A stretch of 64,000 bases of DNA. Source: a virus. How positions within the stretch are numbered: the stretch's first letter is position 1; each line of letters opens with the position of its first letter. The stretch is taken from the IMG/VR virus record IMGVR_UViG_3300006923_000005, one strand, 5' to 3'. Shown here one piece after another: positions 1-64,000 of the stretch. The position numbers were made by a program, and so were the translations under genes. Below the pieces are notes generated by a model, which had not been told where the DNA came from, did not search any database, and saw only the letters and a program-made list of their open reading frames with translations.

Positions 1-2
1 TG

Positions 3-3000
3 GGTGATCGTCCCGCGCTTGTACTTGGTAGTCTTGATACAGCAGCAGATATCACGCAGAACAATGACCTGTGGTTTTCGCAGCCCCCACTTTTTGAGGG
101 GACAGATCAACCATCAAACTATGACAATTTTGGTGACGCGCCATCTGTGTTTTCACCACACTACAGCTACACACTTGATGATGAATCATGGCTAATTGAA
201 AAACAAGAAGAATTACAGGAAAAAATTACGTATATGCGCCTAGAGGGTGCAGATGGCTTCTTTCCTCTTCCTGGCTTCGCAGAGCGTGATGCCAATGTTC
301 TTGTTGATTTAAAGACACGCTTTTATGATCGCATTCCGAATAATACTTTAGATATTCGCGTGCATCCAACGTTTGATTCTGTTTATTCATTCTTCACAGC
401 ATATGCTACAGGCTCATTAATCGGGAAGGGAAGAATTAACCAGATTGAAATTAATCAAGATCCAGGTCCAATTCTTGGTAATCCATGGGCAACGCCTCAC
501 GCGCTGACAGAAGATAAGCAATTTCTTCGTGCTGTAGACGTTGTCAGCGTCGCGATGCGCCGCGCCAAAACATTCGGCGCATCAAAAGATTCAACTGATA
601 AAAAGCTGGCGCATCCCTTTCATCCGCCGTTTGTAATTGAAGATTATTTAACGCAAACAAGATTCCCAAACCCTCTTGGCTTTAACGTTGATAGCACGTC
701 TGTCGTGTCAGATGCAAACATGCAAATCTATTATGAGGAGGCTTCGAAACTAATTCTTGGTGATTCTTTTGAGGAACTTGGAAAACAGATTTCATGTGCC
801 ATGGCGCAATTTAGCGCAGCATCTATAACACGGGCCGGCCCTTACACAATTGGTAAACAACCAGGAACAAATCCGAACTGGGCATTTGGCGTATATAACC
901 ACGAAACAATTAGCGATGAACTCGAAGATTTAATTCAAGCTTCTTTGGGCATTTCCATACGCGAGAATAGCGATTTAGCGATTATTCAGGATACTTTTGA
1001 GGACACACCGTTTGGTGCTGCTGATAACAGAATTTTGCGATATTCAGTTCAGGGATTTGCAATTAAGACTGAGGAAGTAAAATGGTATGACCTACGCTTC
1101 TCTAATTTCACACATACTTTAACACCTGCTCAGGACCGTAAGGGACTAGGTGAAATGGTCATGCTAAACATGCGCCAACTGCGTGATTTAATTACGCTTG
1201 AAGGCCCAACACGCAATGAAGGGCCAAACGATTTTGATGATGAAACGCAAGGTGTGCTAAGTGAGCTAGGCTTTGATCCGGATGAGTTTAGAAGTCTTTT
1301 TGATGAAATTTACCATGCTGTAGGTAGATCTGTTGATCCATATGTTTTGCCGCTTGAAACGCTGCCGTCCTGGCAGGAGGAATGGGATTATGTTGAAAAC
1401 AATCCATTCACAATTCCAAGAATTAACTTCATTGACGGTCCAGATGGTGAGGTTGTTGAAAGCCATTTGCAGGCTAGAACAAAATTTAAGGTTTATGTTC
1501 ATCAATTAATTGACATTGGATTTTTCATTCCAAAAATCGTTTCGCAAGCACCATTATTCTACGATCTTGTTGAGACACTAAATATTGGACCTGAGGCAAT
1601 TGGAAGCTTGGCTGACGTGCAAAGTGATCCTGATAGTTTTTCAAGTACAAGAAACTTGTCAGAGGGCCAAATTTCACATCGAGTTGAATTTTTTAGCGAT
1701 ATCTATGAAGCACTTGATGATAATGGCGGGGACTTCTCAGACCCTGCAATCGAAAATCGCGAGCGCGCCATTGTAAAGCGCCTTGAAATGTACAAACAAT
1801 TTAGAGCGCTACTTAATGATGAGCGCTGGACGTCAATTTTGAAATTGAAGGAGCTGAATGAAGAGGCCAAGGTCCACGCAGCAAATCTTGCTGCGTCAGG
1901 TTATATGGCAATTCCACCTCCCTTTGGGATTCTTGCTGCTATTGCAAATATTCCACAAATCGTCGGTTCATTTGATGTTGCCAATGCGCAAATTGACGCC
2001 TTCATGAACATCTTTAACATGTGGAGAGCTCGCGCCTTGCAAATCATCGATGCTCTAATTCAGCACGACTGGCGCGAGCCAAATTATTTCCGCGCCAGAG
2101 ATGTAACAGTTGAGAGAGGCGGAATACTAAAGTCGCAGAAGCAAAATATTGTGTTTGCATCAAGAATCTCAGATTCAGTTGAAATGAATGCCTATATGGT
2201 TCCGCGTGTGCTTGCACAATCTGTGTATAACTTCTTTGATGCAGGCGAAAATGAGTTGAATCCAGATGGACCAGTTGTTGATGGTAATGGTGAACCTCAA
2301 ATGAAGAATGTTGTGCAATGGGTGACAACAGAGCTTCCTTTTATTCCAAATCTACACAGTCATTATACACATCAATTTAGCGGGTATGATAGACTTACAA
2401 AACACTTTTTGTGGAATCACGCAATCAAGGGTTATGAATTGCAGAAGTTTGACGAAAATATGGAGCTTGTTGAGACTGTTTCACTTCCGCCGACTGAACC
2501 GCATATTTGGACCGATGTTAATGTTGTATACGGAAAGTTCTATTATTATAGAGTAAGGGCGCTTTGGGATTTGAGATCAATTGAATTTTCGCCACCTCCG
2601 GCCCCCGAGTTCTCAGGTGATACTGACAATGCCGGCGGTTCGCCGATTGCAGAGCCAGGCACAAAGGTGCCAGAGATTGATCCTGGTCCATTGCTCCCCG
2701 GCCTTGATGGGTTAGAGTTTGATGTTTTCTTAGAGCCTCCTATTGAAATTGATCCAGATGCTGCTGGTGGCCCATTTGCTGGTGGCCTTCTGGGAGAAAT
2801 TTCTGTTAACATTGCAGACCTTGAAGCATTCTTAAACGGTATCCTTTCACCTGGCCCAATCATCATTGGTCCTGGTGTAAACCTTCCGCAACTGCAAAAC
2901 TTTGCGCCTGTAACACTCCGCTTTCCAACGCAGCAGACAACCCCACAGCAAACAAATACGGGAAATCCAATATATAGCCAGAACCCACGCTATAATCTAA

Positions 3001-3191
3001 GAGAAGGTGAGGCAGTTTTGCGCCAACCTCTTGGGCAAGAGAATTTTGGGGTTGAATTAAAAGAAATAGATCGTCCAGAAATCAGTGAACTGAATGAAGC
3101 TGTGCTAAGAAGAATTGACACTGATCACGCTGAATTCTCAAACGAGTTTTTATTGAGTCACCTACTTAATGTGGGAGATATCAATGACTAG
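3..3191 (+). CDS. 5'-partial large virion structural protein (over 1060 aa in window). It has an FN3-like segment (YYYRVRALWDL) and a Pro/Gly-rich C-terminal region. Probably a tail fibre or baseplate component.
   Basis: Frame 0 is open from the window edge to the stop at 3191. The codon at 147 is GTG and there is no stop upstream, so the gene starts before the window. Fibre-like genes follow it. Confidence 0.6.
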   Translation, partial: GDRPALVLGSLDTAADITQNNDLWFSQPPLFEGTDQPSNYDNFGDAPSVFSPHYSYTLDDESWLIEKQEELQEKITYMRLEGADGFFPLPGFAERDANVLVDLKTRFYDRIPNNTLDIRVHPTFDSVYSFFTAYATGSLIGKGRINQIEINQDPGPILGNPWATPHALTEDKQFLRAVDVVSVAMRRAKTFGASKDSTDKKLAHPFHPPFVIEDYLTQTRFPNPLGFNVDSTSVVSDANMQIYYEEASKLILGDSFEELGKQISCAMAQFSAASITRAGPYTIGKQPGTNPNWAFGVYNHETISDELEDLIQASLGISIRENSDLAIIQDTFEDTPFGAADNRILRYSVQGFAIKTEEVKWYDLRFSNFTHTLTPAQDRKGLGEMVMLNMRQLRDLITLEGPTRNEGPNDFDDETQGVLSELGFDPDEFRSLFDEIYHAVGRSVDPYVLPLETLPSWQEEWDYVENNPFTIPRINFIDGPDGEVVESHLQARTKFKVYVHQLIDIGFFIPKIVSQAPLFYDLVETLNIGPEAIGSLADVQSDPDSFSSTRNLSEGQISHRVEFFSDIYEALDDNGGDFSDPAIENRERAIVKRLEMYKQFRALLNDERWTSILKLKELNEEAKVHAANLAASGYMAIPPPFGILAAIANIPQIVGSFDVANAQIDAFMNIFNMWRARALQIIDALIQHDWREPNYFRARDVTVERGGILKSQKQNIVFASRISDSVEMNAYMVPRVLAQSVYNFFDAGENELNPDGPVVDGNGEPQMKNVVQWVTTELPFIPNLHSHYTHQFSGYDRLTKHFLWNHAIKGYELQKFDENMELVETVSLPPTEPHIWTDVNVVYGKFYYYRVRALWDLRSIEFSPPPAPEFSGDTDNAGGSPIAEPGTKVPEIDPGPLLPGLDGLEFDVFLEPPIEIDPDAAGGPFAGGLLGEISVNIADLEAFLNGILSPGPIIIGPGVNLPQLQNFAPVTLRFPTQQTTPQQTNTGNPIYSQNPRYNLREGEAVLRQPLGQENFGVELKEIDRPEISELNEAVLRRIDTDHAEFSNEFLLSHLLNVGDIND

Positions 3192-4461
3192 TTGCAAAAG
3201 TGTCCAGGTTGCTTTCACAAAAAATAATCCGTTTCCGGTTCAAGAAAATTGGACCCGTGTGACTGTTGCGACTGACAATTTTGATAGCCAGCTAACAAGT
3301 GTTCTTAACGCCTCAAGCAAGCAAGCGACGGCCGCAGATCAATATCACGAGTTCAAAGATAGATTCTCAACAACAATTGAAGCTTCTAATGAGAATGTTG
3401 TATTCACAAACGAGTTTGGAAAATTTTCACTGCTTGTTAATGATAAAATTAGCCTAGGGGAAACTGTCCCTGATGAAGAGTTAAATGTATATTATGCAAA
3501 TGAGCAATTTTACTCATCACCGCTAAATCCTATCGATCAAAATATTGGACGTCCTGCTGCAATCCTTGAAGCAATGCACCAATACGAAAATGCTGAATAT
3601 TGCGTCGCATCACCATATTCAAATCTAACACCGGCTCAAGTCGTTGACACAGAGCCGTTTGCAGCCATTGACGATTTCCATGCAATTTTAGGTAATAGTG
3701 AACTTTTCTTTTGGTGGGCGCCGCCTCCCAGAAAGTTTGAGCTTATTGAAACTGGAGGCACAAAATTTTTTACCGAAATTGTTGGTGATGTAACTGGTTT
3801 AGGTGAGGTGATTGGCCGGCTTTTGGATGAATATTTACAATTCCAGAACCTTCTGGTTTCACTTGGTGCAACCATAATTTCCGGAAATCCACCTGTTCCT
3901 GATTTGCTTCCAAATGGGCAATTCAAAGTCACAGCGCGCGTCACATGGGAAAATGCGATCCCGCATACAGATCAAGAGCCGATTGCAGGTTATAACCTTT
4001 ATGCAAAGAATGACGTTGATGGAACTTGGAAGAGAATGAATTCAGAATTAATTGGACTTGCTGAGCGCAGCTTTGTGTTTGAAAGCCCTACAGGTCTATT
4101 CACAGCACTCCAGCGTGATGAATTGTTTTTTGCTGTTACTTCGATTGATGTACATGGAAATGAGTCAGCATTATCTCCACAAATTGCAGTACATAAAGAC
4201 AAGGGCATCGGGAAAACTAATAGGCAAATCTCGTTTCAAGGAATGGAACTTGGTGATAAGATACTAGAAAAGCCACTAACAAACATGATGGCTTTAAAGC
4301 AAGTGAAGGTACGACCATTGCAGGGACTACGAGATGCGCTTGCTAATGAAGCATTATTCTTTGCAGTCGATAATGACTTTGGAGACATTGTTTTGAACTT
4401 TACATCAATAGACACTTGTAAGAATACCAAAATTCGCATCAAGGCGCTCGGTGCTGTCTAG
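3184..4461 (+). CDS. Structural protein with an FN3/Ig-like beta domain.
   Basis: ATGA overlap with the upstream stop, with a GGGAGA RBS 5 nt ahead. Carries the FN3-like motif FFAVTSIDVHGNESALSP. Confidence 0.6.
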   Translation: MTSCKSVQVAFTKNNPFPVQENWTRVTVATDNFDSQLTSVLNASSKQATAADQYHEFKDRFSTTIEASNENVVFTNEFGKFSLLVNDKISLGETVPDEELNVYYANEQFYSSPLNPIDQNIGRPAAILEAMHQYENAEYCVASPYSNLTPAQVVDTEPFAAIDDFHAILGNSELFFWWAPPPRKFELIETGGTKFFTEIVGDVTGLGEVIGRLLDEYLQFQNLLVSLGATIISGNPPVPDLLPNGQFKVTARVTWENAIPHTDQEPIAGYNLYAKNDVDGTWKRMNSELIGLAERSFVFESPTGLFTALQRDELFFAVTSIDVHGNESALSPQIAVHKDKGIGKTNRQISFQGMELGDKILEKPLTNMMALKQVKVRPLQGLRDALANEALFFAVDNDFGDIVLNFTSIDTCKNTKIRIKALGAV

Positions 4462-4492
4462 TTATTAATAACGCTACTAGGAGAGACGTTCA

Positions 4493-5230
4493 ATGGGCAT
4501 GATTAATCCAACAGAGAATGAAATCGTTATTGACGCTGTTTTGACAGAGTTGGGGCGCGAGCTACTTGCACGCCAAGATGGTTCATTCGATATTGTAAAG
4601 TTTGCGCTAGGAGATGACGAGTTTGATTATACACGTGTGAATGTGTCCGGCTCGACAATTTCAGCCATCTTTTCACCGATTGTCAATACACCCGTTTTTC
4701 AGGCAAGTACAAACGAAAATATGGATCTTAAGAATAAGCTTGTGTCAGTTAGCAAGCGCCTCTTTACTTTTCCAACACTTCGTCTTTCAACACCTGATGC
4801 GCGCCTTGATATCCGTGAGCGTGATAATGCAAATACACCAGTTACTGTTGTTGCTTCACAGCAATTCCTTGCTGGCACGTCAGATCAACCGCAAGTTATG
4901 GATGCAGAGCTTACTGATCCTGCTTTTATTGTAACTATGCGTGCCGACGCACTTTCATTAATGGACTCAAAGGGCCGTAGGCTTTCGCCTGTGCAAACTT
5001 CCAAGAATGGTTTGGCTCGCTATATTGTTCGATCGTCAGGTATGAATGAACAGTATAATACAGCATTTGTAAATCTGAACTTTGTTGTTCCGCCTTTGTC
5101 AAATAGATTCTTGGATAATTTCTTTGTTGGAACTGCGCCTCGCAGAACCTTTGATTTAACTGCACGTGTTGAAGGCGTATCTAGCGGCGCTTCTGCAGAA
5201 ATTAACTTCCGCGTAGCAGAGCAGCGATAA
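4493..5230 (+). CDS. Hypothetical structural protein.
   Basis: ATG follows an AGGAGAG RBS. The gene is packed between fibre-like genes. Confidence 0.55.
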   Translation: MGMINPTENEIVIDAVLTELGRELLARQDGSFDIVKFALGDDEFDYTRVNVSGSTISAIFSPIVNTPVFQASTNENMDLKNKLVSVSKRLFTFPTLRLSTPDARLDIRERDNANTPVTVVASQQFLAGTSDQPQVMDAELTDPAFIVTMRADALSLMDSKGRRLSPVQTSKNGLARYIVRSSGMNEQYNTAFVNLNFVVPPLSNRFLDNFFVGTAPRRTFDLTARVEGVSSGASAEINFRVAEQR

Positions 5231-6435
5231 TGTCAGTTTTTAAAACCTTTGATAAGCAAAGGGATATCACAGTCGCGGGCACCCGCAATCTAACTGCCGT
5301 GCACGTAACGGCATCTGATATTCTTAACGGTGGCAGCGATGATTATGATCATTTTACAACATCACAGTTTACAATTTCTGCGTCTGGTGATACAGCTAAC
5401 GGCTTTGCACTTGCAAATGTAGTCTACAGAACAAATTCATCTGCCTCAAACGGCGTGACTGTTGCGTATCCTCGCTCTGCATTCTTTGCGACACAACACG
5501 ATTCTGATTCATTGCTAGCAACAACAAATAAAATCTTTGATATAACAGTCGGCCTTAACACAGGATCTGTTTTTCTTCCTGCCGCGTCTTCATCAGCACA
5601 CCAAATTGAAAAAAATAGAGTTTATGAGTTGATGGCCAAAACGCTTCTTGGAGACAAGGATAAAGTTTTCAAGACGTCAGGCGGCGCAGATATTAAAGAA
5701 GCCGTCTTCATCAGCACAAAGCGTTTCTTTGGTCAGGACAAGTTACGAGAAGGAGAGACGCTACTAACGTTTTTGGTGTCAGGCTCGTATACAACAGGTT
5801 CGCATCCAACCGCAAATAACACTTTCATTTCAATGAAGGATACAACAGACGCTTCAAGGCGTGTGTATCCTGGCGGCGTTGCAAGGGATCTTGTGGTAGT
5901 CGGTGGTGCTAATGCTCACGGCGTTGTTTTCACTGACGCACAAGTTGCAGTCGTTTCATTGGCCACGTCAGCCTCCGGCGGCCCTGGCTTCTGGAATCTA
6001 ACTGATCTTCAATTCGACATGGATAGCCAGTATAGTTCGTCTGTTGGTGGGATTTTGTCAGCAGGTTCTGAGCATTTACAGGACATGCTACAGTCTGGAA
6101 CCGTTGATGTTGCTGCATTTACTGTGCTGAAAACCATTGCTGTTTTGGATTTCCAAGGGCAGGCAAACCTGAAGTCATCTACATTCTTCTGCTTCGCAGG
6201 ACCTAACGAATTTAATTACAGTTCAAATCCAACGTGGGTTGATGCTTCTGGTTCAATTCGTGTAGTAGACACGGGCTCACTTGATACACCGGCACCAGCG
6301 GTCGCAATTTCAACTGTCGGTCTTTATGACGCCAACGATAGAATGCTCGCAGTCGGCAAGCTCACAGGTCATGGTAGCATTATTACAAAGCACTTTGATA
6401 CAACAGTAAGCGTGAAGGTGCGGTTAGACTACTAA
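5230..6435 (+). CDS. Ser/Thr/Gly-rich beta protein, probably a tail fibre or receptor-binding protein.
   Basis: TAATG start overlap. Composition is typical of fibre proteins. Confidence 0.55.
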   Translation: MSVFKTFDKQRDITVAGTRNLTAVHVTASDILNGGSDDYDHFTTSQFTISASGDTANGFALANVVYRTNSSASNGVTVAYPRSAFFATQHDSDSLLATTNKIFDITVGLNTGSVFLPAASSSAHQIEKNRVYELMAKTLLGDKDKVFKTSGGADIKEAVFISTKRFFGQDKLREGETLLTFLVSGSYTTGSHPTANNTFISMKDTTDASRRVYPGGVARDLVVVGGANAHGVVFTDAQVAVVSLATSASGGPGFWNLTDLQFDMDSQYSSSVGGILSAGSEHLQDMLQSGTVDVAAFTVLKTIAVLDFQGQANLKSSTFFCFAGPNEFNYSSNPTWVDASGSIRVVDTGSLDTPAPAVAISTVGLYDANDRMLAVGKLTGHGSIITKHFDTTVSVKVRLDY

Positions 6436-6446
6436 GGTGCAACTAC

Positions 6447-8252
6447 GTGTTCTTCAAATTTGACGATAGTGATAAAGTATACGGAAATTTTCGAGCGGCC
6501 CCGCGGTACAAGCTGCAGGGTGGCAACTTTGTCACGTACACATCTGGTGTAATTGACACTGGGACGCCTGCAAAACTTTATCGTAGTTCATCTTTTGCTC
6601 CAGTGCCACTTGATGGTAATGCTGTTAAGTTTAAGAACGTTTTTGCGACGTCTGGCACCTGTGTATACAATCCTGATTCTGCACTCTTAAACTTTGCTAC
6701 TGCTACACTTGGCTGGGAAATGTCCTCTGCTGTTCGATTCTTCTCTGAATCGATTGGTGAGATAGCAGGCAGCAATCCAGAATCCCGATTACGATCAATC
6801 TATCGTGTTTTTGATCCCTGCTATGAAATGGCAGACAGTGAGCAAAGTTATACCATTGCAGACTCTGCGGCACCGAAACTTTTCTTTCATCATGCGTTTC
6901 ATGCGCACTCCTATCAGGATGCTGATTCAGCTTGGCTCGCGTCAGCTGACATCGAATTTGCTGCTGGGCAAACTTTCACCTATGAGACACGATACTTCGT
7001 TAATCCTGTAACATCATCCGTAGTCCAATATCTCTTCTCTGCGCGCCGTAAGGCTGCCGAAGAGGGCTTTCGGGTGTTCATCGATACAGATAATGAATTA
7101 GGCGTTGCATTCTCAGGCGCTCTCGGCACAATTCAATTTAAGCCAGGCGTGACTGCAAGTGTAGGCCAGTGGGCGCACTTCGCCTTTCAGTGGGATGGTG
7201 TCCTTCAATCGGGCTCATTCATGCATAATCTTGAAACTATGCATGTTTCAAGCTCTGACAACATTGCTGTGCAAGAAGTCGGTCCAGTTTGTGTTGGTGG
7301 GCGTGCAACAACAGCAGTGATCAATGTGAATCGTCTTCATGGCGCCTTGCACGAAACACGAATTTGGTCTGACAAGAGAACTCCTGCAGAGATGTCAGGT
7401 ACTTGGAACCGTTCACTAACCACTGATGAGGCAGCTGACTCTAATCTTCTGCATTATTGGCCTGCGACTGCTGGCTCTGGTTCAACTCTTGTTGATTATG
7501 GTGCTGCTACATCTCCTATTGATCTGCCACTTCACCCGACATTTCCTACCGACCGCAGATCATGGGGTATTAGCACCGATAGGCTATTCACATTCTGCGA
7601 AAGTGCTGTTTCACAGTACAGTGATGCAATGGTCTTTGATATTTCACATGTCTATTATGGCGACCAAATTAAGCGAGAGTCCATTGAGATTTGGGAAAAC
7701 TCTTTCCTGAGCGCATCGACAGCTGTTGGTGTACCTGACGAATCTGGCTCATTACCAGCCTACAATGCCACAAAGTTTATTGACGATGGCAACGGTTGCC
7801 TTATTCTCTCTGGCGGGCACACATGGAATAAGCTCGGGCGTGTTATGTATGATAGAGGAATTATCATGCTGACAAACCCACTGACATTGAATAATGGCCT
7901 AGGCCCACTGTCAACATCATCGATACATTTTCGGGCAGACCATCGCGTTTTTGAAAACATGTACCTCTGCCGGTTGCCAGCAAACACGCTGAACAGCACA
8001 ACCAACGCATCCTATGCAAGAATTGTTGACGCTGAGTCACTGTCAGGTTCGAGCATTGCTGATCACCCGTGTCCACCATCGCCGCTAACTGGGTCAAGTT
8101 ACAATTTCAGGGCAACAAAAGATGAAGTTTACGTAACAACAATTGGGATTTATAATGAACATTATGAGCTGGTTGCGACTGCAAAACTTGCGCAGCCTGC
8201 CAGAGTTACTCCAAACAGGCCCCTTTTGTTCAAGCTGAGGCACGATATCTGA
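6447..8252 (+). CDS. Putative receptor-binding or tail fibre protein with a ConA/LamG-like lectin region.
   Basis: GTG start after an AAGGTG RBS. The segment LHETRIWSDKRTPAEMSGTWN...LLHYWP resembles LamG/pentraxin-type domains. Confidence 0.55.
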   Translation: MFFKFDDSDKVYGNFRAAPRYKLQGGNFVTYTSGVIDTGTPAKLYRSSSFAPVPLDGNAVKFKNVFATSGTCVYNPDSALLNFATATLGWEMSSAVRFFSESIGEIAGSNPESRLRSIYRVFDPCYEMADSEQSYTIADSAAPKLFFHHAFHAHSYQDADSAWLASADIEFAAGQTFTYETRYFVNPVTSSVVQYLFSARRKAAEEGFRVFIDTDNELGVAFSGALGTIQFKPGVTASVGQWAHFAFQWDGVLQSGSFMHNLETMHVSSSDNIAVQEVGPVCVGGRATTAVINVNRLHGALHETRIWSDKRTPAEMSGTWNRSLTTDEAADSNLLHYWPATAGSGSTLVDYGAATSPIDLPLHPTFPTDRRSWGISTDRLFTFCESAVSQYSDAMVFDISHVYYGDQIKRESIEIWENSFLSASTAVGVPDESGSLPAYNATKFIDDGNGCLILSGGHTWNKLGRVMYDRGIIMLTNPLTLNNGLGPLSTSSIHFRADHRVFENMYLCRLPANTLNSTTNASYARIVDAESLSGSSIADHPCPPSPLTGSSYNFRATKDEVYVTTIGIYNEHYELVATAKLAQPARVTPNRPLLFKLRHDI

Positions 8253-8254
8253 TG
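8229..8254 (+). repeat. 26-bp direct repeat R1a (ttcaagctgaggcacgaYatctRatg). It spans the fibre-gene stop, an RBS and a start codon.
   Basis: Repeated at 9681-9706 with 2 mismatches. Confidence 0.7.
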
Positions 8255-9079
8255 AAAAAGAATGCACACTGGGATAATGAAGCTGATCTTGCCCACGGTT
8301 CTGGGGCTGCTCGGCTACGCAGGCTTGCTGTAAAGTATAATGTGTCACCTTTAGCAATTGCCTACGCGAAGAATAAGCTGGGTATTACACAATACAAGAC
8401 ACCCGGCAGGCATCCCTTCCTTAAGAGGACATATACACTGCAGACTGATCCTGCCGTTGCTGATCCTGCTGTTAGCCATGAAAAGCTTGCAGAGAAGTGG
8501 CATGTTTCTGCCCTAGCTGTAGTAGAACTTCGTGCTTTAAGGCCAAAAGAGATCTCTGCATTTAAACGAAAGCTTCGCGATTCCGCCGCAAAGAAAGAAA
8601 GAAGTGTTGCCAGGCAGCAGGCATTTAAAGTTATTCCTATTTGGCTCCGGGATGCCAGCGTTGTTGATTTTAACATGCCTACGCATATCGCCAGAAGAAA
8701 GGCTGGATTGGCTGACTATGATGTGAGATTCCTCCGCGAGGCTCTTAAGCCAATGGTTGAATTTGCTAAAAAGAACAGCTCGGGCCCTGGCCCGTGGCTT
8801 GCCTTTGAATTGCTTGAAAGTGTGGGACTGAAATCTGATAATCAAATTGCAGAGTATTTTGGAATTCCAGCAGCAGCAGTCACGGACGCACGTGAGGCTA
8901 AATCCAACTTCAGTGAAGCCGACTTCAGGGTGCTGCAGGCCGCAGCCGACCCTAGCTGGCGAACCAGGCCAGGCCTTTTAAAGCTTTATAAAGTAACTGA
9001 CGAAGCGGCAGTCGACGAGGTCCGCGAAAATCTTTATAACATGATCAACATAACAGCGCCAGCTAAAGATGGTGCTTAA
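8252..9079 (+). CDS. Protein with tandem HTH-like repeats (x-L-A-x-K/R-Y/W-x-V-S/P-x-x-A-x-x-x-x-K/R-x-x-L-G-I). It is a paralog of the central part of 20637-21770.
   Basis: At least three copies of the repeat motif are present: LAVKYNVSPLAIAYAKNKLGI, LAEKWHVSALAVVELRAL and IAEYFGIPAAAVTDAREA. Confidence 0.6.
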   Translation: MKKNAHWDNEADLAHGSGAARLRRLAVKYNVSPLAIAYAKNKLGITQYKTPGRHPFLKRTYTLQTDPAVADPAVSHEKLAEKWHVSALAVVELRALRPKEISAFKRKLRDSAAKKERSVARQQAFKVIPIWLRDASVVDFNMPTHIARRKAGLADYDVRFLREALKPMVEFAKKNSSGPGPWLAFELLESVGLKSDNQIAEYFGIPAAAVTDAREAKSNFSEADFRVLQAAADPSWRTRPGLLKLYKVTDEAAVDEVRENLYNMINITAPAKDGA

Positions 9080-9090
9080 GGAGTGACAAG

Positions 9091-9501
9091 ATGAAATATC
9101 CAACGATGAAATTTTTACTAGAAAGTGCTGATGCAAACAGCACAGTGACGATTGACTATGGCAGCTACGGTGTGTCTGCAGCTGGCCCAGGCGGATACGA
9201 TGTTGGTGAACGTGATGTTCCTGACCACTGGGAAATCAAAGCTGCGCATGGAACAGATGAGTGGCAAGAGGAATGGATTGGCAATCTCATGATTGACATC
9301 ATGAAGGACCCCAAGGTTAAATCTGTTGTTGACACTGAGTGGACTGGTCACTCTGGGACTACTGGCATTTATGACAAAATTCCAAAGCTGCGCTGGGCCA
9401 AGAAGGTTGCAGCAACGCTGCAAGATCCTGATTGGGGCCGAGGTGCTGAGCTTCCTGGCTTCTGGCCACAACATGATGATGATGATTTCATGGGTAATTA
9501 G
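9091..9501 (+). CDS. Leader-bearing protein (MKYPTMKFLLESA...), a putative virion-packaged cargo protein.
   Basis: ATG after a GGAGTGA RBS. The N-terminus matches the 11-member leader family. Confidence 0.6.
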   Translation: MKYPTMKFLLESADANSTVTIDYGSYGVSAAGPGGYDVGERDVPDHWEIKAAHGTDEWQEEWIGNLMIDIMKDPKVKSVVDTEWTGHSGTTGIYDKIPKLRWAKKVAATLQDPDWGRGAELPGFWPQHDDDDFMGN

Positions 9502-9516
9502 AAAGAGGGCGGCCTG

Positions 9517-9625
9517 ATGTTTCCAACTGTCAGCCAACTGTTAAGCGAAGCGCAATCAAGCCAGCAAAAGCCTACACAGCCAATCCCTGCTGAAGTTATA
9601 ACTGTCAAAGGTGAAAGAGATTAAT
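9517..9625 (+). pseudogene. 36-codon remnant of a leader-family gene (MFPTVSQLLSEAQ...). It runs into the duplicated ruvC 5' segment and stops there.
   Basis: The leader is intact but the body is missing. The stop lies inside repeat R2a. Confidence 0.4.
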
Positions 9626-9671
9626 GCAATGCTACTCATCGGACTCGACGTCAGTACTTCCTGTACTGGCT
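9611..9671 (+). repeat. 61-bp direct repeat R2a: RBS plus the first 14 codons of the ruvC-like gene (MLLIGLDVSTSCTG).
   Basis: Identical to 10392-10452. Confidence 0.8.
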
Positions 9672-9680
9672 TCAGTGCTT

Positions 9681-9706
9681 TTCAAGCTGAGGCACGACAT
9701 CTAATG
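9681..9706 (+). repeat. 26-bp direct repeat R1b. It supplies the RBS and ATG of the kinase gene.
   Basis: Matches 8229-8254. Confidence 0.7.
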
Positions 9707-10390
9707 TTCCCCACAATGTCGTATTTACTTGAGTCTGATTATACAGACAACGTGTCCAAGGCAGATGTTGTAGAGGCACTGGCGCAGGAGGGATATGTTG
9801 GTGCTGTAGAAGTAGGTGACGGATTTCACGGAACTGTTTGGTCAGCGACTGACCAGCAGGGCCGGCAGGTTGCAATCAAAACTCACTATGCGTATCGGCT
9901 TGAGCTTGACACGATCAAGAGAGAGATTGCTGAGTATAAAAGGCTTAAGGGAGCGCTGCCAAGCAATTTGAGCAAGCACCTCATCCAGTTCTATCGAGTC
10001 TTCTTTTTGCCAATTGGCTTTGGCGATCACATGACACCGTGTGTTGTAGCTGAATTTCTTGAGCCGTTAAATTCTGCCGAGCAGAAAGAGGTTGCTTTTC
10101 TTTTTGGGTTGCTTGACGATGATACAGAAGTTCTTAGCTACACTGGGCCGTCGAATTGGAATGACCCTCTACCGCACCAAGATCGTCTAGATAAGATTGA
10201 AAAGCTGCGTGCCAAAGCAGGCACGTTGCAGACCATGGTAGATTTCCTTGAGGCGTCTAGTCTGTTCTGGGCTGACGTGAGTCCCGGGAATGTAATGAAG
10301 CGCCCACGGACAAAGGAGCTGGTTTTCATTGACTACGATTACTGGGTCATGCCAACTGTGTATCCCTATAAGTCACGCGGCCTTTATTAA
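9704..10390 (+). CDS. Eukaryotic-like Ser/Thr protein kinase with the family leader (MFPTMSYLLES...).
   Basis: Gly-rich loop GDGFHGTVW, VAIK beta3 lysine, alphaC Glu (REIAEYKRL), catalytic-loop-like WADVSPGNVM and a DFG-like FIDYD. It is in frame with the upstream duplicated ruvC start, but an internal ATG with the conserved leader is the likely start. Confidence 0.6.
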   Translation: MFPTMSYLLESDYTDNVSKADVVEALAQEGYVGAVEVGDGFHGTVWSATDQQGRQVAIKTHYAYRLELDTIKREIAEYKRLKGALPSNLSKHLIQFYRVFFLPIGFGDHMTPCVVAEFLEPLNSAEQKEVAFLFGLLDDDTEVLSYTGPSNWNDPLPHQDRLDKIEKLRAKAGTLQTMVDFLEASSLFWADVSPGNVMKRPRTKELVFIDYDYWVMPTVYPYKSRGLY

Positions 10391-10391
10391 A

Positions 10392-10452
10392 GTGAAAGAG
10401 ATTAATGCAATGCTACTCATCGGACTCGACGTCAGTACTTCCTGTACTGGCT
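10392..10452 (+). repeat. 61-bp direct repeat R2b, the functional 5' end of the ruvC-like gene.
   Basis: Identical to 9611-9671. Confidence 0.8.
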
Positions 10453-10958
10453 ACACTGTCTTTCGCAGATTCACTGAAGGCGATGAACTCGTCGGCATGG
10501 GATTCATCAAGCTAGGGAAGCACAAGACGCTGTTCGGCAAGATCAGCGCTATCACAGAGAAGATCGACGATCTCATTCGAGATGCGCGCCCCGGCGATAC
10601 AGAACCCGTCAAGTTCTACACAGCGGTCCCTCTGAAGCGCACAGGCTTCGGCAGTATCAATACAATCACACTTCTTTGGATGTTCCACGGAATGCTTTCA
10701 CAAGCGCTCTGGGAAAGTTATGGCATTGAATTGCTAACAATCAAAGAGAATGAAGCTCGTCGCCAATTTGGCATTGTGAAAGATAAAAAAGCAGGGATTC
10801 ATATCAAAGAAGCTGGCCGCCTGTTTACAATGAAGGATATTGAGATGTACAATTATCCTATGGAGTGGGAATACACCCGGTCCGGCAATGTAAAAGGTGG
10901 GACTTACGATATGACTGATGCATATGTCATTGCAAAGTTTGCCCTAGCACTCTGCTGA
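10410..10958 (+). CDS. ruvC: RuvC-like Holliday junction resolvase (RNase H fold).
   Basis: N-terminal LIGLDVSTSCTGY (catalytic Asp) and C-terminal DMTDAYVIAKFA, which matches the RuvC H-x-x-DA-x-AIA motif. Confidence 0.65.
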   Translation: MLLIGLDVSTSCTGYTVFRRFTEGDELVGMGFIKLGKHKTLFGKISAITEKIDDLIRDARPGDTEPVKFYTAVPLKRTGFGSINTITLLWMFHGMLSQALWESYGIELLTIKENEARRQFGIVKDKKAGIHIKEAGRLFTMKDIEMYNYPMEWEYTRSGNVKGGTYDMTDAYVIAKFALALC

Positions 10959-11933
10959 ATGCATAATGTTCGCATCGCGAAGCTAGAACTCCTCGAGGAT
11001 ATTTTTGGCACCTGCTACGAATATCGACTGGACGAAATCTCGTTTGCCTGCCCCCGCTCGGATTGTGATTCGGCTCGCAAAGGCAAAAAGAAGCTCTCTG
11101 TTAACATCGAGAAAGATAACTTTCACTGCTGGGTTTGTGCGTATAGTGGAAAGATTACACGGCTTCTTTATGACTACGGAACATCATCACACAGAGCACA
11201 ATATAATAAACTTGTAGGCATCGTTGACCTTAATGACTTTGAAAAACTACTTCGTGATGCAGCTAAAGCAGCTGAGCACGTCACTGTCGAACTACCCTAT
11301 AGTTACAAGCCTCTCACAGTTCGACCAAATGCCAGAGCCCTCGAGTACCTTGCACAGCGAGGTGTCACAACTCCTCAAATCCTGCAACGTCGAATTGGGT
11401 ATTGCAATCTTGGTCCATCAAGAGGCGCAATTGTATTTCCGTCGTACAACAGCAAGGGCCGCCTCAACTTCTTCATAATGAAGAGCATGTTGACTGGTCG
11501 CTATACACTGGCGGAGACAGAGAAATATGGCATTGTTTTCAACGAGGGTGGCATCGATTGGGGTGCTGACAATATTACATTTGTAGAGGGTATCTTTGAC
11601 GCACTGATGATTGGCGGTAATGTTGTTCCCCTCTTTGGCTCGACGTTTAGGAAAACGTATAGCCATATGAATACTAGAGCATATACTGCGCTATACCGAA
11701 AATTGAAGACAAGCAGCATCAAAAATGTCAGATTAGCACTTGATAATGATGCCGCAACAAAAGAACTACGCATTGCTGACATGCTGATTCGCGACGGCTT
11801 TACAGTATCACGGGCTCATATACCGAAGAGTGTCAACGACCTTGGTGAAATGACAAAAGAGCAAATTAGCGACCTCAATTTTACAGTTCATGATGAATGG
11901 TCGTCTATGAAAGAAATGATGCTTACCCTATGA
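10959..11933 (+). CDS. 61: DNA primase (T4 gp61-like, zinc-binding domain plus Toprim).
   Basis: Zinc-finger segment CPRSDCDS...HCWVC and Toprim-like FVEGIFDALMIGGNVVPLFG. Confidence 0.7.
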   Translation: MHNVRIAKLELLEDIFGTCYEYRLDEISFACPRSDCDSARKGKKKLSVNIEKDNFHCWVCAYSGKITRLLYDYGTSSHRAQYNKLVGIVDLNDFEKLLRDAAKAAEHVTVELPYSYKPLTVRPNARALEYLAQRGVTTPQILQRRIGYCNLGPSRGAIVFPSYNSKGRLNFFIMKSMLTGRYTLAETEKYGIVFNEGGIDWGADNITFVEGIFDALMIGGNVVPLFGSTFRKTYSHMNTRAYTALYRKLKTSSIKNVRLALDNDAATKELRIADMLIRDGFTVSRAHIPKSVNDLGEMTKEQISDLNFTVHDEWSSMKEMMLTL

Positions 11934-14900
11934 GATTTGCCCACGTTTCTGACATTCACATTCGTAATGTGAAGCGACATGATGAGTACCGTATTGTTTT
12001 TGATAAGCTGTACGAGTCACTTCGTAGTGAAAATATTGATAGAATTGTATGCACAGGTGATGTTGCTCACACAAAGACGCAGTTATCACCTGAGTACTTT
12101 TCACTAACTGTCGACTTCTTCCATCAGTTAGCAATGATAGCGCCGATTGATTTACTACCTGGCAACCATGACGGCAATCTCCGGAATAGCACACGTCAAG
12201 ATGCGCTGACACCTGTGATTGATGTTGTCAATGCCATGCAACCGGCCCATAACATCAATTACTATAAGAAGTCAGGCATCTATAGGATTAGCGACGACTT
12301 TGCTTATGGCGCATATTCATGCTTTGATGAAGATAATTGGCCACTTGAGCCTGAAAAGAATGGTCTTGAGCAGGCGCCCGTGATGATCGCCCTCTATCAC
12401 GGTGGCATAACAAATTCAACAACAGACATCGGTTGGGTGATGCGTGGTAACACCGACCAAGTAAACATTTTCGACGGCTATAGCTACGCAATGTTGGGTG
12501 ATATTCACAAGCGTCAGGTACTTGATAGGGACGGCCGCATTCGATATGCGGGCAGTCTTATCCAGCAGAACTACGGTGAAACTGCTGACAAGGGTTATCT
12601 CATTTGGGACATCGATTCTGCTGATAAATTTGACATCCAGTTCCGAGAATTGGAAGCGCCGAACCCATATATGACAGTAGAGCTCGCTGATTTTGATCCT
12701 GACGATGTTCCCACAGGAGCACGACTCAGGCTTGTCGACGGCGCCTCCATCATGAGTGATGTGAAACAGGGTATCCGTGATGAGCTCAATGAAAAGCACC
12801 TACGAGAGCTTGTTTTCACTGTCAAGCGCAGACCGACTGAAGTATCTGCGAGTGAAGAGCTTCACGAAAAGTTTTACGAGATTGACAACCAGGATGCTCT
12901 AATCAAGACATACCTTGAGGAGCGATATGGTACACTCGAACCAGCTCTACTGGCTCAAATCCTTGCTTTTAATGCAAAATACGATGGTGCATTGAAGGAT
13001 GACGGAACTGTGACGGCCCGCGGCGTGAAGTGGCGAATCAAGAACTTTAAGTTTTCTGATACACTCAACTACGGGCCTGAGAATGAGATTGACTTTGGGC
13101 GCCTGCGAGGCCTTGTTGGGCTATTTGCGGCAAACGGTTCAGGCAAGTCAAACTTCCTTGAATCTATTCTCTATACACTCACCAACAGTATCTCAAAAGC
13201 TTCTGTTAAGAATATAGACATCATACGAACAGGGCAAAATGAGTGTGTTGGTGAACTTACGCTTGATGTAAACGGTGTTGACCATGTTGTTAAGCGCTGG
13301 ACAGAGCGCCTCAATCCCGGCCGCCCAAATGAGTGGGGAAAGACTAGTCTTGAATACTCTGTAGATGGTCTTGATATGACTGGTTTGCAGCGAAATGACA
13401 CAGAAAAGGCTATTCGCACACAGTTTGGAATGATTGATGATCTTCTACTCACAATGCTCTCTTCACAATTTGGAATGCTGTCATTCATTGAGAAGGGTGC
13501 AACAGAGCGAAAGCAGGTAATCAGTCGCTTTATGGACCTCGACCGCTTCAAGCAGAAGTATGTGAAGGCCAAAGATGACATGAGTGAAATCAAGCGTGAC
13601 ATGCGTAGCTATAAGACTCCTGAAGAGTACGACGAGCTCATGCATGCATGCACGACGCAAACACGAGACCTTCGAAAGCAGCTCCGTGGCCTTGATTCTG
13701 AGAAAGAGAGCTATGAAGCTGCAATTGCTGGACATCAAGAGCAAATTGCTGAGCTTAATAGGCAGATCACGCCTATTGATCCTACGCTAATTGGTGTAAG
13801 TGAAGACTCTCTGAACGGCGAAATTGCTGAATTGGAAGATTCTCTGGGTGCGTTTGACGATCATTTAGTAGAGCTGCGTGAAGAGAGAAATAGCTTACGT
13901 TACGTTGCCGGCAAAGATTCTGATAAGCTGCGAAAAACCATTGAAGAAAGTAGAAAACAGCTTATAAATCAACGTGATACAATTCGTGAAGCTGGACACC
14001 TCACGCAGCGAGCTGCACTTCTTGAGAGTGTTCCATGTGGTGACAAGTTTCCTGATTGTCGCTTCATTGCTGATGCATTTAGCGCCAAACAAGAGTTGGT
14101 TTCTATCAATTCTGCGATTGCAGCATTTGATGATGCAGAGTCACTAACAGCGTCAATTGGTAAGGCAGAGCTTGAACTTGATAAGCAGGCGCGCTTTGAA
14201 CACTTGAAACTGCTTATTGACACTGCTATGGCAAAAAAGAAGGGTGTACGTGCTGCAATTCGCTTGAAGAATATCAAGGTTGCTGCAATCTTAAACGCAC
14301 GCGAAGCAATTGAGGAAAATAAGCAACTTGATAAGCAACTTGATGAACTTCAAGATGAACTTCATGGAGCACAAGCATATATCAATAATGCAATTGTTAG
14401 CGCCCAACGCCAGGTGTCTTCACGCATTGATGCTGTTGCTATTGATAGGGCTAGAAAAAAGGACCAGAAGGCAGAGATTGAGAAACTAAAGGCAGATTAC
14501 ACAGCTCTAGAGTATTACATTGACGCAATGTCAAAGAACGGCGTGAGCTACTTCGTCATGAAGCAGCGTCTTCCGCTTCTCAACAACGAAATCAACGCGA
14601 TTCTGTCATCAATTGTTAACTTCACGATAACACTGGAACCCGACACTGACGATAAGAAAGTTGATATCTACATCCATGATGAGAAAAAGGGCAGGCGACC
14701 AATTGAGTTAGCTGGCGGGGCAGAGAAGTTTATTTCGTCAATCGCCATGCGGGTGGCCATGATTAACGTAACAAATCTCCCCAAGACCAATATGTTTGTG
14801 ATTGATGAGGGTTTCGGCTCACTTGATCCAGAAAAGATTGATTCCATTCAGAACATGTTTACCTATCTAAAGAAGGTTTTTGACGTAGTTATCATAGTTT

Positions 14901-15019
14901 CACATATTGACCTTTTAAAAGATATGGTTGATACTACTTTAGAGATCATCATTGACGATAATGGTGCATCAAGTATTGAATACATTGGAGAACCAGATGC
15001 CACGACAATTAACGACTGA
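11930..15019 (+). CDS. sbcDC: Fused Mre11/SbcD-Rad50/SbcC recombination nuclease, equivalent to T4 gp47 plus gp46 in one polypeptide.
   Basis: ATGA overlap with the primase stop. N-terminal metallophosphatase motifs (FAHVSDIH, CTGDVAH, GNHD), then Walker A GSGKSN, long coiled coils and the C-terminal VIDEGFGSLD Walker B/D-loop. Confidence 0.75.
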   Translation: MRFAHVSDIHIRNVKRHDEYRIVFDKLYESLRSENIDRIVCTGDVAHTKTQLSPEYFSLTVDFFHQLAMIAPIDLLPGNHDGNLRNSTRQDALTPVIDVVNAMQPAHNINYYKKSGIYRISDDFAYGAYSCFDEDNWPLEPEKNGLEQAPVMIALYHGGITNSTTDIGWVMRGNTDQVNIFDGYSYAMLGDIHKRQVLDRDGRIRYAGSLIQQNYGETADKGYLIWDIDSADKFDIQFRELEAPNPYMTVELADFDPDDVPTGARLRLVDGASIMSDVKQGIRDELNEKHLRELVFTVKRRPTEVSASEELHEKFYEIDNQDALIKTYLEERYGTLEPALLAQILAFNAKYDGALKDDGTVTARGVKWRIKNFKFSDTLNYGPENEIDFGRLRGLVGLFAANGSGKSNFLESILYTLTNSISKASVKNIDIIRTGQNECVGELTLDVNGVDHVVKRWTERLNPGRPNEWGKTSLEYSVDGLDMTGLQRNDTEKAIRTQFGMIDDLLLTMLSSQFGMLSFIEKGATERKQVISRFMDLDRFKQKYVKAKDDMSEIKRDMRSYKTPEEYDELMHACTTQTRDLRKQLRGLDSEKESYEAAIAGHQEQIAELNRQITPIDPTLIGVSEDSLNGEIAELEDSLGAFDDHLVELREERNSLRYVAGKDSDKLRKTIEESRKQLINQRDTIREAGHLTQRAALLESVPCGDKFPDCRFIADAFSAKQELVSINSAIAAFDDAESLTASIGKAELELDKQARFEHLKLLIDTAMAKKKGVRAAIRLKNIKVAAILNAREAIEENKQLDKQLDELQDELHGAQAYINNAIVSAQRQVSSRIDAVAIDRARKKDQKAEIEKLKADYTALEYYIDAMSKNGVSYFVMKQRLPLLNNEINAILSSIVNFTITLEPDTDDKKVDIYIHDEKKGRRPIELAGGAEKFISSIAMRVAMINVTNLPKTNMFVIDEGFGSLDPEKIDSIQNMFTYLKKVFDVVIIVSHIDLLKDMVDTTLEIIIDDNGASSIEYIGEPDATTIND

Positions 15020-15401
15020 ACAACTCGATGCAATGATTCGCCCAGCAATGCGTGAGGCGCGCCTCATCTATGAATTCAAGCGTATAGATGAAAAAACGTC
15101 TAAGCAAGGGCCCCTGTATGAAGGAACTGTTGATAAGCTATCAGCAATTTTCAAGGTTGGAAAGACAAGAGACTTTGAAATGGTTGGGCGCGCCCTTGCT
15201 AAGGTATACCATGAAAATATCGGCCAATTATCAGACGCTGGCTGGCGAAAGTTGCTTGAGGTAATTGCGCAGCTTATTTCGCTTGTTGATCAAGGAAAGG
15301 CGTCACCAGAACAATTGTATTTGCATGTGCTTCGTGTAATTGAGACTCTTAAAAAGAGGGAAAGCCCAAGCAAGCAAGAGGAGCCAGAAGGCGAGGAATA
15401 A
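14997..15401 (+). CDS. Hypothetical protein.
   Basis: Overlaps the sbcDC 3' end. Acidic C-terminus. Confidence 0.45.
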   Translation: MPRQLTTEQLDAMIRPAMREARLIYEFKRIDEKTSKQGPLYEGTVDKLSAIFKVGKTRDFEMVGRALAKVYHENIGQLSDAGWRKLLEVIAQLISLVDQGKASPEQLYLHVLRVIETLKKRESPSKQEEPEGEE

Positions 15402-15402
15402 T

Positions 15403-15684
15403 ATGAGAATGCAAGGTGCAATTGATACAATTCTTGAAAAAATCATTTCAAGAAAATTAATGGCGTGGATTGTCACGCTCGTCTTGCTACTTCTTTTTGC
15501 AATTTTTGGATGGGATGTTCAAGATCGTCTTGTAGATGTGTTTAGAGATGTAACAATGATGTATATTGGAACAGTTGGCGTGATTGATGCTGTAAAAGCT
15601 TATAAGGGGAAACCATCAATTATTGGAACCATTGCTGCAAAATTTAAATCAAACGATGATGAGGAAATTATTGATGATCCTTAA
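15403..15684 (+). CDS. Small single-pass membrane protein, a possible holin-like protein.
   Basis: GAGGAATAAT RBS. TM segment LMAWIVTLVLLLLFAIFGW. Membrane-protein genes follow it. Confidence 0.45.
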   Translation: MRMQGAIDTILEKIISRKLMAWIVTLVLLLLFAIFGWDVQDRLVDVFRDVTMMYIGTVGVIDAVKAYKGKPSIIGTIAAKFKSNDDEEIIDDP

Positions 15685-15991
15685 GAGTAAATTAAAGAAG
15701 TGGGGCTGGAAGATTGCCGCTGGTGTTGTAACTTTGCTTATTTTACTAGGGTTTATTCTTGCTATCATTTTGCCGAAAGAAAAATCTGAAGCTGTGATTG
15801 TAGCTGCGATTGATGCGCAAGGGAAGCTTGCTGACAATGCAAAAGAACATGAGGTTCGGATTGCTGTAGCAGAAACAAAGCACAGCGAAGGCAAAAGGGT
15901 GCTTGAAGAGAAGCTCGCAGAAATTGATGCAGAGCCAGATTCACTTCGCCGCCGAAAGGCCTTAATCGCGATGCACAGAGAACTACTCTAA
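15674..15991 (+). CDS. Type II membrane protein with a periplasmic coiled coil (i-spanin-like topology).
   Basis: N-terminal TM KIAAGVVTLLILLGFILAIIL followed by a charged helical region. Confidence 0.45.
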   Translation: MILKSKLKKWGWKIAAGVVTLLILLGFILAIILPKEKSEAVIVAAIDAQGKLADNAKEHEVRIAVAETKHSEGKRVLEEKLAEIDAEPDSLRRRKALIAMHRELL

Positions 15992-16461
15992 TGCGTTCAT
16001 TTATTGCACTTCTGGTTGCAATCGCAGTGCTTGCAGTTCCAATGCAGGCCGCAATTGCTATTGAACCAGAAGTAACTGTAGAGCTCAGGTCAGACTTTGA
16101 CCCACTTGCGATTGATTATGAGCATACAGACCCTGACACAGGCGTAACTGTTGTGCTACAGGGTGTTCTACTATCTGAATCAAGTTATCGTGATTTGCTC
16201 TTTATACAAAAAGAGCTCAAACTTGATCTTGATCTTGCATCAAGCCAAGCAGAGTCTTGGCGGCTCCGCTGGGAAGTTGACATGCAAGTTAAGAACGCGC
16301 ACATTGGCGTTCTTGAAGTCCAATTATCTAAAACAAACACATGGTTTGCAAGGAACAAGGGCGGCATAGGCTTTAGTCTCGGCGTTTTTGTAACTGTCCT
16401 TTCTTCAATCGGACTAGCATATGCATTTGCAGGCGCCGGAAACGTCGCCGGAGGAAACTAA
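15991..16461 (+). CDS. Secreted or membrane protein with an N-terminal signal peptide and a C-terminal hydrophobic segment.
   Basis: Signal-like MRSFIALLVAIAVLAVPMQAAIA and C-terminal GVFVTVLSSIGLAYAFAGAG. Confidence 0.5.
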   Translation: MRSFIALLVAIAVLAVPMQAAIAIEPEVTVELRSDFDPLAIDYEHTDPDTGVTVVLQGVLLSESSYRDLLFIQKELKLDLDLASSQAESWRLRWEVDMQVKNAHIGVLEVQLSKTNTWFARNKGGIGFSLGVFVTVLSSIGLAYAFAGAGNVAGGN

Positions 16462-16462
16462 G

Positions 16463-16909
16463 ATGGCAAAGAAATTCAATATTTCAGCAATTCACCAAGC
16501 AGCTTCTGAGGTCAAGCACCCAGATGAGTGGGCATTCTCTGTACAGACCGGTCAGATTAATCAAGGTGAAGGTGTTCGTTACACTTTAACATACGTCACT
16601 ATTGAAGCGCTTGATGATTGGGGTCTGGCAAATCTTCTCAACGACCGTGAAAAGAATGCCAAGGAAGCCATGAAGGATGTTCATAAGCAACTTAAGGCCC
16701 GCTATAAAGAGCGCGCCGGCCATGCCCTTCCAGGAAAAGAGGTGCTGGCGACTATTGATATGGATGCTGCAAGTGTAACAGCAGATCGTTCTGGTTTTTG
16801 GGGTCACGGATATGATGGCCATGCTATCGCGAATCGATACATTGTAAAGCACATTTGCGTTTATGATGTTGACTCGGTTGAAGCAGTAGAGTGGATGCAG
16901 GAGCTATAA
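16463..16909 (+). CDS. Hypothetical protein.
   Basis: GGAGGA RBS upstream of the ATG. Confidence 0.5.
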   Translation: MAKKFNISAIHQAASEVKHPDEWAFSVQTGQINQGEGVRYTLTYVTIEALDDWGLANLLNDREKNAKEAMKDVHKQLKARYKERAGHALPGKEVLATIDMDAASVTADRSGFWGHGYDGHAIANRYIVKHICVYDVDSVEAVEWMQEL

Positions 16910-17353
16910 ATGTATGAGCGCGAAGAACGTGCTGAACGCACAGGGATGGTTTGGATAAAGACAGGTCACGTCCCAGGCCAGCCAAACGTCGAAAAAGGCT
17001 ATTGGATTAGTAAGAATCTTGCTGCTGCACGAGCTGCTGCTGGTGACTCTGTAAAGATTAGCAACACTTGTGACTGCTGCAAGCGCATCCCGACTGCGCA
17101 GAGAAAGACGACCAAATCCGACATTAATAAGTGGGGGATTTGCTCAACATGCGTAACACTGTGGGTAGATGGAGATCCAGATCTTCAAAACCTTCCAGCT
17201 GGTGAGCTTCTTCCAGCTGTAAAAGAAAAGCGTGAAACTACACGCGCGTGGATTCTAAGTAAGGAACCTTTCATTAGAGACCAATTGCTAAAGAGATTTG
17301 AGCTAGAGAGACAAGAACATGCTTCCGACAATTTTACATCTAGTAGAGGCTAA
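16910..17353 (+). CDS. Hypothetical Cys-containing protein. Its position makes it a small-terminase candidate.
   Basis: TAAATG overlap. CDCC...CSTC cluster. Lies upstream of the terminase large subunit. Confidence 0.45.
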   Translation: MYEREERAERTGMVWIKTGHVPGQPNVEKGYWISKNLAAARAAAGDSVKISNTCDCCKRIPTAQRKTTKSDINKWGICSTCVTLWVDGDPDLQNLPAGELLPAVKEKRETTRAWILSKEPFIRDQLLKRFELERQEHASDNFTSSRG

Positions 17354-17500
17354 TAATAATGAAAGCCTGCGCGTCAAAGTTCCTGAAATTTTAAATGTTG
17401 GTGGGGGAAAATATGACAGTTTACAATATAGCACATTACGCGAATGAGCTGCCAGATATGCCTAGTGAAGTGGATCAATTTCTAAAGGGGCTTTTTAAGA

Positions 17501-19195
17501 ATGGCATTCACTAAGAAGGTCCTGACAGAGGAGCTTCGTCGGTGCACAAGACAACCGGCTGAGGGTGATGCGTATGACAGCGCAGGAGCCATCTATTTCA
17601 TGAAGAAGTACGGGTACATCTCGCATCCAGTGCGAGGTAAGATCCGCTTTGACATGTTCAAATTCCAGGAAGAAGCCACACAGCTGTTCGATGAGAACCG
17701 CTTTGCTATCATCCTGAAGGCACGCCAGCTTGGCTTTTCAACGCTGCTTGCAATGTACGTCACATGGCTCATGCTGTTCAAGCGTGACCAAGTTGTCATT
17801 ATTATCTCTAAGGATGCCGCAGCTGCTAAGGGTCTTATTCGTAAGATCAAGTACGCGCTGAAGGCACTGCCATATGAATTCAAGCGCGCCTTTGGCATCT
17901 CTTATGACGATAAGAAGCGTCGGGGTGATGTCAAGCTCGTAGCAGATAACGTTCACACAATCGAGTTGCCAAACGGTTCAACTGTTAAGGCCATGGCACC
18001 CACAGACAATGCGGGCACCTCTGAATCGACGTCACTTCTTGTTATCGATGAGGCGGCAAAGATTCCAAATCTCGACACAATCTGGACGTCAGCATACCCA
18101 ACAATTTCAACAGGTGGTCGAGCCATTGTGTTCAGCACTCCCTTCGGCGTCGGTGGCATGTTCCACAAGATGTACGAAGATTGTGTGGCGGGCAGAAATG
18201 ATTTCGTTGCGCTTCGGCCACTTATGTGGCATGAACATCCTGATCGTGATGAAGAATGGTTCAAGACGGAGACCCGCAACTTCTCCAAGAAGAAGATTGC
18301 ACAGGAATATGAGTGCAACTTCCTATTTTCAGGTGATACAGTTATTTCTGGTCAAAGACTTGAAGTCCTACAAGCACACGCAATTGATAAGTGGCATACA
18401 GAAGGCCGTGACGGCAGGATTTGGGTTTACGAAACATATAAGCCAGGGCATAAGTATGTAATTGGCTCTGATGTCGCCAGAGGTGACGGAGAAGATTATT
18501 CATCATTTTCCATTCTTGATGCTGAGATGGGACAGGTTGTTGCTGATTTCAAGGGTAGATTGAAGCCAACAACATTTGGGCACCTCCTATATGATATTGG
18601 GCATGAGTATGGTGGCTGTGCAATCTCTGTTGAGAACACAGGGATTGGCTGGACAACTGTTGAGAAGCTTGAAGAACTGCGTTATCCTGCCCTTATTTAT
18701 ACAGTCAAAGGCAAGCCTGCCGAGCATGTTCTTGTGAAGTATGGGACACACCGAAAAGACCTTGTTCCAGGCTTCACAATGTCTTCAACGGTGCGTCCTC
18801 TTATTGTTGCACGCATGCAAGAGTGGATTGAATCGGGGGATGATGAAGAAAATGAAATTGTTCCTAAGCTCCCGCCAAGACTGCTTGAAGAACTGAAGAC
18901 GTTCATTTGGCTCAACAACAAACCCCAGCACATGCGGGGCTACCATGATGATTTAATCGTAGCTTATTCCCAAACCTTGTGGCTGCGTGATAGAATTGTA
19001 TTAATTAATGATTCAAGAGAAGTCGAAGGAATGCTGGCCGGAATGACACTCGAAACTAATACTGTTACTGACATGACAGGCTATAAGTCAGATGAGTTTG
19101 CCCCACAGAAGCCATCACAAGCGCAGTTGAAGCGCAAGAGTGTATATGGGGAAAAATTCGATATCGACTTTTCATGGCTTATCTCGACTGGCTGA
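17501..19195 (+). CDS. 17: Terminase large subunit.
   Basis: ATPase segment with a Walker A-like GFSTLLAMY region and Walker B LLVIDEAAKI. C-terminal nuclease domain. Lies upstream of the portal gene. Confidence 0.85.
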   Translation: MAFTKKVLTEELRRCTRQPAEGDAYDSAGAIYFMKKYGYISHPVRGKIRFDMFKFQEEATQLFDENRFAIILKARQLGFSTLLAMYVTWLMLFKRDQVVIIISKDAAAAKGLIRKIKYALKALPYEFKRAFGISYDDKKRRGDVKLVADNVHTIELPNGSTVKAMAPTDNAGTSESTSLLVIDEAAKIPNLDTIWTSAYPTISTGGRAIVFSTPFGVGGMFHKMYEDCVAGRNDFVALRPLMWHEHPDRDEEWFKTETRNFSKKKIAQEYECNFLFSGDTVISGQRLEVLQAHAIDKWHTEGRDGRIWVYETYKPGHKYVIGSDVARGDGEDYSSFSILDAEMGQVVADFKGRLKPTTFGHLLYDIGHEYGGCAISVENTGIGWTTVEKLEELRYPALIYTVKGKPAEHVLVKYGTHRKDLVPGFTMSSTVRPLIVARMQEWIESGDDEENEIVPKLPPRLLEELKTFIWLNNKPQHMRGYHDDLIVAYSQTLWLRDRIVLINDSREVEGMLAGMTLETNTVTDMTGYKSDEFAPQKPSQAQLKRKSVYGEKFDIDFSWLISTG

Positions 19196-19222
19196 GCATA
19201 GTCGAGGATTTCGGAGGATTGC

Positions 19223-20257
19223 ATGAAATATTTACCAACGATGAGAATGCTACTAGAAGCCACACAGGTTGATTTCACACTGCGGCAGTTTGTTTCACGT
19301 TATCGCGCCAGCGGAGTAACACAGCACCCCCCCGTTTCTGGTGAGCATGTTAACACTGGGCCTATGCGCAGCCGAGTGGGTGTGCAAAAGCGGGCAGTGT
19401 ATGCTAACGTAGAAGATCATGATTTACACGCTTTTAAGTACAGCAAGCTGTTTATTGATTACTTTCCGGGCTGGACAAGTGATTATAAAAAGATGTGGAC
19501 TTCAATTGTGACTGTGACTGAAACGCCGGGAACTCCCCAAGTTTTCCATTCATACTATAAACAAATTCCAGAGCAAGCGTACGTGTACGTGATCAGCAGT
19601 ATTAAAGAGCAGGATCAGCAATTTATGGAGTTGCTGGCCAGTACGATTGAAGATGCGAATCTGCAGATGCTGGGCAAAGAAGCGCCTGCGAAGCACCTTG
19701 GTTATTCTGACGATGAAGAAACTGTTTATTCAAGGAAGCGCCCGGGCTTAGCCAATAGAAAAGCCGACATCCTCCCGCCGACTGCGGCCTTTATAAAAAA
19801 ATTGCAGCAGCTAGTGGTCTCTGGAAAGTTTGACGACTTTCCAGCACCAGATGCAGCTTCCTGGGCCAAAAGCCAGAAAGCGTTCACGGGTTTGTTCCAA
19901 GCACTATATGCTGCGTTTGGTGTGCAGCTTGATGAGGGTGAAGTTATCACTCTGATCACAGACGCATTTTTTCGTGATGTTGAAGAATTGATGCAAGAAA
20001 ATGCTGAAGAATTGACGTGGTTCATTGTTATCGATCACATGAGCTACAAGCTTCCAGAGCAGGATGTAGCTGCTGCAAAGAACGCAATCGCAGCTGGCGA
20101 AGATGTTGGCTGGGGTACTGCTGATAGTTCAATTCCAGCGTGGTGGTTAACAGAGGAGCAGTTTCTTACGAACATGAGCAGTACCCCAACACTTGACGCA
20201 TTTATGCAGGCTTGCGAACAGAACCACACAGAAGAGTTTGCTTGGGAAAACGCTTGA
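19223..20257 (+). CDS. Leader-bearing protein (MKYLPTMRMLLEAT...), a putative packaged cargo of unknown function.
   Basis: Member of the N-terminal leader family. Confidence 0.6.
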   Translation: MKYLPTMRMLLEATQVDFTLRQFVSRYRASGVTQHPPVSGEHVNTGPMRSRVGVQKRAVYANVEDHDLHAFKYSKLFIDYFPGWTSDYKKMWTSIVTVTETPGTPQVFHSYYKQIPEQAYVYVISSIKEQDQQFMELLASTIEDANLQMLGKEAPAKHLGYSDDEETVYSRKRPGLANRKADILPPTAAFIKKLQQLVVSGKFDDFPAPDAASWAKSQKAFTGLFQALYAAFGVQLDEGEVITLITDAFFRDVEELMQENAEELTWFIVIDHMSYKLPEQDVAAAKNAIAAGEDVGWGTADSSIPAWWLTEEQFLTNMSSTPTLDAFMQACEQNHTEEFAWENA

Positions 20258-20393
20258 TGCACTACCTCGTCTACCAGACTACCAACACTGTCAATGGAAA
20301 GATCTACGTTGGTGTACACCAGACTGAAGAACTGAAACGTTCATTTGGCTCAACAACAAACCGCAGCACATGCGCGGCTATCATGATGACTTA
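20256..20393 (+). pseudogene. Truncated GIY-YIG homing endonuclease N-terminus (MHYLVYQTTNTVNGKIYVGVHQTE), fused out of frame to a duplicated terminase 3' end.
   Basis: Matches the I-TevI/Seg N-terminus GIYQIKNTLNNKVYVGS. Only about 24 homologous codons remain. Confidence 0.5.
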
Positions 20394-20627
20394 ATCGTAG
20401 CTTATTCACAAACCTTGTGGTTGAGGGATAGAATTGTGCTAATTAACGATAGCCGTGAAGTTGAAGGAATGCTGGCAGGCATGACGCTGTCGACGAATAC
20501 CATTCAGGATGTGACAGGTTATAAAGCTGATGAATTTGCTCCAAGAAAGCCATCACAAAGTCACTTGAAGACTAAGAGCGTATACGGCGAGAAATTTGAT
20601 GTCGACTTTTCGTGGTTGATTGGATGA
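20327..20627 (+). repeat. Diverged, recoded duplicate of the terminase 3' end (the original is 18877-19195). Its 85-aa reading frame has lost the start.
   Basis: Protein identity is about 85% (MRGYHDDLIVAYSQTLWLRDRIVLIND...). There are many synonymous changes and a 1-nt deletion at the junction. Confidence 0.75.
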
Positions 20628-20636
20628 GGGCTGATT

Positions 20637-21770
20637 ATGAAGTTTCCAACAATACAAAAATTGCTGCTTGAGGCTTCAAAGAAAGAAAAGGTCCAAGCTG
20701 ATCCTGACTTTTTAAATCCAGACGTTTCACACAAAGAGCTGGCAAATAGATACAACATGGATTTATCTAGTGTTTCGAAGTATCGCCGTGCTGCAGGTCT
20801 TGCTCCCCTTAAAAGAGGTGGCCCAGGTGTAATAGCCAAGCTTAGAAAAGATCCGGATATCTATGACAAGAATGTCATGCATAAGACAATTGCAGCTCGC
20901 TATGGTATTAATTCTGCTACAGTTTTAAGAATTCGACAGAGGTTAGGTGTTAAAGGCTTTAAGAGTTCAATGGGACCAATTCTTAAGAATGATCCAGATA
21001 TTAGAAATCGTGATATTACTAATAAAGAACTCGGACAAAGGTATGGCATTGATGCATCAAGAGTTAGTATCTATCGTAAAGAATTAGGTATTGAGCCTAG
21101 GCGAATGAGCAGAAAAGAGATTGTTGCATTCCATAAGAAGCTTAAGGCAGATCCTCACTTTATGAATGGAAGGGTAAGTGCAGTTGAGCTTGCAGCCAAG
21201 TATGACGTAGCACCTGCAACAATCAAGAATTTACGAAAAGCAGCAGGTTTTAAGCCATATACTCCTAAGTGGTTTAATGATTCAATTCTTAAAGATAAAC
21301 TTGTAGGGCATGCTGAGGTAATTGCAAAATTACGCACTAGATTTCCAGGCGAGCTTGACACAATTACACTTAGCCGCGTAAGGGCACGCCGCAGAAAGCT
21401 GGGAATTGAATTTGGCCATGCCGGCCCCCGTGCAAGACAGCCAAAAGAGCCAAGCGAAATTATCGATATCTTTGATGACGATGATGATTTTCTAACAGAT
21501 GAAGATCTATCTGACGAAGAAGTGTCAATAGAGATTGGTCTTCCGCTTGCAACAGTCTTTTATAAGCGTGATATGTTAAAAGTTAAGAGACCACCAATCA
21601 AGAAGCCCCTCGGAAAAACAAGTAAGCTTGTAAATGATCCACGCATGCTTGACGAAACATTGACAGACAAAGAAGTTGCAGAGCAAATGGGCGTGCGTTT
21701 TGCAAATGTGTACTATATCAGAAGTAGGTTAGGTGTAAAGCGCCCATCTGATTCAGGGGATATAAAGTGA
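20637..21770 (+). CDS. Leader-bearing protein (MKFPTIQKLLLEAS...) with at least 5 tandem HTH-like repeats of about 47 aa.
   Basis: Repeats such as ELANRYNMDLSSVSKYRRAAGL, TIAARYGINSATVLRIRQRLGV and ELGQRYGIDASRVSIYRKELGI. Confidence 0.65.
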   Translation: MKFPTIQKLLLEASKKEKVQADPDFLNPDVSHKELANRYNMDLSSVSKYRRAAGLAPLKRGGPGVIAKLRKDPDIYDKNVMHKTIAARYGINSATVLRIRQRLGVKGFKSSMGPILKNDPDIRNRDITNKELGQRYGIDASRVSIYRKELGIEPRRMSRKEIVAFHKKLKADPHFMNGRVSAVELAAKYDVAPATIKNLRKAAGFKPYTPKWFNDSILKDKLVGHAEVIAKLRTRFPGELDTITLSRVRARRRKLGIEFGHAGPRARQPKEPSEIIDIFDDDDDFLTDEDLSDEEVSIEIGLPLATVFYKRDMLKVKRPPIKKPLGKTSKLVNDPRMLDETLTDKEVAEQMGVRFANVYYIRSRLGVKRPSDSGDIK

Positions 21771-22195
21771 AGTTTCCAACAATACAAAAACTGACAGAAG
21801 TAGTTGACGAGTTTAGCGCCCGCCACGTTGAAAGTGCGATTAATAAAGTAGCAGAAAAAATAAGAAGAGATCCTAGCATTGTTATTCAAGAGCTTGAGCA
21901 GCTCCTTATGCTTGTAAAAAGATTAACGCACGGCATGTTTACACTTGATTTTCCAGATTCAAAATATCGTGATAATGATGTTGATCTCATTGATGGAATA
22001 GAGAACTTAATTGAAGCAGTACGTGATGGTGAAGAAATAGAAGAGGTCTTTTATTTTTTAAAGATGTATGCAACATTTGCAAAATCACAGTATGACATGA
22101 AGGCTGCTATTGATATTCTGCGAAGAGATTTTAACTTTGCAAAAAGTGCAAGTGATATTGGGCGCGAAGTTGAAGATGAACTTGATTTTGATTGA
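21767..22195 (+). CDS. Small acidic leader-bearing protein (MKFPTIQKLTEVV...).
   Basis: GTGA overlap. The 5' nucleotides are identical to the start of 20637 (gaagtttccaacaatacaaaaa). Confidence 0.55.
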   Translation: MKFPTIQKLTEVVDEFSARHVESAINKVAEKIRRDPSIVIQELEQLLMLVKRLTHGMFTLDFPDSKYRDNDVDLIDGIENLIEAVRDGEEIEEVFYFLKMYATFAKSQYDMKAAIDILRRDFNFAKSASDIGREVEDELDFD

Positions 22196-22276
22196 TTACT
22201 GCGGGCAAATAAAGAAGTATAATCTATTTACAATTAGCAATCAAGTTTGATTGCAACAGAATGAAGGTAACAAACA

Positions 22277-24052
22277 GTGGCTGACGTTTTCAAACAATTG
22301 ACCAGGCTCTTTAAGTCTGGACCAGTGGTTCGCCACAGGATCCAGCGCCTTCCGTACCAACCGTCTGATTCTTCCGGCTTTAGCTCTCTATCATACAACA
22401 CGTACAGTACAGTTTCGAACGTAGGCCAAATTGAACGAATGGCGCGCTACAACGACTATGCCGAGATGGAGATGACGCCGGAGCTTGCTTCAGGTCTTGA
22501 CATCTACGCTGATGAAACATGCGTTCCAGATCCTCACGGCAGAATCATCCAGATTAAGTCTCAAGATGAAGATATTCGCCTGATCCTCGAACAGCTTTTC
22601 GGTGACATTCTGAACCTCGACTTCCAGCTTTGGGGTTGGACTCGTAATATGTGCAAGTACGGCGATCAGATGCTGTACCTTGATGTGAACGAGCACAACG
22701 GTCTCTTGCAAGCTGTTCCAATTCCAATTAATGAAATTGAGCGTGAAGAAGGCTACGATCCCAAGGATCCATTTGCATATCGTTTCCGTTGGGTAACGAT
22801 GGGAAACCGTGTGCTGCAGCCGTGGCAGGTTGCGCACTTCCGCGTTCTTGGTAATGATGTGTTCCTTCCCTATGGTACGTCAGTAATTGAACCTGCCCGC
22901 CGCATCTGGCGCCAGCTTCTTCTCATTGAAGATGCCATGCTTGTCTATCGTATCATCCGCTCACCTGAGCGCCGTGTCTTCTATATTGACGTAGGAAATG
23001 TTGAGCCTGAGAAGGTTCCGGCATTTATGGAGCGCGCAAAGTCAGCCCTTAAGCGTTCACAGGTTGTCGACAGTTCAACTGGGCGCGTTGATCTGCGCTA
23101 CAACCCACTTTCCGTAGATGAGGATTACTTTGTTCCTGTCCGCGGCGATAAATCATCACGAATTGAAACACTCCCTGGAGGCCAGTTCACAGGTGATATT
23201 GAAGATGTGCAATACATTCAAAGCAAGTTGTTTGCGGCACTCAAGATTCCAAAGAGTTACCTTGGCTATGAAGAAGATCTAGGTGCAAAGTCAACACTTG
23301 CCCAGGAAGATATTCGCTTCGGCAGAACAATTGGCAGAATCCAACGAAGCATTATTAGTGAATTAACACGAATTGCAATCATTCACCTTTTCATCCTTGG
23401 GTACACAGGCGACGCCCTCTTCAATTTTGAAATTGACATGACGTCCCCGTCAAAGATTTACGAGATGCAGCAACTTGAACTCCTCAGGACAAAGATGGAA
23501 GTTGCTGGCCAGGCCGGTGAAGGACTCTTTGACAAGCAGTGGCAGTATGATAATATCTTCTTCATCCCCCGCAATGTGCAGGAAGGAATTCAAAATCGTT
23601 TAAAGGATGATAGGATGTTTGAGCTTGAGCTTGAAAGTATGGAAGCTCCTCAGGATGAGAAAGAGAATCCTGAGGAAGTAAAGCCTGAAGAGAAGCCTAA
23701 GAAGGAAGAGGAAGCAGTCAGCTTAACTGATGGTCACATCTACGACGATTCTGAGCTTGAAGAATTATCTGGGCATGATAAGCGGAAGTCCTCTGGTCCT
23801 CGCCGCCAAAGTAATCACTCTGTTGCATTCCCAGAAGTTGATCGCGATATGTTTAATGTTGATATTGGTGGCCTTGTACAAGCATCACTCGGCGAACGCC
23901 AAATCAAGAAGCATTCGACACTCCTTGAAAGTATTGCTAAAGGCATGCCAGAGCTGTCCAGAAGCCGTCCAGAACAACAAATTGAAGAGCTTGAACTGGA
24001 TGATGATGATGCATTTGGTATTGATGAAAGCTTAAACATTTCGGGCAAATAG
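22277..24052 (+). CDS. 20: Portal protein (T4 gp20 family).
   Basis: VYRIIRSPERRVFYIDVGN matches T4 VYRITRAPDRRVWYVD. Also DEDYFVPVRG and an acidic C-terminus. Confidence 0.85.
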   Translation: MADVFKQLTRLFKSGPVVRHRIQRLPYQPSDSSGFSSLSYNTYSTVSNVGQIERMARYNDYAEMEMTPELASGLDIYADETCVPDPHGRIIQIKSQDEDIRLILEQLFGDILNLDFQLWGWTRNMCKYGDQMLYLDVNEHNGLLQAVPIPINEIEREEGYDPKDPFAYRFRWVTMGNRVLQPWQVAHFRVLGNDVFLPYGTSVIEPARRIWRQLLLIEDAMLVYRIIRSPERRVFYIDVGNVEPEKVPAFMERAKSALKRSQVVDSSTGRVDLRYNPLSVDEDYFVPVRGDKSSRIETLPGGQFTGDIEDVQYIQSKLFAALKIPKSYLGYEEDLGAKSTLAQEDIRFGRTIGRIQRSIISELTRIAIIHLFILGYTGDALFNFEIDMTSPSKIYEMQQLELLRTKMEVAGQAGEGLFDKQWQYDNIFFIPRNVQEGIQNRLKDDRMFELELESMEAPQDEKENPEEVKPEEKPKKEEEAVSLTDGHIYDDSELEELSGHDKRKSSGPRRQSNHSVAFPEVDRDMFNVDIGGLVQASLGERQIKKHSTLLESIAKGMPELSRSRPEQQIEELELDDDDAFGIDESLNISGK

Positions 24053-24056
24053 AGGC

Positions 24057-25001
24057 ATGTTTCCGACCATCTCGAACCTGTTGCTCGAAGTTACGATGCA
24101 GCAGGTAGAACAACGCTTTGAGGGCAAGAAGTTCCGGCGTGCTATTCAAAAGCATGTAAAGCTGCCAGGTGCTCTCGAAACTACGCCTGGTGAAGTTGTT
24201 GTGATGGTCAAGGGTCTCGTTCCTGAAGACATTCCGGAGGCATCAAAAGCTGAGGCGCTGAATTGGGCGATCAGCATCTTCATCTCTGGCGAGCTCGGGA
24301 AGCATATGAACGCGAAGCACGGCGGAATTGACATCTACGTCGATCTTGTGAGTGACATTGAGACGTTCTACCAGACAAAGGAAGCGGGCTTAGATCATCT
24401 ACTTGATGAGCGTGACATCTATCGGTATACCGATGTAGCTGCTTTCATGGATGACATGCAGGATGTCGTTGTCAAGCTAGCGAACCATAGAGCTGGCAAA
24501 GTTAATCCCACCCTTGCGGCCGAGGGCTTGAATCTGATCGGAGAAACGCCCGAGTGGCAGATCTTCATCCCTGAGAATAAAGCTGCCGCCTGCAAGCTTG
24601 GGCAAAATACGAAGTGGTGCACAGCAGCGCCGGGTCTCAATTACTACGAAGAGTATCACAGCGAGGACGACCCTCTTATCATCTTCAAGCATAAGAAAGA
24701 TGAAGAGAAGGATCTGCAGTTTCACTTTGCCATTCCTTCTGACGGGCCCCCTCGTCGAGGACAGTATATTGACTACGGGTTGTATTCCGGCGGTGATTAT
24801 AGTCAATGGTACGAAGATCACGGACAGCATGAAGAAGGCCAGGGTCCACAGTTCAGCGACGTAAATGATCGCCCTGTAGCATTTCAAGTTGTGAAGACGA
24901 TGGTGCATATCTTAAAGCGCATGCCGAAGCTGCCAAGAAAAGTAAAAGACTATCTTGAGCACGACTTTGATGTGAATGCAATCGACTTCAGTCATGCATA
25001 A
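24057..25001 (+). CDS. Leader-bearing protein (MFPTISNLLLEV...) with a conserved core of unknown function. Paralog of 44905-45816.
   Basis: Shared blocks WQIFIPENKAAACKLGQNTKWCTAAPGLNYY and DPLIIFKHK. Confidence 0.6.
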   Translation: MFPTISNLLLEVTMQQVEQRFEGKKFRRAIQKHVKLPGALETTPGEVVVMVKGLVPEDIPEASKAEALNWAISIFISGELGKHMNAKHGGIDIYVDLVSDIETFYQTKEAGLDHLLDERDIYRYTDVAAFMDDMQDVVVKLANHRAGKVNPTLAAEGLNLIGETPEWQIFIPENKAAACKLGQNTKWCTAAPGLNYYEEYHSEDDPLIIFKHKKDEEKDLQFHFAIPSDGPPRRGQYIDYGLYSGGDYSQWYEDHGQHEEGQGPQFSDVNDRPVAFQVVKTMVHILKRMPKLPRKVKDYLEHDFDVNAIDFSHA

Positions 25002-25062
25002 GAGAATTTAAACTGTTCACTAAACCAAGGATAGTTATAGAAGAACCTGTGAGAGAATATAA

Positions 25063-25896
25063 ATGACGCACAACAAGAAGAGAAATCTCGGTGTAACTTG
25101 CGATCTAATCGTGCACAACATTGCGCGCGATACAATGGATGGCAACAAGCAGCGTGCTCGGGTCGGTGTTAACATGCTAGAGCGATACTTTGGTAAAGGC
25201 TCTCCGCTTGTTGAAGAGTATGCTCCATTCAGCATAGTTCGTGAAATGCGAATTGCTGATTTAAGCCAGGCTGACAGAACACTTGATCGTATCTTAGCAG
25301 CTGCGGCCGCAACAACAACAAACCTTGACCATGTTAAAACATCATTGATTCATGAGATGAATCGTGTGTATGGTCAAGATGTCTGGGGTACAAAGATTCC
25401 AGATTATAAGCTGTACGCTTCACTGCAGCAATTGATTACTGCACGCAAGTCTGGAATGCTGTCAGAAGCGCGTCTTGTATCTGAGCGTAATGCAGTAATT
25501 AGCCACATCACACAACCACTTGCCGAAGGCAGCGATCTACTTCAAGAATTCGATGATCCTCTTGTTCAAGTGATGATGACAGCTAATTTCAATAAGCGTT
25601 ACGCTGAGCTTCCAGGCCCAAATAGAAAGCTAATTGAATCGTTTGTCACTCATGGCATCGCGGGCACATTAGACAAGTTTAACGAGAAGCTTGATCAATA
25701 TAAGCAGGTTCTTGATAATCGCGTTAATCGTGCACTTGAGTCAGGAAACCTCACAGAGCATGTTATCTCTACTGTTCGTGAAGCGCAGGCAGTTCTTGAA
25801 GCTGCCGAGGGTGATGAGAGAGTAACACTCATCATGGAATATGCAGATCTCTCAAGGGAGCTTGAGGGAAATGATCATGCAATTAACCAAAAATGA
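25063..25896 (+). CDS. Hypothetical protein in the head-gene cluster.
   Basis: ORF in the gene-dense region between portal and protease. Confidence 0.5.
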   Translation: MTHNKKRNLGVTCDLIVHNIARDTMDGNKQRARVGVNMLERYFGKGSPLVEEYAPFSIVREMRIADLSQADRTLDRILAAAAATTTNLDHVKTSLIHEMNRVYGQDVWGTKIPDYKLYASLQQLITARKSGMLSEARLVSERNAVISHITQPLAEGSDLLQEFDDPLVQVMMTANFNKRYAELPGPNRKLIESFVTHGIAGTLDKFNEKLDQYKQVLDNRVNRALESGNLTEHVISTVREAQAVLEAAEGDERVTLIMEYADLSRELEGNDHAINQK

Positions 25897-27796
25897 TAAA
25901 GAGAGTGTCTCAAATATGGCGCAGCAGACAGTTGACGAGCGTGAAGCCCAGCTCCCAGAAGGGCTCGCCGAGGGCCTAATTGACGATGAAGATATTGAAA
26001 GCCTCAACGTTTTAGGTAGTCAAGCAGAAGAAACATCGGATCAGCTCCGCGTTGTTGGTAATTACATCGACGATGTCGGTGAGGACTATCACGAAAATGC
26101 TGCAGCTGCCGTTCAAGGCATAACAGCTGGTGGCTCAGATTCAAAGCCTCTCAAGAAGCATATCTTTGATGAAGCAAGCATCGCCGATATTGAACCCCAT
26201 TCTAAGACTGCAGCATTTGTTCTGTTTCACAATCGCGGCAAATTCCTTGTAGCTTTGCGTGCACCCGGTGGCGATTGTGGTGAAACATGGAGCAACATCG
26301 GTGGCGCCCAGGAAGCTGAAGATATTATCTCTGGTGATCCGTACACGTCATTTGTTAGAACAGCTGCACGAGAAGTTGGTGAAGAAGTTGGCGCAATGCC
26401 TGTAACTGCGAAGATTCGCGGGCACTACATGCATGAAGGTGAAGGTTTCAAGGCGTTGAACTTTATTGCTGATATTGATGATAAAACTGCAGACAACTGG
26501 AAGTTTGAGCTTCAAAAAGATGAGCTCACTGAGATTAAGTGGGCAACATTAAGCGAATTGAAATCACAGGCAAGAGATTTGCATCCGGCCTTTCGGCGAA
26601 TGCTCTTTAGGTTCTATGGTTCTGATGGTGCTGAAGTTATGGATCCGTTTGAGGGTGAGCCAGGCGGCAATCTTAAGTTCAAGCAGGCTCCATCTCGCAA
26701 ATCAAAGTCACCGACAATACCAACTGGTCGAATGTCGACAGGTGAACCAAATGCGCTGTATGGTCGTGGTTTGTTCCAGGTCGATCACGTACTTCGGGAA
26801 GACGGACCATATAACATGGTCGGAAACCCAAGTAGCGATAATTATATGAGAGACTTGTTCACACCTGACACTATTGTCTGGTACGACGGTGATGGAGTTA
26901 ATATTCCATCCTCAATTTTTGGAGAGGGACGCATAATGTCTGATCTATTCACAGCACTTTTTGAGGATTGGTCACCTGACGTTCCTGATGCAGAGCTCGA
27001 AACAAAAGATATCAAGAAAGCGGGTGACAAATCTGCAATTGATAAAGAGCGGCCAGAAGATGTAGAGCGCTACGGTGAAGATTATATCTCTGATTCAAAT
27101 AGCTCTGATATGCGCTCACCATGGGCCAGCATGTCAGAATTGTTTGATGCTGATAATGAGTCTCCTGGCGCAAAAAAGCTTGCGAAGGCAAAGCCTGAAA
27201 GCAAAACAAATGCTGCTGACCAGCGTTTAATTACATATGAAGGTTCGGGTAAAATTGATAAGTCATGGCTTGATGAATTTGATCTCCTTGAGTGGTATCG
27301 CATCGCAGAGGCAAACGATGAGCCTGAGGGCGAAGATGAAAAGGGTCCTGATTCAAAAGCAGTAGATATCAACCTTGATAATGACGCAGATCCAGATGAT
27401 GTTGCGTCAGTAAATTACGACGACGTAAAAAATCCAAGTGATGATATAAAGCGCGTCCAAGATAGAGATGACAAGCCAGATGAACCTGAAGAGCCTGCTG
27501 ATGAACCTGAAGAGGGCGACCACGCTGACGTCGGAGAGGACGGTGAAATCGACGAAGAAACGTTGAAGCGAATTCAGAGTAAGCTTGCTTCGTTCATCAG
27601 CAGGTCACTTCAGTCTGATGACCCCATAAAAGTTTTTATGTCTGGCAACTCTGTTGTTATGCAGTTCAATCGAGTTTCAAATAAGCAAACGGTTCAGTTA
27701 GTCATTGCTTCACCATCTTCTGTAGCACTTAATGTGGGACGAAAGACTGATGATGAAGCAGTTGTTGGCACAGCAATCTCAAGCGTGAACCTCTAA
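25841..27796 (+). CDS. Nudix-hydrolase-domain protein with a long acidic, low-complexity C-terminal region (start uncertain, 25871-25916).
   Basis: Nudix-box-like GGAQEAEDIISGDPYTSFVRTAAREVGEEVG. D/E/P-rich tail. Confidence 0.55.
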   Translation: MQISQGSLREMIMQLTKNDKESVSNMAQQTVDEREAQLPEGLAEGLIDDEDIESLNVLGSQAEETSDQLRVVGNYIDDVGEDYHENAAAAVQGITAGGSDSKPLKKHIFDEASIADIEPHSKTAAFVLFHNRGKFLVALRAPGGDCGETWSNIGGAQEAEDIISGDPYTSFVRTAAREVGEEVGAMPVTAKIRGHYMHEGEGFKALNFIADIDDKTADNWKFELQKDELTEIKWATLSELKSQARDLHPAFRRMLFRFYGSDGAEVMDPFEGEPGGNLKFKQAPSRKSKSPTIPTGRMSTGEPNALYGRGLFQVDHVLREDGPYNMVGNPSSDNYMRDLFTPDTIVWYDGDGVNIPSSIFGEGRIMSDLFTALFEDWSPDVPDAELETKDIKKAGDKSAIDKERPEDVERYGEDYISDSNSSDMRSPWASMSELFDADNESPGAKKLAKAKPESKTNAADQRLITYEGSGKIDKSWLDEFDLLEWYRIAEANDEPEGEDEKGPDSKAVDINLDNDADPDDVASVNYDDVKNPSDDIKRVQDRDDKPDEPEEPADEPEEGDHADVGEDGEIDEETLKRIQSKLASFISRSLQSDDPIKVFMSGNSVVMQFNRVSNKQTVQLVIASPSSVALNVGRKTDDEAVVGTAISSVNL

Positions 27797-27807
27797 GGAG
27801 ATTAATC

Positions 27808-28407
27808 ATGGCTGATCGAAAAATCCTCTGCGAATTTTACCAGCTTGAGTATGATGCTGACAAGCTTCGTGAGGATGTGGAGGCTGGTCGTGACATCATC
27901 CTCTCTGGCCGGTGCCAGCATGCTGATTTGGGAAATGCAAATGAGCGCAAGTATCCGCGTGAAATTCTTGAACGTGAAGTTCAAAATTATCAAACACCCA
28001 TTCAAGAGCGAAGAGCGTATGGAGAGCTTGATCATCCACAAGACACTGTTGTAAACTTGCAGAAGGCATCACACATGATGACTGAAGTCTGGTGGGAAGG
28101 TGATGAAGTTTTTGGAAAGCTTAAGCTAATGGGAACCCCGACAGGCCAAATTGCTGAGGCAATCCTTAAGGCAGGCGGAGTATTAGGAATTAGTTCACGC
28201 GGAGTTGGTTCGACACAAGCCTCTGGTGGCTTTGATGTAGTCCAAGATGATTTCCAATTAATTTGCTTTGATTTAGTATCTGAACCATCAACACCCGGTG
28301 CATACGTGCTACCAGAAGGCAAACGGATCTTGCGGCCAAGAGAGCGAAATGATCGCATCACCAGGATTGCAAACAATATAATTTTCCACAAGCGTGGCAA
28401 GGAGTAA
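27808..28407 (+). CDS. 21: Prohead core protease (T4 gp21 family, peptidase U9).
   Basis: RKYPREILEREVQNY, GELDHP, ISSRGVGS and FDLVSEPSTPGAYV match gp21. Confidence 0.8.
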   Translation: MADRKILCEFYQLEYDADKLREDVEAGRDIILSGRCQHADLGNANERKYPREILEREVQNYQTPIQERRAYGELDHPQDTVVNLQKASHMMTEVWWEGDEVFGKLKLMGTPTGQIAEAILKAGGVLGISSRGVGSTQASGGFDVVQDDFQLICFDLVSEPSTPGAYVLPEGKRILRPRERNDRITRIANNIIFHKRGKE

Positions 28408-28410
28408 CCG

Positions 28411-28788
28411 ATGAGTATGAATAACCCGCTTGCAGGATTGCATGACGTTTCGCAATATGGAGTGTCAGGTTATCCATATCTAACGCAATCAACTGCGAAT
28501 GCTTCAACAGCAGTTGAAATTAAATTTCCACAAGTCACACGATTCTTCACAGTGCAGGTGCTCACTAGCGGCTCTGTTGATTTCGCAGTAACAGAAAATG
28601 GCCTTGATAGTGGCCATACTTTTAGGCTTGAAAATTCTGGTTCTTTAGCTGTTGAGCTTCGAACACCATCACTTTTCATGCTCGCAGTTGACGGAGATGA
28701 AGATGTGCAGGTCGTTGCCGGTCTAACTGGAATCCCTGCAGGCCTCATGATAGTCACAGGATCTGATGGCCAAGAAGGCGTAGGTTAG
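28411..28788 (+). CDS. Hypothetical head-module protein.
   Basis: ATG follows a GAGTAACCG RBS. Confidence 0.45.
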   Translation: MSMNNPLAGLHDVSQYGVSGYPYLTQSTANASTAVEIKFPQVTRFFTVQVLTSGSVDFAVTENGLDSGHTFRLENSGSLAVELRTPSLFMLAVDGDEDVQVVAGLTGIPAGLMIVTGSDGQEGVG

Positions 28789-28793
28789 AAAAG

Positions 28794-29363
28794 ATGAAAG
28801 TGAATAAGAAGCAATTAAAGGCAAAGCTTAAGCCACTTATTCGTGAATGTATCAATGAGGTCCTGTCAGAGATGCTGATTGAAAGTAAGCTTGCTGGGAT
28901 TGTTGCAGAATCTGTTTCACGGGTTCTGAATGAAAACAGTGCTGCAGCACCCTCACACCAGCAAGCACCCAAGCAGGAAATGAGCATTGAGGAAATGTTT
29001 CAGAGGAATATGGCGAGCAATAGGCTTGATGAAAGAGTCACACCTCCAACCCGTCCATCAATGAGTGTTGGCGGTGTTGATATCTTTGCAGACGTTGGCG
29101 CCCCCATTGGTCGAGGTGACAGTCCAGAAGCATTAATGGCAGAGCACTCTGCTGGAGCAATGGGTGGTGATGCCGATCTTGCAGCACTTGGTTTAGATTT
29201 TGATGTGATGCAGCGCGCCGCTGGCATTGAAGTTAAAGCACCGCAGCAATTGCAGTCAAATTTTCTTGAAGAGCAGCGGCTAGCGTCACTGCGCGCGTCA
29301 CTTGATGTTCCTGTTGGATCACCTGAGGCGACACAGGCTATTATTAACACGAGGACAAGGTAA
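28794..29363 (+). CDS. Hypothetical head-module protein.
   Basis: ORF with an AAAAG RBS region. Confidence 0.45.
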   Translation: MKVNKKQLKAKLKPLIRECINEVLSEMLIESKLAGIVAESVSRVLNENSAAAPSHQQAPKQEMSIEEMFQRNMASNRLDERVTPPTRPSMSVGGVDIFADVGAPIGRGDSPEALMAEHSAGAMGGDADLAALGLDFDVMQRAAGIEVKAPQQLQSNFLEEQRLASLRASLDVPVGSPEATQAIINTRTR

Positions 29364-30136
29364 TGGGTTTCGGGGGCGGCTTCGGCGGCGGCTTTTCACA
29401 AGATTCTCGACCTGCTGTTGGCGGAGGTGATGGTGCAACAGTGACTGAGCTAACTATTGTCCCAATAATTGCAGACAGTTCGCTTGTCTATACCGAGAGC
29501 GGCGGTCTTTTAGTTGGGTCTGGAGGCGCTCTGGATGGTAGGGAGGTTCAGAATTTCGCATTGTTCGACTCCATAACTGAGTACCCTGATAGATTCGAGT
29601 TTATACTAGGGGACCCCGGCGCACACCATTACTGGGGCTATACAACAGCCGCACCTAACGACGCGGCAGCGCTAATCTTAGGCACCTGTGTTGGAAACAG
29701 TGAAGTAGCGGTGAACTTTGAGAGTGACGCTGCAACATTATCACGGAACATATTTGCAGGCAAGTGGAGCGGTAACGCAAACACAGACAATGATACTAGG
29801 CAAGTTGGGGCACTGTATAAAGATAGCATAATGTACCCTCGTGCCATGGCATTCGGCGCAGCAAGGTTGGGCACTAGCCATAATCCAGTACCAACATGGA
29901 CTGACGATCAGTGGATTGGGTTTGAATCTATCGATGGAATGTGCGACTGGAAATGGAAAGAGCTTGAAGGTGATGCATGGGTAACTCCAGACCCTGACGA
30001 GTGGGATTGCGTTGGCGCGCAGTCCAAATTAGGTGTAGGTTTTGGCGCGCAAAATGGCGCAACTAGCGTGCTATTTATTGTCTATAAAATTACAGCAGCA
30101 TTTTATGCATCTTCTGAGCTTGATGCTCTTCCATAA
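29363..30136 (+). CDS. Hypothetical protein with a Gly-rich N-terminus (GFGGGFGGGF).
   Basis: TAATG overlap. Confidence 0.5.
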   Translation: MGFGGGFGGGFSQDSRPAVGGGDGATVTELTIVPIIADSSLVYTESGGLLVGSGGALDGREVQNFALFDSITEYPDRFEFILGDPGAHHYWGYTTAAPNDAAALILGTCVGNSEVAVNFESDAATLSRNIFAGKWSGNANTDNDTRQVGALYKDSIMYPRAMAFGAARLGTSHNPVPTWTDDQWIGFESIDGMCDWKWKELEGDAWVTPDPDEWDCVGAQSKLGVGFGAQNGATSVLFIVYKITAAFYASSELDALP

Positions 30137-30198
30137 AGCTTTTCTAATTAGTGCTACTATCTGGTGCTAGATATTTAACAGGATAATAGAGTTAAACT

Positions 30199-31236
30199 AT
30201 GAGTACATTCTTTGAGCATATGCGCAGCAACGTCGCTGCTATAATTCCGCAGAAAAGGAACCAGGGTGAATACCGTGGGGAACCTGTAGATGATGCTCGC
30301 ACTGACACTTTCTATCCAAAGCAGGGTATGAGTGGAAATAAGATGGGAATGTACGGAAATCCTGCAATCGCAGACCGCGGGATGACAAAGACATCAAGAG
30401 ATGCGCATCCAGCAACTACATCAATCTCATACGGTGGCAAGGGCGGCTTTCAAGACCCTGCATACGGGCCTGACGATACTGGAGAGCCTGATACAGAATT
30501 GCAGGGGATGCTGTCACTAAAGGCTGAAGCTCCAGGTAATAAAAAAGCAAATCCACTAGATGATCTCAAGAAGCGGGTCGAAGAATTCAAGCCTAAAGAT
30601 CCAAGCATAAAGCGTGTAAAGTTTCATGCATGGCCTCCCTTTCAGGGCACATTCACTGGACAGACTCATTACACACATACACTTGACTGGAAAAATGTTG
30701 CATGGGATAAAAAGACTCCAGCTGGCATTCCGACAGGTGAAAAGGGTTTTGGTCGTATCTTATCTAAGGTCGAGCGAGGCCATGTTTTTTGGCACCCATT
30801 TGATAAGCCAAAAACACTCGAGTTTGATAGCCCGTCAGCGTTTATGGATTTCATGGATAAGTTTCCATATCATGGGCTTACCCAGGACGATCTTCGACAG
30901 GTTGGTCAAGGAAAATTTGCTGCACGTTCACGCGGCAGATGGTCTTCATCTAAGAGACCCCCAGAGGGAAGCTTGGCACGCATGATGGATAAGTCAGCCC
31001 GCCAAGTTGCAAAGGCTAAAGGCGTTGCACTTAAGGATGATGAAAGAAACAGAGCAGATCTTGCGCAGGCTAGAGCCGGCGGAGATCCAGCAAAAGATAG
31101 AATTAAAGCACGGGCTGCGAAGCCTGGGCAAAAGGTAATTCGGCGAAAACCGAAGAAAACAGAAAGTGTTCATATCACAGCAGAGAGGCTTCAAGAAATA
31201 ATTCATGAAGAGGTTGCTGCGTATTATGGAATTTGA
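30199..31236 (+). CDS. Hypothetical protein with a strongly basic C-terminal region.
   Basis: ORF. Its Lys/Arg-rich tail suggests nucleic-acid binding. Confidence 0.5.
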   Translation: MSTFFEHMRSNVAAIIPQKRNQGEYRGEPVDDARTDTFYPKQGMSGNKMGMYGNPAIADRGMTKTSRDAHPATTSISYGGKGGFQDPAYGPDDTGEPDTELQGMLSLKAEAPGNKKANPLDDLKKRVEEFKPKDPSIKRVKFHAWPPFQGTFTGQTHYTHTLDWKNVAWDKKTPAGIPTGEKGFGRILSKVERGHVFWHPFDKPKTLEFDSPSAFMDFMDKFPYHGLTQDDLRQVGQGKFAARSRGRWSSSKRPPEGSLARMMDKSARQVAKAKGVALKDDERNRADLAQARAGGDPAKDRIKARAAKPGQKVIRRKPKKTESVHITAERLQEIIHEEVAAYYGI

Positions 31237-31247
31237 TCGGACTATAA

Positions 31248-31427
31248 ATGGCGAAGAATGCAGTTAGAGTGTCGGTGGCAAGAAGAGGTAATGATACGAA
31301 TCAAAAACTTATCAAGCGCTTCTGTCGAAAAGTACAAAATTCAGGTATTCTTGACGAAGCAAGAGAAAGAATGTATTTTACCGGAACACGTAGAGCAAAG
31401 AAACGCCGCAAGGCCCGCAGAAAATAG
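31248..31427 (+). CDS. rpsU: Ribosomal protein bS21 homolog (59 aa).
   Basis: MAKNAVRVSVARRGNDTNQKLIKRFCRKVQNSGILDEAREKMYFTGTRRAKKRRKARRK matches S21 blocks (V-x-V...LRRFKR-x-CEK-x-G-V/I-L-x-E-x-R, basic C-terminal tail). It falls below the 60-aa ORF cutoff. Confidence 0.7.
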   Translation: MAKNAVRVSVARRGNDTNQKLIKRFCRKVQNSGILDEARERMYFTGTRRAKKRRKARRK

Positions 31428-31433
31428 TGTCAT

Positions 31434-31462
31434 TTGACACAAATAAACGAGCACTGTTATAA
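31434..31462 (+). promoter_or_regulatory. Sigma70-like promoter TTGACA-17 bp-TTATAA upstream of the scaffold and capsid genes.
   Basis: Exact -35 hexamer, a 17-bp spacer and a near-consensus -10, about 45 bp before the scaffold ATG. Confidence 0.45.
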
Positions 31463-31506
31463 CCCAAACGCTAGATATTTCTAGACAACTACCGGAGAAG
31501 CGATTA

Positions 31507-32448
31507 ATGTCACTTTACGAAAACGCAGTCCTTGATGCAAAGAAGATTCGGGAGAGCGCCCTGCATGCCGCACGTACGGTGATGGCGGAGTCGCTTCGAC
31601 CAAAGATTGATAGCATTGTAAACGAGAGCGTAAGCGCTCACTTTGGCGAAGGAGCCGACGACATGGAATATGAGACCGAGGCCGCTGAGGACCTTGAACT
31701 TGAAAGCCTCTTTGGTGAGGTTGAGGATGAGGAGCCGGCGCCCGTTGAGGAGCCTGTTGCTGATGATGAGCTGGAAGAGCTCTTTTCTCTAAGCGAAATG
31801 GCCGATGAGGACGAGCTTGAAGAGGCTGCCGATGAGGATGAGCTCGATGAGGCTGCTCTTGAAGAGGCGCTTCGTGGAATTGCAGAGGCCGCGGGTCCTG
31901 CAACATCTGACTTTGGTGATATTGATGCACCAGAAGAGCATATTGATCCTGCGTCAGGTCTAGCCGAAATCGGTTCTGAGTACCAGGCTGGCAAGGAAGC
32001 CGGCACTGTTGCAAACGTCCAGAAGTTCGCTGCTGAGGTACGCAGAGTTCGGACTGAGAATGCAAAGCTTCGTAAGCTTGCACGAAAGACTGTGAAAGAG
32101 AATTCTACTCTTCGCAAGACAAATGGAAAGCTCTACGGAGCTCTCAAGGAAACAAATCTTTTTAACGCCAAGGTTGTTTACACGCAGAAGGTTCTGCGTA
32201 GTCTACCCAGTGCTAACGCTGAAGGTCTGAGGAAGCAAGTTGCTGAATCCTTCGACAGGGCGAAGAGCGTAGACGCGGTGAAAATCGTTGCTGAAACTTG
32301 GAAGTCAACATTGAAGAACGTTCTTGCAGAAGGTCGTCGGGTTCCATCAAGTTCCCGCTCAACTGGACCAAGTGCACGACTTAATGAGGGCGCTAACAAA
32401 CAGGTTCTAAGTGAGTCGTGGAAGCGAATCGCTGGAATCGTAAGCTAA
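31507..32448 (+). CDS. 22: Prohead scaffolding core protein (T4 gp22-like). Acidic coiled-coil protein with several L-x-E sites.
   Basis: Extremely acidic, helical composition. Lies directly upstream of the major capsid gene. Confidence 0.6.
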   Translation: MSLYENAVLDAKKIRESALHAARTVMAESLRPKIDSIVNESVSAHFGEGADDMEYETEAAEDLELESLFGEVEDEEPAPVEEPVADDELEELFSLSEMADEDELEEAADEDELDEAALEEALRGIAEAAGPATSDFGDIDAPEEHIDPASGLAEIGSEYQAGKEAGTVANVQKFAAEVRRVRTENAKLRKLARKTVKENSTLRKTNGKLYGALKETNLFNAKVVYTQKVLRSLPSANAEGLRKQVAESFDRAKSVDAVKIVAETWKSTLKNVLAEGRRVPSSSRSTGPSARLNEGANKQVLSESWKRIAGIVS

Positions 32449-32479
32449 AAACGCTCGAAAGCACTAGGAGAATTAAGAA

Positions 32480-34357
32480 ATGACTAACATGAACGCACTC
32501 TTTGAGGGAATTCGAAACCCTAATAAGAAGGCTGATCACACGCGCATGCTGAATAAGTGGCGCAAGACTGGACTGCTTGAGGGGCTGTCAGGTGAACGTG
32601 CAGGTACGATGGCAGTGATGCTTGAGAACCAGGCCCGCGCGCTTTTGGCAGAAACTAACTCGCAGGGTGGCCTTGCTGGTACGGCTTCTGATGTGCAGGG
32701 CTTCCAGAACATTGCATTCCCCATGGTTCGCCGGGTGTTTGCAGGGCTTCTGGCCAATGAGCTGGTTTCTGTCCAGCCAATGAGTCTTCCCTCGGGACTA
32801 CTCTTCTACCTCGATTATCGCTATGGCTCTGCCCGCGGTATGGGCGCAGGCCAGGGTGGAAATGAGGCTCCGAACGACTCAATCTACGGTTCACCAATTG
32901 CTTCTGAATTGCAGGCAGGCGGTGCGTCAGGTTCAGGTGGTCCCTACGATCTCCTGGGCGCAGGTTACAGCCGTCGAAACGTTGTTGTGTCAGGGTCAGC
33001 AGTTGAAGGCGACATTGTCGCAATTTCAGGTGCGGTTACTTGGGCGCAGACTGATTTCGATCCTGCTCTTGCTTCACTGTACAACCTCAGTTCTTCAACT
33101 GATCTGGTCCCCGGCCTGTTTGTTGTTGCACTATCTGGTTCTTCAACGCAGCCTGGTTTCTTCTTCGGAAGCACAAACGCTGTTTATGATGAGTCACTTG
33201 TGACTTCACTGTTCCTGTACTCAGGTTCTGTTGTAACGGAAACTGATGAGTCAGATGATGAGGCTGGTTCAATTGCTTCTGCAGGTACAATGCCGGGTGC
33301 TGTTACACAGCTCCGCCGATTGAACAAGCTTGCAACCGGTATTACCATTGCTTCACAGGTTGGTATGGGTGAAGGTGCAGACCGCGTCCACGTTTACCTG
33401 ACTGGTTCGTACACTAACTTCCAGGCAAACGCAGGCTGGGCCGATGGTTCTGTCGCTGGTGCTAACCGTACTGTAGATAATGACATTGGTATTATGTTCC
33501 CGGTCTCCGAGAACCTGATTGTTGATGGTAATACAGCTGCTGTTAGTGTTGCACCGGCCTTCGAGTCTGATTTCGGTACTCTCAATGAGATTCCTGAAAT
33601 CAACATTCGAATCAACAGTGTGTCTGTTGTGTCCGAAACTCGAAAGCTCAAGGCAGTCTGGACTCCAGAGCTTGCGCAGGACCTCAACGCATACCACAAC
33701 TTGGATGCAGAGGTTGAACTGACTCAGATTCTGTCTGAGCAGGTCGCACTTGAAATTGATCGAGAGATTCTCGGTGATCTTCTGAATGATGCTGTTACAA
33801 AGCGCTTCTGGAGCCGTGCACCTGGTAAGTTCGTCGACAAGACAACTGGCGTGATTGTCACAGACAACAACAACGGACCTCGCTTCACTGGTACAGTCCG
33901 AGAATGGTATGAGACTCTTGTCGAGACCGTGATCGATTGCGCGAACGAGATCCACCGCCTAACGCTCCGCGGCGCTGCAAACTTCCTGGTTTGCGGTCCT
34001 GAGATTGCGACGATCCTTGAGGCCTCTGTGGTCTACAAGCCTTCGCTCTCCGGCTTCGGTAACGAGGGCATGAAGATGACGATCGGTGCTGAGAAGCTCG
34101 GTACCTTGAACAACCGCTTCACGGTTTACAAGGACCCCTACTTCCCACGCCAGAAGATCCTCGTCGGTTACAAGGGTAAGAGCTTCCTGGAGACAGGATT
34201 TGTGTACGCTCCGTACGTGCCGCTTATCACTACACCAACGATCTTCGAGCCGGACGACTTCACACCGCGTAAGGGCATCATGACCCGCTACGGTAAGAAG
34301 ATGGTTCGCCCCGACTTCTACGGTGTTGTTACTGTCCTGGACCTCAACATCATCTAA
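32480..34357 (+). CDS. 23: Major capsid protein (T4 gp23 family).
   Basis: LNKWRKTGLLEGL...MVRRVFAGLLANELVSVQPMSLPSGLLFYLDYRYG aligns with the T4 gp23 N-terminal region. There is a likely gp21 site at ALLAE-T. Confidence 0.9.
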   Translation: MTNMNALFEGIRNPNKKADHTRMLNKWRKTGLLEGLSGERAGTMAVMLENQARALLAETNSQGGLAGTASDVQGFQNIAFPMVRRVFAGLLANELVSVQPMSLPSGLLFYLDYRYGSARGMGAGQGGNEAPNDSIYGSPIASELQAGGASGSGGPYDLLGAGYSRRNVVVSGSAVEGDIVAISGAVTWAQTDFDPALASLYNLSSSTDLVPGLFVVALSGSSTQPGFFFGSTNAVYDESLVTSLFLYSGSVVTETDESDDEAGSIASAGTMPGAVTQLRRLNKLATGITIASQVGMGEGADRVHVYLTGSYTNFQANAGWADGSVAGANRTVDNDIGIMFPVSENLIVDGNTAAVSVAPAFESDFGTLNEIPEINIRINSVSVVSETRKLKAVWTPELAQDLNAYHNLDAEVELTQILSEQVALEIDREILGDLLNDAVTKRFWSRAPGKFVDKTTGVIVTDNNNGPRFTGTVREWYETLVETVIDCANEIHRLTLRGAANFLVCGPEIATILEASVVYKPSLSGFGNEGMKMTIGAEKLGTLNNRFTVYKDPYFPRQKILVGYKGKSFLETGFVYAPYVPLITTPTIFEPDDFTPRKGIMTRYGKKMVRPDFYGVVTVLDLNII

Positions 34358-34384
34358 ACAATGATGCTGGGCAAATAACCCAAT

Positions 34385-34430
34385 AAACGACAAACGCCCT
34401 GGAATGAAAGTTCCAGGGCGTTTGTCGTTT
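34385..34430 (+). terminator. Strong hairpin terminator after the capsid gene (20-bp perfect stem aaacgacaaacgccctggaa / ttccagggcgtttgtcgttt, 6-nt loop).
   Basis: Perfect inverted repeat ending in GTCGTTT. It is about 30 bp downstream of the gp23 stop. Confidence 0.6.
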
Positions 34431-34449
34431 CAGTGTGATAGTTATAACG

Positions 34450-35550
34450 ATGTCGCAATTTCCGTCAATGAAGCAGCTTCTCACTGAAGCCTTCCCCAGA
34501 GTAAGCAGAGGAAAGCTGAGGAAGTACGTTGAAGGTCTGTCTGAGGAAGAGCTTTCCTGGACCTTTGTCCACTTCAGTGATTTGAATAAGCTTGGTCTTA
34601 ACCCCAGCGCAAAATTTGATACGCCAATTGGGATTTATGGGTATCCTATTACACCAGAAGCAGAAAGCCTTGAAGGTTTTTCAATTGAAGAAATTATTAA
34701 ACGCGATGTCCCGTACGCCGGGGATCGTAAGTTTATGCATATCTTCAAGGTAAAACCAGAACATCGTGATAAAATTGTTGTTTTACAAAATCCATTTAGC
34801 GACTTTCCCAAGATTCGCCAGCAGTTTCCAGAGCTTGGTGAATTCATGTATGACTCTGTGGCATGGAATATCGACCAGCTTCAAAGAACTGGTGATGATG
34901 TTGAGCAAGTAGTTGTTGATGCGATTGTGCAATCACATAAAACGTGGCGGGATGAAGCACATAAAAATGATAGGACATCAAAGGCGTGGAATGTGATGCG
35001 CCATATGTTTGGAAAATCAGCGCAGAAGTGGACATCGGGGCTTAAAAGGTATTTTGGTGTACACGGCATTGTAGATAACGGAACCGGCACACTTCATAAG
35101 AATGAACCAGCACAGGCTTTTTTTGCTTCTGCAGATCTTCTTGAACATATTATGACAATTGAGGATACTGGACCGAACCTTAGCGCATATTCAAAAGAAG
35201 CGCTTCCAGGTATACGTGCAACAAAGGGTGCTGCCTCACGCATGCAGAAGCTTGCAAAAAAGTGGGGCGTAAAGCTGGAGAAAGAAACGATTGAAACCGG
35301 CGGAGGGGTTCGTTTTAACCTTACGATCAGTGATCCGAAAAGCGCTGAGCAAATGATTTATCTCAGGTCATTTATTGCAAACAGTGGCGAAGTTAACGTC
35401 ATTTTGCGCATCGCTGTTAAGAATGCATCGAGGCAAGAGGTCTATATCGATAAGCTGGATGATTTTGAAGAAGCCTTCAACGTTATTGAAAGAATTTCAG
35501 AACGAGCTCCGACAATCGAAAAGTTCTGGCAGCGTGGTAAAAATGATTAG
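34450..35550 (+). CDS. Leader-bearing protein (MSQFPSMKQLLTEAF...), a putative packaged cargo of unknown function.
   Basis: Leader family member placed immediately after the capsid gene. Confidence 0.6.
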   Translation: MSQFPSMKQLLTEAFPRVSRGKLRKYVEGLSEEELSWTFVHFSDLNKLGLNPSAKFDTPIGIYGYPITPEAESLEGFSIEEIIKRDVPYAGDRKFMHIFKVKPEHRDKIVVLQNPFSDFPKIRQQFPELGEFMYDSVAWNIDQLQRTGDDVEQVVVDAIVQSHKTWRDEAHKNDRTSKAWNVMRHMFGKSAQKWTSGLKRYFGVHGIVDNGTGTLHKNEPAQAFFASADLLEHIMTIEDTGPNLSAYSKEALPGIRATKGAASRMQKLAKKWGVKLEKETIETGGGVRFNLTISDPKSAEQMIYLRSFIANSGEVNVILRIAVKNASRQEVYIDKLDDFEEAFNVIERISERAPTIEKFWQRGKND

Positions 35551-35701
35551 TGGAGAATGATATGAATGCATATCCAGTAATCGTATTACTATAACAGAAA
35601 ATGACGTCCAGACACACTTCCGGATGCCTTAAATGGGTTTTAGGGCACTCCATGATGGGTATGAATCAATACAATTTGTGTACTAAAACTATTTTGAGAA
35701 A

Positions 35702-36232
35702 TTATGTCTGTGCGACCAGGATGCCAGTTGCAACAATATTAAACACATCGATACTTGAGACATCATCTCTAGCTTTAAAAACAATCTTATCGTTTGTGCT
35801 GGCACGGAGCCGAAGACCCCACTGCAGCCCGTATGTCAACGCTGTATCAAGAACTGGGATATATCCCTCAGACGTTCCGCTAACATTACTTGCTCTAAAT
35901 GCTGTTGCTCCATCACCGAATGGTGGATTGCCATGAGCAAGTCTAATAAAATCAAAATTTGTTTTTAAGCCTTCATGCAGTGTAATACTGCCATTCGAAT
36001 CTGTAACCCATGTAAATTCTACACCGTTTGATAATGCAGCAATATTGCCAAATTTACTCAAGACTGCATTTGTATCAACTATTGAAAAAGAGATTGCTTT
36101 AACGTAGATGTCAGTAGCAAAACCCATACTATTGTAATTAGGAGACTGCCAGCTATTTTGCCCATTCTTAAAAGCATATGAAGCATAGTTTGAGCTAGAT
36201 ATATTGATGACATGCACCGTAGGAGGGCGCAA
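35702..36232 (-). CDS. Lone minus-strand gene for an Asn/Ser/Thr-rich beta protein of unknown function (start uncertain, TTG/GTG/ATG).
   Basis: The only minus-strand ORF not nested inside a + gene. The opposing + ORF (35601-35936) has a non-protein-like composition. Confidence 0.45.
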   Translation of the reverse strand: MRPPTVHVINISSSNYASYAFKNGQNSWQSPNYNSMGFATDIYVKAISFSIVDTNAVLSKFGNIAALSNGVEFTWVTDSNGSITLHEGLKTNFDFIRLAHGNPPFGDGATAFRASNVSGTSEGYIPVLDTALTYGLQWGLRLRASTNDKIVFKARDDVSSIDVFNIVATGILVAQT

Positions 36233-37446
36233 TGGGCTTAGACAATTCTACATTCCTTCCAGCGCAGGTAATTGGTTCAACAAGCTTTGGGATCTATGAT
36301 ACTGACCTACAGTTTTTAACTGCAGCTGCAGCCATGCCAGCTTTTGTAAATAAGAAGTTGGGAGGCTCAATTCTTCAAGTTGAACTGCTACCTGCTGATG
36401 TCTTTTCATCCATGGAAGAAGCTGCACTTGAATACGGTGCGCTTGTAAATAGTTACCAAGCTAAATCAGCCCTTGCAGATTTGATGGGAAGCCAAACTGG
36501 CTCCTATGATGCTCACGGAACTGTCTCGGGTAGTGTTGATGGAACGCAAAAGTTTCCAAATAACAGCATGGCGTGGGCAGAGAATGAGGCAGACGCAATC
36601 GCCGAACATCTTGGAATGGGAGGTTCTAAACGTGTTTATTCTGGCTCTGTTGTTCTTGTTGCGAATAAGCAAGAATATGATTTTGCGTCGCTACTTAGCG
36701 CTTCGAACCTTCATGGCGAAGCGACGGGCAGGGTTAAGATTAAAAAGGTCTTCCACACAGAGCCAGCAGCAGCATATCGTTTCTTCAACCAAACATCATA
36801 CCTGAACTATCTCAACAACGAGTTCAAGTTCGAATCGTTCACACCTGAAACAGCTTTCTATCTCTTACCGATTTGGGAAGATGTACTTCGTGCGGGCATG
36901 CTTGAAATGAACCAGCGTGTACGAAGGTCAAACTTTTCGTATGACTTCTTTGGTGAGAATGTTGTTCGCATCTTCCCATCACCAACTGCAAATGATAATG
37001 GGCGTAAGCTCTGGGTGCACTACACTGTGACTCCAGGACCAACGTCAGGCGCAAACTCAGAGCCATATACAACTACAAACATCAATACAAGCAGGATTGA
37101 CGGCGTTGCTAACATTGGAAACGTTCCCTTCGGCAATATCTCATACAACACAATCAATGGCATCGGCCGCCAGTGGATCAGGCGCTACACAGTTGAGCTC
37201 TGCAAAGAGATGCTCGGGCAGGTAAGAAGTAAGTTTACCTCAATTCCTATTCCAAATGCTGACGTAACGCTTAATGGTCCAGATCTTGTCCAGGAAGGTC
37301 GTGATATGCAATCACAACTTAAAGACGAGCTCAAAGATCTAATGGAAGATACAACTTACGATAAGATTATCGCCAGAGAAGCTGATAAGGCGCAAGCGCT
37401 CGAAGATGTTTACAAGCGAACTCCACTTCTAATTGTAATGGGATAA
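36232..37446 (+). CDS. Hypothetical structural protein, possibly neck or head completion.
   Basis: ORF lying between the head and tail modules. Confidence 0.5.
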   Translation: MGLDNSTFLPAQVIGSTSFGIYDTDLQFLTAAAAMPAFVNKKLGGSILQVELLPADVFSSMEEAALEYGALVNSYQAKSALADLMGSQTGSYDAHGTVSGSVDGTQKFPNNSMAWAENEADAIAEHLGMGGSKRVYSGSVVLVANKQEYDFASLLSASNLHGEATGRVKIKKVFHTEPAAAYRFFNQTSYLNYLNNEFKFESFTPETAFYLLPIWEDVLRAGMLEMNQRVRRSNFSYDFFGENVVRIFPSPTANDNGRKLWVHYTVTPGPTSGANSEPYTTTNINTSRIDGVANIGNVPFGNISYNTINGIGRQWIRRYTVELCKEMLGQVRSKFTSIPIPNADVTLNGPDLVQEGRDMQSQLKDELKDLMEDTTYDKIIAREADKAQALEDVYKRTPLLIVMG

Positions 37447-37470
37447 TTTGACTGAGCTACTTACACTATA

Positions 37471-38007
37471 ATGGCACGATTATTTACATCTGAAGAAGAA
37501 AGGCTCATGGTGAATGAGTTGACTCGCGAAATTGTACAGAAAGTCGCCGGGCAACAAACATTCTACTGCGGAATCAGCAGGGAGCATACAAAAACACATG
37601 ATATTTATAATGAGTCAACTCGCAAAGTTTATCTTCCGCCTGCGTCTATCAACGCTCTGGTCTTCTTTGAAGAGCCAAGACAATCGACAACAGACGCTGG
37701 ACCAGATAGAATCCACAGAATCGAAGTCTATTATCACAACGACGAATTAAGACAGCGGAATATCAAAGTTCGCACAGGCGACTTTGTTATTTATGGCCCA
37801 GTTGTTTACGAGATTCTTGAATCTAAAGAAGACCAGCACCTTCACGGTATGGTTGAATATCCCATTATGACTAAATGCATTTGCCAGACAGCACGCAAGG
37901 GCTCATTTGACCCCCGCTTTGTGCGTCCAGCAAATGCACAGGGTCTTGCTCGAAATAATCGCCCGGGAATTACAGGTGGTGATTATGACAGTCCATACTA
38001 CGACTAA
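37471..38007 (+). CDS. Hypothetical structural protein.
   Basis: ORF. Confidence 0.5.
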   Translation: MARLFTSEEERLMVNELTREIVQKVAGQQTFYCGISREHTKTHDIYNESTRKVYLPPASINALVFFEEPRQSTTDAGPDRIHRIEVYYHNDELRQRNIKVRTGDFVIYGPVVYEILESKEDQHLHGMVEYPIMTKCICQTARKGSFDPRFVRPANAQGLARNNRPGITGGDYDSPYYD

Positions 38008-38093
38008 ACAGAGTTACTAAGTTTAAGCTGCGCTGTATAGTTAAAATATGAGGTAAAAAAAGAGAACGAACTCGACCCTCCGGGAGTATAGGT

Positions 38094-39011
38094 ATGTCCG
38101 GGCGCAAAGCATTTTCCATTTTTTTCACTGCAATTTTCATTTTACTTGCAGGCTGTAGCGACGTTTCAATCGGTCGCTATGTAACAGATACTATCTATTT
38201 ACCGCCAGGTTCTCCAGAAGTCCATGTGCAAATCTGGGAACAACCAGCATTTGTTGATGGGACGGACATTATTTGGGCCATTGATCGCAGTGGTTCAATG
38301 TGGGATGATGATAATAGAATTGTGGCAGGCATTAATGCCATGATGACTGCGCTGCCGCCAGGCGAAGACTGGAGGTTGACGATAATCTCAACTGATCCCA
38401 ATGAGTCTGTTGATAATGACAGATTTCCACTCAACCCTTTCAGCACAAGCGATGATGTCTGGGATGCTTATATTGCAATCGGCGAACCACAGCAGGAAAA
38501 GGGCTTTGAAGCAATCATGGAGTATATTGATCACGGAACATACGCAAGTACTTGGATGCGCGATGATGCATACACACAACTAGTTGTGGTGTCAGATGAA
38601 GATGATTCATCAACCATTGATGCTCCTGAGTTTGTTGATTGGCTTGATGGATTTCATGAATCATCATTCTCTGCTATTGTTGGACTTCCAGGCGTTCCCT
38701 GCAGTAGTGTATGGTACTCAGGTGATGAGTATGTAGAGGCTGCAAATGACAGCGGCGGCCTGGCTATTGATTTTTGCGATGATTGGGGCCTTGCTGTTCA
38801 AAACCTTGCAACACAAACAGACTTAACAGAGCAATTTGTCTTAGATTACATACCTGATGTCACAACAGTCATTACGACAGTGAATGGTGTTCCCAACGCT
38901 GAGTGGACATACGACATGTCAGTCAACGCAATTACTTTTGACGTTGCAACAGATTATGAAGATACAATCTTAATCGCTTACGCACTTCCCTACGAGGCAC
39001 CAACTGAATGA
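38094..39011 (+). CDS. Lipoprotein with a von Willebrand factor A (vWA) domain.
   Basis: Lipobox FILLAGCSD after a signal peptide. MIDAS motif AIDRSGSM. Confidence 0.6.
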   Translation: MSGRKAFSIFFTAIFILLAGCSDVSIGRYVTDTIYLPPGSPEVHVQIWEQPAFVDGTDIIWAIDRSGSMWDDDNRIVAGINAMMTALPPGEDWRLTIISTDPNESVDNDRFPLNPFSTSDDVWDAYIAIGEPQQEKGFEAIMEYIDHGTYASTWMRDDAYTQLVVVSDEDDSSTIDAPEFVDWLDGFHESSFSAIVGLPGVPCSSVWYSGDEYVEAANDSGGLAIDFCDDWGLAVQNLATQTDLTEQFVLDYIPDVTTVITTVNGVPNAEWTYDMSVNAITFDVATDYEDTILIAYALPYEAPTE

Positions 39012-39739
39012 ACATTCTCAAACATTTCCTTTCATTTGCCATAGCAGTGGCGCTTGTGCTCACACCTACAGCAGTTTTATCATCACCTCCATCAATGGAT
39101 ATGCGCTGGGCAATCCAGTCAGCTGTGATGGTACACATCACTGGTCTTGCGCCTACGCCTGTTGGTGATTTCCAGCGAATCGGTGGCGGAGGCTCAGGAA
39201 CAGCAATCCATACAGTCGGGGGAAAGACACGCGTCTTGACAGCAGCGCATGTTTGTGATTTGGGTCCAGCTGCTGTTTTTGTTAGGGCAACTGTGACAAC
39301 ACATGGAAGAAATATAATGGAGGGTCGTGTCATTGCACTGGATCATTCAACTGATCTCTGTGTCATTGATGTTAAGGGTACAATACGATCTATAGATGTT
39401 GCAAATAGCATGCCTACCGCTGGAACAAAATGCGCGATTGTTGGCGCCCCGGGCCGCAGATATGGTCCTCAAGCATGGCCAACACATGACACACTTCTAC
39501 TTAACGGTCCAACCATTGTACCCTTTGCAAGAAGCCCAATTAAAGACGCAGTTTGGGAAGTTACTGCAGATTTAACAGGTGGCTGGTCAGGAGCTGGTGT
39601 CATTTGCGGTGGACGCATCGCAGGCATAGTTTTTGCTGTTGATAGACACATCGGAGAGTTGGCATATATTATTCAAGTCGACTACTTAAAAAGCTTCCTT
39701 GCTAAGCATGATGCAAGAAAGGACTGGAGTAAGAAGTGA
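39008..39739 (+). CDS. Secreted trypsin-like (S1/chymotrypsin fold) serine protease.
   Basis: Signal peptide. His motif LTAAHVCD, Asp DLCVID and Ser motif GGWSGAGV. Confidence 0.65.
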   Translation: MNILKHFLSFAIAVALVLTPTAVLSSPPSMDMRWAIQSAVMVHITGLAPTPVGDFQRIGGGGSGTAIHTVGGKTRVLTAAHVCDLGPAAVFVRATVTTHGRNIMEGRVIALDHSTDLCVIDVKGTIRSIDVANSMPTAGTKCAIVGAPGRRYGPQAWPTHDTLLLNGPTIVPFARSPIKDAVWEVTADLTGGWSGAGVICGGRIAGIVFAVDRHIGELAYIIQVDYLKSFLAKHDARKDWSKK

Positions 39740-40629
39740 CAACAGGCGCGAATGTTCAAGAAGAAATTGTAGAACTACCAGTATCGCTTCAACGGCTTGA
39801 AGATGTTGATAGGGCAATGGTGCAGCTTTTTCGTGACCGCCTGAATGTTGCAGTTACAGATGATGGGGGAACTCGTCCGTTTTCAGTTATTATGGCGACT
39901 GGTGAACGTTGGGCAATGGTAAGAGATAGAAAGGTGCCTCGTGATGATAATGGCGCACTCATTCTACCTGTTATAACAGTCCGCAGAACAGCCATTGATC
40001 GCCGCGTCCCACCATCACAAGCTGTTGTCGCAAATGAATCACCGCATATTACTGTTGTGAAAGAAATTAATAGAAAGACACCACTACTTCGAAACAGTGT
40101 CGAAAATAGAAGCTTCCCGTTAAATAACCAACAGCAAGTGGCACCCATTTTTGATGTGCGCACAATTCCGCACCCTGATCCCATTAGGGTTGTATATGAT
40201 GTGAAAATCTGGACGCAATACCAGACACACATGAACATCATTCTTGAGAAAATCTTTAACAATTTTGATTACGGAGACACGTTTAAGCTACAAATGGCCG
40301 ATGGTTTCTATTGTGTCGCGAATCTTGATCCAAATGTGTCAGCCTCAGACAATTTTGAGGAATTCACAGATGATGAACGAATCATTCGTTATACAATGAC
40401 GTATACGGCTAATGTCTCACTGGTACTTAATCCAGATAGTGACACAACCTACACACACGCAGATATTGGTGGCACTGGAAAAAGTGTTAAGCGAGTATTA
40501 CAGACGCCTGCGCAGATTAAATTTGCTGTCAAAGAAGGTGTAGTTTCAGAAGCTGCATTGATTGAAATTCTTGACGGCTTAAACGTTAATCCGCGTCTTA
40601 AGGCAAGACTGCTAAATACACCACGCTAA
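39736..40629 (+). CDS. Hypothetical protein, possibly a tail-completion or sheath-initiator region.
   Basis: GTG start overlapping the previous stop. Lies upstream of the sheath gene. Confidence 0.5.
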   Translation: MTTGANVQEEIVELPVSLQRLEDVDRAMVQLFRDRLNVAVTDDGGTRPFSVIMATGERWAMVRDRKVPRDDNGALILPVITVRRTAIDRRVPPSQAVVANESPHITVVKEINRKTPLLRNSVENRSFPLNNQQQVAPIFDVRTIPHPDPIRVVYDVKIWTQYQTHMNIILEKIFNNFDYGDTFKLQMADGFYCVANLDPNVSASDNFEEFTDDERIIRYTMTYTANVSLVLNPDSDTTYTHADIGGTGKSVKRVLQTPAQIKFAVKEGVVSEAALIEILDGLNVNPRLKARLLNTPR

Positions 40630-40693
40630 AAAAACACATTTGCCTTTGCTATACGATAGTTAGTTATAGAATTCTGCATAGGAGAACTGATCT

Positions 40694-43246
40694 ATGCCAA
40701 CTGTATTTGGTGAGAGCACTTTCGTAAGTCCTGCTGTCTTTGTGAGCGAAATCGACCAGACGGTCCTTCCAGCTCAGATTGACCAAATTGGCGGCGCCAT
40801 CGTCGGCCTCTCTGGTAAGGGACCAACAATTCCGACTAAAGTCGGTACGTTCGACGAGTATGTTCGTCTGTTCGGCAACCTTGACCCTGATTATGATGCG
40901 CCATACGCTGTTTATTCACATCTGCTAAATGCACCAGGTGTGACATTCCAGCGTGTATTGGGCCACGAAGATGACCAGACAACGTTAAAGGCTGGCGGCT
41001 TGTATGAGCCGGGCTTGAAGCACCTTGTGATGTCCTCTTCAGGTGAAAATCCAGTTTCAATTGCAAGATTGATGGTTTCAGGATCAGGTATGGTCATCCG
41101 TCAGGATGGTGCTACAGACGGAACGTTTGTTGTTGAAGGTACCGCACCCGATGGTGCCATTACTCCAATCTCAGCGTCTGTTGCCCCAGGTGCTGCTGAT
41201 AGTTATCGCTTGCTTCTCAACTACGATCCAAGTAAGCTCACTGAGCTTGGCCATGTTGTTATCGCAGACTACGGTGACTGGTTTGAACCTGACGCAGGTG
41301 TGTCAGTTACGATCGCCGCCTCGGGTTCTGCTGCAACAATGCCGTCAGACTGGCAAACAAACCATACGTCAGGTTCAACTACAAAGATTAAGTCGCAGGT
41401 ATTTGGTGCCGGTGTTGAATACAACCTCTTTGAGTTCCACACTCTAGGTCAGGGTAGAGCAGCCTCAAGAGATGTAAAGGTTTCAATTCAAAATATTCGA
41501 CCATCGACGAATACGTCAGAAACACGCTACGGCACATTTGATGTTGTTGTTCGTCGCTTTGCTGACACTGACACAAGTCCAATTGAGCTTGAGCGCTTTA
41601 ACAATCTAAATCTTGATCCTGCATCTGCTAACTACATTTACAAGCGTGTTGGTGATATGAGGATCGAGTTTAATACCTCAACAAGAAAGTTTGATTTTGT
41701 CGGGGAGTATGATAATCAGAGCCAGTTCATTCGTGTTGTTGATGCATTAACAGCAGGAACACCTGAAGAAGCACTACCATGGGGCTTCCGCGGATATCTT
41801 CACGCTTCTGGTGGCGTTGGCGGAAATGACAGCGCTCTGGAAATGGTTGAGTTTCCTGTTCCATACACTCGTGCAATGTTTGACCATGCAGAGCGATTCC
41901 AGCGTAAGACTCACTGGGGTGTGTCGATCGGTAATCAGCAAACTGGTTCATGGGATGCATCACTTGTTGTTGCAAACCAAGTTTGGAAGACTGGTTCATT
42001 CAATCCGGTCTTCCAGGCTGAAGGTGTGGCGCGAAGGATGGAATATCTTCCAGCAGTTGGAGCAATTGATGAAGAGGACATTGAGTTTTCACTGTCCAAT
42101 CTAAGTTGTTCAGCAGGAAACGGTCCACTAACACCTGCCCGACTACGAGTGACATCTTATCTTCCAGACGGGTGGGCAGCAGCTACACGCTACTCTTACC
42201 CAACTGTTAACGCAGAACTGTCGGGCTCTTCAACAGGAACACAGGGGTTCCAGATTCCTCCGAAGCTTGCAAACTTCACTGTGACGTTTGCAGGTGGCTG
42301 GGATGGTTGGGATATTACAAAGGCTGATCCATTTGAGGATCTTAAAGCAGATAGCCTATCTGCAGATAGTCTTGAAACTATCGCGCTGAAGAAGGCAGTC
42401 GATCACTTGGCAAATCCTGATGAGGTTGACATCAACCTGCTTGCAGTTCCGGGTGTTGCACTTGAACTTGTTACAGACCACGTGCGTGATATTGTACGAG
42501 ACCGAGGTGATGTATTCTATGTAATGGATGTGTCAGGCTCTTCTGTCGATGACATCATCACAATTATGGATAACAGAAACATTGATGACAACTTCACGGC
42601 AGTCTATTACCCGAACCTGGTTATGCAGGATCCCGTAAACAGGCGCCGCGTGCCAGTCCCGGCTTCTGTTGGTGTCATGGGTGCGATTGCTTTCAATGAT
42701 AAGGTTAAGCAGCCATGGTTTGCTCCTGCAGGCATGAACAGAGGCGGTCTCCGCCAGTTCGGAATTGCACGGGCACAGGAGCGCCTCATCACTGATGAAC
42801 GTGATCGTCTCTATCGCGCTCGCATCAACCCAATTGCTACCATCTCTGGTAACGGTCCGGTTGTGTGGGGCCAGAAGACGCTGCAAAGCGCTGAATCTGC
42901 TCTTGATCGTGTTAACGTTCGTCGGCTTCTGCTTAAGCTTCGCAAGACAATTGCGTCCGCGGCGCAGTTCCTTGTGTTCGAACCGAATGATAATGCAACA
43001 CGCACACGCCTCCGAAAAATCATTGAGCCTCTGCTTCGTGATGTCCAGGCAAATCGCGGCATTGAAGACTACAGGGTTGTTGTTGATGAGACTGTGAATA
43101 CTGACGACCTGATTGACCGTAATATTCTTAAGGGTGTTGTGTTCATTAAGCCGACCAGAACTGCAGAATACATTGTGCTTCCATTCGTTGTTACAGGGGC
43201 AGGCGCTGAATTTGCGATTGAATCAATCAGCGCAAGCACTGCGTAA
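40694..43246 (+). CDS. 18: Tail sheath protein (T4 gp18 family).
   Basis: WFAPAGMNRGGL, RVNVRRLLLKL and RINPIATISGNGPVVWGQKTL match the gp18 blocks WMSPAGYNRG, RINVRRL and INPV...YGDKT. Confidence 0.85.
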   Translation: MPTVFGESTFVSPAVFVSEIDQTVLPAQIDQIGGAIVGLSGKGPTIPTKVGTFDEYVRLFGNLDPDYDAPYAVYSHLLNAPGVTFQRVLGHEDDQTTLKAGGLYEPGLKHLVMSSSGENPVSIARLMVSGSGMVIRQDGATDGTFVVEGTAPDGAITPISASVAPGAADSYRLLLNYDPSKLTELGHVVIADYGDWFEPDAGVSVTIAASGSAATMPSDWQTNHTSGSTTKIKSQVFGAGVEYNLFEFHTLGQGRAASRDVKVSIQNIRPSTNTSETRYGTFDVVVRRFADTDTSPIELERFNNLNLDPASANYIYKRVGDMRIEFNTSTRKFDFVGEYDNQSQFIRVVDALTAGTPEEALPWGFRGYLHASGGVGGNDSALEMVEFPVPYTRAMFDHAERFQRKTHWGVSIGNQQTGSWDASLVVANQVWKTGSFNPVFQAEGVARRMEYLPAVGAIDEEDIEFSLSNLSCSAGNGPLTPARLRVTSYLPDGWAAATRYSYPTVNAELSGSSTGTQGFQIPPKLANFTVTFAGGWDGWDITKADPFEDLKADSLSADSLETIALKKAVDHLANPDEVDINLLAVPGVALELVTDHVRDIVRDRGDVFYVMDVSGSSVDDIITIMDNRNIDDNFTAVYYPNLVMQDPVNRRRVPVPASVGVMGAIAFNDKVKQPWFAPAGMNRGGLRQFGIARAQERLITDERDRLYRARINPIATISGNGPVVWGQKTLQSAESALDRVNVRRLLLKLRKTIASAAQFLVFEPNDNATRTRLRKIIEPLLRDVQANRGIEDYRVVVDETVNTDDLIDRNILKGVVFIKPTRTAEYIVLPFVVTGAGAEFAIESISASTA

Positions 43247-43256
43247 GGGATAGCTG

Positions 43257-43406
43257 ATGAAGAGTATGGTACAATTGCTGACTGAGGCAGCGGGGTCGGG
43301 AGATTCCGTTGCTTTCGTCAAGGATCAGCCAGGCGAGGACCATGAATCGATTGATGCCTACATGCGAGAGCTGTTGGCAACAAGTAGCAAGAGTGTGGAG
43401 TGGTAA
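43257..43406 (+). CDS. 49-aa ORF that starts with the family leader (MKSMVQLLTEAAG...).
   Basis: Leader motif. Lies 2 nt upstream of the next gene, in a different frame. Confidence 0.4.
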   Translation: MKSMVQLLTEAAGSGDSVAFVKDQPGEDHESIDAYMRELLATSSKSVEW

Positions 43407-43408
43407 AG

Positions 43409-44158
43409 ATGCAAACGATGAAAAACCTTTTGACAGGAAAGTCTACTGCAAGACTTGATGAGCGTGCTCTGCCAAGCATGATGAGCCTACTGCTTGAGAG
43501 TGAAAGTGAGCCTGACGTTGAGCCACTGGAAACTGCAGAAGTGCACTGGATGGATCAGATTGCTGATTTGATTGGCGACGATATTGAAGGTGGTGCAGAA
43601 TTCTCGTGGATTCTTGGAAAAGACCTTCCACCCGACGAACTTGCTGACTATACAGCAGAGCTGGATGATAAGTGGGCTGATGATACTGGGGGTATGCGTA
43701 ACTACCAACGCGGCGATGGCCCTGATTGGAATGCCATGGTAGGCCAAGAAGGCGTGAGATATATCAAGGGTCTCACGGAAAAGGGCTGGCCCAGGGATTC
43801 AATTCTATGGGCAGGCTCTGAGGGGCAGGACGAGTATTCAGGTGATACTTACACTCTTCTGTATCACTGGGATCCAGGCTGGCACAGCGTATTCATCGCG
43901 ATGAACGCAAAGACCGGTGAAGTTGAAGGTTCATTCACAACAGGGCTGATTGATTCAACAGCATGGTTCACCGGCGGCCCAGGAACAATGAAGAAGCTGC
44001 TCGGTTGGGCCAAGGAGTTCAAGAAGGAAGGCTACAAGGAAAAGGGCGGTCACTACGGTGGCGAAGACACTTCAAGCCGCCACGGCCGCGGCCCTTCTGG
44101 CATGGCCTCTTTCCTACAGTGGGCAACTCTTGAAAAGAACTACCTACAACAGGGCTAA
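43409..44158 (+). CDS. Hypothetical protein with an internal leader-like motif (PSMMSLLLESE) near its N-terminus.
   Basis: ATG with a GGAG RBS. An alternative GTG lies at 43400. Confidence 0.5.
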   Translation: MQTMKNLLTGKSTARLDERALPSMMSLLLESESEPDVEPLETAEVHWMDQIADLIGDDIEGGAEFSWILGKDLPPDELADYTAELDDKWADDTGGMRNYQRGDGPDWNAMVGQEGVRYIKGLTEKGWPRDSILWAGSEGQDEYSGDTYTLLYHWDPGWHSVFIAMNAKTGEVEGSFTTGLIDSTAWFTGGPGTMKKLLGWAKEFKKEGYKEKGGHYGGEDTSSRHGRGPSGMASFLQWATLEKNYLQQG

Positions 44159-44188
44159 AGTCCTACTTACAACAGGAGTGAATAACAA

Positions 44189-44674
44189 ATGGCTGAGCTA
44201 AGTGTAAATGAGATGCTCGCAAATCAGTTTGAGCCGAAGCGCAAAAACCGATGGATCCTTGAGGTCGACGGTATCGATGCGTTTACGCTTAAGGCTTTTG
44301 CGAGACCAAATGTAAATAACAATGAGATTGAAATTCACTATCTCAATGAGCGAAGGTATCTCGCAGGGAAGTATGAGCCACAGAGTGTTACACTCCGACT
44401 CTACGATCCTCTAGAGCCCTCTGCTGCGCAGAAAGTGTATGACAAGCTTAAGCTCCTTTACGATCCCCAGACAGGCCGTGCAGGCTTTGCTGCAACGTAT
44501 AAGGAAGACATGGTTGTAAAGATGCTTGATCCTGAAGGTGGTATCGCTGAAGAGTGGACACTTGTTGGAGGCTGGTTCAAATCTTCAAACTGGGGTGACC
44601 TGGATATGGAGAATGCTGATCCTGCAGACATTGAGATTGAAGTTCGATACGACAAAGCAATTCTAAACTTCTAA
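44189..44674 (+). CDS. 19: Tail tube protein (gp19-like).
   Basis: 161 aa. Follows the sheath gene directly. Composition and pattern are tube-like (KRKNRWILEVDGIDAFTLKAFARP). Confidence 0.7.
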   Translation: MAELSVNEMLANQFEPKRKNRWILEVDGIDAFTLKAFARPNVNNNEIEIHYLNERRYLAGKYEPQSVTLRLYDPLEPSAAQKVYDKLKLLYDPQTGRAGFAATYKEDMVVKMLDPEGGIAEEWTLVGGWFKSSNWGDLDMENADPADIEIEVRYDKAILNF

Positions 44675-44904
44675 GGAGAAAGGTACGTCTGTGGTTGTGC
44701 TGCGCCACGCGTCACGCCTCTATACAGAAGCAAACGTCAACCTGACATAACCTCGTTTCTGCCATTGAGAAAGGAATGGCGGAAAATGGGTTTGGTCATC
44801 AAATTGTTTAATAATTTTGTGATAGGAGTGACCAACCGGTCCTCCCATTTCACGTTCTGGATGTGATATCCAGATACACTTCTGGAAGCTTAAAAGGCAC
44901 GAAA

Positions 44905-45816
44905 ATGACAGCATTTCCAACCATGTTCCAGCTCCTCAACGAGATTTCGTATAGTCAGGTTGAGCAGCGGTTTAAAAGTAAAAAGTTCAAGAATGCTGTG
45001 ATGCGCTTGAAGCAAATGCCGGGTGAACATAGTTCGTATGAAAACCTCTATCAGGATTTTCTACAAGAGATTGAGGATGCAGTCCCACACGATATTGAAG
45101 ACAAGTATAGAGGTGAAGCGCTGAACTGGTTAATTGGTAGTTTTGTTCACGCAACCAAGGATGTAAAAGCTGCCAGAAATTGGGAAAGGAGTCTTCCTCA
45201 TGCTCTGGGGCACCTTGAAATCTTCTATCAAATGAAAGCGCAAGGCGTTGATGTAATCCTAGAGAAAAACAACATTTACGATATTCCCAGTATTGGAGAG
45301 CTTATTAGAATTGTCAATGATGCTGAAGAAGAATATCATGAGCACATGGCTGCTCGCCCAATCGCAGGTGATGCAAGTGCTGGGATGAATCTTATTGGTG
45401 AAGATGACGAATGGAAGATCTTCATTCCTGAGACACACGCAGCAGCCTGCTATCTTGGCAAGGGTACGAGGTGGTGCACGGCAGCGCCGGGCCTGAAGAA
45501 GTATTATAATCAATACCACAAGAAAAACGACCCACTTATCATCTTTAAGCATAAGCAGGATTCGAGGAAGGATGTTCAGATACACTTTGATGTGACAAAT
45601 TGGCTCAAATTTAAAGGCCAAGTTGAATATGATGAGGATCGCTGGCCTGATTATGAAGATTATCTTGAGTATGTTGGATATCCAGGGCCCCAACCCTCAT
45701 TCATGGATGTCAAAGATGAACCGCTTGATGATCCTGAGCAATTTGTTAGGATTCTTAAGAAATTTGCCACCAAGTTGCCGAGTGATCTCCAGCGCCACCT
45801 CCGTAAAGAGTGGTAA
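44905..45816 (+). CDS. Leader-bearing paralog of 24057-25001 (MTAFPTMFQLLNEIS...).
   Basis: Shared blocks WKIFIPETHAAACYLGKGTRWCTAAPGLKKYY and DPLIIFKHK. Confidence 0.6.
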   Translation: MTAFPTMFQLLNEISYSQVEQRFKSKKFKNAVMRLKQMPGEHSSYENLYQDFLQEIEDAVPHDIEDKYRGEALNWLIGSFVHATKDVKAARNWERSLPHALGHLEIFYQMKAQGVDVILEKNNIYDIPSIGELIRIVNDAEEEYHEHMAARPIAGDASAGMNLIGEDDEWKIFIPETHAAACYLGKGTRWCTAAPGLKKYYNQYHKKNDPLIIFKHKQDSRKDVQIHFDVTNWLKFKGQVEYDEDRWPDYEDYLEYVGYPGPQPSFMDVKDEPLDDPEQFVRILKKFATKLPSDLQRHLRKEW

Positions 45817-45917
45817 CTGATTTCGTTTCCAATTCCTGCTGCCCAGTAATACAATTAAAGTACTACTATAATTCTTGTAGCATTGTCTACTTATAAAGAA
45901 TTGAGGAAAAGAAACAA

Positions 45918-46148
45918 ATGACTCCAAGAGATTTTACATATTGGCTGAAAGGCTTCTTTGAGATTACTGGCCAGCGCACGTTGAGTGAGCATGAGGTAAC
46001 AGTTCTAAAGGACCATCTTGATCTTGTGATGGAAAAGCATACACCCCATCGCGATTGTAGAACAGATTCTACACTTCCATTTCCTGAACCTGAACTTCCA
46101 CGGTTAACGCCGTCAAGGCATTCATTTAGTCAGAAATTGATTTGTTAA
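45918..46148 (+). CDS. Small hypothetical protein.
   Basis: GAGGAAAAG RBS. Confidence 0.35.
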   Translation: MTPRDFTYWLKGFFEITGQRTLSEHEVTVLKDHLDLVMEKHTPHRDCRTDSTLPFPEPELPRLTPSRHSFSQKLIC

Positions 46149-46796
46149 ATGAGTAAGTATCTTTGGATTCTTGATGCTGGCCACGGCGGCATCATTGATG
46201 GCCTTTATCAAACTGCTGGCAAGCGGTCTCCTGTATGGGAAGATGGCAGCCAGCTTTTCGAAGGTGAATTCAACCGCAAGGTTCTCGACAGGTTGATTGA
46301 GCTTCTTGACGAAGCTGGTTATCAATGGGCCTCTGCTACACTTGGCCAGCAAGATGTTCCGCTTCGCGAACGAACTGATTTTGCAAACGACGTATATCGT
46401 AGAGAGCGCCAGAAGAGGTCAGGTCGCCTCAAACCAGTCTTCATCTCAATTCATGCTGACGCATTTTCAAAGCCATCCGCTGGCGGCTGGTCAGTTTATA
46501 CATCTCCAGGCGAAACACGCTCTGACAAGATTGCTGAAGTTTTTTATGAATCAGCAGAAGAGTCACTACCTGAATTTAGAATGCGAAGAGATACCAGAGA
46601 TGGTGATAATGACAAAGAAGCCAATTTCTGGGTGCTTAAGAAAACAGTTATGCCAGCAATCCTAACAGAGAATCTGTTCATGACAAATCCAGCTGAGTGC
46701 AAATTCCTCATGTCAGAGGAAGGTGTGGAGCGAATTGTAGGTCTCCACTTCAACGCAATTCAGCAAATTGAAGAAAGTAACAAGAGGTACGCATGA
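46149..46796 (+). CDS. N-acetylmuramoyl-L-alanine amidase (Amidase_3), the putative endolysin.
   Basis: ILDAGHGG, SIHADA and VMPAILTENLFMTNPAE are Amidase_3 signatures. Confidence 0.8.
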   Translation: MSKYLWILDAGHGGIIDGLYQTAGKRSPVWEDGSQLFEGEFNRKVLDRLIELLDEAGYQWASATLGQQDVPLRERTDFANDVYRRERQKRSGRLKPVFISIHADAFSKPSAGGWSVYTSPGETRSDKIAEVFYESAEESLPEFRMRRDTRDGDNDKEANFWVLKKTVMPAILTENLFMTNPAECKFLMSEEGVERIVGLHFNAIQQIEESNKRYA

Positions 46797-47635
46797 GTAA
46801 CCAAATGGGGATCGACACCCCTGAGCTTAAGGAAACACCATCACAATTCAATGGTGTTCTTGATATTGCAATTCCATTCGAAACAATCCCACTGCCCTCG
46901 CGTGGTTTAGTTTACCCAGAAGACCATCCTTTTTATCAATTGCGTGAGGTAGACATCAAGTGTATGACTACTGCTGAGGAGGACATTCTTTACTCTGCAG
47001 CGCTTGTTAAGGCTGGGCGCGCGCTTGACGAATTAATCAAAGCGTGCCTAATGATCCATGTTGACACCGACACGCTGTTAGCGGCTGACAGGAACGCGAT
47101 TGCTGTGGCCATCCGCATCTCGGGCTACGGGTCAGAGTACGAAGCGACTGTAACATGTCCAAGTTGTGATGAAGAATTCGATGAGCTGTTCAGTATGAAC
47201 AACTTACCAATTAAAGAGCTTGACAAGGGTGATGTTATTAGGTTGGGTGAGAATGCTTTTAGTTGCAAATTACCCAAGACTGGCTTCGATGTCACGTTTA
47301 AGCTTGCAACTGGTGCAGATGAAAATGCATTAATCAAGGCGGCTAAAACCAAAAAGCGTATGGGAATGACACGTGGGGACACAATGACACGTCGTCTCAT
47401 GCAGGCGATCATATCTGTCGCCACCCCTAAGGGCCAGACCGAAAATCGAGCGGAAATCAAGAGATTTCTAAATGCGATGCCTGCTGCAGATGGTGCTGCG
47501 CTTCGGGCAGCAATTAAAGATGTTGAGCCAAAGCTTGAGCTTGTGCAGCCTGTAGTCTGCAAGTTCTGCGATCATGAGGCAGAATTGGAGATCCCGCTGT
47601 CAGCGAAGTTTTTTTGGCCATCCTTCGAAAGCTGA
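46793..47635 (+). CDS. Hypothetical protein with a zinc-ribbon-like pair (CPSCD...CKFCD).
   Basis: ATGA overlap. Confidence 0.5.
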   Translation: MSNQMGIDTPELKETPSQFNGVLDIAIPFETIPLPSRGLVYPEDHPFYQLREVDIKCMTTAEEDILYSAALVKAGRALDELIKACLMIHVDTDTLLAADRNAIAVAIRISGYGSEYEATVTCPSCDEEFDELFSMNNLPIKELDKGDVIRLGENAFSCKLPKTGFDVTFKLATGADENALIKAAKTKKRMGMTRGDTMTRRLMQAIISVATPKGQTENRAEIKRFLNAMPAADGAALRAAIKDVEPKLELVQPVVCKFCDHEAELEIPLSAKFFWPSFES

Positions 47636-47767
47636 TCAACTAGAACTAATTTATAGACTCGTAAAGCACGGCGGATTCGCGCGATCTGATATTTATTTGA
47701 TGAAGCTGCCTGAAAGGCGTTGGTTCCACGAACGCTTAATTCAGGAAATTGAGGAGTCGAATAAGAA

Positions 47768-50089
47768 GTGAGTGCATCCGAGAAAAATGTCATAGACTTC
47801 GCAAAGGCGATGTCTGATGCTGCTGCGAATTCTGAAAAGTTCCTCAAGGCGCTAAAGGCACTTGATCCTGAAGTTGGCGATGTCAACGAGGTCATTGCTG
47901 CAATGGCCGCGCAATATGAAGATTTGTCAGCTAGTCTTGACAACAATCGTGATAAATTCGTTGAAATGTATAAGGACGTGCTTCCAAAGCTCATTGAGGC
48001 TTATGAAGCTGGATTAATCTCTGCCAGCAAATTTACTGAAGAAATGCTTGATGGCATCGGAAAATCTAAATCAGCTGGTGCTGCTGCTGCTGGTTTTGCA
48101 GCACAAGCTATTGGCGATTTAAATCGAAAAGGCGAAGAGCTTGAAAGGACAATCAAGCAGAACAAGTTCTCATTCATTGAACTTGTCAATGAGATCGTCA
48201 ATTATAATGAGGCAACAACTACAGCAATCCAGAAGGCCGCAGCACTAAAGAAGCAAATGACAGAGGGAGGCTCTGTCTTCGTTAATAGTCTTGAGGCATT
48301 GAACAATTGGGCAAATAAGCTTGTCACACTTGATTTCTATCCTGTTCGCTCTGAATTCTTGCAGACAGTCGGCGTCTTTGGCGAAGGCCAGGCACATCTT
48401 GATATGCTTGGCCGCTCAACAACTAAGTTTGCAACAAAGTTCGGTGCTGACACGCTCGATGTGCAAAAGGCTTTGATTGGTTTGCGCGGCGAGTTCGGCC
48501 TCCTCCGTGGGCAATTCGACGAAAACTCAACAGAGCTTGAGCTTATCCTCACCCTGCAGCAACGATTCGGCGCAGAGGCGGGTGCATCTGCTGGTTACTT
48601 CCGTATTCTAACACAAGGCTATGGAATGACGACTAAGGGTGCAAAGAACTTCTACCTCGAGTTGATCAACGTCGCCGACGCGTCTGGTCTTGTGTCGGCG
48701 CAGTTGATCAACGATATGCATGAAAATGCAGCCATGATCTCGCGTTTCGGCATCAAAACTACATTCGCACTTACCAAGATTGCAATGGCCGCGAAGGAAA
48801 CAGGCTTGAGCATGGGAACTGTCTTTGATGTTGCTGATAAATTCACGTCAATTCAGGGGGCAATTGAAACAACTGCAAAACTGAACGCAGCATTCGGAAC
48901 AAGCCTCGACGCGTTTGGTATGTTTGCTGAGCAAGAGCCTGCAACAATCTTTGCTACACTCCAGGAAGAGCTCGCAGGAGCAACAGGCGATTTCAACAAT
49001 CTGAATAAGCAGCAGAAGGCGTTCCTTGCCAACGCGCTTAATTTGGATGATGCCCAGGTACAACTCTTTATCTCTTCAGATAATTTACATACAGCATTCT
49101 CTCAAGTTACGTCTGACATGGAAAATCAAGCTTCTATGGCTGATTTAAGCCGCGAGGCAATGACAACAATGATGCCGCTGATTAAGAATATGACAAACAT
49201 ATTCATGTCGATGCAGCCATTCATTCGCGGCGTCGCCCTTGGCTTAAACACATTTGGGTTTATACTTGCGTTCGTCATTAAGCAAGTTGCTGGTCTTATG
49301 GGATCTGATGTTGATGGATTCTTACAAGGCCTCGGTGTTGTAGTTGGTTTCATTGCAGGCCCGGTTGCATTCTTGGTTGCAAAATCAATCCTGCTTGGTA
49401 AAGCATTTACTGGTGTTGCTGCTGCTGCTTCTTCTGTAGGGGCTGCCATTGGCGGTGCTACAACAGCTGCAATGGCAACGTTTAGTCAACTCATGGCTTC
49501 ACTGAAGGTTGGTGGTTTCCAGCTTGCAGCAGTTACTGCAGCAGTTGGCGTACTTGCAGTTGGCATGGGATTCTTGACTGAACAAGTTGCCGCCTCGCCG
49601 AGCGCATTCTTTGCGGCTGCAGTAGGTATGACCGCATTTACGTATGCAGCCCTTGCAATTGGCGCATCAATTGCAAGTCCACCAGGAGCTACTGCCGGAA
49701 TGACACTTGTAGCATTCTTAGGCGCACTTGCAGGTGTGGCGCTTGCAGTGGGTCTAGCCTTTAAGCTTGCCGGCTCAGGAATTGAGCATGCTGCAGCAGG
49801 AATTGGAAAAATCACAGCAATTTCTGGCCCAAGATTTGCGGATACAATTGAGAGCATATCAGAGCTTAAGGCAGAAATGCAAGCCCTGGCACGTGTTGAT
49901 TTACGTAGAGTTGAGGGATCACTTAATAGAATAACGCAACGGGCGCACCAGCCAACATCGAGTAGAAATTACGCATCTGGCCCAACTGGTAAACGAACAG
50001 ATCCAGTTTTCGTCAACGTTGTTAATACAAAAGACCTTAAACCTGCAGGCCGACGCGGCCTAGGTGAGGGTCTTGCAACTAGGATGTAA
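47768..50089 (+). CDS. Tail tape measure protein.
   Basis: Long helical N-terminal region. Gly/Ala-rich hydrophobic C-terminal segments. Position after the tube. Confidence 0.65.
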   Translation: MSASEKNVIDFAKAMSDAAANSEKFLKALKALDPEVGDVNEVIAAMAAQYEDLSASLDNNRDKFVEMYKDVLPKLIEAYEAGLISASKFTEEMLDGIGKSKSAGAAAAGFAAQAIGDLNRKGEELERTIKQNKFSFIELVNEIVNYNEATTTAIQKAAALKKQMTEGGSVFVNSLEALNNWANKLVTLDFYPVRSEFLQTVGVFGEGQAHLDMLGRSTTKFATKFGADTLDVQKALIGLRGEFGLLRGQFDENSTELELILTLQQRFGAEAGASAGYFRILTQGYGMTTKGAKNFYLELINVADASGLVSAQLINDMHENAAMISRFGIKTTFALTKIAMAAKETGLSMGTVFDVADKFTSIQGAIETTAKLNAAFGTSLDAFGMFAEQEPATIFATLQEELAGATGDFNNLNKQQKAFLANALNLDDAQVQLFISSDNLHTAFSQVTSDMENQASMADLSREAMTTMMPLIKNMTNIFMSMQPFIRGVALGLNTFGFILAFVIKQVAGLMGSDVDGFLQGLGVVVGFIAGPVAFLVAKSILLGKAFTGVAAAASSVGAAIGGATTAAMATFSQLMASLKVGGFQLAAVTAAVGVLAVGMGFLTEQVAASPSAFFAAAVGMTAFTYAALAIGASIASPPGATAGMTLVAFLGALAGVALAVGLAFKLAGSGIEHAAAGIGKITAISGPRFADTIESISELKAEMQALARVDLRRVEGSLNRITQRAHQPTSSRNYASGPTGKRTDPVFVNVVNTKDLKPAGRRGLGEGLATRM

Positions 50090-50091
50090 GC

Positions 50092-51744
50092 ATGGCACAA
50101 GATCCACTAAATCCACACGATCCTTTTTTCCCACCAGGGCCCCGTGCACCACGAAGTTTGCCGCTGACGCCAAATCCTAGAAGGCCGTCAGGTACTGCAC
50201 GTCCAAGTTCAACTCCTGCTCCGCCTCACGCACCAAAGCATGATAATTCGCCAACAAAAGCTGCCAATGATCGGCCGCGCCCAGTTAGCAAGCGTATTAA
50301 AAATCTTTCTGGGTTGAGCCCATTTAAGGGCGAGCCATATGCAGCGCTCGTTAATCGAATGAAAAATCCAGGCGCAACACCGAGTCGCTTTGCTGACGTC
50401 GGCCAGGGTATTGAAGATAGAAATACACAACCTGCAAACAGCGAGTCAGAGCTGTTTGAGGATCCTGTCGACATTAGTAGGGAAGTACCTGCACAATTTG
50501 CACACCGCAGCAGCTATGTAGGTGGTGTTGATCCCAGTGCAAACAACAGCAAAGCAGCAGTTGGTGAAAATCCATATATAGGATTGGTTGTAACACCAGT
50601 TGGAACTGACGGAAATCCAATAGACACTGCTGACGGTGCAAACGGAGATTATGATATGTTTCCGTTTTACTTTTCAGACTTTCGTAGGACCAATAGAATC
50701 ATTAGGTTTCCAGCTACTCTAACAGATCTTGCTGAAAATTACGATGTAGAGTGGAACTCCGAGACATATTACGGTAGGGTGCAGCAGGTCCCAATCTATC
50801 GTGGAACAAATCGTTCAATCACAGTCGGTTTTAAGCTTATCGCAGTTGATGATGGAACAATGTCGGGAATTGATCAAGTTAATGTCCTCTATCAGAAACT
50901 TGAAGCATTTATCTGGTTGCTTTATCCCTCATTTAGAAAAGAGAAAGTTAAATCTGCAACAGATTTTGAGCAGCAGCTAAATGATGATAGAAACTTTAAG
51001 TTCGCTCGTGAAAAAAGAATTGGTGCAGAGGGTTCGTTGGGTCAGCTAAGTGCTGCCGAAGAGATTACAATTACCCGCGATGGCAAAAATATACCAGGCT
51101 TACTACTGCGAACTGAAGCTGATCCTGTATTTGCAGCAGACGGAAAATATTTTGGCATCCCAGGCGCTGAAATTGTTAACCCTCGCACAACAGTTGAAGG
51201 GCAACGCTTAATTACTGAGCTTGAAGAAATAGTTGAAGTTGCTTCTGAGTTTGAAACTGAAGCGCGCTCGCGAATTGCGTCTGGCCTTGAGACACTAAGT
51301 ACTTCTTTGATTATTCATAAGGCTCCCCTTATTCGTATGCGAATTGGTAATATGATTAAGCGTGCAGGAAACACAGGTGATGCAAAAGGTAAAAGCGCAG
51401 CCGGCGCCGCAGCACGCCGCAATCTTGGGGTTGATAGTCTTGGTGTTAGTCTTCATGATTCAAATTTAAATCGTGATGCTGGTTTAGGCGGATATATTAC
51501 CAATGCCAGTATTGACTATCACATTGGAACAAACGAACAAAAACTACAAGTCTTATATGATCCAGCAGAGCGCGAGAAGAAAGCAAACTTCGTCAGTTAT
51601 CATATTGACATTAGTTTTAATTTTGAAGTTGTGCATGATGAGACTCCATATGGTTGGAATCCAAACCACGGCGAAGGTGATACATCCGGGATGCTATTCT
51701 ACACACGCTGGCAAGACTATAAGAAGCTGGACAAGGTAAAATAA
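50092..51744 (+). CDS. Baseplate or tail protein with a Pro-rich N-terminus.
   Basis: ORF in the tail module. Confidence 0.5.
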   Translation: MAQDPLNPHDPFFPPGPRAPRSLPLTPNPRRPSGTARPSSTPAPPHAPKHDNSPTKAANDRPRPVSKRIKNLSGLSPFKGEPYAALVNRMKNPGATPSRFADVGQGIEDRNTQPANSESELFEDPVDISREVPAQFAHRSSYVGGVDPSANNSKAAVGENPYIGLVVTPVGTDGNPIDTADGANGDYDMFPFYFSDFRRTNRIIRFPATLTDLAENYDVEWNSETYYGRVQQVPIYRGTNRSITVGFKLIAVDDGTMSGIDQVNVLYQKLEAFIWLLYPSFRKEKVKSATDFEQQLNDDRNFKFAREKRIGAEGSLGQLSAAEEITITRDGKNIPGLLLRTEADPVFAADGKYFGIPGAEIVNPRTTVEGQRLITELEEIVEVASEFETEARSRIASGLETLSTSLIIHKAPLIRMRIGNMIKRAGNTGDAKGKSAAGAAARRNLGVDSLGVSLHDSNLNRDAGLGGYITNASIDYHIGTNEQKLQVLYDPAEREKKANFVSYHIDISFNFEVVHDETPYGWNPNHGEGDTSGMLFYTRWQDYKKLDKVK

Positions 51745-51992
51745 TGGGACGATACGATGATCTTGGAACTGTGCAGGGCACATTCATTGAAACACAAGAT
51801 GTAATTGATCATGGCGTGCGTGCCACAACTACATTTACAGTTGAAGTAACAGAAGAGACTCGCCTAACAGATCTTGCTGCCGAGTATCTTGGAGACGCTC
51901 GACTATGGTGGGTAATTGCTGACTTAAATGGGATCGGATATTTCTTTGATGCCTGGGAAAATGGAACACTTATAATTCCAGTAGAGGTGTAG
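51744..51992 (+). CDS. Small LysM-like tail or baseplate protein.
   Basis: LTDLAAEYLGDARLWWVIADLNGI is LysM-like. Confidence 0.55.
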   Translation: MGRYDDLGTVQGTFIETQDVIDHGVRATTTFTVEVTEETRLTDLAAEYLGDARLWWVIADLNGIGYFFDAWENGTLIIPVEV

Positions 51993-51993
51993 T

Positions 51994-54129
51994 GTGGCAG
52001 TAAATGAGCTGAACAAATATTTCCAACGTCTTAGAACAAGAGAATATCCAGATAATCTTGTGACAAGTGATGAAACACTTCCACCAATTATTGTTATGTC
52101 TCCACCGACAGCAGATGCAAAAGCAGCTGCAGATGTCCATGACATTCTTGAAGGTTCAATAAAGAAACTGAAAGTATCAAGAAAGCTTGATAGAGTATCT
52201 CACTCACCATTTGTTTTTGATCCTGAGACAATTGATTCTGTTTTTACTATGTTTGGTCTGAACCCGTTTCCAGACGGAGAAAAATGCATACAGACAATTG
52301 ATTATGCACAAGCACAGCCCTATATTGCGATTCATTTCTTAGACGGATTTAAGGAAGAGCCAAGGGTTGTTGTTGAACTTGACTTAAATGCAAAGTTTCA
52401 TGAAACAACAATCGATCATGCAAAGAACCCACGCCCGAACCGCGCCTTTGCTGATAGGCCTGAGGTTGCAATTGAAGACGTCACGATTCAATATGATGAA
52501 GGTCACCTCACTGGACCCTTCAATGATCTCGGAATCGCACACATTGAATATACACTAAAGTTCTTTGACGTTAGTGCAATACAACTACAGCCATACCGCC
52601 ACCTTTTTGCACTCGGCGTTCCAATGCTTTTGCGCTTTGGATGGCGAAACCTTGGTGGCAAAGACTATATTGAGGAGTTGAAGTTTCAGAACCATGACTA
52701 CACAATTAGAATCGATGAAGTTGGTGTTGCAACAATAAAGTTTCGTGCGTTGCAGCAGGGTGTCGGTGTCTATGTTTATGCTCAACTTGGTGCGTATACA
52801 AATAGGGATGCAGCAGGGAAAAGGTTCACGCGAGTCTTTAACATTTACCAAGCACGCCTTGAAAGGCAGCAGCTTGCAGATGCAAAGATTGATGAGAGAG
52901 GCCTTGCAAGCTTTAGAGAGTCAGCTGAATCAGCTGATATACTTGACAGTAAAACATTTGCGTCAGTCTTCACTAAGGATGAAGAAGACGAACCTGACGA
53001 TCTATCAACTGCTTACAGGCATAATATTGATTTGTGTATTAAGCGTATTGATGAAATCTCAACAAACAATGCTCTAAATCAATATACATTCGCTTCTCCT
53101 CTGATGTCACGCATCCAGAGTAAAGTTGGCGTAAAGACACCAATCAGGGCAGTTACACTCGGCGCGCTGATCAATGAGTTTGTTGTAAGGGATCTGATTC
53201 AGAATGATGTGCCGGTGCTTGACACAGTTATTGTCAGTAATTTCAATGAGAGGGCAGGCGCATATGCTGGTCATAGCATGCTCAACTTTCCAATTTTCAC
53301 TGACGACATAAAAGCGTGGCTGTTGGATGTTAAGAACACAAAAACAGGTGTAACAACATCTGGTTTCTTTTCATGGATTATGGCAAATCATGTTGCAAAC
53401 TACGATCATTATGTGACCAACACACCAACTGCGTTTGTTCGCCCACAGCCGCATGTCTTTACAAGGACAATCACAGTTGGGAAACGAAAGCTATCTGCGA
53501 TGTTCTTTATCGATAGAGCTGCCAATATTCCGCTTGCAGAATATTACGGCGGTTTGACACCCACACAGAAGCTTGAACTGCAGAAGACACAAGTTCCATC
53601 ACTTGCATACGGCCGTGCATGTTCACCAATAAGAACAATGAACATGGCGCTTATCAATGATCCTGGACTGCAGGATATTATTGTTGCTGAAACAATGGCA
53701 GGTAAAAGCTCATCACAGTTGCAATCTGCCATCGGCGTTCCCGCAGGGAGCGTAGCATATAGAGCGCATGAGCCCGATCTTGCCAGGCTACAATTTGAAG
53801 GTGAAATCGATCTTCTTGGAGTTCCCCACATTCCAATTTATCAGGTGATTGCAATGGATCTAAATTCAGGATTCTGGGATGGTCTCTATCAAACAATTGC
53901 AATTGAACATCGACTCGGCGCCGGTGAATTTACAACAAATATCCATATTCGCTATTTACACTTGACAGCGCAGCCATCCAAGGTTGTTGGTCTACGAAAT
54001 GATACTATTGATGCTGAGGCTGAGAAGATTCTTGAGCAACGTAGTAAAAAGCAAGATGAACAACGGCGCGCGCGCATAGAAAGCCTTCGTCAGGAAGGCC
54101 CACCGCCCTCGGTCATCCGCCGTCGCTAA
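51994..54129 (+). CDS. Large baseplate or hub-like protein.
   Basis: GTG start. Position in the tail module. Confidence 0.5.
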   Translation: MAVNELNKYFQRLRTREYPDNLVTSDETLPPIIVMSPPTADAKAAADVHDILEGSIKKLKVSRKLDRVSHSPFVFDPETIDSVFTMFGLNPFPDGEKCIQTIDYAQAQPYIAIHFLDGFKEEPRVVVELDLNAKFHETTIDHAKNPRPNRAFADRPEVAIEDVTIQYDEGHLTGPFNDLGIAHIEYTLKFFDVSAIQLQPYRHLFALGVPMLLRFGWRNLGGKDYIEELKFQNHDYTIRIDEVGVATIKFRALQQGVGVYVYAQLGAYTNRDAAGKRFTRVFNIYQARLERQQLADAKIDERGLASFRESAESADILDSKTFASVFTKDEEDEPDDLSTAYRHNIDLCIKRIDEISTNNALNQYTFASPLMSRIQSKVGVKTPIRAVTLGALINEFVVRDLIQNDVPVLDTVIVSNFNERAGAYAGHSMLNFPIFTDDIKAWLLDVKNTKTGVTTSGFFSWIMANHVANYDHYVTNTPTAFVRPQPHVFTRTITVGKRKLSAMFFIDRAANIPLAEYYGGLTPTQKLELQKTQVPSLAYGRACSPIRTMNMALINDPGLQDIIVAETMAGKSSSQLQSAIGVPAGSVAYRAHEPDLARLQFEGEIDLLGVPHIPIYQVIAMDLNSGFWDGLYQTIAIEHRLGAGEFTTNIHIRYLHLTAQPSKVVGLRNDTIDAEAEKILEQRSKKQDEQRRARIESLRQEGPPPSVIRRR

Positions 54130-54194
54130 TCACTTTAGCTTGTTTAAAACTAAGTAAATTCATAAAATCCGGCCAAGAGATATAATGAACTTAC

Positions 54195-55430
54195 ATGGAA
54201 TATTGTGTTTATACGGTTCTCGGAAGCTCTGCTTTCTGTGAGGGTTATGGTTTTCTTAGCACAATAGATCTACGCGAAGTGATGCATGCGTCTGACAGCA
54301 TATTCGTTACACACAATCGCGAGACGCTAGGCACTCAAAAAAGTGTGAATATTCACTATCTCATTAAGCTTTTAGGTGTTGGTGTGGATATTGGTAGTGT
54401 CAAGTTGACAAGCAGAAACAGCATGCTGGTCCAACTTTTCGAGTCTGGAATACGTGCCCACGTTCATGCTGGCATACCAATCCAGAATTACAAGGTTGAT
54501 GAGCTATTTCCGCAGCACACTGTAGAAAGTTACCTGCAAGCTCGTACTGCTTTGACAAGAGACATTCTTGATAAGGCAATTCTTCTTTCTTTCTTTGATG
54601 AGCATTTAGCTTTCTATAATGAGATGATCATTCCGCTTGACAGTGTATTAATTGAGATGGCAAAGCAGCCAGTTTCAACAACCACAGGAGCTGAAAAGAT
54701 TGAAATGTCACCTGCATCAACACGCCTTGGGCGCCTGTCTGTAGTTAGAGGAACAAACATCCTGAATATTAGAAAGCCTGAACGTAGCAAGTTTGTTAGT
54801 AGATTTGATGAGGGTGAATTAGTTCACTACGATTTCAAAGCAATTGATTTTCGCATCGCACTTTTTGATGCAGGCTATTCAAAGGTTGCGATGGTAGAAG
54901 ACCTGTACACACAAATTAAAGAAATGACAGGACTGCCGATGCGCCGCGACAATATCAAAGTGCTTGCGCTTGGCAGGTTGTATGGAATGGCAATGTCGAC
55001 TGCAAGTAAGAAGTTTGGGGTGCCACAATCCAGGGTCGAAGAGTACATTACCATGTTTAGCGCCGCATTTCCAGGTATTGCAACACGTCGACGAGAGCTC
55101 GAAAACGAGTTTGTTGACAATGAGGGTGTAGTTTTCAACTGGTTTGGGCGACCAGTCCACGTTGACAAGCAACGAAATGCTTATCAGAATTACATAGCAT
55201 CAAACACAGCTGATATTTGTAGTCTAGCATATCGCGCTGTATATGAAAATCTAATACAGGATACTGAGCGGAAGGTTGTTATGTTTCTTCACGACGCGAT
55301 TATTGTTGATCAAGCGCCAAATACAGAGCGGGGTGACATTGCCCAAATCATGCGGAATATTTTACCAGATTTGGGTAAGTTCCATGTGAGTATTACAAGC
55401 GGTAAAAATCTTATGGAAGCAACTAGTTAA
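54195..55430 (+). CDS. Family A (Pol I-type) DNA polymerase domain, palm and fingers only, with no exonuclease domain.
   Basis: Motif A-like DFKAIDFRIA, motif B RDNIKVLALGRLYGMAMSTASKKFGVPQ and motif C MFLHDAIIVD. Confidence 0.7.
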   Translation: MEYCVYTVLGSSAFCEGYGFLSTIDLREVMHASDSIFVTHNRETLGTQKSVNIHYLIKLLGVGVDIGSVKLTSRNSMLVQLFESGIRAHVHAGIPIQNYKVDELFPQHTVESYLQARTALTRDILDKAILLSFFDEHLAFYNEMIIPLDSVLIEMAKQPVSTTTGAEKIEMSPASTRLGRLSVVRGTNILNIRKPERSKFVSRFDEGELVHYDFKAIDFRIALFDAGYSKVAMVEDLYTQIKEMTGLPMRRDNIKVLALGRLYGMAMSTASKKFGVPQSRVEEYITMFSAAFPGIATRRRELENEFVDNEGVVFNWFGRPVHVDKQRNAYQNYIASNTADICSLAYRAVYENLIQDTERKVVMFLHDAIIVDQAPNTERGDIAQIMRNILPDLGKFHVSITSGKNLMEATS

Positions 55431-55433
55431 GGC

Positions 55434-55586
55434 ATGAAGTTTCCAACAATCACTGGTCTCTTAACAGAAGCTGAAGGTGCCTCACATCTTGTTAAAGCTT
55501 TGCTGAAATACAAAGATGACCAGGCTGTGATGGCCATGCCAGGACTATACACACCTGGGAGCCCACACTGGAAGAAGGACACATAA
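55434..55586 (+). CDS. 50-aa leader ORF (MKFPTITGLLTEAEG...). It is in frame with the downstream metallopeptidase gene across a single TAA.
   Basis: Same frame as 55590 (both coordinates divisible by 3). Only TAA-CGC separates the two ORFs. Confidence 0.45.
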   Translation: MKFPTITGLLTEAEGASHLVKALLKYKDDQAVMAMPGLYTPGSPHWKKDT

Positions 55587-55589
55587 CGC

Positions 55590-57557
55590 ATGAAGATTAA
55601 CGAAGATAACAGGCGAGTAGACACACTTCGCAACCGTGAGTTATGGGGAGCTGTCAAGAAGTTCATTCACAGTAAGGGTAAGCCTGACGTAAAGTTTCAG
55701 ACACGCCATGATAGAGAAACTGTTGGGCGGGCAGATGATGGTGACAAAATCCACTTGGCTCCTGCGTCAGATGTCAACGTCCTTAGAGTTATTGATGGTG
55801 ATAAAGTTGTAGTCAAGAAAGGCAGTAAAGAATATACATTCGCGCCGTCTTCATTACTCATTATGAACCTCGACGATCTTCCACTCAATCGTAAGCCTGA
55901 GGGTGTTGCCAAAGAAGAGCGCTTTCTTAAGGATGCACAAGCAGGGGAGCTTGAGATTGAGGGCCTTGATTACATTCCTGGGTCTGTAAAGTACGTCGGG
56001 AAGAGCCGTAAGAAATCAGACTTTACAATCCAGGAAAAAGATGGCACTGTTTATAACGTCTCATTCAAGTATCTTGGCGCTGGGCAGCCATCAATAATGT
56101 CAAATCTTCCAAGGCCATCAAGGGATGAGCCATGGTTGCAGACGATGATTAAGCATGAGGGTCTCAATTCTGATCATGTTGAAGAGCTAATGAAGCTTGG
56201 CATGATGAAGAAGGGTTTCCCATATTGGCATGATGATTTGGGAATGGATGACGCTGTGTTCAAGGCGCTTACCCGGGCATTCACAATGTATCTTGATCGC
56301 CACGGTGTTGTTGATCCTGTAAACGCGGTTATGACTGCCAAGGATCCCGACCTGAAGGATATTCTTTTCTTCAGATCATTCGATGATTTCTGGGATGTCC
56401 ATGGTGGGAAGGTCCACTTTGTTGCTGACACAAAAACGACGTTCAGTATAAAGTTATACACATCAGATAAAGAGCGTGAGAAGAAGGACGAAGCTGACAA
56501 GCTCGCCAAGCAAGAAAAGAAGATGGATGAGGCTTCGCACAACTTGCTTAATCTTCTTGCCGAAGGTCCCATTCCTATCAATTCGAGTTTTGTGAAAGAA
56601 ATTACAAACGAGCTGCTTCGAAAGCTCTATATCAAAATTAAGATTGGTGATGCTGAGAAAACCTTACTTGAACTTGTTGGCGGTGATGAAGAACGTGCGT
56701 TAGTTGCCATTGGTTTTGATGAAAAGATTGAGGGAACGAACCAAAAGATCTATGTCAAGGCTGGTTTATTTGTTGGAGAAGCAAGCGGTCCAGAGAAACT
56801 TTTTGCAAAAACAAATGGTGCAGCTGGTGTTGAGGATGGCGAATATAAAATCGGTATCAATCTCAATAGTTCAATTGTTGCTGGCGATCTTCTTGTTATT
56901 TATGACATTGACCATGCTTCGCTTGTCGAATCCTTTGAAGCGATTGTCGCTCATGAACTGACACACATTCGAGACAATGCAGTGACAGCAAAGAAAGATT
57001 GGGGCGAAAAGCAGATTAACAAGTATGAGCGGCAGCGTGCGTCTACAATGAAGAAATTCACTGGTTTCAATGATAGTTGGGCTGGTGAGCTGGCGTATTT
57101 GACTGACATGCCTGAAATTAAGGCTCGTGAATCTGAAACAGTGCATCTTATTAGAACGCATCTGCCACAACTTCTTGGCGATCGTTATACAACAGATAAT
57201 CATCCGCATATTTGGCCAGCAGCTAGAAAAAATAAGCTGATCAAGAATATTGTCATGAGTAAGAAGTTCATGCAGCGTGATCTTCATACGTTGATTAATA
57301 GTCAAAAATATGAAAAACTGCAAGGCCTAAAAGCATTTCGAAAGTTTCGGCGCAAGATTTTGCAAACAGCAGTTGCAGCAGCGCGTGATGAACTTAAGAA
57401 GCATTATGATAAGCGCAGCGCTGGAATGCGAGAACTTGCTGATGCTGTTGTGATGGATGAAGTAATTAACGACTACTGGTACGACATGGGTGCCGATAAG
57501 CCTGACGACTTTGAAAAGTTTCGGGCAGAAGCAAGAAAGAGATTATGGAGCAAGTAA
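55590..57557 (+). CDS. Putative zincin-like metallopeptidase (HExxH).
   Basis: AIVAHELTHIRDN contains HELTH, and the surrounding protein is long and helical. Confidence 0.5.
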   Translation: MKINEDNRRVDTLRNRELWGAVKKFIHSKGKPDVKFQTRHDRETVGRADDGDKIHLAPASDVNVLRVIDGDKVVVKKGSKEYTFAPSSLLIMNLDDLPLNRKPEGVAKEERFLKDAQAGELEIEGLDYIPGSVKYVGKSRKKSDFTIQEKDGTVYNVSFKYLGAGQPSIMSNLPRPSRDEPWLQTMIKHEGLNSDHVEELMKLGMMKKGFPYWHDDLGMDDAVFKALTRAFTMYLDRHGVVDPVNAVMTAKDPDLKDILFFRSFDDFWDVHGGKVHFVADTKTTFSIKLYTSDKEREKKDEADKLAKQEKKMDEASHNLLNLLAEGPIPINSSFVKEITNELLRKLYIKIKIGDAEKTLLELVGGDEERALVAIGFDEKIEGTNQKIYVKAGLFVGEASGPEKLFAKTNGAAGVEDGEYKIGINLNSSIVAGDLLVIYDIDHASLVESFEAIVAHELTHIRDNAVTAKKDWGEKQINKYERQRASTMKKFTGFNDSWAGELAYLTDMPEIKARESETVHLIRTHLPQLLGDRYTTDNHPHIWPAARKNKLIKNIVMSKKFMQRDLHTLINSQKYEKLQGLKAFRKFRRKILQTAVAAARDELKKHYDKRSAGMRELADAVVMDEVINDYWYDMGADKPDDFEKFRAEARKRLWSK

Positions 57558-58009
57558 TAAACATCGCGACCCCAGGCTTCAGCTTGAAGGATCCACCCCA
57601 ATTCAGTTTTTCACTTGATTTAGAGCGCTTTGATTCTGTATCAGTAGAGCTGCAAGGATTTATTGAAGAGCAAACCGCAGCTGTACCTGGCTTTGTTGGT
57701 GAGATGATGCTCGCCGAAGCGCGCTGGATGGCAAACCAAAAGAATATTGCTGAATTTATTACTGACTCAATTGGAACCGACGCTGACCGCTTTGTTGTAT
57801 ACATCGCACCTTCTACGATTTATTATGGAGGTATGTTAATCATCAAGGAAATCTTGGATCTCTATTTAACAACAGTCAGGAAGTATCCAAGCCACGAGGG
57901 CAGAGTTGCTTTGAAGCTTGTTGATGACGGTTCTGGGAATGAAGCCTTTGATTTCGTCAGGGCTCACCTCACAGGGCTTGGTCATAAATTTGAGGTTATA
58001 AAACTGTGA
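57545..58009 (+). CDS. Hypothetical protein.
   Basis: ATG overlaps the previous stop. Confidence 0.45.
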   Translation: MEQVINIATPGFSLKDPPQFSFSLDLERFDSVSVELQGFIEEQTAAVPGFVGEMMLAEARWMANQKNIAEFITDSIGTDADRFVVYIAPSTIYYGGMLIIKEILDLYLTTVRKYPSHEGRVALKLVDDGSGNEAFDFVRAHLTGLGHKFEVIKL

Positions 58010-58224
58010 GTGCTCCTCGTTATATGGTTACACTGTCTGTTCCTGGGACGAACCTGAAGAAGACAGTGAAGCTAAAAACAATCCTTGGCAACCATAAAGA
58101 ACTTGCTGCAGAGATTGCTTCAATGAATTGGAGGCAAATTGCTAATAACGCAGCTGTTGAAGCAGGCGGAGTTGGTGTCACAGCAGATGAATTTGGTGCG
58201 TATTACTTGGCACTTATTTCTTAG
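58006..58224 (+). CDS. Small hypothetical protein.
   Basis: GTGA overlap. Confidence 0.3.
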   Translation: MSAPRYMVTLSVPGTNLKKTVKLKTILGNHKELAAEIASMNWRQIANNAAVEAGGVGVTADEFGAYYLALIS

Positions 58225-58315
58225 AATCCTGTGCAATCTTAACAACTTGGAAGGTTCCAAAGTGAAAACCAAGTTGTACAATAAGGTAGGTTAAAACTAC
58301 TTATACGAGGTTGAT

Positions 58316-58702
58316 ATGAGGAATCAAGGTGTGCTACTTTGCACATTTGTTGATGCTGAAGTAGAGCTGGATGCAGCATTAGATTATGTCAATACAACAT
58401 ATTCTCCACCAAGAGTATTTGTATTGGGTACAACAGATAGGGATGACACGCGATTTGCTTTGACTTTTAATGTTGATGAACAAACATTAAAGCAAGTAGA
58501 TTTAGGAAATGAACCTTTAGAGATGATTCGGGTTCATAGAAACAGTGGAACAAATACACTGTTTACATTAAACGCATTAAATGCCATTAAGGGCAATGGA
58601 GATATAGTAAACTGGCAAAAACATAGAAATAGCATTATTACAACCCACAAGGGCCGATTAAGACACTTTCATACACGGCTCAACTCAATTATAAATAAAT
58701 AA
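58316..58702 (+). CDS. Hypothetical protein.
   Basis: ORF. Confidence 0.4.
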   Translation: MRNQGVLLCTFVDAEVELDAALDYVNTTYSPPRVFVLGTTDRDDTRFALTFNVDEQTLKQVDLGNEPLEMIRVHRNSGTNTLFTLNALNAIKGNGDIVNWQKHRNSIITTHKGRLRHFHTRLNSIINK

Positions 58703-58749
58703 CAAACAATAATTTACACAAACACCCATAACATAAAGGAAACATACCC

Positions 58750-59505
58750 ATGGGCATGAATGAAGCACTACGTGCACGACTCCAAGGCGCAATTGATCGC
58801 GCCAACAATAAGCGACAGAACGACCTATACAAGCCGACAGAGAATAAGACAGAGCGTGTCAGAATTCTTCCATACGGCGAAGATGGTTACCCATTTGAGG
58901 AAGTTTTCTTCCATTATGGTGTAGGAAAGGGCGCCGTTCGCTGTCCAAAGCGCAATAACAATGAGCCTTGTGCTATTTGTGAATTCGTCTCTGAGCTCTA
59001 CGATTCTGGAAATGATGCATCTGTGCAAGTTGCCAAGGATATTCGAGCCAAGGTCAGCTATTTTACTCCCGTTCTTATTCGCGAAGGTGAAGAGGCTGGT
59101 GAGGCCAAGTGGTTCCGTCTCAATAAGACCAACTTTACTTACGTCGTAGGTAAGATGATGGATGAGGACTATGGAATGGTCCAAGATCCTGTTGACGGAA
59201 TCGATCTTAAGGTCACTCTGACGCCGAAGGATCCAGCAGCTGGCCAGAATTGGCCAAAGACTGAACTTGATTTTGCACGCAAGAATTCACCATTAATCGA
59301 TGGCGATGATGATCGTGATCTTGACGAAATCATGGAAAGCTTGAAGCCGCTGGTGCAAATCTACGGTCTTTCAACACCTGAGGAAGTTAAGGAGCGCCTT
59401 TCTGATTACCTCGACGGTGACGCAAAGGCTACTGACACATCAATAGGGACTGTTCGAGGTTCCGGATCAGATGATGCTGTTGAGGCTGCAGTAGCAAACC
59501 TATAA
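58750..59505 (+). CDS. 32: Single-stranded DNA-binding protein (T4 gp32 family).
   Basis: RVRILPYGEDGYPFEE, the zinc site CPKRNNNEPCAICEF, KVSYFTPVLIREGEE and KWFRLNKTNF align with gp32 blocks. Acidic C-terminus. Confidence 0.8.
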   Translation: MGMNEALRARLQGAIDRANNKRQNDLYKPTENKTERVRILPYGEDGYPFEEVFFHYGVGKGAVRCPKRNNNEPCAICEFVSELYDSGNDASVQVAKDIRAKVSYFTPVLIREGEEAGEAKWFRLNKTNFTYVVGKMMDEDYGMVQDPVDGIDLKVTLTPKDPAAGQNWPKTELDFARKNSPLIDGDDDRDLDEIMESLKPLVQIYGLSTPEEVKERLSDYLDGDAKATDTSIGTVRGSGSDDAVEAAVANL

Positions 59506-59511
59506 TAGAAA

Positions 59512-59566
59512 CTGTTGGGTCCCCGACCGACATAGGCTTCGACGAGCTCGGTCGGGGACCCAACAG
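59512..59566 (+). terminator. Hairpin terminator after gene 32 (18-bp perfect stem ctgttgggtccccgaccg / cggtcggggacccaacag).
   Basis: Perfect inverted repeat starting 7 nt after the stop codon. Confidence 0.55.
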
Positions 59567-59594
59567 CCTTCGGGTATACACAGATTGGACTGCA

Positions 59595-59876
59595 GTGGAA
59601 TACGTTTATAAAATGCCGTTGAGTGGCAACATTATCTTGCGAACCTCTGAAGAAATTACAGAGATGGAAGCAAGTCGCCGCGGCATTGAATTGATAAACG
59701 CTCTGTCAGCAGAGGACGACTTAAATTGGACGCTTACGCAAGCAGGTAATGTTCATGTCCATGATATTGGAGCATATCTTCACGCTGAAGATGAATATGA
59801 GATTGCCTTGAATGGTCTAACAATTGGCCGTGCCGAGTTAGCTGGCAGAATTCTTGAAAAGGCAAACGGAGAATAG
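59595..59876 (+). CDS. Small hypothetical protein (GTG start, or ATG at 59613).
   Basis: ORF. Confidence 0.35.
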   Translation: MEYVYKMPLSGNIILRTSEEITEMEASRRGIELINALSAEDDLNWTLTQAGNVHVHDIGAYLHAEDEYEIALNGLTIGRAELAGRILEKANGE

Positions 59877-59881
59877 AAAAC

Positions 59882-61069
59882 ATGGTAGATGATGTAATGA
59901 GTGCTGCAGAAGCCTTTGAGAAGGGTTTTGCTCCGCTAGAAGCGCAGGCACGCTTTCAACTGGATGATTTAATTTCCTCATTGAACAAGGGAAGAAAGGG
60001 TGGCCCTCTTGCAATCGATCTAAGAAAAGACGATCCATTTGAGGGGCAGAGGTTTATATCAACAGGATCAACACTTCTAGATTATGCTATTAGTAATCGC
60101 GCAGATGGCGGCATCCCTGAAGGTAAAGTAATTGACATTGCGGGCTTCAACAGCGCAGGCAAGTCGCTTATGGGCGCCGTTATCTTGGCCAACACTCAAA
60201 AAGCTGGTGGACTGGCTATCTTAATTGATACAGAGTTTGCAGCCAATTTTGAGTTTATGGATATGCTCGGTGTTGACAGGGAAAATAACTTCCTATATCT
60301 TCAGCCAAACAATCTAGAAGAATGTTTTGTTTCAATTGAGAAGATCATCAATTTGGTTATTGCAAAGCGAGCAGCAGGAAATGACAGACCTGTAACTATT
60401 GTATGGGACAGTGTGTCTGCAACAAAACCTGCTGCCCAGCACGACGCAGATTATGATTTCAACATGAATAAGAATCTCATGTTTGCAAAGCAAATTTCTG
60501 GTGGCATGTCTAAGGCACTGCAACACTTTGATAAGGCAAACGTTACGCTGGTTGTGACAAATCACTTGAAGAATAAAATTGGCGCAGCAATGGGTGAGGA
60601 TGAATTCTATAGCCCAGGCGGTGAAACAATTCCTTATTACGCTTCTGTTAGAATACGATTGCATCACAGCAAGCGCATTAAACCAAAAGACGGTGAGAAT
60701 GCCTTAAAGAGAAAAGGGATGGTCTGCCGGTCAGAAGTAATCAAAACAAGATTCGGTCCTCCCTTCAGGCAGATGAAGTTTCCAATTTATTTCGCTGAAG
60801 GAATTGGTGATATTGAGTCTTGGTATCCGGTATTACGTGAGCAAGGATATATTAGTGGAACAAATCCAAAACGTTTGCACAAAAAGGGTGCAAGCAAAGG
60901 CGAAGGAATTCCATTTCAATACAGTGACAGCGATCATTCTGGCTGGATGGAACTAATTAAAACAGATCCAGAAGCTCATGCATTGGCACTTAGTTTTCTT
61001 AATGAGCACCTAGTTATGAAGTACATTAAGCGCGGCGGGCATACAACGGAGGTTCCGGATGTCAACTAG
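59882..61069 (+). CDS. uvsX: RecA-family recombinase (UvsX-like).
   Basis: Walker A GFNSAGKS, Walker B TIVWDSVSA and RecA-like loops. Confidence 0.8.
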   Translation: MVDDVMSAAEAFEKGFAPLEAQARFQLDDLISSLNKGRKGGPLAIDLRKDDPFEGQRFISTGSTLLDYAISNRADGGIPEGKVIDIAGFNSAGKSLMGAVILANTQKAGGLAILIDTEFAANFEFMDMLGVDRENNFLYLQPNNLEECFVSIEKIINLVIAKRAAGNDRPVTIVWDSVSATKPAAQHDADYDFNMNKNLMFAKQISGGMSKALQHFDKANVTLVVTNHLKNKIGAAMGEDEFYSPGGETIPYYASVRIRLHHSKRIKPKDGENALKRKGMVCRSEVIKTRFGPPFRQMKFPIYFAEGIGDIESWYPVLREQGYISGTNPKRLHKKGASKGEGIPFQYSDSDHSGWMELIKTDPEAHALALSFLNEHLVMKYIKRGGHTTEVPDVN

Positions 61070-61292
61070 ATATTCGATGCTGTTAAAGGCAGAATCAAAA
61101 ATTCACTTGGCAACTAAGGGTGCTGTTGGTTTTATTTATCCATCGCATGAAACTGCTGTTACATTAGAGCAAGAAACTGTGACTGTTGTACCTGAACTAT
61201 GCGACTTTACGGGTGGAAGATTAACAGCAGTCTTTCGAGACACTACACTTTTTTGGGTGCGCAAAGAAGACTTAGTGGAGTGTGATGGCTAA
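61059..61292 (+). CDS. Small hypothetical protein.
   Basis: ORF. Confidence 0.3.
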   Translation: MSTRYSMLLKAESKIHLATKGAVGFIYPSHETAVTLEQETVTVVPELCDFTGGRLTAVFRDTTLFWVRKEDLVECDG

Positions 61293-61692
61293 ATTTCAAG
61301 CCGGTGATGTAATTGATTTTGAATATAATGGCACGCACAGGCGTGCCATTGTTCTTAATGCTTCTTATCGAGGACATGTACATGTCCTAGAGCTTAATAG
61401 ACTATCACGGGCTGAAAAACAGCAATTCTATGGAATCATATATCCATATGAAGGAATGTCAAAATCATGGTTTATGAAGACTGCAAAGAAAAAGCTCAAG
61501 CGACGCCCTAACGCACACATCAAATCACCTGTATATTTTTATGCAAATTACATTGGACCACTTGCACGTGACAAACGTTGTTATAGAATTCTTAAGCCCG
61601 GCAAGATGAAACGGATTAGAGTTGTGACTGATAAAATTAGGTTTGATAAATCAAAGCCAGCAGTTGGTTTTTACAGATGGATGAAGCTCTAA
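61285..61692 (+). CDS. Hypothetical basic protein.
   Basis: ORF. Confidence 0.4.
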   Translation: MAKFQAGDVIDFEYNGTHRRAIVLNASYRGHVHVLELNRLSRAEKQQFYGIIYPYEGMSKSWFMKTAKKKLKRRPNAHIKSPVYFYANYIGPLARDKRCYRILKPGKMKRIRVVTDKIRFDKSKPAVGFYRWMKL

Positions 61693-62582
61693 TGGGCATT
61701 CCCAATCTTATGTTTGCTGGCATAAATACAGTCTACTATCATGAGGGTTGTAACGATGGTATGGCTGGTGCGTGGGCTGCTTGGTCTAATGAGCATGCAA
61801 GAAGAGATTGCAAATACATTCCATATAGTTTCGGACACAAGCCAAATGCCACTGACTACATTGATCGCAATGTTGTTTTCATTGATTCATGTCCACCACG
61901 TGACGCATTGCTTGAAATGAAGAAGCTTGCCAAGAATGTTTGGGTTCTTGACCACCACAAAACAGGTCGCGAGGAGTGTCAAGACATCGATGGAACTTAC
62001 TTCAATTATAACATGTCAGGCGCATCAATTGCTTGGCGCGCCTTTCATGGCAGCAAGAAAAAGCCACTTCTGATTTCGTATGCTGAGGATATTGATCTGT
62101 GGAAGTTTAATCTTCCGATGAGCCGAGCAGTGCAAACAGCACTCTATAATGTACCTTTTACGTTTGATGATTTTGATGCGCTTGCTGTGAACAGTGTGTT
62201 CAAGGAGCTAATAACTTCAGGAATTCAATTAACAGAGTATCGTGACAACATTCTTGATACAATTGCAAGAAACGCCCAGCGCTCTGTATGCGTTGTTGAT
62301 AGCCAGACCTATGAATTTGTTGCAGTGAATATCTCTTATTTCCATAGTGCCATGGGTGATAAACTTCGGCATGATGCTGATTTCGCTGTGATGTGGTACA
62401 TGAAAGCTGATGGGACAATTAAATTTGGGCTACGGTCAGCGCGCAGCTTTGGGGCTGATGTGTCTGTGATTGCAGCTGCATTAAATCCGCATGGCGGAGG
62501 TCATGCAAATTCTGCTGGCGCAATTGTCACAGTTGAAACAGCAGTGAAATTCCTCAACGGAGATTTTGACGATGGTGACTGA
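61677..62582 (+). CDS. DHH-DHHA1 phosphoesterase (NrnA/nanoRNase-like).
   Basis: YHEGCNDGMAGAW (motifs I and II), DHHKTG (DHH) and GGGHANSAG (the DHHA1 GGGH motif). Confidence 0.7.
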   Translation: MDEALMGIPNLMFAGINTVYYHEGCNDGMAGAWAAWSNEHARRDCKYIPYSFGHKPNATDYIDRNVVFIDSCPPRDALLEMKKLAKNVWVLDHHKTGREECQDIDGTYFNYNMSGASIAWRAFHGSKKKPLLISYAEDIDLWKFNLPMSRAVQTALYNVPFTFDDFDALAVNSVFKELITSGIQLTEYRDNILDTIARNAQRSVCVVDSQTYEFVAVNISYFHSAMGDKLRHDADFAVMWYMKADGTIKFGLRSARSFGADVSVIAAALNPHGGGHANSAGAIVTVETAVKFLNGDFDDGD

Positions 62583-63579
62583 TAAACTTGCCCCTCTTGA
62601 CGATCCAACTGGAAGACGAATTATCCTCGTAGACTTCCTCAACATGTTCATTCGTAATTATGCAGTTATTCCAACACACAACCCTAGAACAGGTGAGCCA
62701 AATGGAGGAACATTTGGCACGCTGCGTTCGTTGACTGCTGCGATAAGAAAGCTTAAGCCAACAGATGTTGTCGTCGTAACAGACGGTGCTGAGGGAAGTG
62801 TTCGTAGACGCAGCATCTTTAAAGACTACAAAGGGAATCGAAAGCCATTTCGAACAAATCGTTTCTATAATCACGGGACAGAGGAAGATGTACATAGGAA
62901 TATGCTTGAGCAGGGTGCACGTGTGCGCCACTATTTTGAGAATATGCCGATTGCCTATGTGTCAATTGATAGGTGCGAAGCAGATGATGTGATTGCCTAT
63001 CTTGCCACTGATTTTTTCAGCAAAGAAGATGAAAAATTTATTCTTTCGTCAGACAAGGATTTTTACCAGCTGTGTAGTGACGAAGATAATACATATGTCT
63101 ACAACCAAGCATCTGATGTGCTGGTGACAGAGGTCGATGTACTTGCAAAATTTGGCGTATCACCAGCAAATACAGCAGTTGCAAGAGCACTCGATGGTGA
63201 CGGTTCTGACAATATCCCAGGTATTAAAGGGCTAGGGATGAAGTCAATTACGAAATGCTTTCCAGAGCTTGCTGAGCCAACGCCAGTTGAGCTTGATCAA
63301 ATTATAGCTTGGGCTGTTGAGCGTGATGGAACAAAGTTTGATAGGATTGTTGAGCAGCAGGATGTTTTTTATCGCAACTACAAGCTGATGCAGCTTGCTG
63401 ATCCAATGCTTTCGCCTGCGCAATTGACTGAGTTACTAGAAACTGTCACTGAAGAGCTAAAGCGAAGAAAGTTAAATCAGCTTGCATTTAGACACATGCT
63501 TGCTGAGGATAGCATTACGTCAATTGCTGCGGGCCGCGTAACGCGAGATTTGCAGTTCATTACAGAATTTAAGCAGTGA
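62572..63579 (+). CDS. rnh: 5'-3' exonuclease / flap endonuclease (T4 RNase H-like).
   Basis: ILVDFLNMFIRNY, SSDKDFYQL and the H3TH motif GSDNIPGIKGLGMKS. Confidence 0.8.
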   Translation: MVTDKLAPLDDPTGRRIILVDFLNMFIRNYAVIPTHNPRTGEPNGGTFGTLRSLTAAIRKLKPTDVVVVTDGAEGSVRRRSIFKDYKGNRKPFRTNRFYNHGTEEDVHRNMLEQGARVRHYFENMPIAYVSIDRCEADDVIAYLATDFFSKEDEKFILSSDKDFYQLCSDEDNTYVYNQASDVLVTEVDVLAKFGVSPANTAVARALDGDGSDNIPGIKGLGMKSITKCFPELAEPTPVELDQIIAWAVERDGTKFDRIVEQQDVFYRNYKLMQLADPMLSPAQLTELLETVTEELKRRKLNQLAFRHMLAEDSITSIAAGRVTRDLQFITEFKQ

Positions 63580-63622
63580 TTTACAATATATCATATCATA
63601 AAAGACCAGAGGTATCAAGAGC

Positions 63623-64000
63623 ATGACAGAGCAGACTTTCGCAGAGATTGGTAGCGAGCATTTTCAAAATCTCGTTATGGCAGCTCTCTTAGTTGACAAG
63701 GAATACGCAGATCGAATGATCGAAGTAGTTCGCACAGAGAACTTTAGCGTAGATTCAATGCGTGTAACGCACGCAATGTGGATGACTTACTTCGAAGAAT
63801 ATAAGGCGTATCCAAGCACAACGATGATTAGAAGCATGGTCATTGACGAGCTGAGTAAAGAGCCAATCATGGCAAAGCAGGTAACTGATTTTCTTGACAA
63901 CATGTCAGAATTGCTTACAAAGCCGTCTGACGTCCAGTATGCAAAAGAGCGATCACTTGATTTCTGCAAGAAGCAAAGGTTAAAGGAAGCGCTTGTTGGC
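63623..64000 (+). CDS. 3'-partial gene, the N-terminal domain of a DnaB/gp41-like replicative helicase.
   Basis: Open to the window end. The N-terminal helical domain pattern resembles the gp41/DnaB N-terminus. Confidence 0.45.
   Translation, partial: MTEQTFAEIGSEHFQNLVMAALLVDKEYADRMIEVVRTENFSVDSMRVTHAMWMTYFEEYKAYPSTTMIRSMVIDELSKEPIMAKQVTDFLDNMSELLTKPSDVQYAKERSLDFCKKQRLKEALVG

What the first reader, a model, noticed from the sequence alone, without database searches (positions are those of the whole stretch)
18877..20627. Recoded duplication of the terminase 3' end fused to a truncated GIY-YIG homing-endonuclease start
Copy A (18877-19195) is the functional 3' end of the terminase gene. Copy B (20327-20627) encodes almost the same peptide (MRGYHDDLIVAYSQTLWLRDRIVLINDSREVEGMLAGMTL...) but with many synonymous differences. 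It is joined, with a 1-nt slip, to an ORF that starts MHYLVYQTTNTVNGKIYVGVHQTE, a textbook GIY-YIG N-terminus as in I-TevI and the T4 Seg proteins. Between the copies lies a leader-family cargo gene (19223-20257). Together these look like the scar of a freestanding homing-endonuclease invasion that brought a replacement terminase 3' end and a cargo gene, followed by decay of the endonuclease.
Basis: seen in the sequence. Interest (0 to 1): 0.7.

Follow-up and report, generated by a model that had tools for sequence, protein, structure and literature searches.

The report
Terminase tail fossil beside dead homing endonuclease
An uncultured T4-like phage carries a second, dead copy of the last 100 codons of its DNA-packaging (terminase) gene joined to the first 24 codons of a selfish homing-endonuclease gene; it is a recombination scar of a known kind, not a working device.

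Summary
The last 103 codons of the T4-type large terminase gene (copy A, 18887-19195) recur at 20326-20627 (copy B) at about 80% nucleotide and 88% protein identity. Copy B is joined in frame, apart from a one-base deletion at 20336/20337, to 24 codons of a GIY-YIG homing endonuclease (20257-20328). The stretch from 19900 to 21125, which spans that junction and copy B, is base-identical in five assemblies, and two of these also span copy A, so it is not an assembly artefact.

"Recoded" over-reads the data. dN/dS between the copies is 0.08 with dS about 1.3. That is the ordinary divergence of two functional terminase genes from related phages, later brought together by recombination.

The closest relative (82% terminase) has the same 344-aa gene followed by the same endonuclease start, truncated at a different point. 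It also holds two short direct fossils of the terminase 3' end and an inverted 28-nt copy of the terminase site where copy B begins.

Best reading: one-sided, endonuclease-associated illegitimate break repair between related phages. It inserted [terminase 3' end, 344-aa gene, endonuclease] and left the other terminase tail as a fossil. Which copy was resident is undecided, and endonuclease causation is inferred. This is a known kind (T4 one-sided homing; fungal mitochondrial mORF gene hybrids), of moderate interest.

The parts
17501..19195 (+). Large terminase gene (TerL, T4 gp17 type, 564 aa), intact
   Evidence: Pfam Terminase_6N E=9e-11 and PHROG 2 E=1e-42. PDB T4 gp17 3ezk/3cpe E about 1e-26. 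82% identical to P0001 and 53% to P0002.
18887..19195 (+). Copy A: the last 102 codons plus stop of the working terminase gene. It includes the YHDD motif that aligns with T4 gp17 residues about 520-559.
   Evidence: Alignments.
18887..18912 (+). Terminase site EELKTFIW(L), a candidate break or recognition site. Copy B starts at the equivalent position, and L003 carries an inverted 28-nt copy of the equivalent site.
   Evidence: The L003 inverted copy at 2314-2341 matches 26/28 nt (local score 46 against a maximum of 33 in 30 shuffles; 0 expected in 200 shuffles).
19223..20257 (+). 344-aa gene with N-terminal leader MKYLPTMRMLLEA. It is an ORFan found only in this phage and in L003 (75% aa identity).
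   Evidence: No Pfam or PHROG family. HMMER against 1.84 billion representatives finds only itself. The AF2 single-sequence model is unusable, pLDDT 32.
20257..20328 (+). Remnant of a free-standing GIY-YIG homing-endonuclease gene, the first 24 codons. It holds the two motifs that give the family its name (here LVY and YVG), but nothing aligns to the rest of the three full-length homologues (217-245 aa). Its start codon overlaps the stop of the 344-aa gene (TGATG).
20257..20394 (+). 45-aa ORF made of the endonuclease remnant plus 21 out-of-frame codons read from copy B. Gene callers call it in public assemblies.
20320..20337 (+). Junction between endonuclease and terminase (CAGACT|GAAGAACTGAA) and the single-base deletion between 20336 and 20337. 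At most about 6-7 nt of possible microhomology (AGACTG / GAA).
   Evidence: Direct reading; codon table.
20326..20627 (+). Copy B: fossil of a terminase 3' end from a related lineage (100 codons plus stop, one frameshift).
   Evidence: Against A, dS is 1.32, dN 0.10 and dN/dS 0.078. Synonymous divergence rises 5' to 3' from 0.30 to 0.61 to 0.79. Ancestral-type C-terminus ..FSWLIG*.
20370..20627 (+). 85-aa ORF inside copy B, starting at an internal terminase Met. There is no Shine-Dalgarno-like sequence in the 20 nt upstream (ctcaacaacaaaccgcagcac). Probably not a gene.
20637..21770 (+). 377-aa leader-bearing protein made of repeated helix-turn-helix modules. It follows copy B in the same way that the first leader gene follows the terminase gene in L003.
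21767..22195 (+). 142-aa leader-bearing gene (similar N-terminus and position to L003 5298-5705). Its first 26 nt repeat those of the 377-aa gene (25/26).
   Evidence: (repeat D2).
22277..24052 (+). Portal gene (T4 gp20 type), the right-hand boundary of the variable array.
   Evidence: Pfam Portal_T4 E=3e-70. In L004 the portal gene follows the terminase gene directly.

Best explanation
Copy B and the 24-codon GIY-YIG start are a non-functional recombination scar.

Two related T4-like phages carried different gene sets between terminase and portal. One had terminase, then the 344-aa gene, then a free-standing GIY-YIG homing endonuclease. The other had terminase followed directly by the helix-turn-helix gene. 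In a mixed infection, a break in or near the terminase 3' region was repaired with good homology on the left (the conserved terminase gene) and none on the right. The right-hand join was therefore illegitimate. It fell between codon 24 of the endonuclease gene and terminase codon 463.

The product has one complete terminase gene (ending in copy A), the 344-aa gene, a decapitated endonuclease, and the leftover 3' end of the other phage's terminase (copy B) in front of its original downstream gene. A one-base deletion then broke the accidental in-frame fusion. The many synonymous differences are the pre-existing divergence between the two parental terminase genes. That divergence also keeps the two copies from recombining and deleting the insert.

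Shown: the duplication, the endonuclease identity, the junction, the selection pattern, the shared endonuclease position in a relative, and an empty site in a more distant relative.

Inferred: that the break was made by this endonuclease at the EELKTFIW site (about 0.5), that B rather than A is the displaced resident tail (about 0.6), and that neither small ORF is expressed to any purpose (about 0.85).
For: (1) Copy B evolved as part of a working gene. dN/dS between A and B is 0.078 with dS 1.32, and there is no amino-acid change in the first 55 codons against 17 synonymous codon changes, including TCA to AGC. A neutral B branch would predict about 103 non-synonymous differences; 22.6 are observed. 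For codons 1-25, about 10 are expected and 0 observed.

(2) B is now broken. It has a one-base deletion at its fourth codon, no Shine-Dalgarno-like sequence before the internal ATG, and it covers only the last part of the nuclease domain, gp17 residues about 520 to the end.

(3) The endonuclease is genuine and dead.

(4) Relative L003 (terminase 82% identical) has the same 344-aa gene and the same overlapping endonuclease start, but keeps only 17 codons followed by unrelated sequence. The two truncations are therefore independent.

(5) Synonymous divergence between the window and L003 is 0.20 in the 17 shared endonuclease codons. It is 0.41 for these plus the last 30 codons of the 344-aa gene, against 0.72 in the rest of that gene (Fisher p=0.002). 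This is the pattern expected if the endonuclease moved between the lineages more recently than the genomes diverged.

(6) L004 (53% terminase) has the portal gene directly after the terminase gene, which is an empty site.

(7) L003 contains further terminase-tail fossils. FDVDFSWLVG* lies directly before its 344-aa gene. YGVDLDFSWLMG* is joined to a truncated helix-turn-helix gene at a 12-nt microhomology. GGGATAGCAGAT precedes three cassettes.

(8) L003 has an inverted 28-nt copy of the terminase site at which copy B begins.

(9) The mechanism is documented. According to the review PMC2988022, homing in T4 with homology on one side only proceeds by illegitimate double-strand-break repair with junctions at microhomologies. 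According to PMC2790892, co-conversion extends up to about 2 kb from the cut.
Against: No relative with a full-length endonuclease was found. No 'B-lineage' phage (terminase followed directly by the helix-turn-helix gene) was found either. Donor, recipient and target site are therefore all inferred.

Neither of the two direct terminase-tail fossils in L003 is joined to the endonuclease remnant: one follows the end of the 173-aa gene and the other a truncated helix-turn-helix gene. Such scars can therefore arise without the endonuclease sitting at the join.

Microhomology at the window's junction is short and ambiguous.

The evidence for more recent endonuclease exchange rests on 47 codons.

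The rise in synonymous divergence along A against B (0.30 to 0.79; Fisher p=0.003 for first against last segment) has no unique explanation. It could reflect a conversion tract at the join, later gene conversion between the copies, or mosaic ancestry.

Copy B retains an 85-codon open frame, and public gene callers call it.
Confidence: 0.6

Rival explanations
1. The recombination was illegitimate but independent of the endonuclease. The terminase-portal interval is a hyperplastic array of leader-bearing cassettes that is shuffled by ordinary illegitimate or short-homology recombination between co-infecting phages. The endonuclease gene simply happened to be the sequence at the breakpoint.
For: The direct terminase-tail fossils in L003 have junctions at the end of a 173-aa gene and inside a helix-turn-helix gene (at a 12-nt microhomology), not at the endonuclease remnant. 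Leader sequences and the GGGATAGCAGAT-ATG boundary recur and could serve as short homologies. Viability alone selects for junctions that keep one terminase gene intact and leave short remnants.
Against: Two independent rearrangement end-points, the start of copy B in the window and the inverted 28-nt copy in L003, coincide at one terminase site. An endonuclease whose known role is to make such breaks lies at the junction. Synonymous divergence is reduced around the endonuclease start.
Confidence: 0.25
2. Copy B is a functional gene. The 85-aa C-terminal terminase fragment, or a frameshifted fusion with the endonuclease start, is expressed and kept by selection, for example as a modulator of packaging or a decoy.
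For: The 85-codon frame is open. dN/dS against A is very low. B has fewer derived amino-acid changes than A. Gene callers annotate it.
Against: Low dN/dS is equally expected if B was recently cut out of a working terminase gene. There is no ribosome-binding sequence upstream. No classical slippery heptamer was seen on inspection of the sequence around the deletion. The fragment starts in the middle of the RNase-H-like nuclease fold. L003 has no equivalent ORF, and its fossils are only 8-12 codons long. There is no family match.
Confidence: 0.07
3. A natural 'cleave and rescue' design. The endonuclease cuts the terminase gene of competitors, and the cassette carries a recoded, cleavage-immune replacement 3' end (copy A). 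On this reading the synonymous changes are selected immunity.
For: The architecture (essential-gene 3' end, then cargo, then endonuclease) travels together in both the window and L003. Free-standing T4 endonucleases do depend on target-site differences between donor and recipient (PMC2790892).
Against: At the only candidate target site, A and B are identical over 37 positions apart from B's one-base deletion, so A is not recoded there. The synonymous differences are spread over the whole 300 nt and increase away from the junction. Window against L003 shows the same near-saturated synonymous divergence in all genes examined.
Confidence: 0.07
4. Assembly artefact or chimeric contig.
For: The source is metagenomic.
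Against: The stretch 19900-21125, which holds the junction and copy B, is identical in five assemblies made with different assemblers from different samples, and two of them also span copy A. The copies share at most 26 identical bases in a row.
Confidence: 0.01

Closest known systems
[quoted passage not shown]
   Same: A GIY-YIG endonuclease context in a T4-type phage. Homology is available on one side only. The other junction forms at short or no homology, which gives ectopic joins and leftover recipient sequence.
   Different: That system is an experimental one with an intron-encoded enzyme. Here it is a natural event with a free-standing endonuclease, and the endonuclease gene itself was truncated at the join. 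Cleavage was not observed.
Free-standing Seg/Mob homing endonucleases of T4 (SegF, SegG, MobE) with co-conversion of flanking markers (PMC2790892)
   Same: A free-standing endonuclease gene lies between genes, its start overlaps the upstream gene, its presence varies among relatives, and it decays by truncation. The proposed target lies a few hundred bases from the insertion point inside a conserved essential gene.
   Different: Normal Seg/Mob homing replaces recipient sequence without duplication. Here a 300-nt duplicate remains. A terminase target has not been shown.
Fungal mitochondrial mobile-ORF gene hybrids (Allomyces macrogynus atp6; Glomus atp6, atp9, cox2, nad3; PMC3630166)
   Same: The layout matches: gene core, then an inserted foreign C-terminal end that completes the gene, then an endonuclease ORF (GIY-YIG in atp9), then the displaced native C*-terminal copy. 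The two copies are similar in protein but much more diverged in DNA (Glomus atp6: 63.5% nt and 91% aa; here about 80% nt and 88% aa).
   Different: In the fungal elements the endonuclease ORF is often in phase with the inserted end and is intact. Here an unrelated 344-aa gene lies between, the endonuclease is a 24-codon stump, and the host is a phage. In the fungal cases, close relatives show which copy is native; that test was inconclusive here.
Hyperplastic internal-protein locus of T-even phages, in which genes share a capsid-targeting leader (recalled from the T4 literature, not tested here)
   Same: A variable array of unrelated genes shares a short conserved N-terminal leader with an L-x-E motif, in a phage that encodes a T4-type prohead protease.
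   Different: The location (terminase-portal interval) and the leader sequence differ. Packaging or cleavage of these proteins has not been shown.

Membership tests
GIY-YIG homing endonuclease (free-standing, Seg-like) | N-terminal beta-hairpin holding the two motifs that give the family its name | tested here: met
   MHYLVYQTTNTVNGKIYVG aligns with the N-termini of annotated phage endonucleases. PHROG 314 E=7e-10. Pfam GIY-YIG reaches only E=0.04, below its cut-off, because of length.
GIY-YIG homing endonuclease (free-standing, Seg-like) | Complete catalytic domain (the Pfam GIY-YIG profile is 78 positions) | tested here: not met
   Only 24 codons remain. Full-length homologues of 217-245 aa match nothing else in the 64-kb window.
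GIY-YIG homing endonuclease (free-standing, Seg-like) | C-terminal DNA-binding domain joined by a linker | tested here: not met
   Absent. The frame runs into terminase sequence.
GIY-YIG homing endonuclease (free-standing, Seg-like) | Patchy presence among related genomes, next to conserved genes | tested here: met
   Remnants are present in the window and in L003. L004 and L005 have none, and there the portal gene follows the terminase gene directly.
GIY-YIG homing endonuclease (free-standing, Seg-like) | Site-specific cleavage of endonuclease-less relatives, and homing | not testable with these tools
   No intact enzyme exists to test. The candidate site rests on two coincident rearrangement end-points.
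Mobile-ORF gene hybrid with C-terminal duplication (fungal mitochondrial type) | Upstream copy in phase and completing the host gene; downstream copy displaced | tested here: met
   Copy A completes a 564-aa terminase that aligns along its length with relatives. Copy B lies 1.4 kb downstream and is frameshifted.
Mobile-ORF gene hybrid with C-terminal duplication (fungal mitochondrial type) | Endonuclease ORF lies between the two copies | tested here: met
   The remnant at 20257-20328 lies directly upstream of copy B.
Mobile-ORF gene hybrid with C-terminal duplication (fungal mitochondrial type) | Downstream copy is native (closer to near relatives) and the upstream copy is foreign | tested here: inconclusive
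   A and B are equally distant from L003 (72% and 73% aa). B is slightly closer to L004 (50% against 48%). B keeps ancestral states at 5 informative sites against 1 for A, and has the ancestral C-terminus. No closer relative is available.
Mobile-ORF gene hybrid with C-terminal duplication (fungal mitochondrial type) | Endonuclease ORF directly follows, or is in phase with, the inserted C-terminal end | tested here: not met
   A separate 344-aa gene with its own start lies between copy A and the endonuclease remnant.
One-sided homing / illegitimate double-strand-break repair (T4) | Homology between the partners on one side of the break only | tested here: met
   The terminase gene is conserved, but the content downstream of it differs among the window, L003 and L004.
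One-sided homing / illegitimate double-strand-break repair (T4) | Junction at microhomology | tested here: inconclusive
   Between 1 and 7 nt are possible at 20320-20328, and the native endonuclease sequence beyond codon 24 is unknown. A clear 12-nt microhomology is seen at one L003 junction.
One-sided homing / illegitimate double-strand-break repair (T4) | Break made by the endonuclease | not testable with these tools
   This needs an intact enzyme and cleavage mapping.
T4-type large terminase (gp17 family) | N-terminal ATPase and C-terminal RNase-H-like nuclease domains | tested here: met
   Pfam Terminase_6N, and PDB 3ezk/3cpe aligned over residues 29-397. The YHDD motif aligns with the gp17 C-terminal region.

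The most novel reading that the evidence does not exclude
The terminase-portal array of leader-bearing genes (possibly proteins packaged into the capsid) may be built by serial one-sided homing events at a single site of about 28 nt in the terminase gene. Each event would load a new cassette directly behind the terminase gene and leave a fossil of the previous terminase tail. The fossils would then act as 'growth rings' that record the order of acquisition. On this reading the GIY-YIG endonuclease acts as the cassette loader for a hypervariable arsenal, rather than as a purely selfish passenger.
Probability: 0.2. Interest if true: 0.65.

Novelty: new member of a known kind. Interest (0 to 1): 0.4.

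Why it matters
This is a clean natural example, in an uncultured T4-like phage, of what laboratory T4 crosses predict for homing with homology on one side only. It is also the phage counterpart of the mitochondrial gene hybrids made by mobile endonuclease ORFs.

It has three practical uses. It warns annotators that the 45-aa and 85-aa ORFs called here are scar tissue. It gives a candidate target site for an unsampled family of terminase-directed homing endonucleases. And it suggests that terminase-tail fossils could be used to read the history of a hypervariable gene array next to the packaging genes.

It does not reveal a new mechanism.

Tried and rejected
Searches for relatives that found nothing:
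- Near-identical DNA in 50,697 phage records gave no match. The best cultured terminase relative is only 35% identical.
- A composite query for a full-length endonuclease found only the two remnants themselves.
- The 344-aa protein found only itself among 5.8 billion proteins and among 1.84 billion representatives.
- Scans of metagenome and viral contigs with the 344-aa alignment, and with a degenerate DNA pattern for TFIWL..KPQHMRGYHDD, found nothing. The 'B-lineage' phage and an intact endonuclease therefore remain unsampled.
- The exact look-up of P0123 was not on record.

Analyses that gave nothing usable:
- The AF2 model of the 344-aa protein is unusable, pLDDT 32.

Ideas rejected or left unsupported:
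- The 32 residues after the endonuclease start in L003 are not supported as the endonuclease C-terminus. There were no PHROG hits and no relevant tblastn hits.
- A group I intron or other RNA element between the copies was ruled out: no Rfam hit at E<=1 and no tRNA.
- Promoter and terminator scans were not above shuffled expectation. The T4 late-promoter motif TATAAATA has no plus-strand match between 17000 and 22500; its single match there (18694-18701) is on the minus strand.
- A recombination breakpoint inside the terminase gene (window against L003) was not significant at four-fold sites, p=0.13.
- The rise in raw identity towards the endonuclease is largely amino-acid conservation. Only the synonymous test on the last 47 codons holds.
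- Programmed frameshifting across the one-base deletion was considered, but no classical slippery heptamer was seen around it on inspection.
- GC content does not single out the 344-aa gene. The helix-turn-helix and 142-aa genes are the AT-richer ones.

Full report
**1. What is there**

The window encodes a T4-type large terminase at 17501-19195. Support comes from Pfam Terminase_6N, PHROG 2 and the gp17 structures 3ezk/3cpe. A T4-type portal lies at 22277-24052. Four features lie between them on the same strand:
- a 344-aa ORF at 19223-20257;
- a 45-aa ORF at 20257-20394;
- a 377-aa helix-turn-helix repeat protein at 20637-21770;
- a 142-aa ORF at 21767-22195.

The terminase 3' end (18887-19195, copy A) recurs at 20326-20627 (copy B). 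Nucleotide identity is about 80% and protein identity 88% (tblastn E=2e-60). Directly upstream of copy B are 24 codons, MHYLVYQTTNTVNGKIYVGVHQTE. Their reading frame runs straight into the terminase frame, except that one base is missing: GAAGACG in A is GAAACG in B, at 20336/20337.

The 24 residues are a GIY-YIG homing-endonuclease N-terminus. PHROG 314 matches at E=7e-10. tblastn hits 925 phage records at up to 74% identity, and most of the rows listed are annotated as homing endonucleases. Three full-length homologues align to them and hit nothing else in the window. The Pfam models stay below threshold only because the fragment is short. Nothing aligns to the remainder of those homologues, so the catalytic and DNA-binding parts are gone and the remnant cannot be an active enzyme.

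**2. Not an artefact**

Three short contigs (L011-L013, from ERZ27249191, JGI 3300006789 and JGI 3300025103) match window 19900-21125 without a mismatch. That stretch spans the junction and copy B. The Logan contig L007 (SRR5701579) and the 175.7-kb ENA contig L006 (ERZ27249139) also span copy A; L007 is identical throughout, and L006 differs only at five positions between 10399 and 10439. The two copies never share more than 26 identical bases in a row.

**3. What the sequence differences mean**

Between A and B, dS is 1.32, dN is 0.10 and dN/dS is 0.078. The first 55 codons have no amino-acid change but 17 synonymous codon changes.

If B had drifted as a pseudogene since the two copies split, about 103 non-synonymous differences would be expected. 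Only 22.6 are seen. In codons 1-25, about 10 would be expected and none is seen. Nearly all the divergence therefore accumulated while both sequences were parts of working terminase genes, that is, in two different phage lineages. 'Recoded' is thus a description of the result, not of a process.

Where outgroups are informative, B keeps the ancestral residue at five sites and A at one. B also ends like the relatives (..WLIG*, compared with ..WLMG* and ..WLVG*), whereas A has an extra Ser-Thr. This fits B as a recently stranded resident tail, but it is not proof.

Divergence between the copies also explains why the scar persists, because identical 300-nt repeats would recombine and delete the insert.

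One detail is unexplained. Synonymous divergence between A and B climbs from 0.30 (codons 1-25) to 0.61 and then 0.79 (Fisher p=0.003 for first against last). Both copies are saturated against L003 in codons 1-25, so there is no general nucleotide constraint there. The cause could be a conversion tract at the join, later gene conversion, or mosaic ancestry.

**4. Relatives**

Only two close terminase relatives exist among 5.8 billion proteins.

In L004/L005 (53% identity) the portal gene follows the terminase gene directly, so this is an empty site.

L003 (82% identity) has a longer array:
- a 286-aa leader gene and a 173-aa leader gene;
- the orthologous 344-aa gene;
- an ORF that starts, with the same stop-start overlap, MHYLVYQTTNAINGKIY and then continues into 32 residues of unknown origin;
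- a 101-aa leader gene, then a 50-aa chimera, then a 135-aa gene and a 516-aa helix-turn-helix protein;
- the portal gene.

Both lineages therefore inherited 'terminase end, 344-aa gene, endonuclease', and each lost the endonuclease body at a different point (17 codons kept in L003, 24 in the window).

Synonymous divergence between the window and L003 is near saturation in the terminase, 344-aa and portal genes (0.69-0.71). It is only 0.20 in the 17 shared endonuclease codons. It is 0.41 when the last 30 codons of the 344-aa gene are added, against 0.72 for the rest of that gene (p=0.002). This is the pattern expected if the endonuclease and its immediate flank moved between the lineages after they diverged. 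The sample is small.

**5. More terminase fossils in L003**

- Directly before the L003 344-aa gene lies TTTGACGTGGACTTCTCATGGTTGGTGGGATAG, which reads FDVDFSWLVG*. This is a terminase tail at least as close to the window's copy B as to L003's own terminase end.
- The 50-aa chimera is the start of the helix-turn-helix gene joined, at the 12-nt microhomology TATGGTGTTGAT, to the last 12 codons of L003's own terminase.
- All three first cassettes are preceded by GGGATAGCAGAT-ATG, which is the last terminase codon, the stop and the spacer.
- A 28-nt inverted copy (26/28) of the L003 terminase site ATCGAAGAGCTTAAGACATTCATCTGG (I-EELKTFIW) sits inside the 286-aa gene. None is expected by chance. 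This is the same site at which the window's copy B begins.

Two independent rearrangement end-points at one conserved terminase site suggest a preferred break site.

**6. Mechanism**

The review PMC2988022 summarises work showing that T4 homing with extensive homology on one side and none on the other proceeds by illegitimate double-strand-break repair, with junctions at microhomologies and extensive resection. PMC2790892 documents free-standing endonucleases that cut at a distance from their own gene, with co-conversion up to about 2 kb.

The window is what such an event would leave. The left side was resolved by homology inside the terminase gene. The right side joined illegitimately between endonuclease codon 24 and terminase codon 463. 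In a cassette-less recipient, the proposed cut site would lie about 310 nt from the terminase stop, where cassettes are inserted.

I rate the scar reading at about 0.85. The full statement, with the endonuclease as the cause, is rated 0.6, and the step that the endonuclease made the break at about 0.5. The main rival is the same illegitimate recombination with the endonuclease as a bystander (0.25). That rival is supported by the L003 junctions that do not touch the endonuclease remnant.

A functional 85-aa product is unlikely (0.07). There is no ribosome-binding sequence, the fragment starts in the middle of the nuclease fold, there is no counterpart in L003, and there is no family match. No RNA element or intron lies between the copies.

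**7. Comparison with what is known**

The layout matches the fungal mitochondrial mobile-ORF gene hybrids described in PMC3630166, which cites the Allomyces atp6 case. In those, the order is gene core, inserted foreign C-terminal end, endonuclease ORF, then displaced native C*-terminal copy, and the copies are alike in protein but diverged in DNA.

There are three differences here. An unrelated 344-aa gene sits between copy A and the endonuclease. The endonuclease is a stump. And the test for which copy is native is inconclusive for lack of close relatives.

The finding is therefore a new member of a known kind. The serial terminase-tail fossils in L003 hint at a more interesting possibility, that the leader-gene array is built by repeated events at one terminase site. 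That is stated as the novel case at 0.2.

**8. Limits**

No intact endonuclease, no B-lineage genome and no expression data are available. Donor and recipient roles, the target site and non-expression are all inferences.

Noticed in passing
window 9091-9501, 9704-10390, 19223-20257, 20637-21770, 21767-22195, 24057-25001, 44905-45816, 55434-55586; L003 2101, 3078, 3633, 4813, 5146, 5298, 5798: Many otherwise unrelated ORFs begin with the same leader, M(K)(F)PT[IM]xxLLxE, and almost all of them have an L-x-E motif at about residues 10-13. A Peptidase_S77 (T4 prohead protease) gene lies at about 27807-28406. This recalls the capsid-targeting, protease-cleaved leaders of T4 internal proteins (recalled from the literature). 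It suggests that these are proteins packaged into the head.
   Followed up: partly
window 20637-21770; L003 5798-7348: Leader-bearing proteins built from repeated helix-turn-helix modules (D/NPDxxNxxxSxxELAxKYGVxxxTVxxxRKxxGI). Their PHROG hits fall in families annotated as HNH and homing endonucleases and as DNA-binding proteins. They may be a capsid-delivered DNA-binding protein related to endonuclease DNA-binding modules.
   Followed up: partly
L003 2314-2341 (minus strand) and 1789-1816: An inverted 28-nt copy (26/28) of the terminase site I-EELKTFIW is embedded in the coding sequence of the 286-aa leader gene. Two of its three mismatches over the 29-nt pattern agree with the window-type sequence. 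The G that is deleted in the window's copy B is G-to-A here.
   Followed up: partly
L003 2084-2100, 3061-3077, 3616-3632, 5266-5298: The terminase last codon, stop and spacer (GGGATAGCAGAT) precede three successive cassettes, and a near-identical 33-nt terminase tail ends a 50-aa chimeric ORF. Cassettes appear to have been stacked behind the terminase gene one after another.
   Followed up: partly
L004 6408-9002; L005 3446-6028: In the 53%-identical relative, the portal gene follows the terminase gene after a 15-nt spacer. The whole leader-gene array is absent.
   Followed up: yes
window 17720-17746 (terminase residues about 74-82): The terminase P-loop reads KARQLGFST, so it lacks the usual GKT lysine. 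The relatives read KARQLGFST and KARQLGLST. It resembles the deviant Walker A motifs described for some terminases (recalled, not tested).
   Followed up: no
window 10399-10439: The only differences between the window and the 175.7-kb ENA contig over 20 kb are four substitutions and one indel within 41 nt. This is a small hypervariable spot.
   Followed up: no
window 19900 and 21125: Two independent short contigs (ERZ27249191, JGI 3300006789) start and end at these positions, and a third (JGI 3300025103) ends at 19973 and 21071. This suggests strain-level variation or repeats on both sides of the scar in natural populations.
   Followed up: no
window 20638-20663 and 21768-21793: The first 26 nt of the 377-aa and 142-aa genes are 25/26 identical at the DNA level, one starting with ATG and the other with GTG. 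This is a short homology that could mediate cassette shuffling.
   Followed up: no
window 20500-22299: The helix-turn-helix and 142-aa genes have 34-43% GC, against 45-50% for the terminase, 344-aa and portal genes.
   Followed up: no

Follow-up and report, generated by a model that had tools for sequence, protein, structure and literature searches.

A divergent, probably functional bS21 homologue between the prohead protease and capsid genes of a T4-like myovirus

Among the ribosomal proteins encoded by viruses, phage bS21 is the most common. A short open reading frame (ORF) among the head genes of the IMG/VR virus record IMGVR_UViG_3300006923_000005 raises the questions of whether it encodes another member of this family and, if so, what such a protein could do during infection. 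Based on the analysis of the window (the whole stretch of 64,000 nucleotides presented here), the ORF was concluded, with a probability of roughly three in four, to be a functional phage-borne bS21 homologue and to belong to an S21 lineage housed in the head-morphogenesis module, from the prohead protease to the Gp23 capsid gene, of an aquatic T4-like myovirus clade.

A first-pass annotation had placed a 59-codon ORF in a 270-bp gap before a scaffold gene, and the coordinates were borne out, with the ORF on the plus strand; the gap extends from the end of a 345-aa gene at 31236 to the start of the scaffold-like gene at 31507 (Table 1). The peptide given at that stage was correct in all residues except one, as the DNA encodes EARERMYF and not EAREKMYF. 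The same annotation described the gene as hidden below the ORF cutoff, which holds for a cutoff of 60 aa only: in the JGI data, the exact same protein (P0001) has already been called as a gene on four contigs, the longest of 179,159 bp, with a precomputed PF01165 match. The predicted protein has 59 aa, 21 of which are K or R.

Table 1. Features of the S21 locus and its neighbourhood (positions in the window)
Feature	Position	Strand	Remarks
Prohead protease (T4 gp21-like)	27808..28407	+	phrog_207, E=2e-49
Second exact copy of CTAGATATTT	30167..30176	+	23 nt upstream of the 345-aa gene
Upstream 345-aa gene, no Pfam or PHROG match	30199..31236	+	C-terminus 58% identical to the L021 fragment upstream of S21
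Spacer between upstream gene and S21, 11 nt	31237..31247	+	weak GGA only; no 4-mer Shine-Dalgarno core
bS21 homologue, coding sequence	31248..31427	+	ATG at 31248, TAG ending at 31427 (stop included), 59 codons
Sigma-70-like site TTGACA-N18-TATAAC	31434..31463	+	unsupported as a conserved promoter
20-nt block CGCTAGATATTTCTAGACAA with palindrome CTAGA-N4-TCTAG	31469..31488	+	100% conserved in L021, spacer around it diverged
Acidic scaffold-like protein (T4 gp22 position)	31507..32448	+	starts 79 nt after S21; GGAG at 31494-31497
Major capsid protein (Gp23 family)	32480..34357	+	PF07068, E=2.6e-77; phrog_138

That the product is a phage-encoded S21 had been put forward as a claim testable with the Ribosomal_S21 profile, and the search was positive. 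Pfam Ribosomal_S21 (PF01165) was the sole Pfam match (E=1.3e-5; 25.3 bits, with the gathering score set at 27), and NCBIfam TIGR00030 matched with E=2.9e-5 and 23.8 bits against a curated equivalog cutoff of 28.95. Because the scores fall under these curated cutoffs, by 1.7 bits (Pfam) and 5.2 bits (NCBIfam), the protein is regarded as a divergent member of the family. The single PHROG match was phrog_21469, 'ribosomal protein S21'. When the PDB was searched with phmmer, all 27 matched chains were S21, the best being spinach chloroplast bS21 (E=1.1e-5), and the alignments span the non-basic core of the protein. A word-indexed protein search with the single window sequence returned nothing besides the sequence itself, and an exhaustive phmmer search of 1.84 billion representatives returned 23 proteins, every one of which matches Pfam S21 individually (E<=0.001, best 2.1e-18). 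A profile built from the alignment of these 23 homologues retrieved bS21 and bS21m only from the PDB, down to 3.5e-14. Moreover, the protein is predicted to adopt a three-helix fold corresponding to the helical hairpin and C-terminal helix of bS21, and its best structural matches are bS21.

It could be argued that a chance ORF merely mimics S21 through an arginine- and lysine-rich composition, as the shortness of the ORF and its very basic C-terminus might suggest. This explanation has a negligible probability, being refuted by shuffling and by the conservation of an orthologue. The real sequence scored 76.6 bits against a remote-homologue profile, whereas the best of 5000 composition-preserving shuffles reached 13.7 bits and the reversed sequence -2; as this profile was built from query-selected sequences, the comparison controls for composition and is not an independent proof of homology. 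The alignments, for their part, include the non-basic core.

The orthologue (P0002, 67% identical to the window S21) is found on L021, a 505-bp ENA contig, where the C-terminus of the same upstream gene is followed by a spacer and then by S21. Of the reading frames compared in the window and L021, the S21 frame alone is open in both. In this one pairwise comparison, pN was 0.27 and pS 0.85, and the differences by codon position were 23/12/36, with the third position varying most, so that the single pair of window and L021 indicates purifying selection on the S21 frame. These data also bear on the idea that the ORF is a decaying, functionless remnant of a captured rpsU, with which the sub-threshold profile scores, the short C-terminus, the lack of a Shine-Dalgarno (SD) core and the dispensability of the gene in some relatives (see below) would be compatible. 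Such a remnant is highly improbable, as the ORF is intact in two genomes between which the synonymous sites of the S21 genes are saturated, pN/pS is ~0.3 and the core motifs are conserved. Judging from the sequence comparisons, the ORF is thus very probably a genuine and functional phage bS21 homologue.

The core motif LIKRF-x-RK...SGILDEARER-x-YF is present in the window S21, and of the four core motifs of the family, the first three ([LI]-[IL]-[KR]-R-F, G-[IV]-[LI]-x-E and R-x-R-x-[YF]-[YF]) could be found, as LIKRF, GILDE and RERMYF, respectively; the fourth is K-P-[ST]. The window S21 and P0002 differ in two features from all other S21s compared, the S21s of related phages among them. The near-universal K-P-S/T turn is replaced by T-G-T in both proteins, and both stop right after the first basic cluster, giving a length of 58-59 aa versus 67-78 aa in other S21s. 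The sub-threshold profile scores are attributed to the TGT turn and the missing C-terminal tail. With the KPS/T motif lost and the tail missing, the geometry of ribosome binding could differ as well. The length is inside the natural range of bS21, as solved bS21 chains of 57-58 residues exist. Compared with cellular bS21 (rpsU), the window protein shares the core motif L-I-K-R-F-x-R-K...G-I-L-x-E-x-R-E-R-x-Y-F, the predicted three-helix fold and the basic C-terminus; it differs in its identity of only 28% to E. coli bS21, its sub-threshold scores, its TGT in place of KPS/T and its location in a viral head-assembly operon.

The window belongs to a T4-like myovirus, with a T4-type TerL, portal, prohead protease, scaffold, Gp23 capsid protein and sheath, and all of its substantial ORFs lie on the plus strand. 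S21 is co-oriented with these T4-type head and tail genes and the same protein occurs on a 179-kb JGI contig, which together identify the gene as phage-encoded. No near-identical DNA was found among deposited phages, and the nearest cultured relatives by major capsid protein (MCP) are distant: Microcystis phage Mel-JY01, Flavobacterium phage immuto and Rhodothermus phage RM378. The scaffold-like protein shows weak homology to the gene preceding the MCP gene in three related loci (L001-L003) and Mel-JY01. The MCP is long (625 aa). Its main Gp23 profile match covers residues ~314-614 and another stretch is matched as well, a pattern suggesting that the protein contains a large additional region that the Gp23 profile lacks.

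Several other features of this genome were observed. Between the portal and prohead protease genes in the head module, positions 25841-27796 (+) encode a protein of 651 aa in which a NUDIX domain spans residues ~122-256. At 11897-15019 (+), an N-terminal calcineurin-like phosphoesterase (Mre11/SbcD-like) and SMC_N/AAA_23 (Rad50/SbcC-like) domains are joined in one ORF of 1040 aa. The T4 counterparts of these two parts are two genes, gp47 and gp46, and by its domain matches the ORF would be a gp47/gp46-type fusion. A perfect 20-bp inverted repeat with a 6-nt loop (34385-34430) directly follows the MCP stop at 34357 and is probably a terminator or an mRNA-stabilising hairpin, and a perfect GC-rich inverted repeat of 19 bp with a 17-nt loop (59512-59566) marks the beginning of an intergenic region of 376 bp. 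Scanning the whole window for tRNA genes and Rfam families gave no matches. The genome is otherwise tightly packed, but no plus-strand ORF of at least 100 aa lies in 20258-20636, 35937-36231, 45817-46148 or 58010-58315, stretches of 300-380 bp each in which small genes or uncharacterised RNAs are possible.

The position of bS21 genes in phages is well documented. Mizuno et al. 2019 described 1310 viral genomes or contigs with bS21, mostly aquatic and lytic and under purifying selection (PMC6375957), and Chen et al. 2022 reported that bS21 is embedded in the TerL/portal/protease/MCP region and co-expressed with late structural genes, with the prohead protease and MCP genes typically 2-4 genes away from bS21 in 900 published bS21 phages (PMC9723584). 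Phage bS21 and its habitual place near the prohead protease and capsid genes are thus already known, and the window matches this pattern. Its S21 gene likewise lies near both of these genes: it is the fifth gene after the protease, stands immediately before the scaffold gene and precedes the MCP gene by two genes, whereas in the known phages most similar to it, such as Mel-JY01, S21 stands two genes after the protease.

Relatives on longer sequences support the same placement. Among the S21 relatives encoded on long contigs, P0093 (60% identical over the core), P0042, P0039 and P0091 are the closest. In all four cases, in phages of about 130-185 kb (130-190 kb when Mel-JY01 is counted in), the S21 gene falls within the interval from the prohead protease to Gp23 and has the same orientation. 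Three of these loci (L022, L024 and L026) have portal proteins ~50% identical, proteases 44-46% identical and MCPs 42-62% identical to those of the window. In L022 and L024, the gene after the protease resembles a 189-aa gene of the window, which would fit a shared ancestral arrangement with later insertions, and the exact slot of S21 varies between phages. Among cultured phages, Mel-JY01 (PP395634.1) carries an 'RpsU ribosomal protein S21' (45 bits with Pfam) on the same strand in the interval from the prohead protease to a Gp23-type capsid gene; its MCP is ~40% identical to that of the window, and its S21 shares 38% identity with the window S21.

On the other hand, S21 was not found in the protease-to-capsid interval of L001-L003 (MCP 49% identical) or of Flavobacterium phage immuto, which implies that the gene is dispensable for the head module; as it is present in some relatives and absent in others, its distribution is patchy. 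A 75-aa ORF after the immuto protease was considered as a candidate and rejected, as it is not an S21. Of the IMG/VR loci, the 16 that carry the nearest viral S21 genes (L004-L019) contain no homologue of the window head genes within 8 kb and are therefore uninformative on synteny. A metagenome scan with the two-sequence alignment detected one unrelated short contig, L020 (1.5 kb). On this contig (135-777), an S21 gene (53 bits with Pfam) is overlapped by the next ORF, which, by inspection of its sequence, looks like a GroES/gp31-type co-chaperonin.

How the gene might be transcribed was considered next to its intergenic surroundings. The first-pass annotation had placed a near-consensus sigma70 promoter at 31434-31462. 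The TTGACA hexamer is indeed present at 31434-31439, 6 nt past the S21 stop, but the -10 then proposed, TTATAA at 31457-31462, agrees with TATAAT at only two of six positions. The -10 is better read as TATAAC at 31458-31463, which gives a spacer of 18 nt; this hexamer lacks the conserved final T. A promoter scan of the region did not call the TTGACA site, and promoter-like sites numbered 6 versus 9.3 in shuffles; moreover, neither the -35 nor the -10 hexamer is conserved in L021. The near-consensus sigma-70 promoter was therefore rejected as unsupported. TTGACA is one arm of a small palindrome, GTGTCATTTGACAC, at 31427-31440.

A different element stands closer to the scaffold gene. The 20-nt block CGCTAGATATTTCTAGACAA, fully conserved in L021, is a candidate for an element that regulates the scaffold and capsid genes or serves as their promoter. 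RNA structure as the reason for its conservation is unsupported, the fold of the spacer being unremarkable (z=-1.1). The exact copy of CTAGATATTT ahead of the 345-aa gene is, from its position, a candidate promoter element for the unit formed by this gene and S21. One-mismatch copies of CTAGATATTT occur on the plus strand at 36195-36204 (28 nt before the gene at 36232) and 61066-61075, and the core CTAGATAT(T/A)T is found 23-28 nt upstream of three start codons. The total count of CTAGATATTT is no higher than expected by chance, and all copies are on the plus strand, three of them ~25 nt before starts and in intergenic DNA, which makes up ~6% of the window. Given this placement, which is suggestive, the CGCTAGATATTTCTAGACAA/CTAGATATTT element is a candidate phage (possibly late) promoter or operator.

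The translation signals may point to a link between S21 and the gene before it. Because the spacer is only 11 nt long, contains no SD core of its own and has the same length in L021, co-transcription of S21 with the 345-aa gene is suggested, possibly with translational coupling. In the window as a whole, 48% of ORFs are preceded by an SD core versus ~9% in the background, and the protease, scaffold, MCP and sheath genes are among these ORFs. These widespread SD sites argue for an SD-using host and against a scenario of anti-SD sequestration as in Bacteroidetes. The latter mechanism, involving Tyr54, was proposed by Chen et al. 2022 for phages of freshwater Bacteroidetes hosts, which lack SD-led initiation (PMC9723584). 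The window phage resembles those phages in having bS21 in the TerL/portal/prohead protease/MCP region, where the proposed role is the late-stage translation of structural proteins. It differs from the clades of Chen et al. 2022, in which bS21 lies on the reverse strand, in that S21 is co-oriented with the head genes and follows its upstream gene by 11 nt, and it also differs in the use of strong SD sites by its genes. Owing to the same-strand gene and the SD usage (48% versus 9%), the window phage was not assigned to these clades.

Since the gene is co-oriented with, and 11 nt from, an upstream head-module gene, we infer late expression: S21 would share a late transcript with the neighbouring head genes, probably in second place in a unit starting at the 345-aa gene. 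The small basic protein would then bind the 30S platform near the 3' end of 16S rRNA, the normal bS21 site, supplementing or replacing host bS21, and initiation capacity might be kept or tuned for the burst of late structural mRNAs, which are strongly SD-led in this phage. That the protein would act by incorporation into ribosomes, favouring phage late translation, is given a slightly better than even chance. The role of bS21 in initiation is established knowledge (as cited in PMC6375957), and a bias of initiation toward phage mRNAs, as suggested for this gene at the outset, is a hypothesis already published for phage bS21 (PMC6375957, PMC9723584).

The sole published functional test is an assay of E. 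coli ribosomes with a pelagiphage bS21, in which bS21 of Pelagibacter phage HTVC008M was incorporated and the ribosomes showed about 5% of normal activity (PMC6375957); in view of this value, a stimulatory role is not established even family-wide. The same result is what favours the alternative that phage S21 enters host ribosomes mainly as an inhibitor or discriminator, so that host mRNAs are poorly translated and host shut-off follows, and the divergence of the window S21, with its lost KPS motif and truncated tail, would suit such a function. Yet the activity of about 5% may reflect heterologous incompatibility, as its authors note (PMC6375957), and the place of the gene in a late structural module does not suit host shut-off, typically an early function; an inhibitory role is therefore considered unlikely.

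A further alternative moves the protein from the ribosome to the virion. T4 encodes core and internal proteins in the region between protease and scaffold. The window S21 gene stands among prohead-core genes, from protease to scaffold, and its product is strongly basic and, in the KPS motif and at the C-terminus, unlike canonical S21, all of which would agree with an S21-derived protein exapted in the head. Such a protein could belong to the prohead core or the internal proteins, or it could bind nucleic acid, be packaged along with the DNA and possibly reach the next host. However, the rRNA-binding core of S21 is well conserved and under purifying selection, the same placement is seen in phages with a fully canonical S21 (such as Mel-JY01 and L020), no capsid-targeting signal was identified in the window S21, and incorporation of viral bS21 into ribosomes has been published (PMC6375957). 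Exaptation in the head is thus rather improbable. A related and still more speculative idea, to which very little probability is given, is that the window S21 and P0002 form a derived S21 subtype, defined by the TGT turn, the absence of a C-terminal tail and of an own SD, and a gene abutting the scaffold gene, which might serve either in the prohead core or as a packaged protein that enters the cell along with the DNA, or else as a switch of ribosome specificity with altered contacts to the 16S 3' end. If true, this subtype would reprogram ribosomes differently from canonical phage bS21.

Returning to the reading as a ribosomal bS21 of a phage, the window protein resembles the bS21 of other T4-like and jumbo phages (HTVC008M, Mel-JY01 and PA5oct) in that a large myovirus of lytic type encodes an S21 homologue that is small and basic. 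It is distant from that of Pseudomonas phage PA5oct (~46% identical over 37 residues), and it differs from the S21s of these phages in its length (59 aa versus 67-75) and in having no KPS/T motif. The window S21 thus adds a divergent, truncated variant of phage bS21, as well as a case in a clearly SD-using phage, unlike the Bacteroidetes phage model. It also provides further evidence for an S21 lineage in the protease-to-capsid interval across a broad aquatic T4-like clade, and represents an extra data point on an existing question rather than the opening of a new one.

Follow-up and report, generated by a model that had tools for sequence, protein, structure and literature searches.

A gene for a predicted MIDAS (vWA) lipoprotein and a gene for a predicted secreted S1 serine protease form a conserved module that recurs in dozens of uncultured marine phages, which is the new result of this analysis. 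In the 64-kb stretch of DNA analyzed here (64,000 nt, hereafter the window), which derives from an uncultured marine T4-like phage, the two genes overlap and sit within the neck-tail operon. Judging from their N-terminal signals, both proteins are very probably exported, and the recurrent linkage of their genes makes it likely that they act as a functional pair. We propose, giving the statement as a whole about an even chance, that the two genes specify an exported two-protein module with a division of labor between an adaptor and a protease.

Organization of the locus

The cassette and its immediate neighbors comprise the following features.

37471..38007, + strand, gene for a conserved 178-aa protein, the upstream neighbor, where T4 gp14 would stand (context, not cassette)
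38008..38093, spacer of 86 nt that holds GGGAG and the AT-rich TATAGTTAAAATA
38082..38086, + strand, Shine-Dalgarno-like GGGAG, 7 nt 5′ of the lipoprotein ATG (38094), read from the sequence
38094..39011, + strand, lipoprotein gene (ORF, 305 aa)
38094..38156, + strand, predicted lipoprotein signal peptide, residues 1–21, with R4 and K5 in the n-region, core FSIFFTAIFILL, lipobox L-A-G-C21 and Ser at +2
38262..38813, + strand, predicted vWA/MIDAS domain, about residues 57–240, from invariant columns, the integrin beta-6 alignment and secondary structure
38826..38993, + strand, C-terminal beta-rich region, about residues 245–300 (DSSP strands 247–297)
39008..39011, + strand, ATGA overlap of the protease start codon and the lipoprotein stop codon, read from the sequence
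39008..39739, + strand, protease gene (ORF, 243 aa)
39008..39082, + strand, predicted Sec-type signal peptide, residues 1–25, cleaved after MNILKHFLSFAIAVALVLTPTAVLS and before S
39248..39589, + strand, predicted catalytic triad: His81 (39248–39250, CAT), Asp116 (39353–39355, GAT) and Ser194 (39587–39589, TCA)
39736..39739, + strand, GTGA overlap of the gp15-like start codon (GTG at 39736) and the protease stop codon, read from the sequence
39736..40629, + strand, gene for a gp15-like tail-sheath stabilizer, the downstream neighbor (PF16724, E 1.6e-5; phrog_227; context)

The 5′ flank of the cassette consists of a gp13-like neck gene and the 178-aa gene (36232–38007), the product of the latter having no family match in Pfam or PHROGs; downstream, the gp15-like gene marks a late structural operon and is followed by the sheath gene, which begins at 40694. 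An initial annotation of this DNA had placed the pair between the head and sheath genes; its location in the structural region stands and can be refined to the interval between the gp13-like neck and 178-aa genes and the gp15-like stabilizer. The same annotation regarded exported proteins as unexpected in this region, which is an overstatement because it is a known moron pattern: the lambda morons lom and bor, too, lie within or close to the late structural part of the genome.

The ATGA overlap, already pointed out in the initial annotation, is consistent with translational coupling of the lipoprotein and protease genes. The GTGA overlap and the GGGAG site are additions to that annotation, and a 4-nt GTGA overlap is likewise present in the related contig L001. 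No terminator-like sites were found between the cassette and the gp15-like and sheath genes which, together with the operon context, implies that the cassette would be expressed late in this phage, with the tail genes. The count of sigma-70-like sites around the cassette was not above the shuffled expectation, its nucleotide composition was no different from that of the flanks, and no flanking repeats were found around it. In the comparison with L001, in which dS was saturated in all genes, the two cassette genes showed dN values of 0.42 and 0.46 vs. 0.08–0.13 in the flanking genes, so the cassette proteins diverge fast relative to their flanks; the 178-aa and gp15-like genes are 87.6 and 87.5% identical, respectively, to their L001 counterparts.

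The lipoprotein has a predicted integrin-like MIDAS domain

The N-terminus of the lipoprotein (MSGRKAFSIFFTAIFILLAGC) conforms to the PROSITE rule PS51257, which specifies a charged n-region, a hydrophobic core and the lipobox [LVI][ASTVI][GAS]C with its Cys at position 15–35; here, R4 and K5 lie in the n-region and the lipobox LLAGC ends in Cys21. Only this product matched the rule among the 56 ORFs of the window, and no other credible lipobox ORF of at least 30 aa occurs on the coding strand of the 64 kb. The pattern recurs in 59 of the 68 unique viral homologs, and homologs P0002–P0007 all have it; such conservation points to more than chance, as do the invariant MIDAS residues, the invariant catalytic triad and the export features of the partner proteases described below. 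As predicted from this signal, lipid attachment to Cys21 should hold the lipoprotein on the extracytoplasmic side of a membrane.

Foldseek comparison of an AF2 model of the lipoprotein (pLDDT 75.9) against the PDB retrieved vWA proteins and integrin beta chains as top matches (probability 1.0, E 4e-10 to 1e-6), whereas the identity between the lipoprotein and integrin beta is only 10–17% and the match is at the level of the domain. The family, whose search matched 18,157 cluster representatives, yielded a profile that matches integrin beta-6 at E 8e-4 and has nine invariant columns: D64, S66, S68, D101, E135, R156, S167, D168, and E169. The first three form the D64-x-S66-x-S68 pattern of DRSGS (residues 64–68, nt 38283–38297); E135 belongs to an EKGF motif that aligns to EGGFDA of integrin beta, and S167-D168-E169 are part of VSDEDD, aligned to integrin beta VSDADS. 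The MIDAS is complete, in that D64, S66, S68, E135, and D168 are invariant and aligned to the MIDAS positions of integrin beta-6. Together, these comparisons support the prediction of a vWA/MIDAS domain closest to integrin beta-I domains. Pfam gave no match for the lipoprotein even at E ≤ 1, with the gathering score of PF00092 (VWA) not being reached, and vWA membership therefore rests on structure and profile evidence; the distant relative P0014 passes PF00092 (27.3 vs. 23.8 bits) and P0007 stays just below. PHROGs contains no family for the lipoprotein.

From the order of DSSP elements in the model (strands 30–49, vWA domain 57–240, strands 247–297), the N-terminal strands and the C-terminal region probably form a small beta domain with the vWA domain inserted. 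In BFVD, the C-terminal beta region gives short matches (57–69 columns) to beta modules of phage tail fibers and tail spikes.

The protease is a predicted minimal S1 enzyme

The protease matches Pfam Trypsin_2 (PF13365) with 38.9 bits vs. a cutoff of 27.6 (E 1.9e-9), over model positions 1–143 of 144, and its only match in PHROGs is phrog_9683 (protease). The residues of the triad lie in the motifs TAAHVCD (His81), DLCVID (Asp116) and GGWSGAG (Ser194); H81, D116, S194, G192, and G195 are invariant in seven partner proteases that are 21–52% identical to the window protein. An AF2 model (pLDDT 76.2) retrieved Rv3671c/MarP, HtrA1, Deg1, and DegS with Foldseek (E about 4e-11, TM 0.56–0.69, probability 1.0), supporting the prediction of a trypsin-fold (S1, double beta-barrel) serine protease.

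In homolog P0010, the site aligned to the protease cleavage position is canonical (AFA before the cut, A after it). An N-terminal export feature (signal peptide, lipobox or membrane anchor) was present in all 46 unique partner proteases, with L020, L061, L095, and L096 being of the lipobox type. Conserved cysteines occur in both proteins, as the pair C203 and C228 in the lipoprotein and as C83, C118, C142, and C200 in the protease, and these pairs suggest disulfides formed outside the cytoplasm, i.e., in an oxidizing compartment.

Several known families were considered for this protein. No PDZ domain was found in it with Pfam, and the chain ends about 30 residues past the protease domain; lacking a PDZ, and with 16.8 bits vs. 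a cutoff of 416 for TIGR02037, it does not belong to the HtrA/DegP/DegQ/DegS (S1C) group. The MarP family model NF033740 is matched at E 3.8e-12, with 45.9 bits vs. a cutoff of 250 and over model positions 217–379 only; the equivalog score is not attained and the protein has a single N-terminal signal peptide instead of a four-helix membrane domain. Likewise, it is not the prohead protease of the gp21 type, which is encoded by a separate gene (27808–28407; phrog_207, E 2e-49), whereas the cassette protease carries an export signal.

The initial annotation had recognized in these two ORFs the LLAGC lipobox and DRSGS, and a signal peptide with a His/Asp/Ser triad, and had called them an exported vWA lipoprotein and trypsin-like protease. 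The motifs are located above; the first identity agrees with the predicted structure, Foldseek and the integrin beta-6 profile, the second with Trypsin_2 and the HtrA/DegS/MarP fold, and export with signals that are conserved across homologs. From the two profiles it had put forward, Trypsin_2 was matched and VWA was not.

The two genes are linked in uncultured marine phages

In IMG/VR, 192 stretches encode the lipoprotein, and 80 of them were examined for neighbors. An S1 protease with a signal was linked to the lipoprotein gene in 54 of these 80 marine viral loci, in three arrangements: directly downstream (45 loci), directly upstream (2) or about 1 kb upstream on the same strand (7). For each of the three subtypes of partner protease, a representative scores above the Trypsin_2 cutoff (46.7–61.2 bits), and linkage persists among subtypes that are just 21–25% identical to the window protease. 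The pairwise identities of lipoprotein and protease also co-vary across loci (Spearman 0.79), as a shared phage phylogeny would likewise produce. This linkage in three gene orders backs the view of the initial annotation that the two proteins work together. The other 26 loci had the lipoprotein gene without a protease in the fetched flanks, indicating that the lipoprotein can act alone and that the protease is not obligatory.

Among 80 loci from bacterial and archaeal genome collections the pairing occurred in only two, both resembling phage DNA, and neither gene was found in the 50,697 phage records of INPHARED, where tblastn with the lipoprotein gave no match. The bacterial relatives of the lipoprotein, 24–31% identical to it, are lipobox MIDAS adhesins concentrated in Bdellovibrionota and Myxococcota, i.e., in predatory lineages.

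In the other phage lineages examined, the cassette lies among non-structural genes (NUDIX, helicase, Hsp20, PhoH, AhpC). These settings argue for a mobile accessory module and not for a virion part, and make it unlikely that the proteins are virion components, in agreement with the initial annotation; as read from gene neighborhoods, the cassette is mobile accessory cargo of uncultured marine phages. In the group L016–L027, both genes are on the strand opposite to their neighbors, in a moron-like manner. The lipoprotein evolves no faster than the adjacent NUDIX gene in the main IMG/VR group, and an arms-race signature is therefore not general.

Proposed mechanism and alternative explanations

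In the mechanism that we propose, the lipoprotein, lipidated at Cys21 and anchored to the membrane, would display an integrin-beta-I-like vWA domain with a complete MIDAS, while the protease would be made from the shared message via translational coupling and exported through Sec as a minimal S1 enzyme with an intact His-Asp-Ser triad but no substrate-recruiting PDZ of its own. The lipoprotein could then be the binding or targeting subunit, with its MIDAS metal capturing an acidic residue of a host envelope protein, and the protease would cut the captured protein or its neighbors, late in this phage and together with the tail genes. Such a combination of adaptor and protease resembles NlpI-Prc of E. 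coli, or complement factor B with its vWA and serine-protease domains. Binding of an adhesin type agrees with the matches of relatives of the lipoprotein to the NCBIfam models for the Bdellovibrio "MIDAS family adhesin" and for CglD. On the other hand, the lipoprotein stands without a nearby protease in 26 of the 80 IMG/VR loci, and, depending on the host, the lipoprotein may reside in the inner leaflet of the outer membrane, on the cell surface or in the inner membrane.

As for its purpose, we suggest tentatively, and with considerable doubt, that the module might mask or destroy the receptor of the phage itself, or another surface protein, and so serve in receptor masking or exclusion. With the receptor masked or lost, the dying cell and its debris would no longer use up superinfecting phages and, above all, newly released progeny. 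However, the superinfection-exclusion proteins of lytic phages, such as Imm and Sp of T4 and Llp of T5, are early products, whereas late expression is implied here, and the lipoprotein has no similarity to the Llp or Cor families.

A role in lysis or egress appears unlikely. The pair would attack tethers between outer membrane and wall (of the Lpp, OmpA or Pal type) or activate wall hydrolases of the host, helping the outer membrane to break and replacing or assisting a spanin. This agrees with the predicted co-transcription of the cassette with late tail genes, with the fact that the sole lipobox protein in 64 kb belongs to the cassette, and with an i-spanin-like protein (membrane helix, coiled coil) at 15623–15991 that has no adjoining lipoprotein partner; additionally, the nearest solved fold and a family match of the protease are MarP/Rv3671c, and MarP processes the wall hydrolase RipA. 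However, 22 kb separate the cassette from the candidate holin/spanin cluster and 7 kb from the endolysin gene (46149). It never adjoins lysis genes in the other phages examined and encodes a 305-aa MIDAS lipoprotein unlike any o-spanin, while an o-spanin may lie outside the 64-kb window, since the contig is about 179 kb.

It is distinctly unlikely that the cassette is a hitherto unrecognized, phage-specific envelope weapon of two proteins, in which phages have combined an integrin-like MIDAS lipoprotein, kin to the prey-binding adhesins of predatory bacteria, with a dedicated secreted protease, and in which the lipoprotein would be displayed late on the surface of the infected cell, sticking it to neighbors or particles or stripping receptors from that cell's surface. 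If this were true, the phage would engineer the surface of its dying host, aiding transmission in dilute seawater, and phages would possess a host-manipulation module of a new class, common among uncultured marine myoviruses but found in no cultured phage.

Counter-defense or host takeover shares with our proposal the architecture of an exported binding subunit plus a protease: the pair would bind and degrade some host protein of the periplasm or outer membrane that has nothing to do with the receptor, for instance an envelope-stress sensor, a defense sensor, a pilus or another surface structure. The neighbors elsewhere, host-takeover or auxiliary genes (PhoH, Hsp20, NUDIX, AhpC), would suit this role, but PADLOC yielded generic protease-domain matches only and the expression implied for this phage is late for counter-defense, and we consider the explanation quite improbable.

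We also see little chance that the lipoprotein is simply a surface adhesin, flipped to the outside so that the infected cell sticks to neighbors or particles before lysis and the progeny meet a higher local host density, with the protease trimming or releasing the adhesin. We know of no phage precedent for a surface adhesin of the infected cell, and the identity to bacterial adhesins is just 24–31%, with scores far under the family cutoffs. Late expression, however, would fit this role, and the bacterial relatives are concentrated in predatory lineages that bind other cells, the closest characterized ones being surface adhesins, namely Bd0875 of the predator-prey junction and the gliding proteins CglB and CglD. 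Moreover, the retention of CglB on cells grown with EDTA led to the inference that a protease cuts it off the cell surface in some glt mutants (PMC9946355).

Chance adjacency of two unrelated accessory genes without functional coupling, to which the 26 unpaired loci might point, is very improbable considering the linkage in 54 loci and three gene orders, its persistence among highly divergent proteases that are nevertheless homologous, with one representative per subtype passing Trypsin_2, the restriction of pairing in genome collections to two phage-like loci, and the overlapping start and stop codons. Least credible of all is that these are neck or tail proteins of the virion, with a structural role given by position and hydrophobic N-termini that are not export signals: the cassette does lie between gp13-like and gp15-like genes and is coupled to the latter, its small beta region has short matches to tail-fiber and tail-spike modules, and relatives give partial, sub-cutoff matches to a family of phage distal tail proteins, but homologs from phages and bacteria retain the lipobox and signal peptides, the bacterial homologs are cellular lipoproteins, the conserved Cys pairs suggest an oxidizing compartment, and all other phage lineages examined carry the cassette away from their structural modules.

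Significance

To our knowledge, only a few phage genes have products that work on the host envelope from the extracytoplasmic side, most of them small (Llp, Cor, Sp, Imm, Lom, Bor), and we know of none that combines a binding subunit with its own protease. The absence of the cassette from 50,697 deposited phage genomes, against its wide recurrence in IMG/VR, exposes a blind spot due to cultivation bias. Kinship with the MIDAS adhesins of predatory bacteria offers a concrete idea of binding, the metal-dependent capture of an acidic residue, and the conserved triad makes a clean loss-of-function mutant possible. Knowledge of the target would uncover either a novel way of destroying receptors or excluding superinfection, or a novel step in the exit from the cell; it could also indicate which receptor, and hence which host, a large group of uncultured marine phages uses.

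Comparison with known systems

The cassette resembles Llp (T5), Cor (phi80, N15), lom and bor in that these are phage-encoded envelope proteins acting on the host surface. Llp and Cor are exclusion lipoproteins of about 60–80 aa with no enzyme partner, and Llp also shields progeny from receptors on debris; membership of the lipoprotein in the Llp/Cor family is rejected, as PHROGs has no family for it and tblastn found no match in the 50,697 phage records; an analogy in function may still hold. Classic morons carry their own promoter and terminator, whereas the cassette has neither a terminator of its own nor promoter-like sites above expectation, and is coupled to the gp15-like gene by a 4-nt overlap. 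Two-component spanins are also rejected: o-spanins are small, proline-rich outer-membrane lipoproteins encoded, in a lysis cassette, inside, partly across or next to the gene of a type II membrane protein with a periplasmic coiled coil, while this lipoprotein has 305 aa with a globular vWA domain and a protease for partner, and is not beside the endolysin (46149) or the holin-like cluster (15340–16461). The ternary vWA-MoxR-VMAP conflict systems are described as cytoplasmic, with an adjacent MoxR AAA+ ATPase and VMAP (Kaur et al., 2020, as cited in PMC10907252); here, the neighbors are neck and tail genes, the conserved neighborhoods contain no ATPase and both proteins carry export signals.

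Possible parallels in architecture are Bd0875 and Bd1483, in which a lipobox precedes a beta-rich domain assembled from N- and C-terminal segments around an inserted MIDAS domain (Tyson et al., 2024; PMC11003981); Bd0875 requires its MIDAS motif and is located at the predator-prey junction (PMC11003981). The lipoprotein shares with them a lipobox at about Cys21–22, predicted disulfides and a size of about 300–380 aa, and the order of its secondary structure follows their published layout. Relatives of the lipoprotein match NF052240 (Bdellovibrio MIDAS family adhesin) at E 2e-18 to 1e-5, with P0004, P0006, P0007, P0060, and P0074 scoring 25–67 bits vs. an equivalog cutoff of 700, and the window lipoprotein itself gives no match to this model; by these scores, it is a distant relative of the Bd0875 type and not an equivalog. 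It differs in being phage-encoded and paired with a secreted protease, a pairing that the bacterial loci lack, and, as far as length can tell, in missing the Bd0875 "cap". CglB is an outer-membrane vWA lipoprotein adhesin of Myxococcus xanthus gliding (Islam et al., 2023; PMC9946355). With CglB and CglD the likeness would be that of an outer-membrane MIDAS vWA lipoprotein with a small beta-jellyroll domain resembling phage tailspike modules, but CglB is larger, Cys-rich and a partner of the Glt machinery, for which genes are missing here, and relatives of the lipoprotein match the NCBIfam model of CglD weakly, far below the family cutoff.

Among solved structures, the best sequence-profile match of the lipoprotein is to integrin beta I-like domains, with which it shares DxSxS, E-G-G-F-D/E-A (EKGFEA here) and VSD-x-D, although it lacks the hybrid and PSI domains as well as an alpha-subunit partner. 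The best structural matches of the protease, HtrA/DegP/DegS and MarP (Rv3671c; E about 4e-11, TM 0.6–0.7), have the same triad order and are extracytoplasmic, and a Cys lies beside the catalytic His as in MarP; however, HtrA is defined by its PDZ and MarP has a four-helix membrane domain, both absent from the cassette protease, which scores 17–46 bits with the HtrA and MarP NCBIfam models vs. cutoffs of 250–450.

For the pair as a whole, the parallels are analogies. In NlpI-Prc (E. coli) and LbcA-CtpA (Pseudomonas), an outer-membrane lipoprotein recruits substrates for a soluble periplasmic serine protease; the cassette would share this working logic without homology, since the lipoproteins of those pairs (NlpI, LbcA) are of the TPR type and the proteases (Prc, CtpA) are PDZ-bearing S41 enzymes, whereas the cassette combines a vWA putative adaptor with an S1 protease without PDZ. 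Factor B and C2 of the complement system bind their target through the metal ion of a MIDAS vWA domain, which positions a chymotrypsin-fold protease. The analogy would be confined to mechanism: factor B is one eukaryotic polypeptide chain that also contains CCP domains, whereas the cassette would divide the same tasks between two separate exported proteins of prokaryotic type.

Genomic setting of the lipoprotein-protease pair

The window belongs to a T4-like ('far-T4') myovirus, in which the pair lies between the neck and tail genes as follows; both proteins of the pair occur, with identical sequences, on a metagenomic contig of 179 kb.

Genes around the lipoprotein-protease pair, in gene order (position, strand, product)
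22277, plus: portal
27808, plus: gp21-type prohead protease (phrog_207, E 2e-49)
32480, plus: major capsid protein
36232, plus: gp13-like neck protein
37471, plus: 178-aa protein, directly before the lipoprotein gene
38094-39011, plus: lipoprotein, 305 aa
39008-39739, plus: S1 protease, 243 aa
39736, plus: gp15-like tail-sheath stabiliser, directly after the protease gene
40694, plus: sheath
44189, plus: tube
46149, plus: endolysin
46793, plus: baseplate hub

The capsid protein is nearest to those of Microcystis phage Mel-JY01, Flavobacterium phage 'immuto' and Rhodothermus phage RM378 (32-49% identity), and a nucleotide search of INPHARED retrieved no close DNA-level relative of the window among deposited phages.

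All the features and coordinates that the initial annotation gave for the pair were found in the sequence. The lipoprotein signal, MSGRKAFSIFFTAIFILLAGC, conforms to PROSITE PS51257, being the sole such ORF among the 56 of the window, and the DRSGS motif occupies residues 64-68. The protease carries a Sec-type signal peptide, whose likely cleavage between VLS and S aligns with that between AFA and A in its closest homologue, and its triad (His81, Asp116 and Ser194) is entirely within the second ORF. The ATGA overlap between the two genes is indeed present, the protease gene overlaps the gp15-like gene by GTGA, and both overlaps occur also in L001, a related viral contig with the same neck-tail setting. 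The lipoprotein gene is preceded by a GGGAG ribosome-binding site, and neither a terminator-like site nor a change in composition nor a flanking repeat separates the pair from the operon. Minus-strand ORFs in the region (e.g., 38932-39333) are unsupported and run antisense to conserved genes.

Scans of the window for sigma-70 promoters and terminators gave no excess over the shuffled expectation, and the T4 late promoter TATAAATA was not enriched (three matches vs. 1.35 expected, none of them upstream of the cassette). AT-rich look-alike motifs occur just 5' of three genes, within 25002-25062 (GATAGTTATAGAA, before 25063), 38008-38093 (TATAGTTAAAATA, before 38094) and 40630-40693 (GATAGTTAGTTATAGAA, before the sheath gene), and may be a phage-specific late promoter element.

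Identity of the two proteins

The assignment of the first protein as a vWA/MIDAS lipoprotein was supported by its predicted structure and family profile but not by Pfam; neither Pfam nor PHROGs nor PADLOC recognised it. An AlphaFold model (pLDDT 76) based on eight homologues matched vWA domains with a Foldseek probability of 1.0, the top matches being a bacterial vWA protein, the inter-alpha-inhibitor heavy chain and integrin beta subunits. Likewise, the family profile aligns with the I-like domain of integrin beta-6 (E 8e-4) across the MIDAS ligands, that is, DxSxS, the E-G-F-E/D-A motif and the VSD-E/A-D strand. From N to C terminus, the model predicts two strands, the vWA domain and five further strands; this predicted order fits the layout published for the lipobox MIDAS adhesins Bd0875 and Bd1483 of Bdellovibrio (PMC11003981). 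In NCBIfam, relatives of the window lipoprotein match the models for CglD and 'MIDAS family adhesin', with scores far under their cutoffs. We rejected the lipoprotein as a spanin on account of its length of 305 aa with a globular vWA domain, its protease partner and the lack of an adjacent endolysin gene.

The trypsin-like nature of the second protein was borne out by Pfam, in which it passed the Trypsin_2 threshold, and its model matched MarP/Rv3671c, HtrA1, Deg1 and DegS in Foldseek. Membership of the HtrA family is ruled out by the lack of a PDZ domain, and of the MarP family by the lack of MarP's membrane domain; it is not the head maturation protease either, for which there is a separate gp21-type gene at 27808.

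Conservation of the cassette in viruses and bacteria

The lipoprotein family comprises 18,157 cluster representatives at E <= 1e-3, and a relative is encoded in 192 viral stretches from IMG/VR, of which we fetched 80 (relatives 32-39% identical, contigs of up to 289 kb). A first scan of viral contigs with a two-sequence protease alignment gave no match, and it took profile searches of the ORFs in loci fetched through the lipoprotein to recover the partner proteases; the profile, with one iteration, combined the window protease, its closest homologue and, from other loci, four ORFs upstream of the lipoprotein gene. This search linked a protease ORF (ca. 240-280 aa) to the lipoprotein gene in 54 of the 80 loci. 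The protease is immediately downstream in 45 loci, mostly 9-22 nt away and with a few overlaps under the ORF calls used, immediately upstream in two, and 0.8-1.2 kb upstream in seven, on the same strand and surrounded by genes on the opposite one; the fetched flanks of the remaining 26 contain none. The catalytic triad is invariant across the protease subtypes despite only 21-25% identity to the window protease, one representative of each of three subtypes independently passed Pfam Trypsin_2, and all 46 unique partner proteases have an export-type N-terminus (signal peptide, lipobox or membrane anchor).

Genome collections were scanned with a lipoprotein alignment, and a protease was present in only 2/80 loci from bacterial and archaeal genomes, both among the three closest, phage-like matches. 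These are L096 (CP070664.1, 'candidate division WOR-3 bin77 chromosome', 6.7-17.6 kb) and L095 (a Pelagibacter MAG contig, 8.2 kb), which show a phage-type order, the lipoprotein gene being directly preceded by that of a lipobox-bearing protease. One of the two is a short MAG contig, and both are probably phage DNA, from a prophage or a mis-binned viral contig; they could point to hosts. The remaining bacterial relatives (24-31% identical) are overwhelmingly from predatory lineages (Myxococcota, Bacteriovoracaceae/Halobacteriovorax, Bradymonadia and Oligoflexia). Tandem arrays of 2-4 lipoprotein paralogues occur in Myxococcota and in 'Rickettsiales'-labelled MAGs (L153, L154, L128, L164 and others), and many bacterial paralogues are larger, with additional repeats at the N terminus (e.g., MopE-type metal-binding motifs).

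Neither gene was found in the 50,697 deposited phage genomes of INPHARED, using nucleotide and protein queries (the window region, both window proteins and the versions from the main IMG/VR group, whose loci have a NUDIX gene downstream of the cassette), and we found no description of a phage vWA-lipoprotein and protease pair in the literature. The rarity of the pairing in bacterial and archaeal loci and the absence of both genes from deposited phages therefore indicate that it is a phage innovation, so far known only from uncultured marine viruses.

Position and divergence of the cassette

The cassette is within the neck-tail operon only in the window and L001; in other loci its neighbours are small unknown genes and genes for a NUDIX hydrolase, DNA helicase, Hsp20, PhoH, a CTP-transferase-like protein, HNH and AhpC. 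These surroundings mark it as mobile accessory cargo rather than a structural component, and its structural position implies late expression in the window phage only. A 651-aa ORF beside the prohead protease gene (25841-27796) includes a MutT/NUDIX domain (phrog_1198); it is a gene of this NUDIX family that is conserved directly after the cassette in the main IMG/VR group.

Flanking proteins share 81-88% identity between the window and L001, whereas the lipoprotein and the protease share 49% and 51%; dN is 0.42 and 0.46 for the two cassette genes, as against 0.08-0.13 for those that flank them. Every gene shows saturation at synonymous sites and the identity profile lacks sharp edges, for which reasons we dropped a recent horizontal swap of the cassette between the two phages; the comparison indicates a faster divergence of the cassette proteins in place. 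We do not claim an arms race, because accessory genes normally evolve faster than sheath proteins and because, in the main IMG/VR group, the lipoprotein evolves no faster than the adjacent NUDIX gene, being equally conserved, which leaves a general arms-race signature unsupported.

Upstream of the 178-aa gene, the window encodes the 404-aa gp13-like protein (36232-37446) and L001 (1-1424) two ORFs of 142 and 321 aa, neither of them detectably similar to it; L001 segments of 41-61 nt (9-69 and 457-497) resemble window 37449-37509. The neck module thus has a mosaic boundary at this point.

Other features of the window and of cassette-bearing phages

At least ten ORFs of the window open with a common leader, M-K-(F/Y)-P-T-(M/I)-x-x-L-L-x-E-(A/S) (e.g., MKFPTIQKLLLEAS, MKYPTMKFLLESA, MFPTVSQLLSEA and MKFPTITGLLTEAE), at or near plus-strand ORF starts at 9091, 9517, 19223, 20637, 21767, 24057, 34450, 43257, 43460, 44905 and 55434, several of them upstream of the starts in the mechanical ORF list. 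The leader resembles the capsid-targeting sequence of T4 internal head proteins, which is cut by the gp21 protease after L/I-x-E, and a gp21-type protease is encoded at 27808. Stereotyped N-terminal leaders are also found in protein families of other cassette-bearing marine phages (L046, L075, L020 and L022), such as MKLIMENWRKYLxE / MKLLLENWRQYITE in L046 and L075 and MKITKRQLRRIIKEE / MKVTKRQLLKIIREE in L022, and may belong to a targeting-peptide system of this type that uses another sequence.

A direct repeat of 76 nt (93% identity; 9608-9683 and 10389-10464) forms the 5' ends of two ORFs 781 nt apart, both opening with VKEINAMLLIGLDVSTSCTG, a pattern suggestive of tandem paralogy or of partial duplication. 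Three ORFs at 15340-16461 form a candidate lysis-type cluster, which has no lipobox o-spanin beside it.

ORFs of the candidate lysis-type cluster
15340-15684: small one-helix membrane protein
15623-15991: type II membrane protein with a long charged coiled-coil, i-spanin-like
15991-16461: 156-aa protein with a signal peptide and a C-terminal hydrophobic segment

Proposed function and comparison with known systems

Rather than an artefact, the pair is a conserved module, specific to phages and predicted to be exported. There is strong support for the prediction that both proteins leave the cytoplasm, for a lipoprotein with a predicted lipid anchor and a complete MIDAS binding site, for the protease being an active-looking S1 enzyme with no targeting domain of its own, and for joint inheritance of the two genes. 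The lipoprotein would provide binding or localisation and the protease cleavage.

Among five candidate purposes, we rank first the masking or destruction of receptors, which would exclude secondary phages and protect the progeny from cell debris. Second comes aid in the breakdown of the outer membrane at lysis, favoured by the lipoprotein being the only lipobox ORF in 64 kb and by the i-spanin-like ORF (15623-15991) having no lipoprotein partner alongside. The degradation of some other envelope protein ranks third, and a surface adhesin rendering the infected cell sticky, fourth. A virion role is unlikely and ranks last, and we rejected the proteins as virion parts given their non-structural neighbours in other phages.

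The split between binding and cleavage proposed for the pair can be likened to that of NlpI-Prc and to the vWA and protease halves of complement factor B. The general strategy of the pair is like that of the phage envelope factors Llp, Cor, Lom and Bor, without sequence similarity; to our knowledge, none of these has an enzyme partner. Domains of the vWA and trypsin-like types also occur together in the vWA-MoxR-peptidase conflict systems, but these are cytoplasmic and require a MoxR ATPase (PMC10907252), whose absence here led us to reject the pair as one of them. HtrA and MarP come nearest to the protease, a generic S1 enzyme that lacks their defining extra domains. Bd0875/Bd1483 and CglB/CglD are the characterised proteins most closely related to the lipoprotein, which is distantly homologous to them, below their family thresholds, and probably has the same architecture. 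The pair extends two known kinds of genes, the envelope-acting accessory genes of phages and the MIDAS lipoprotein adhesins.
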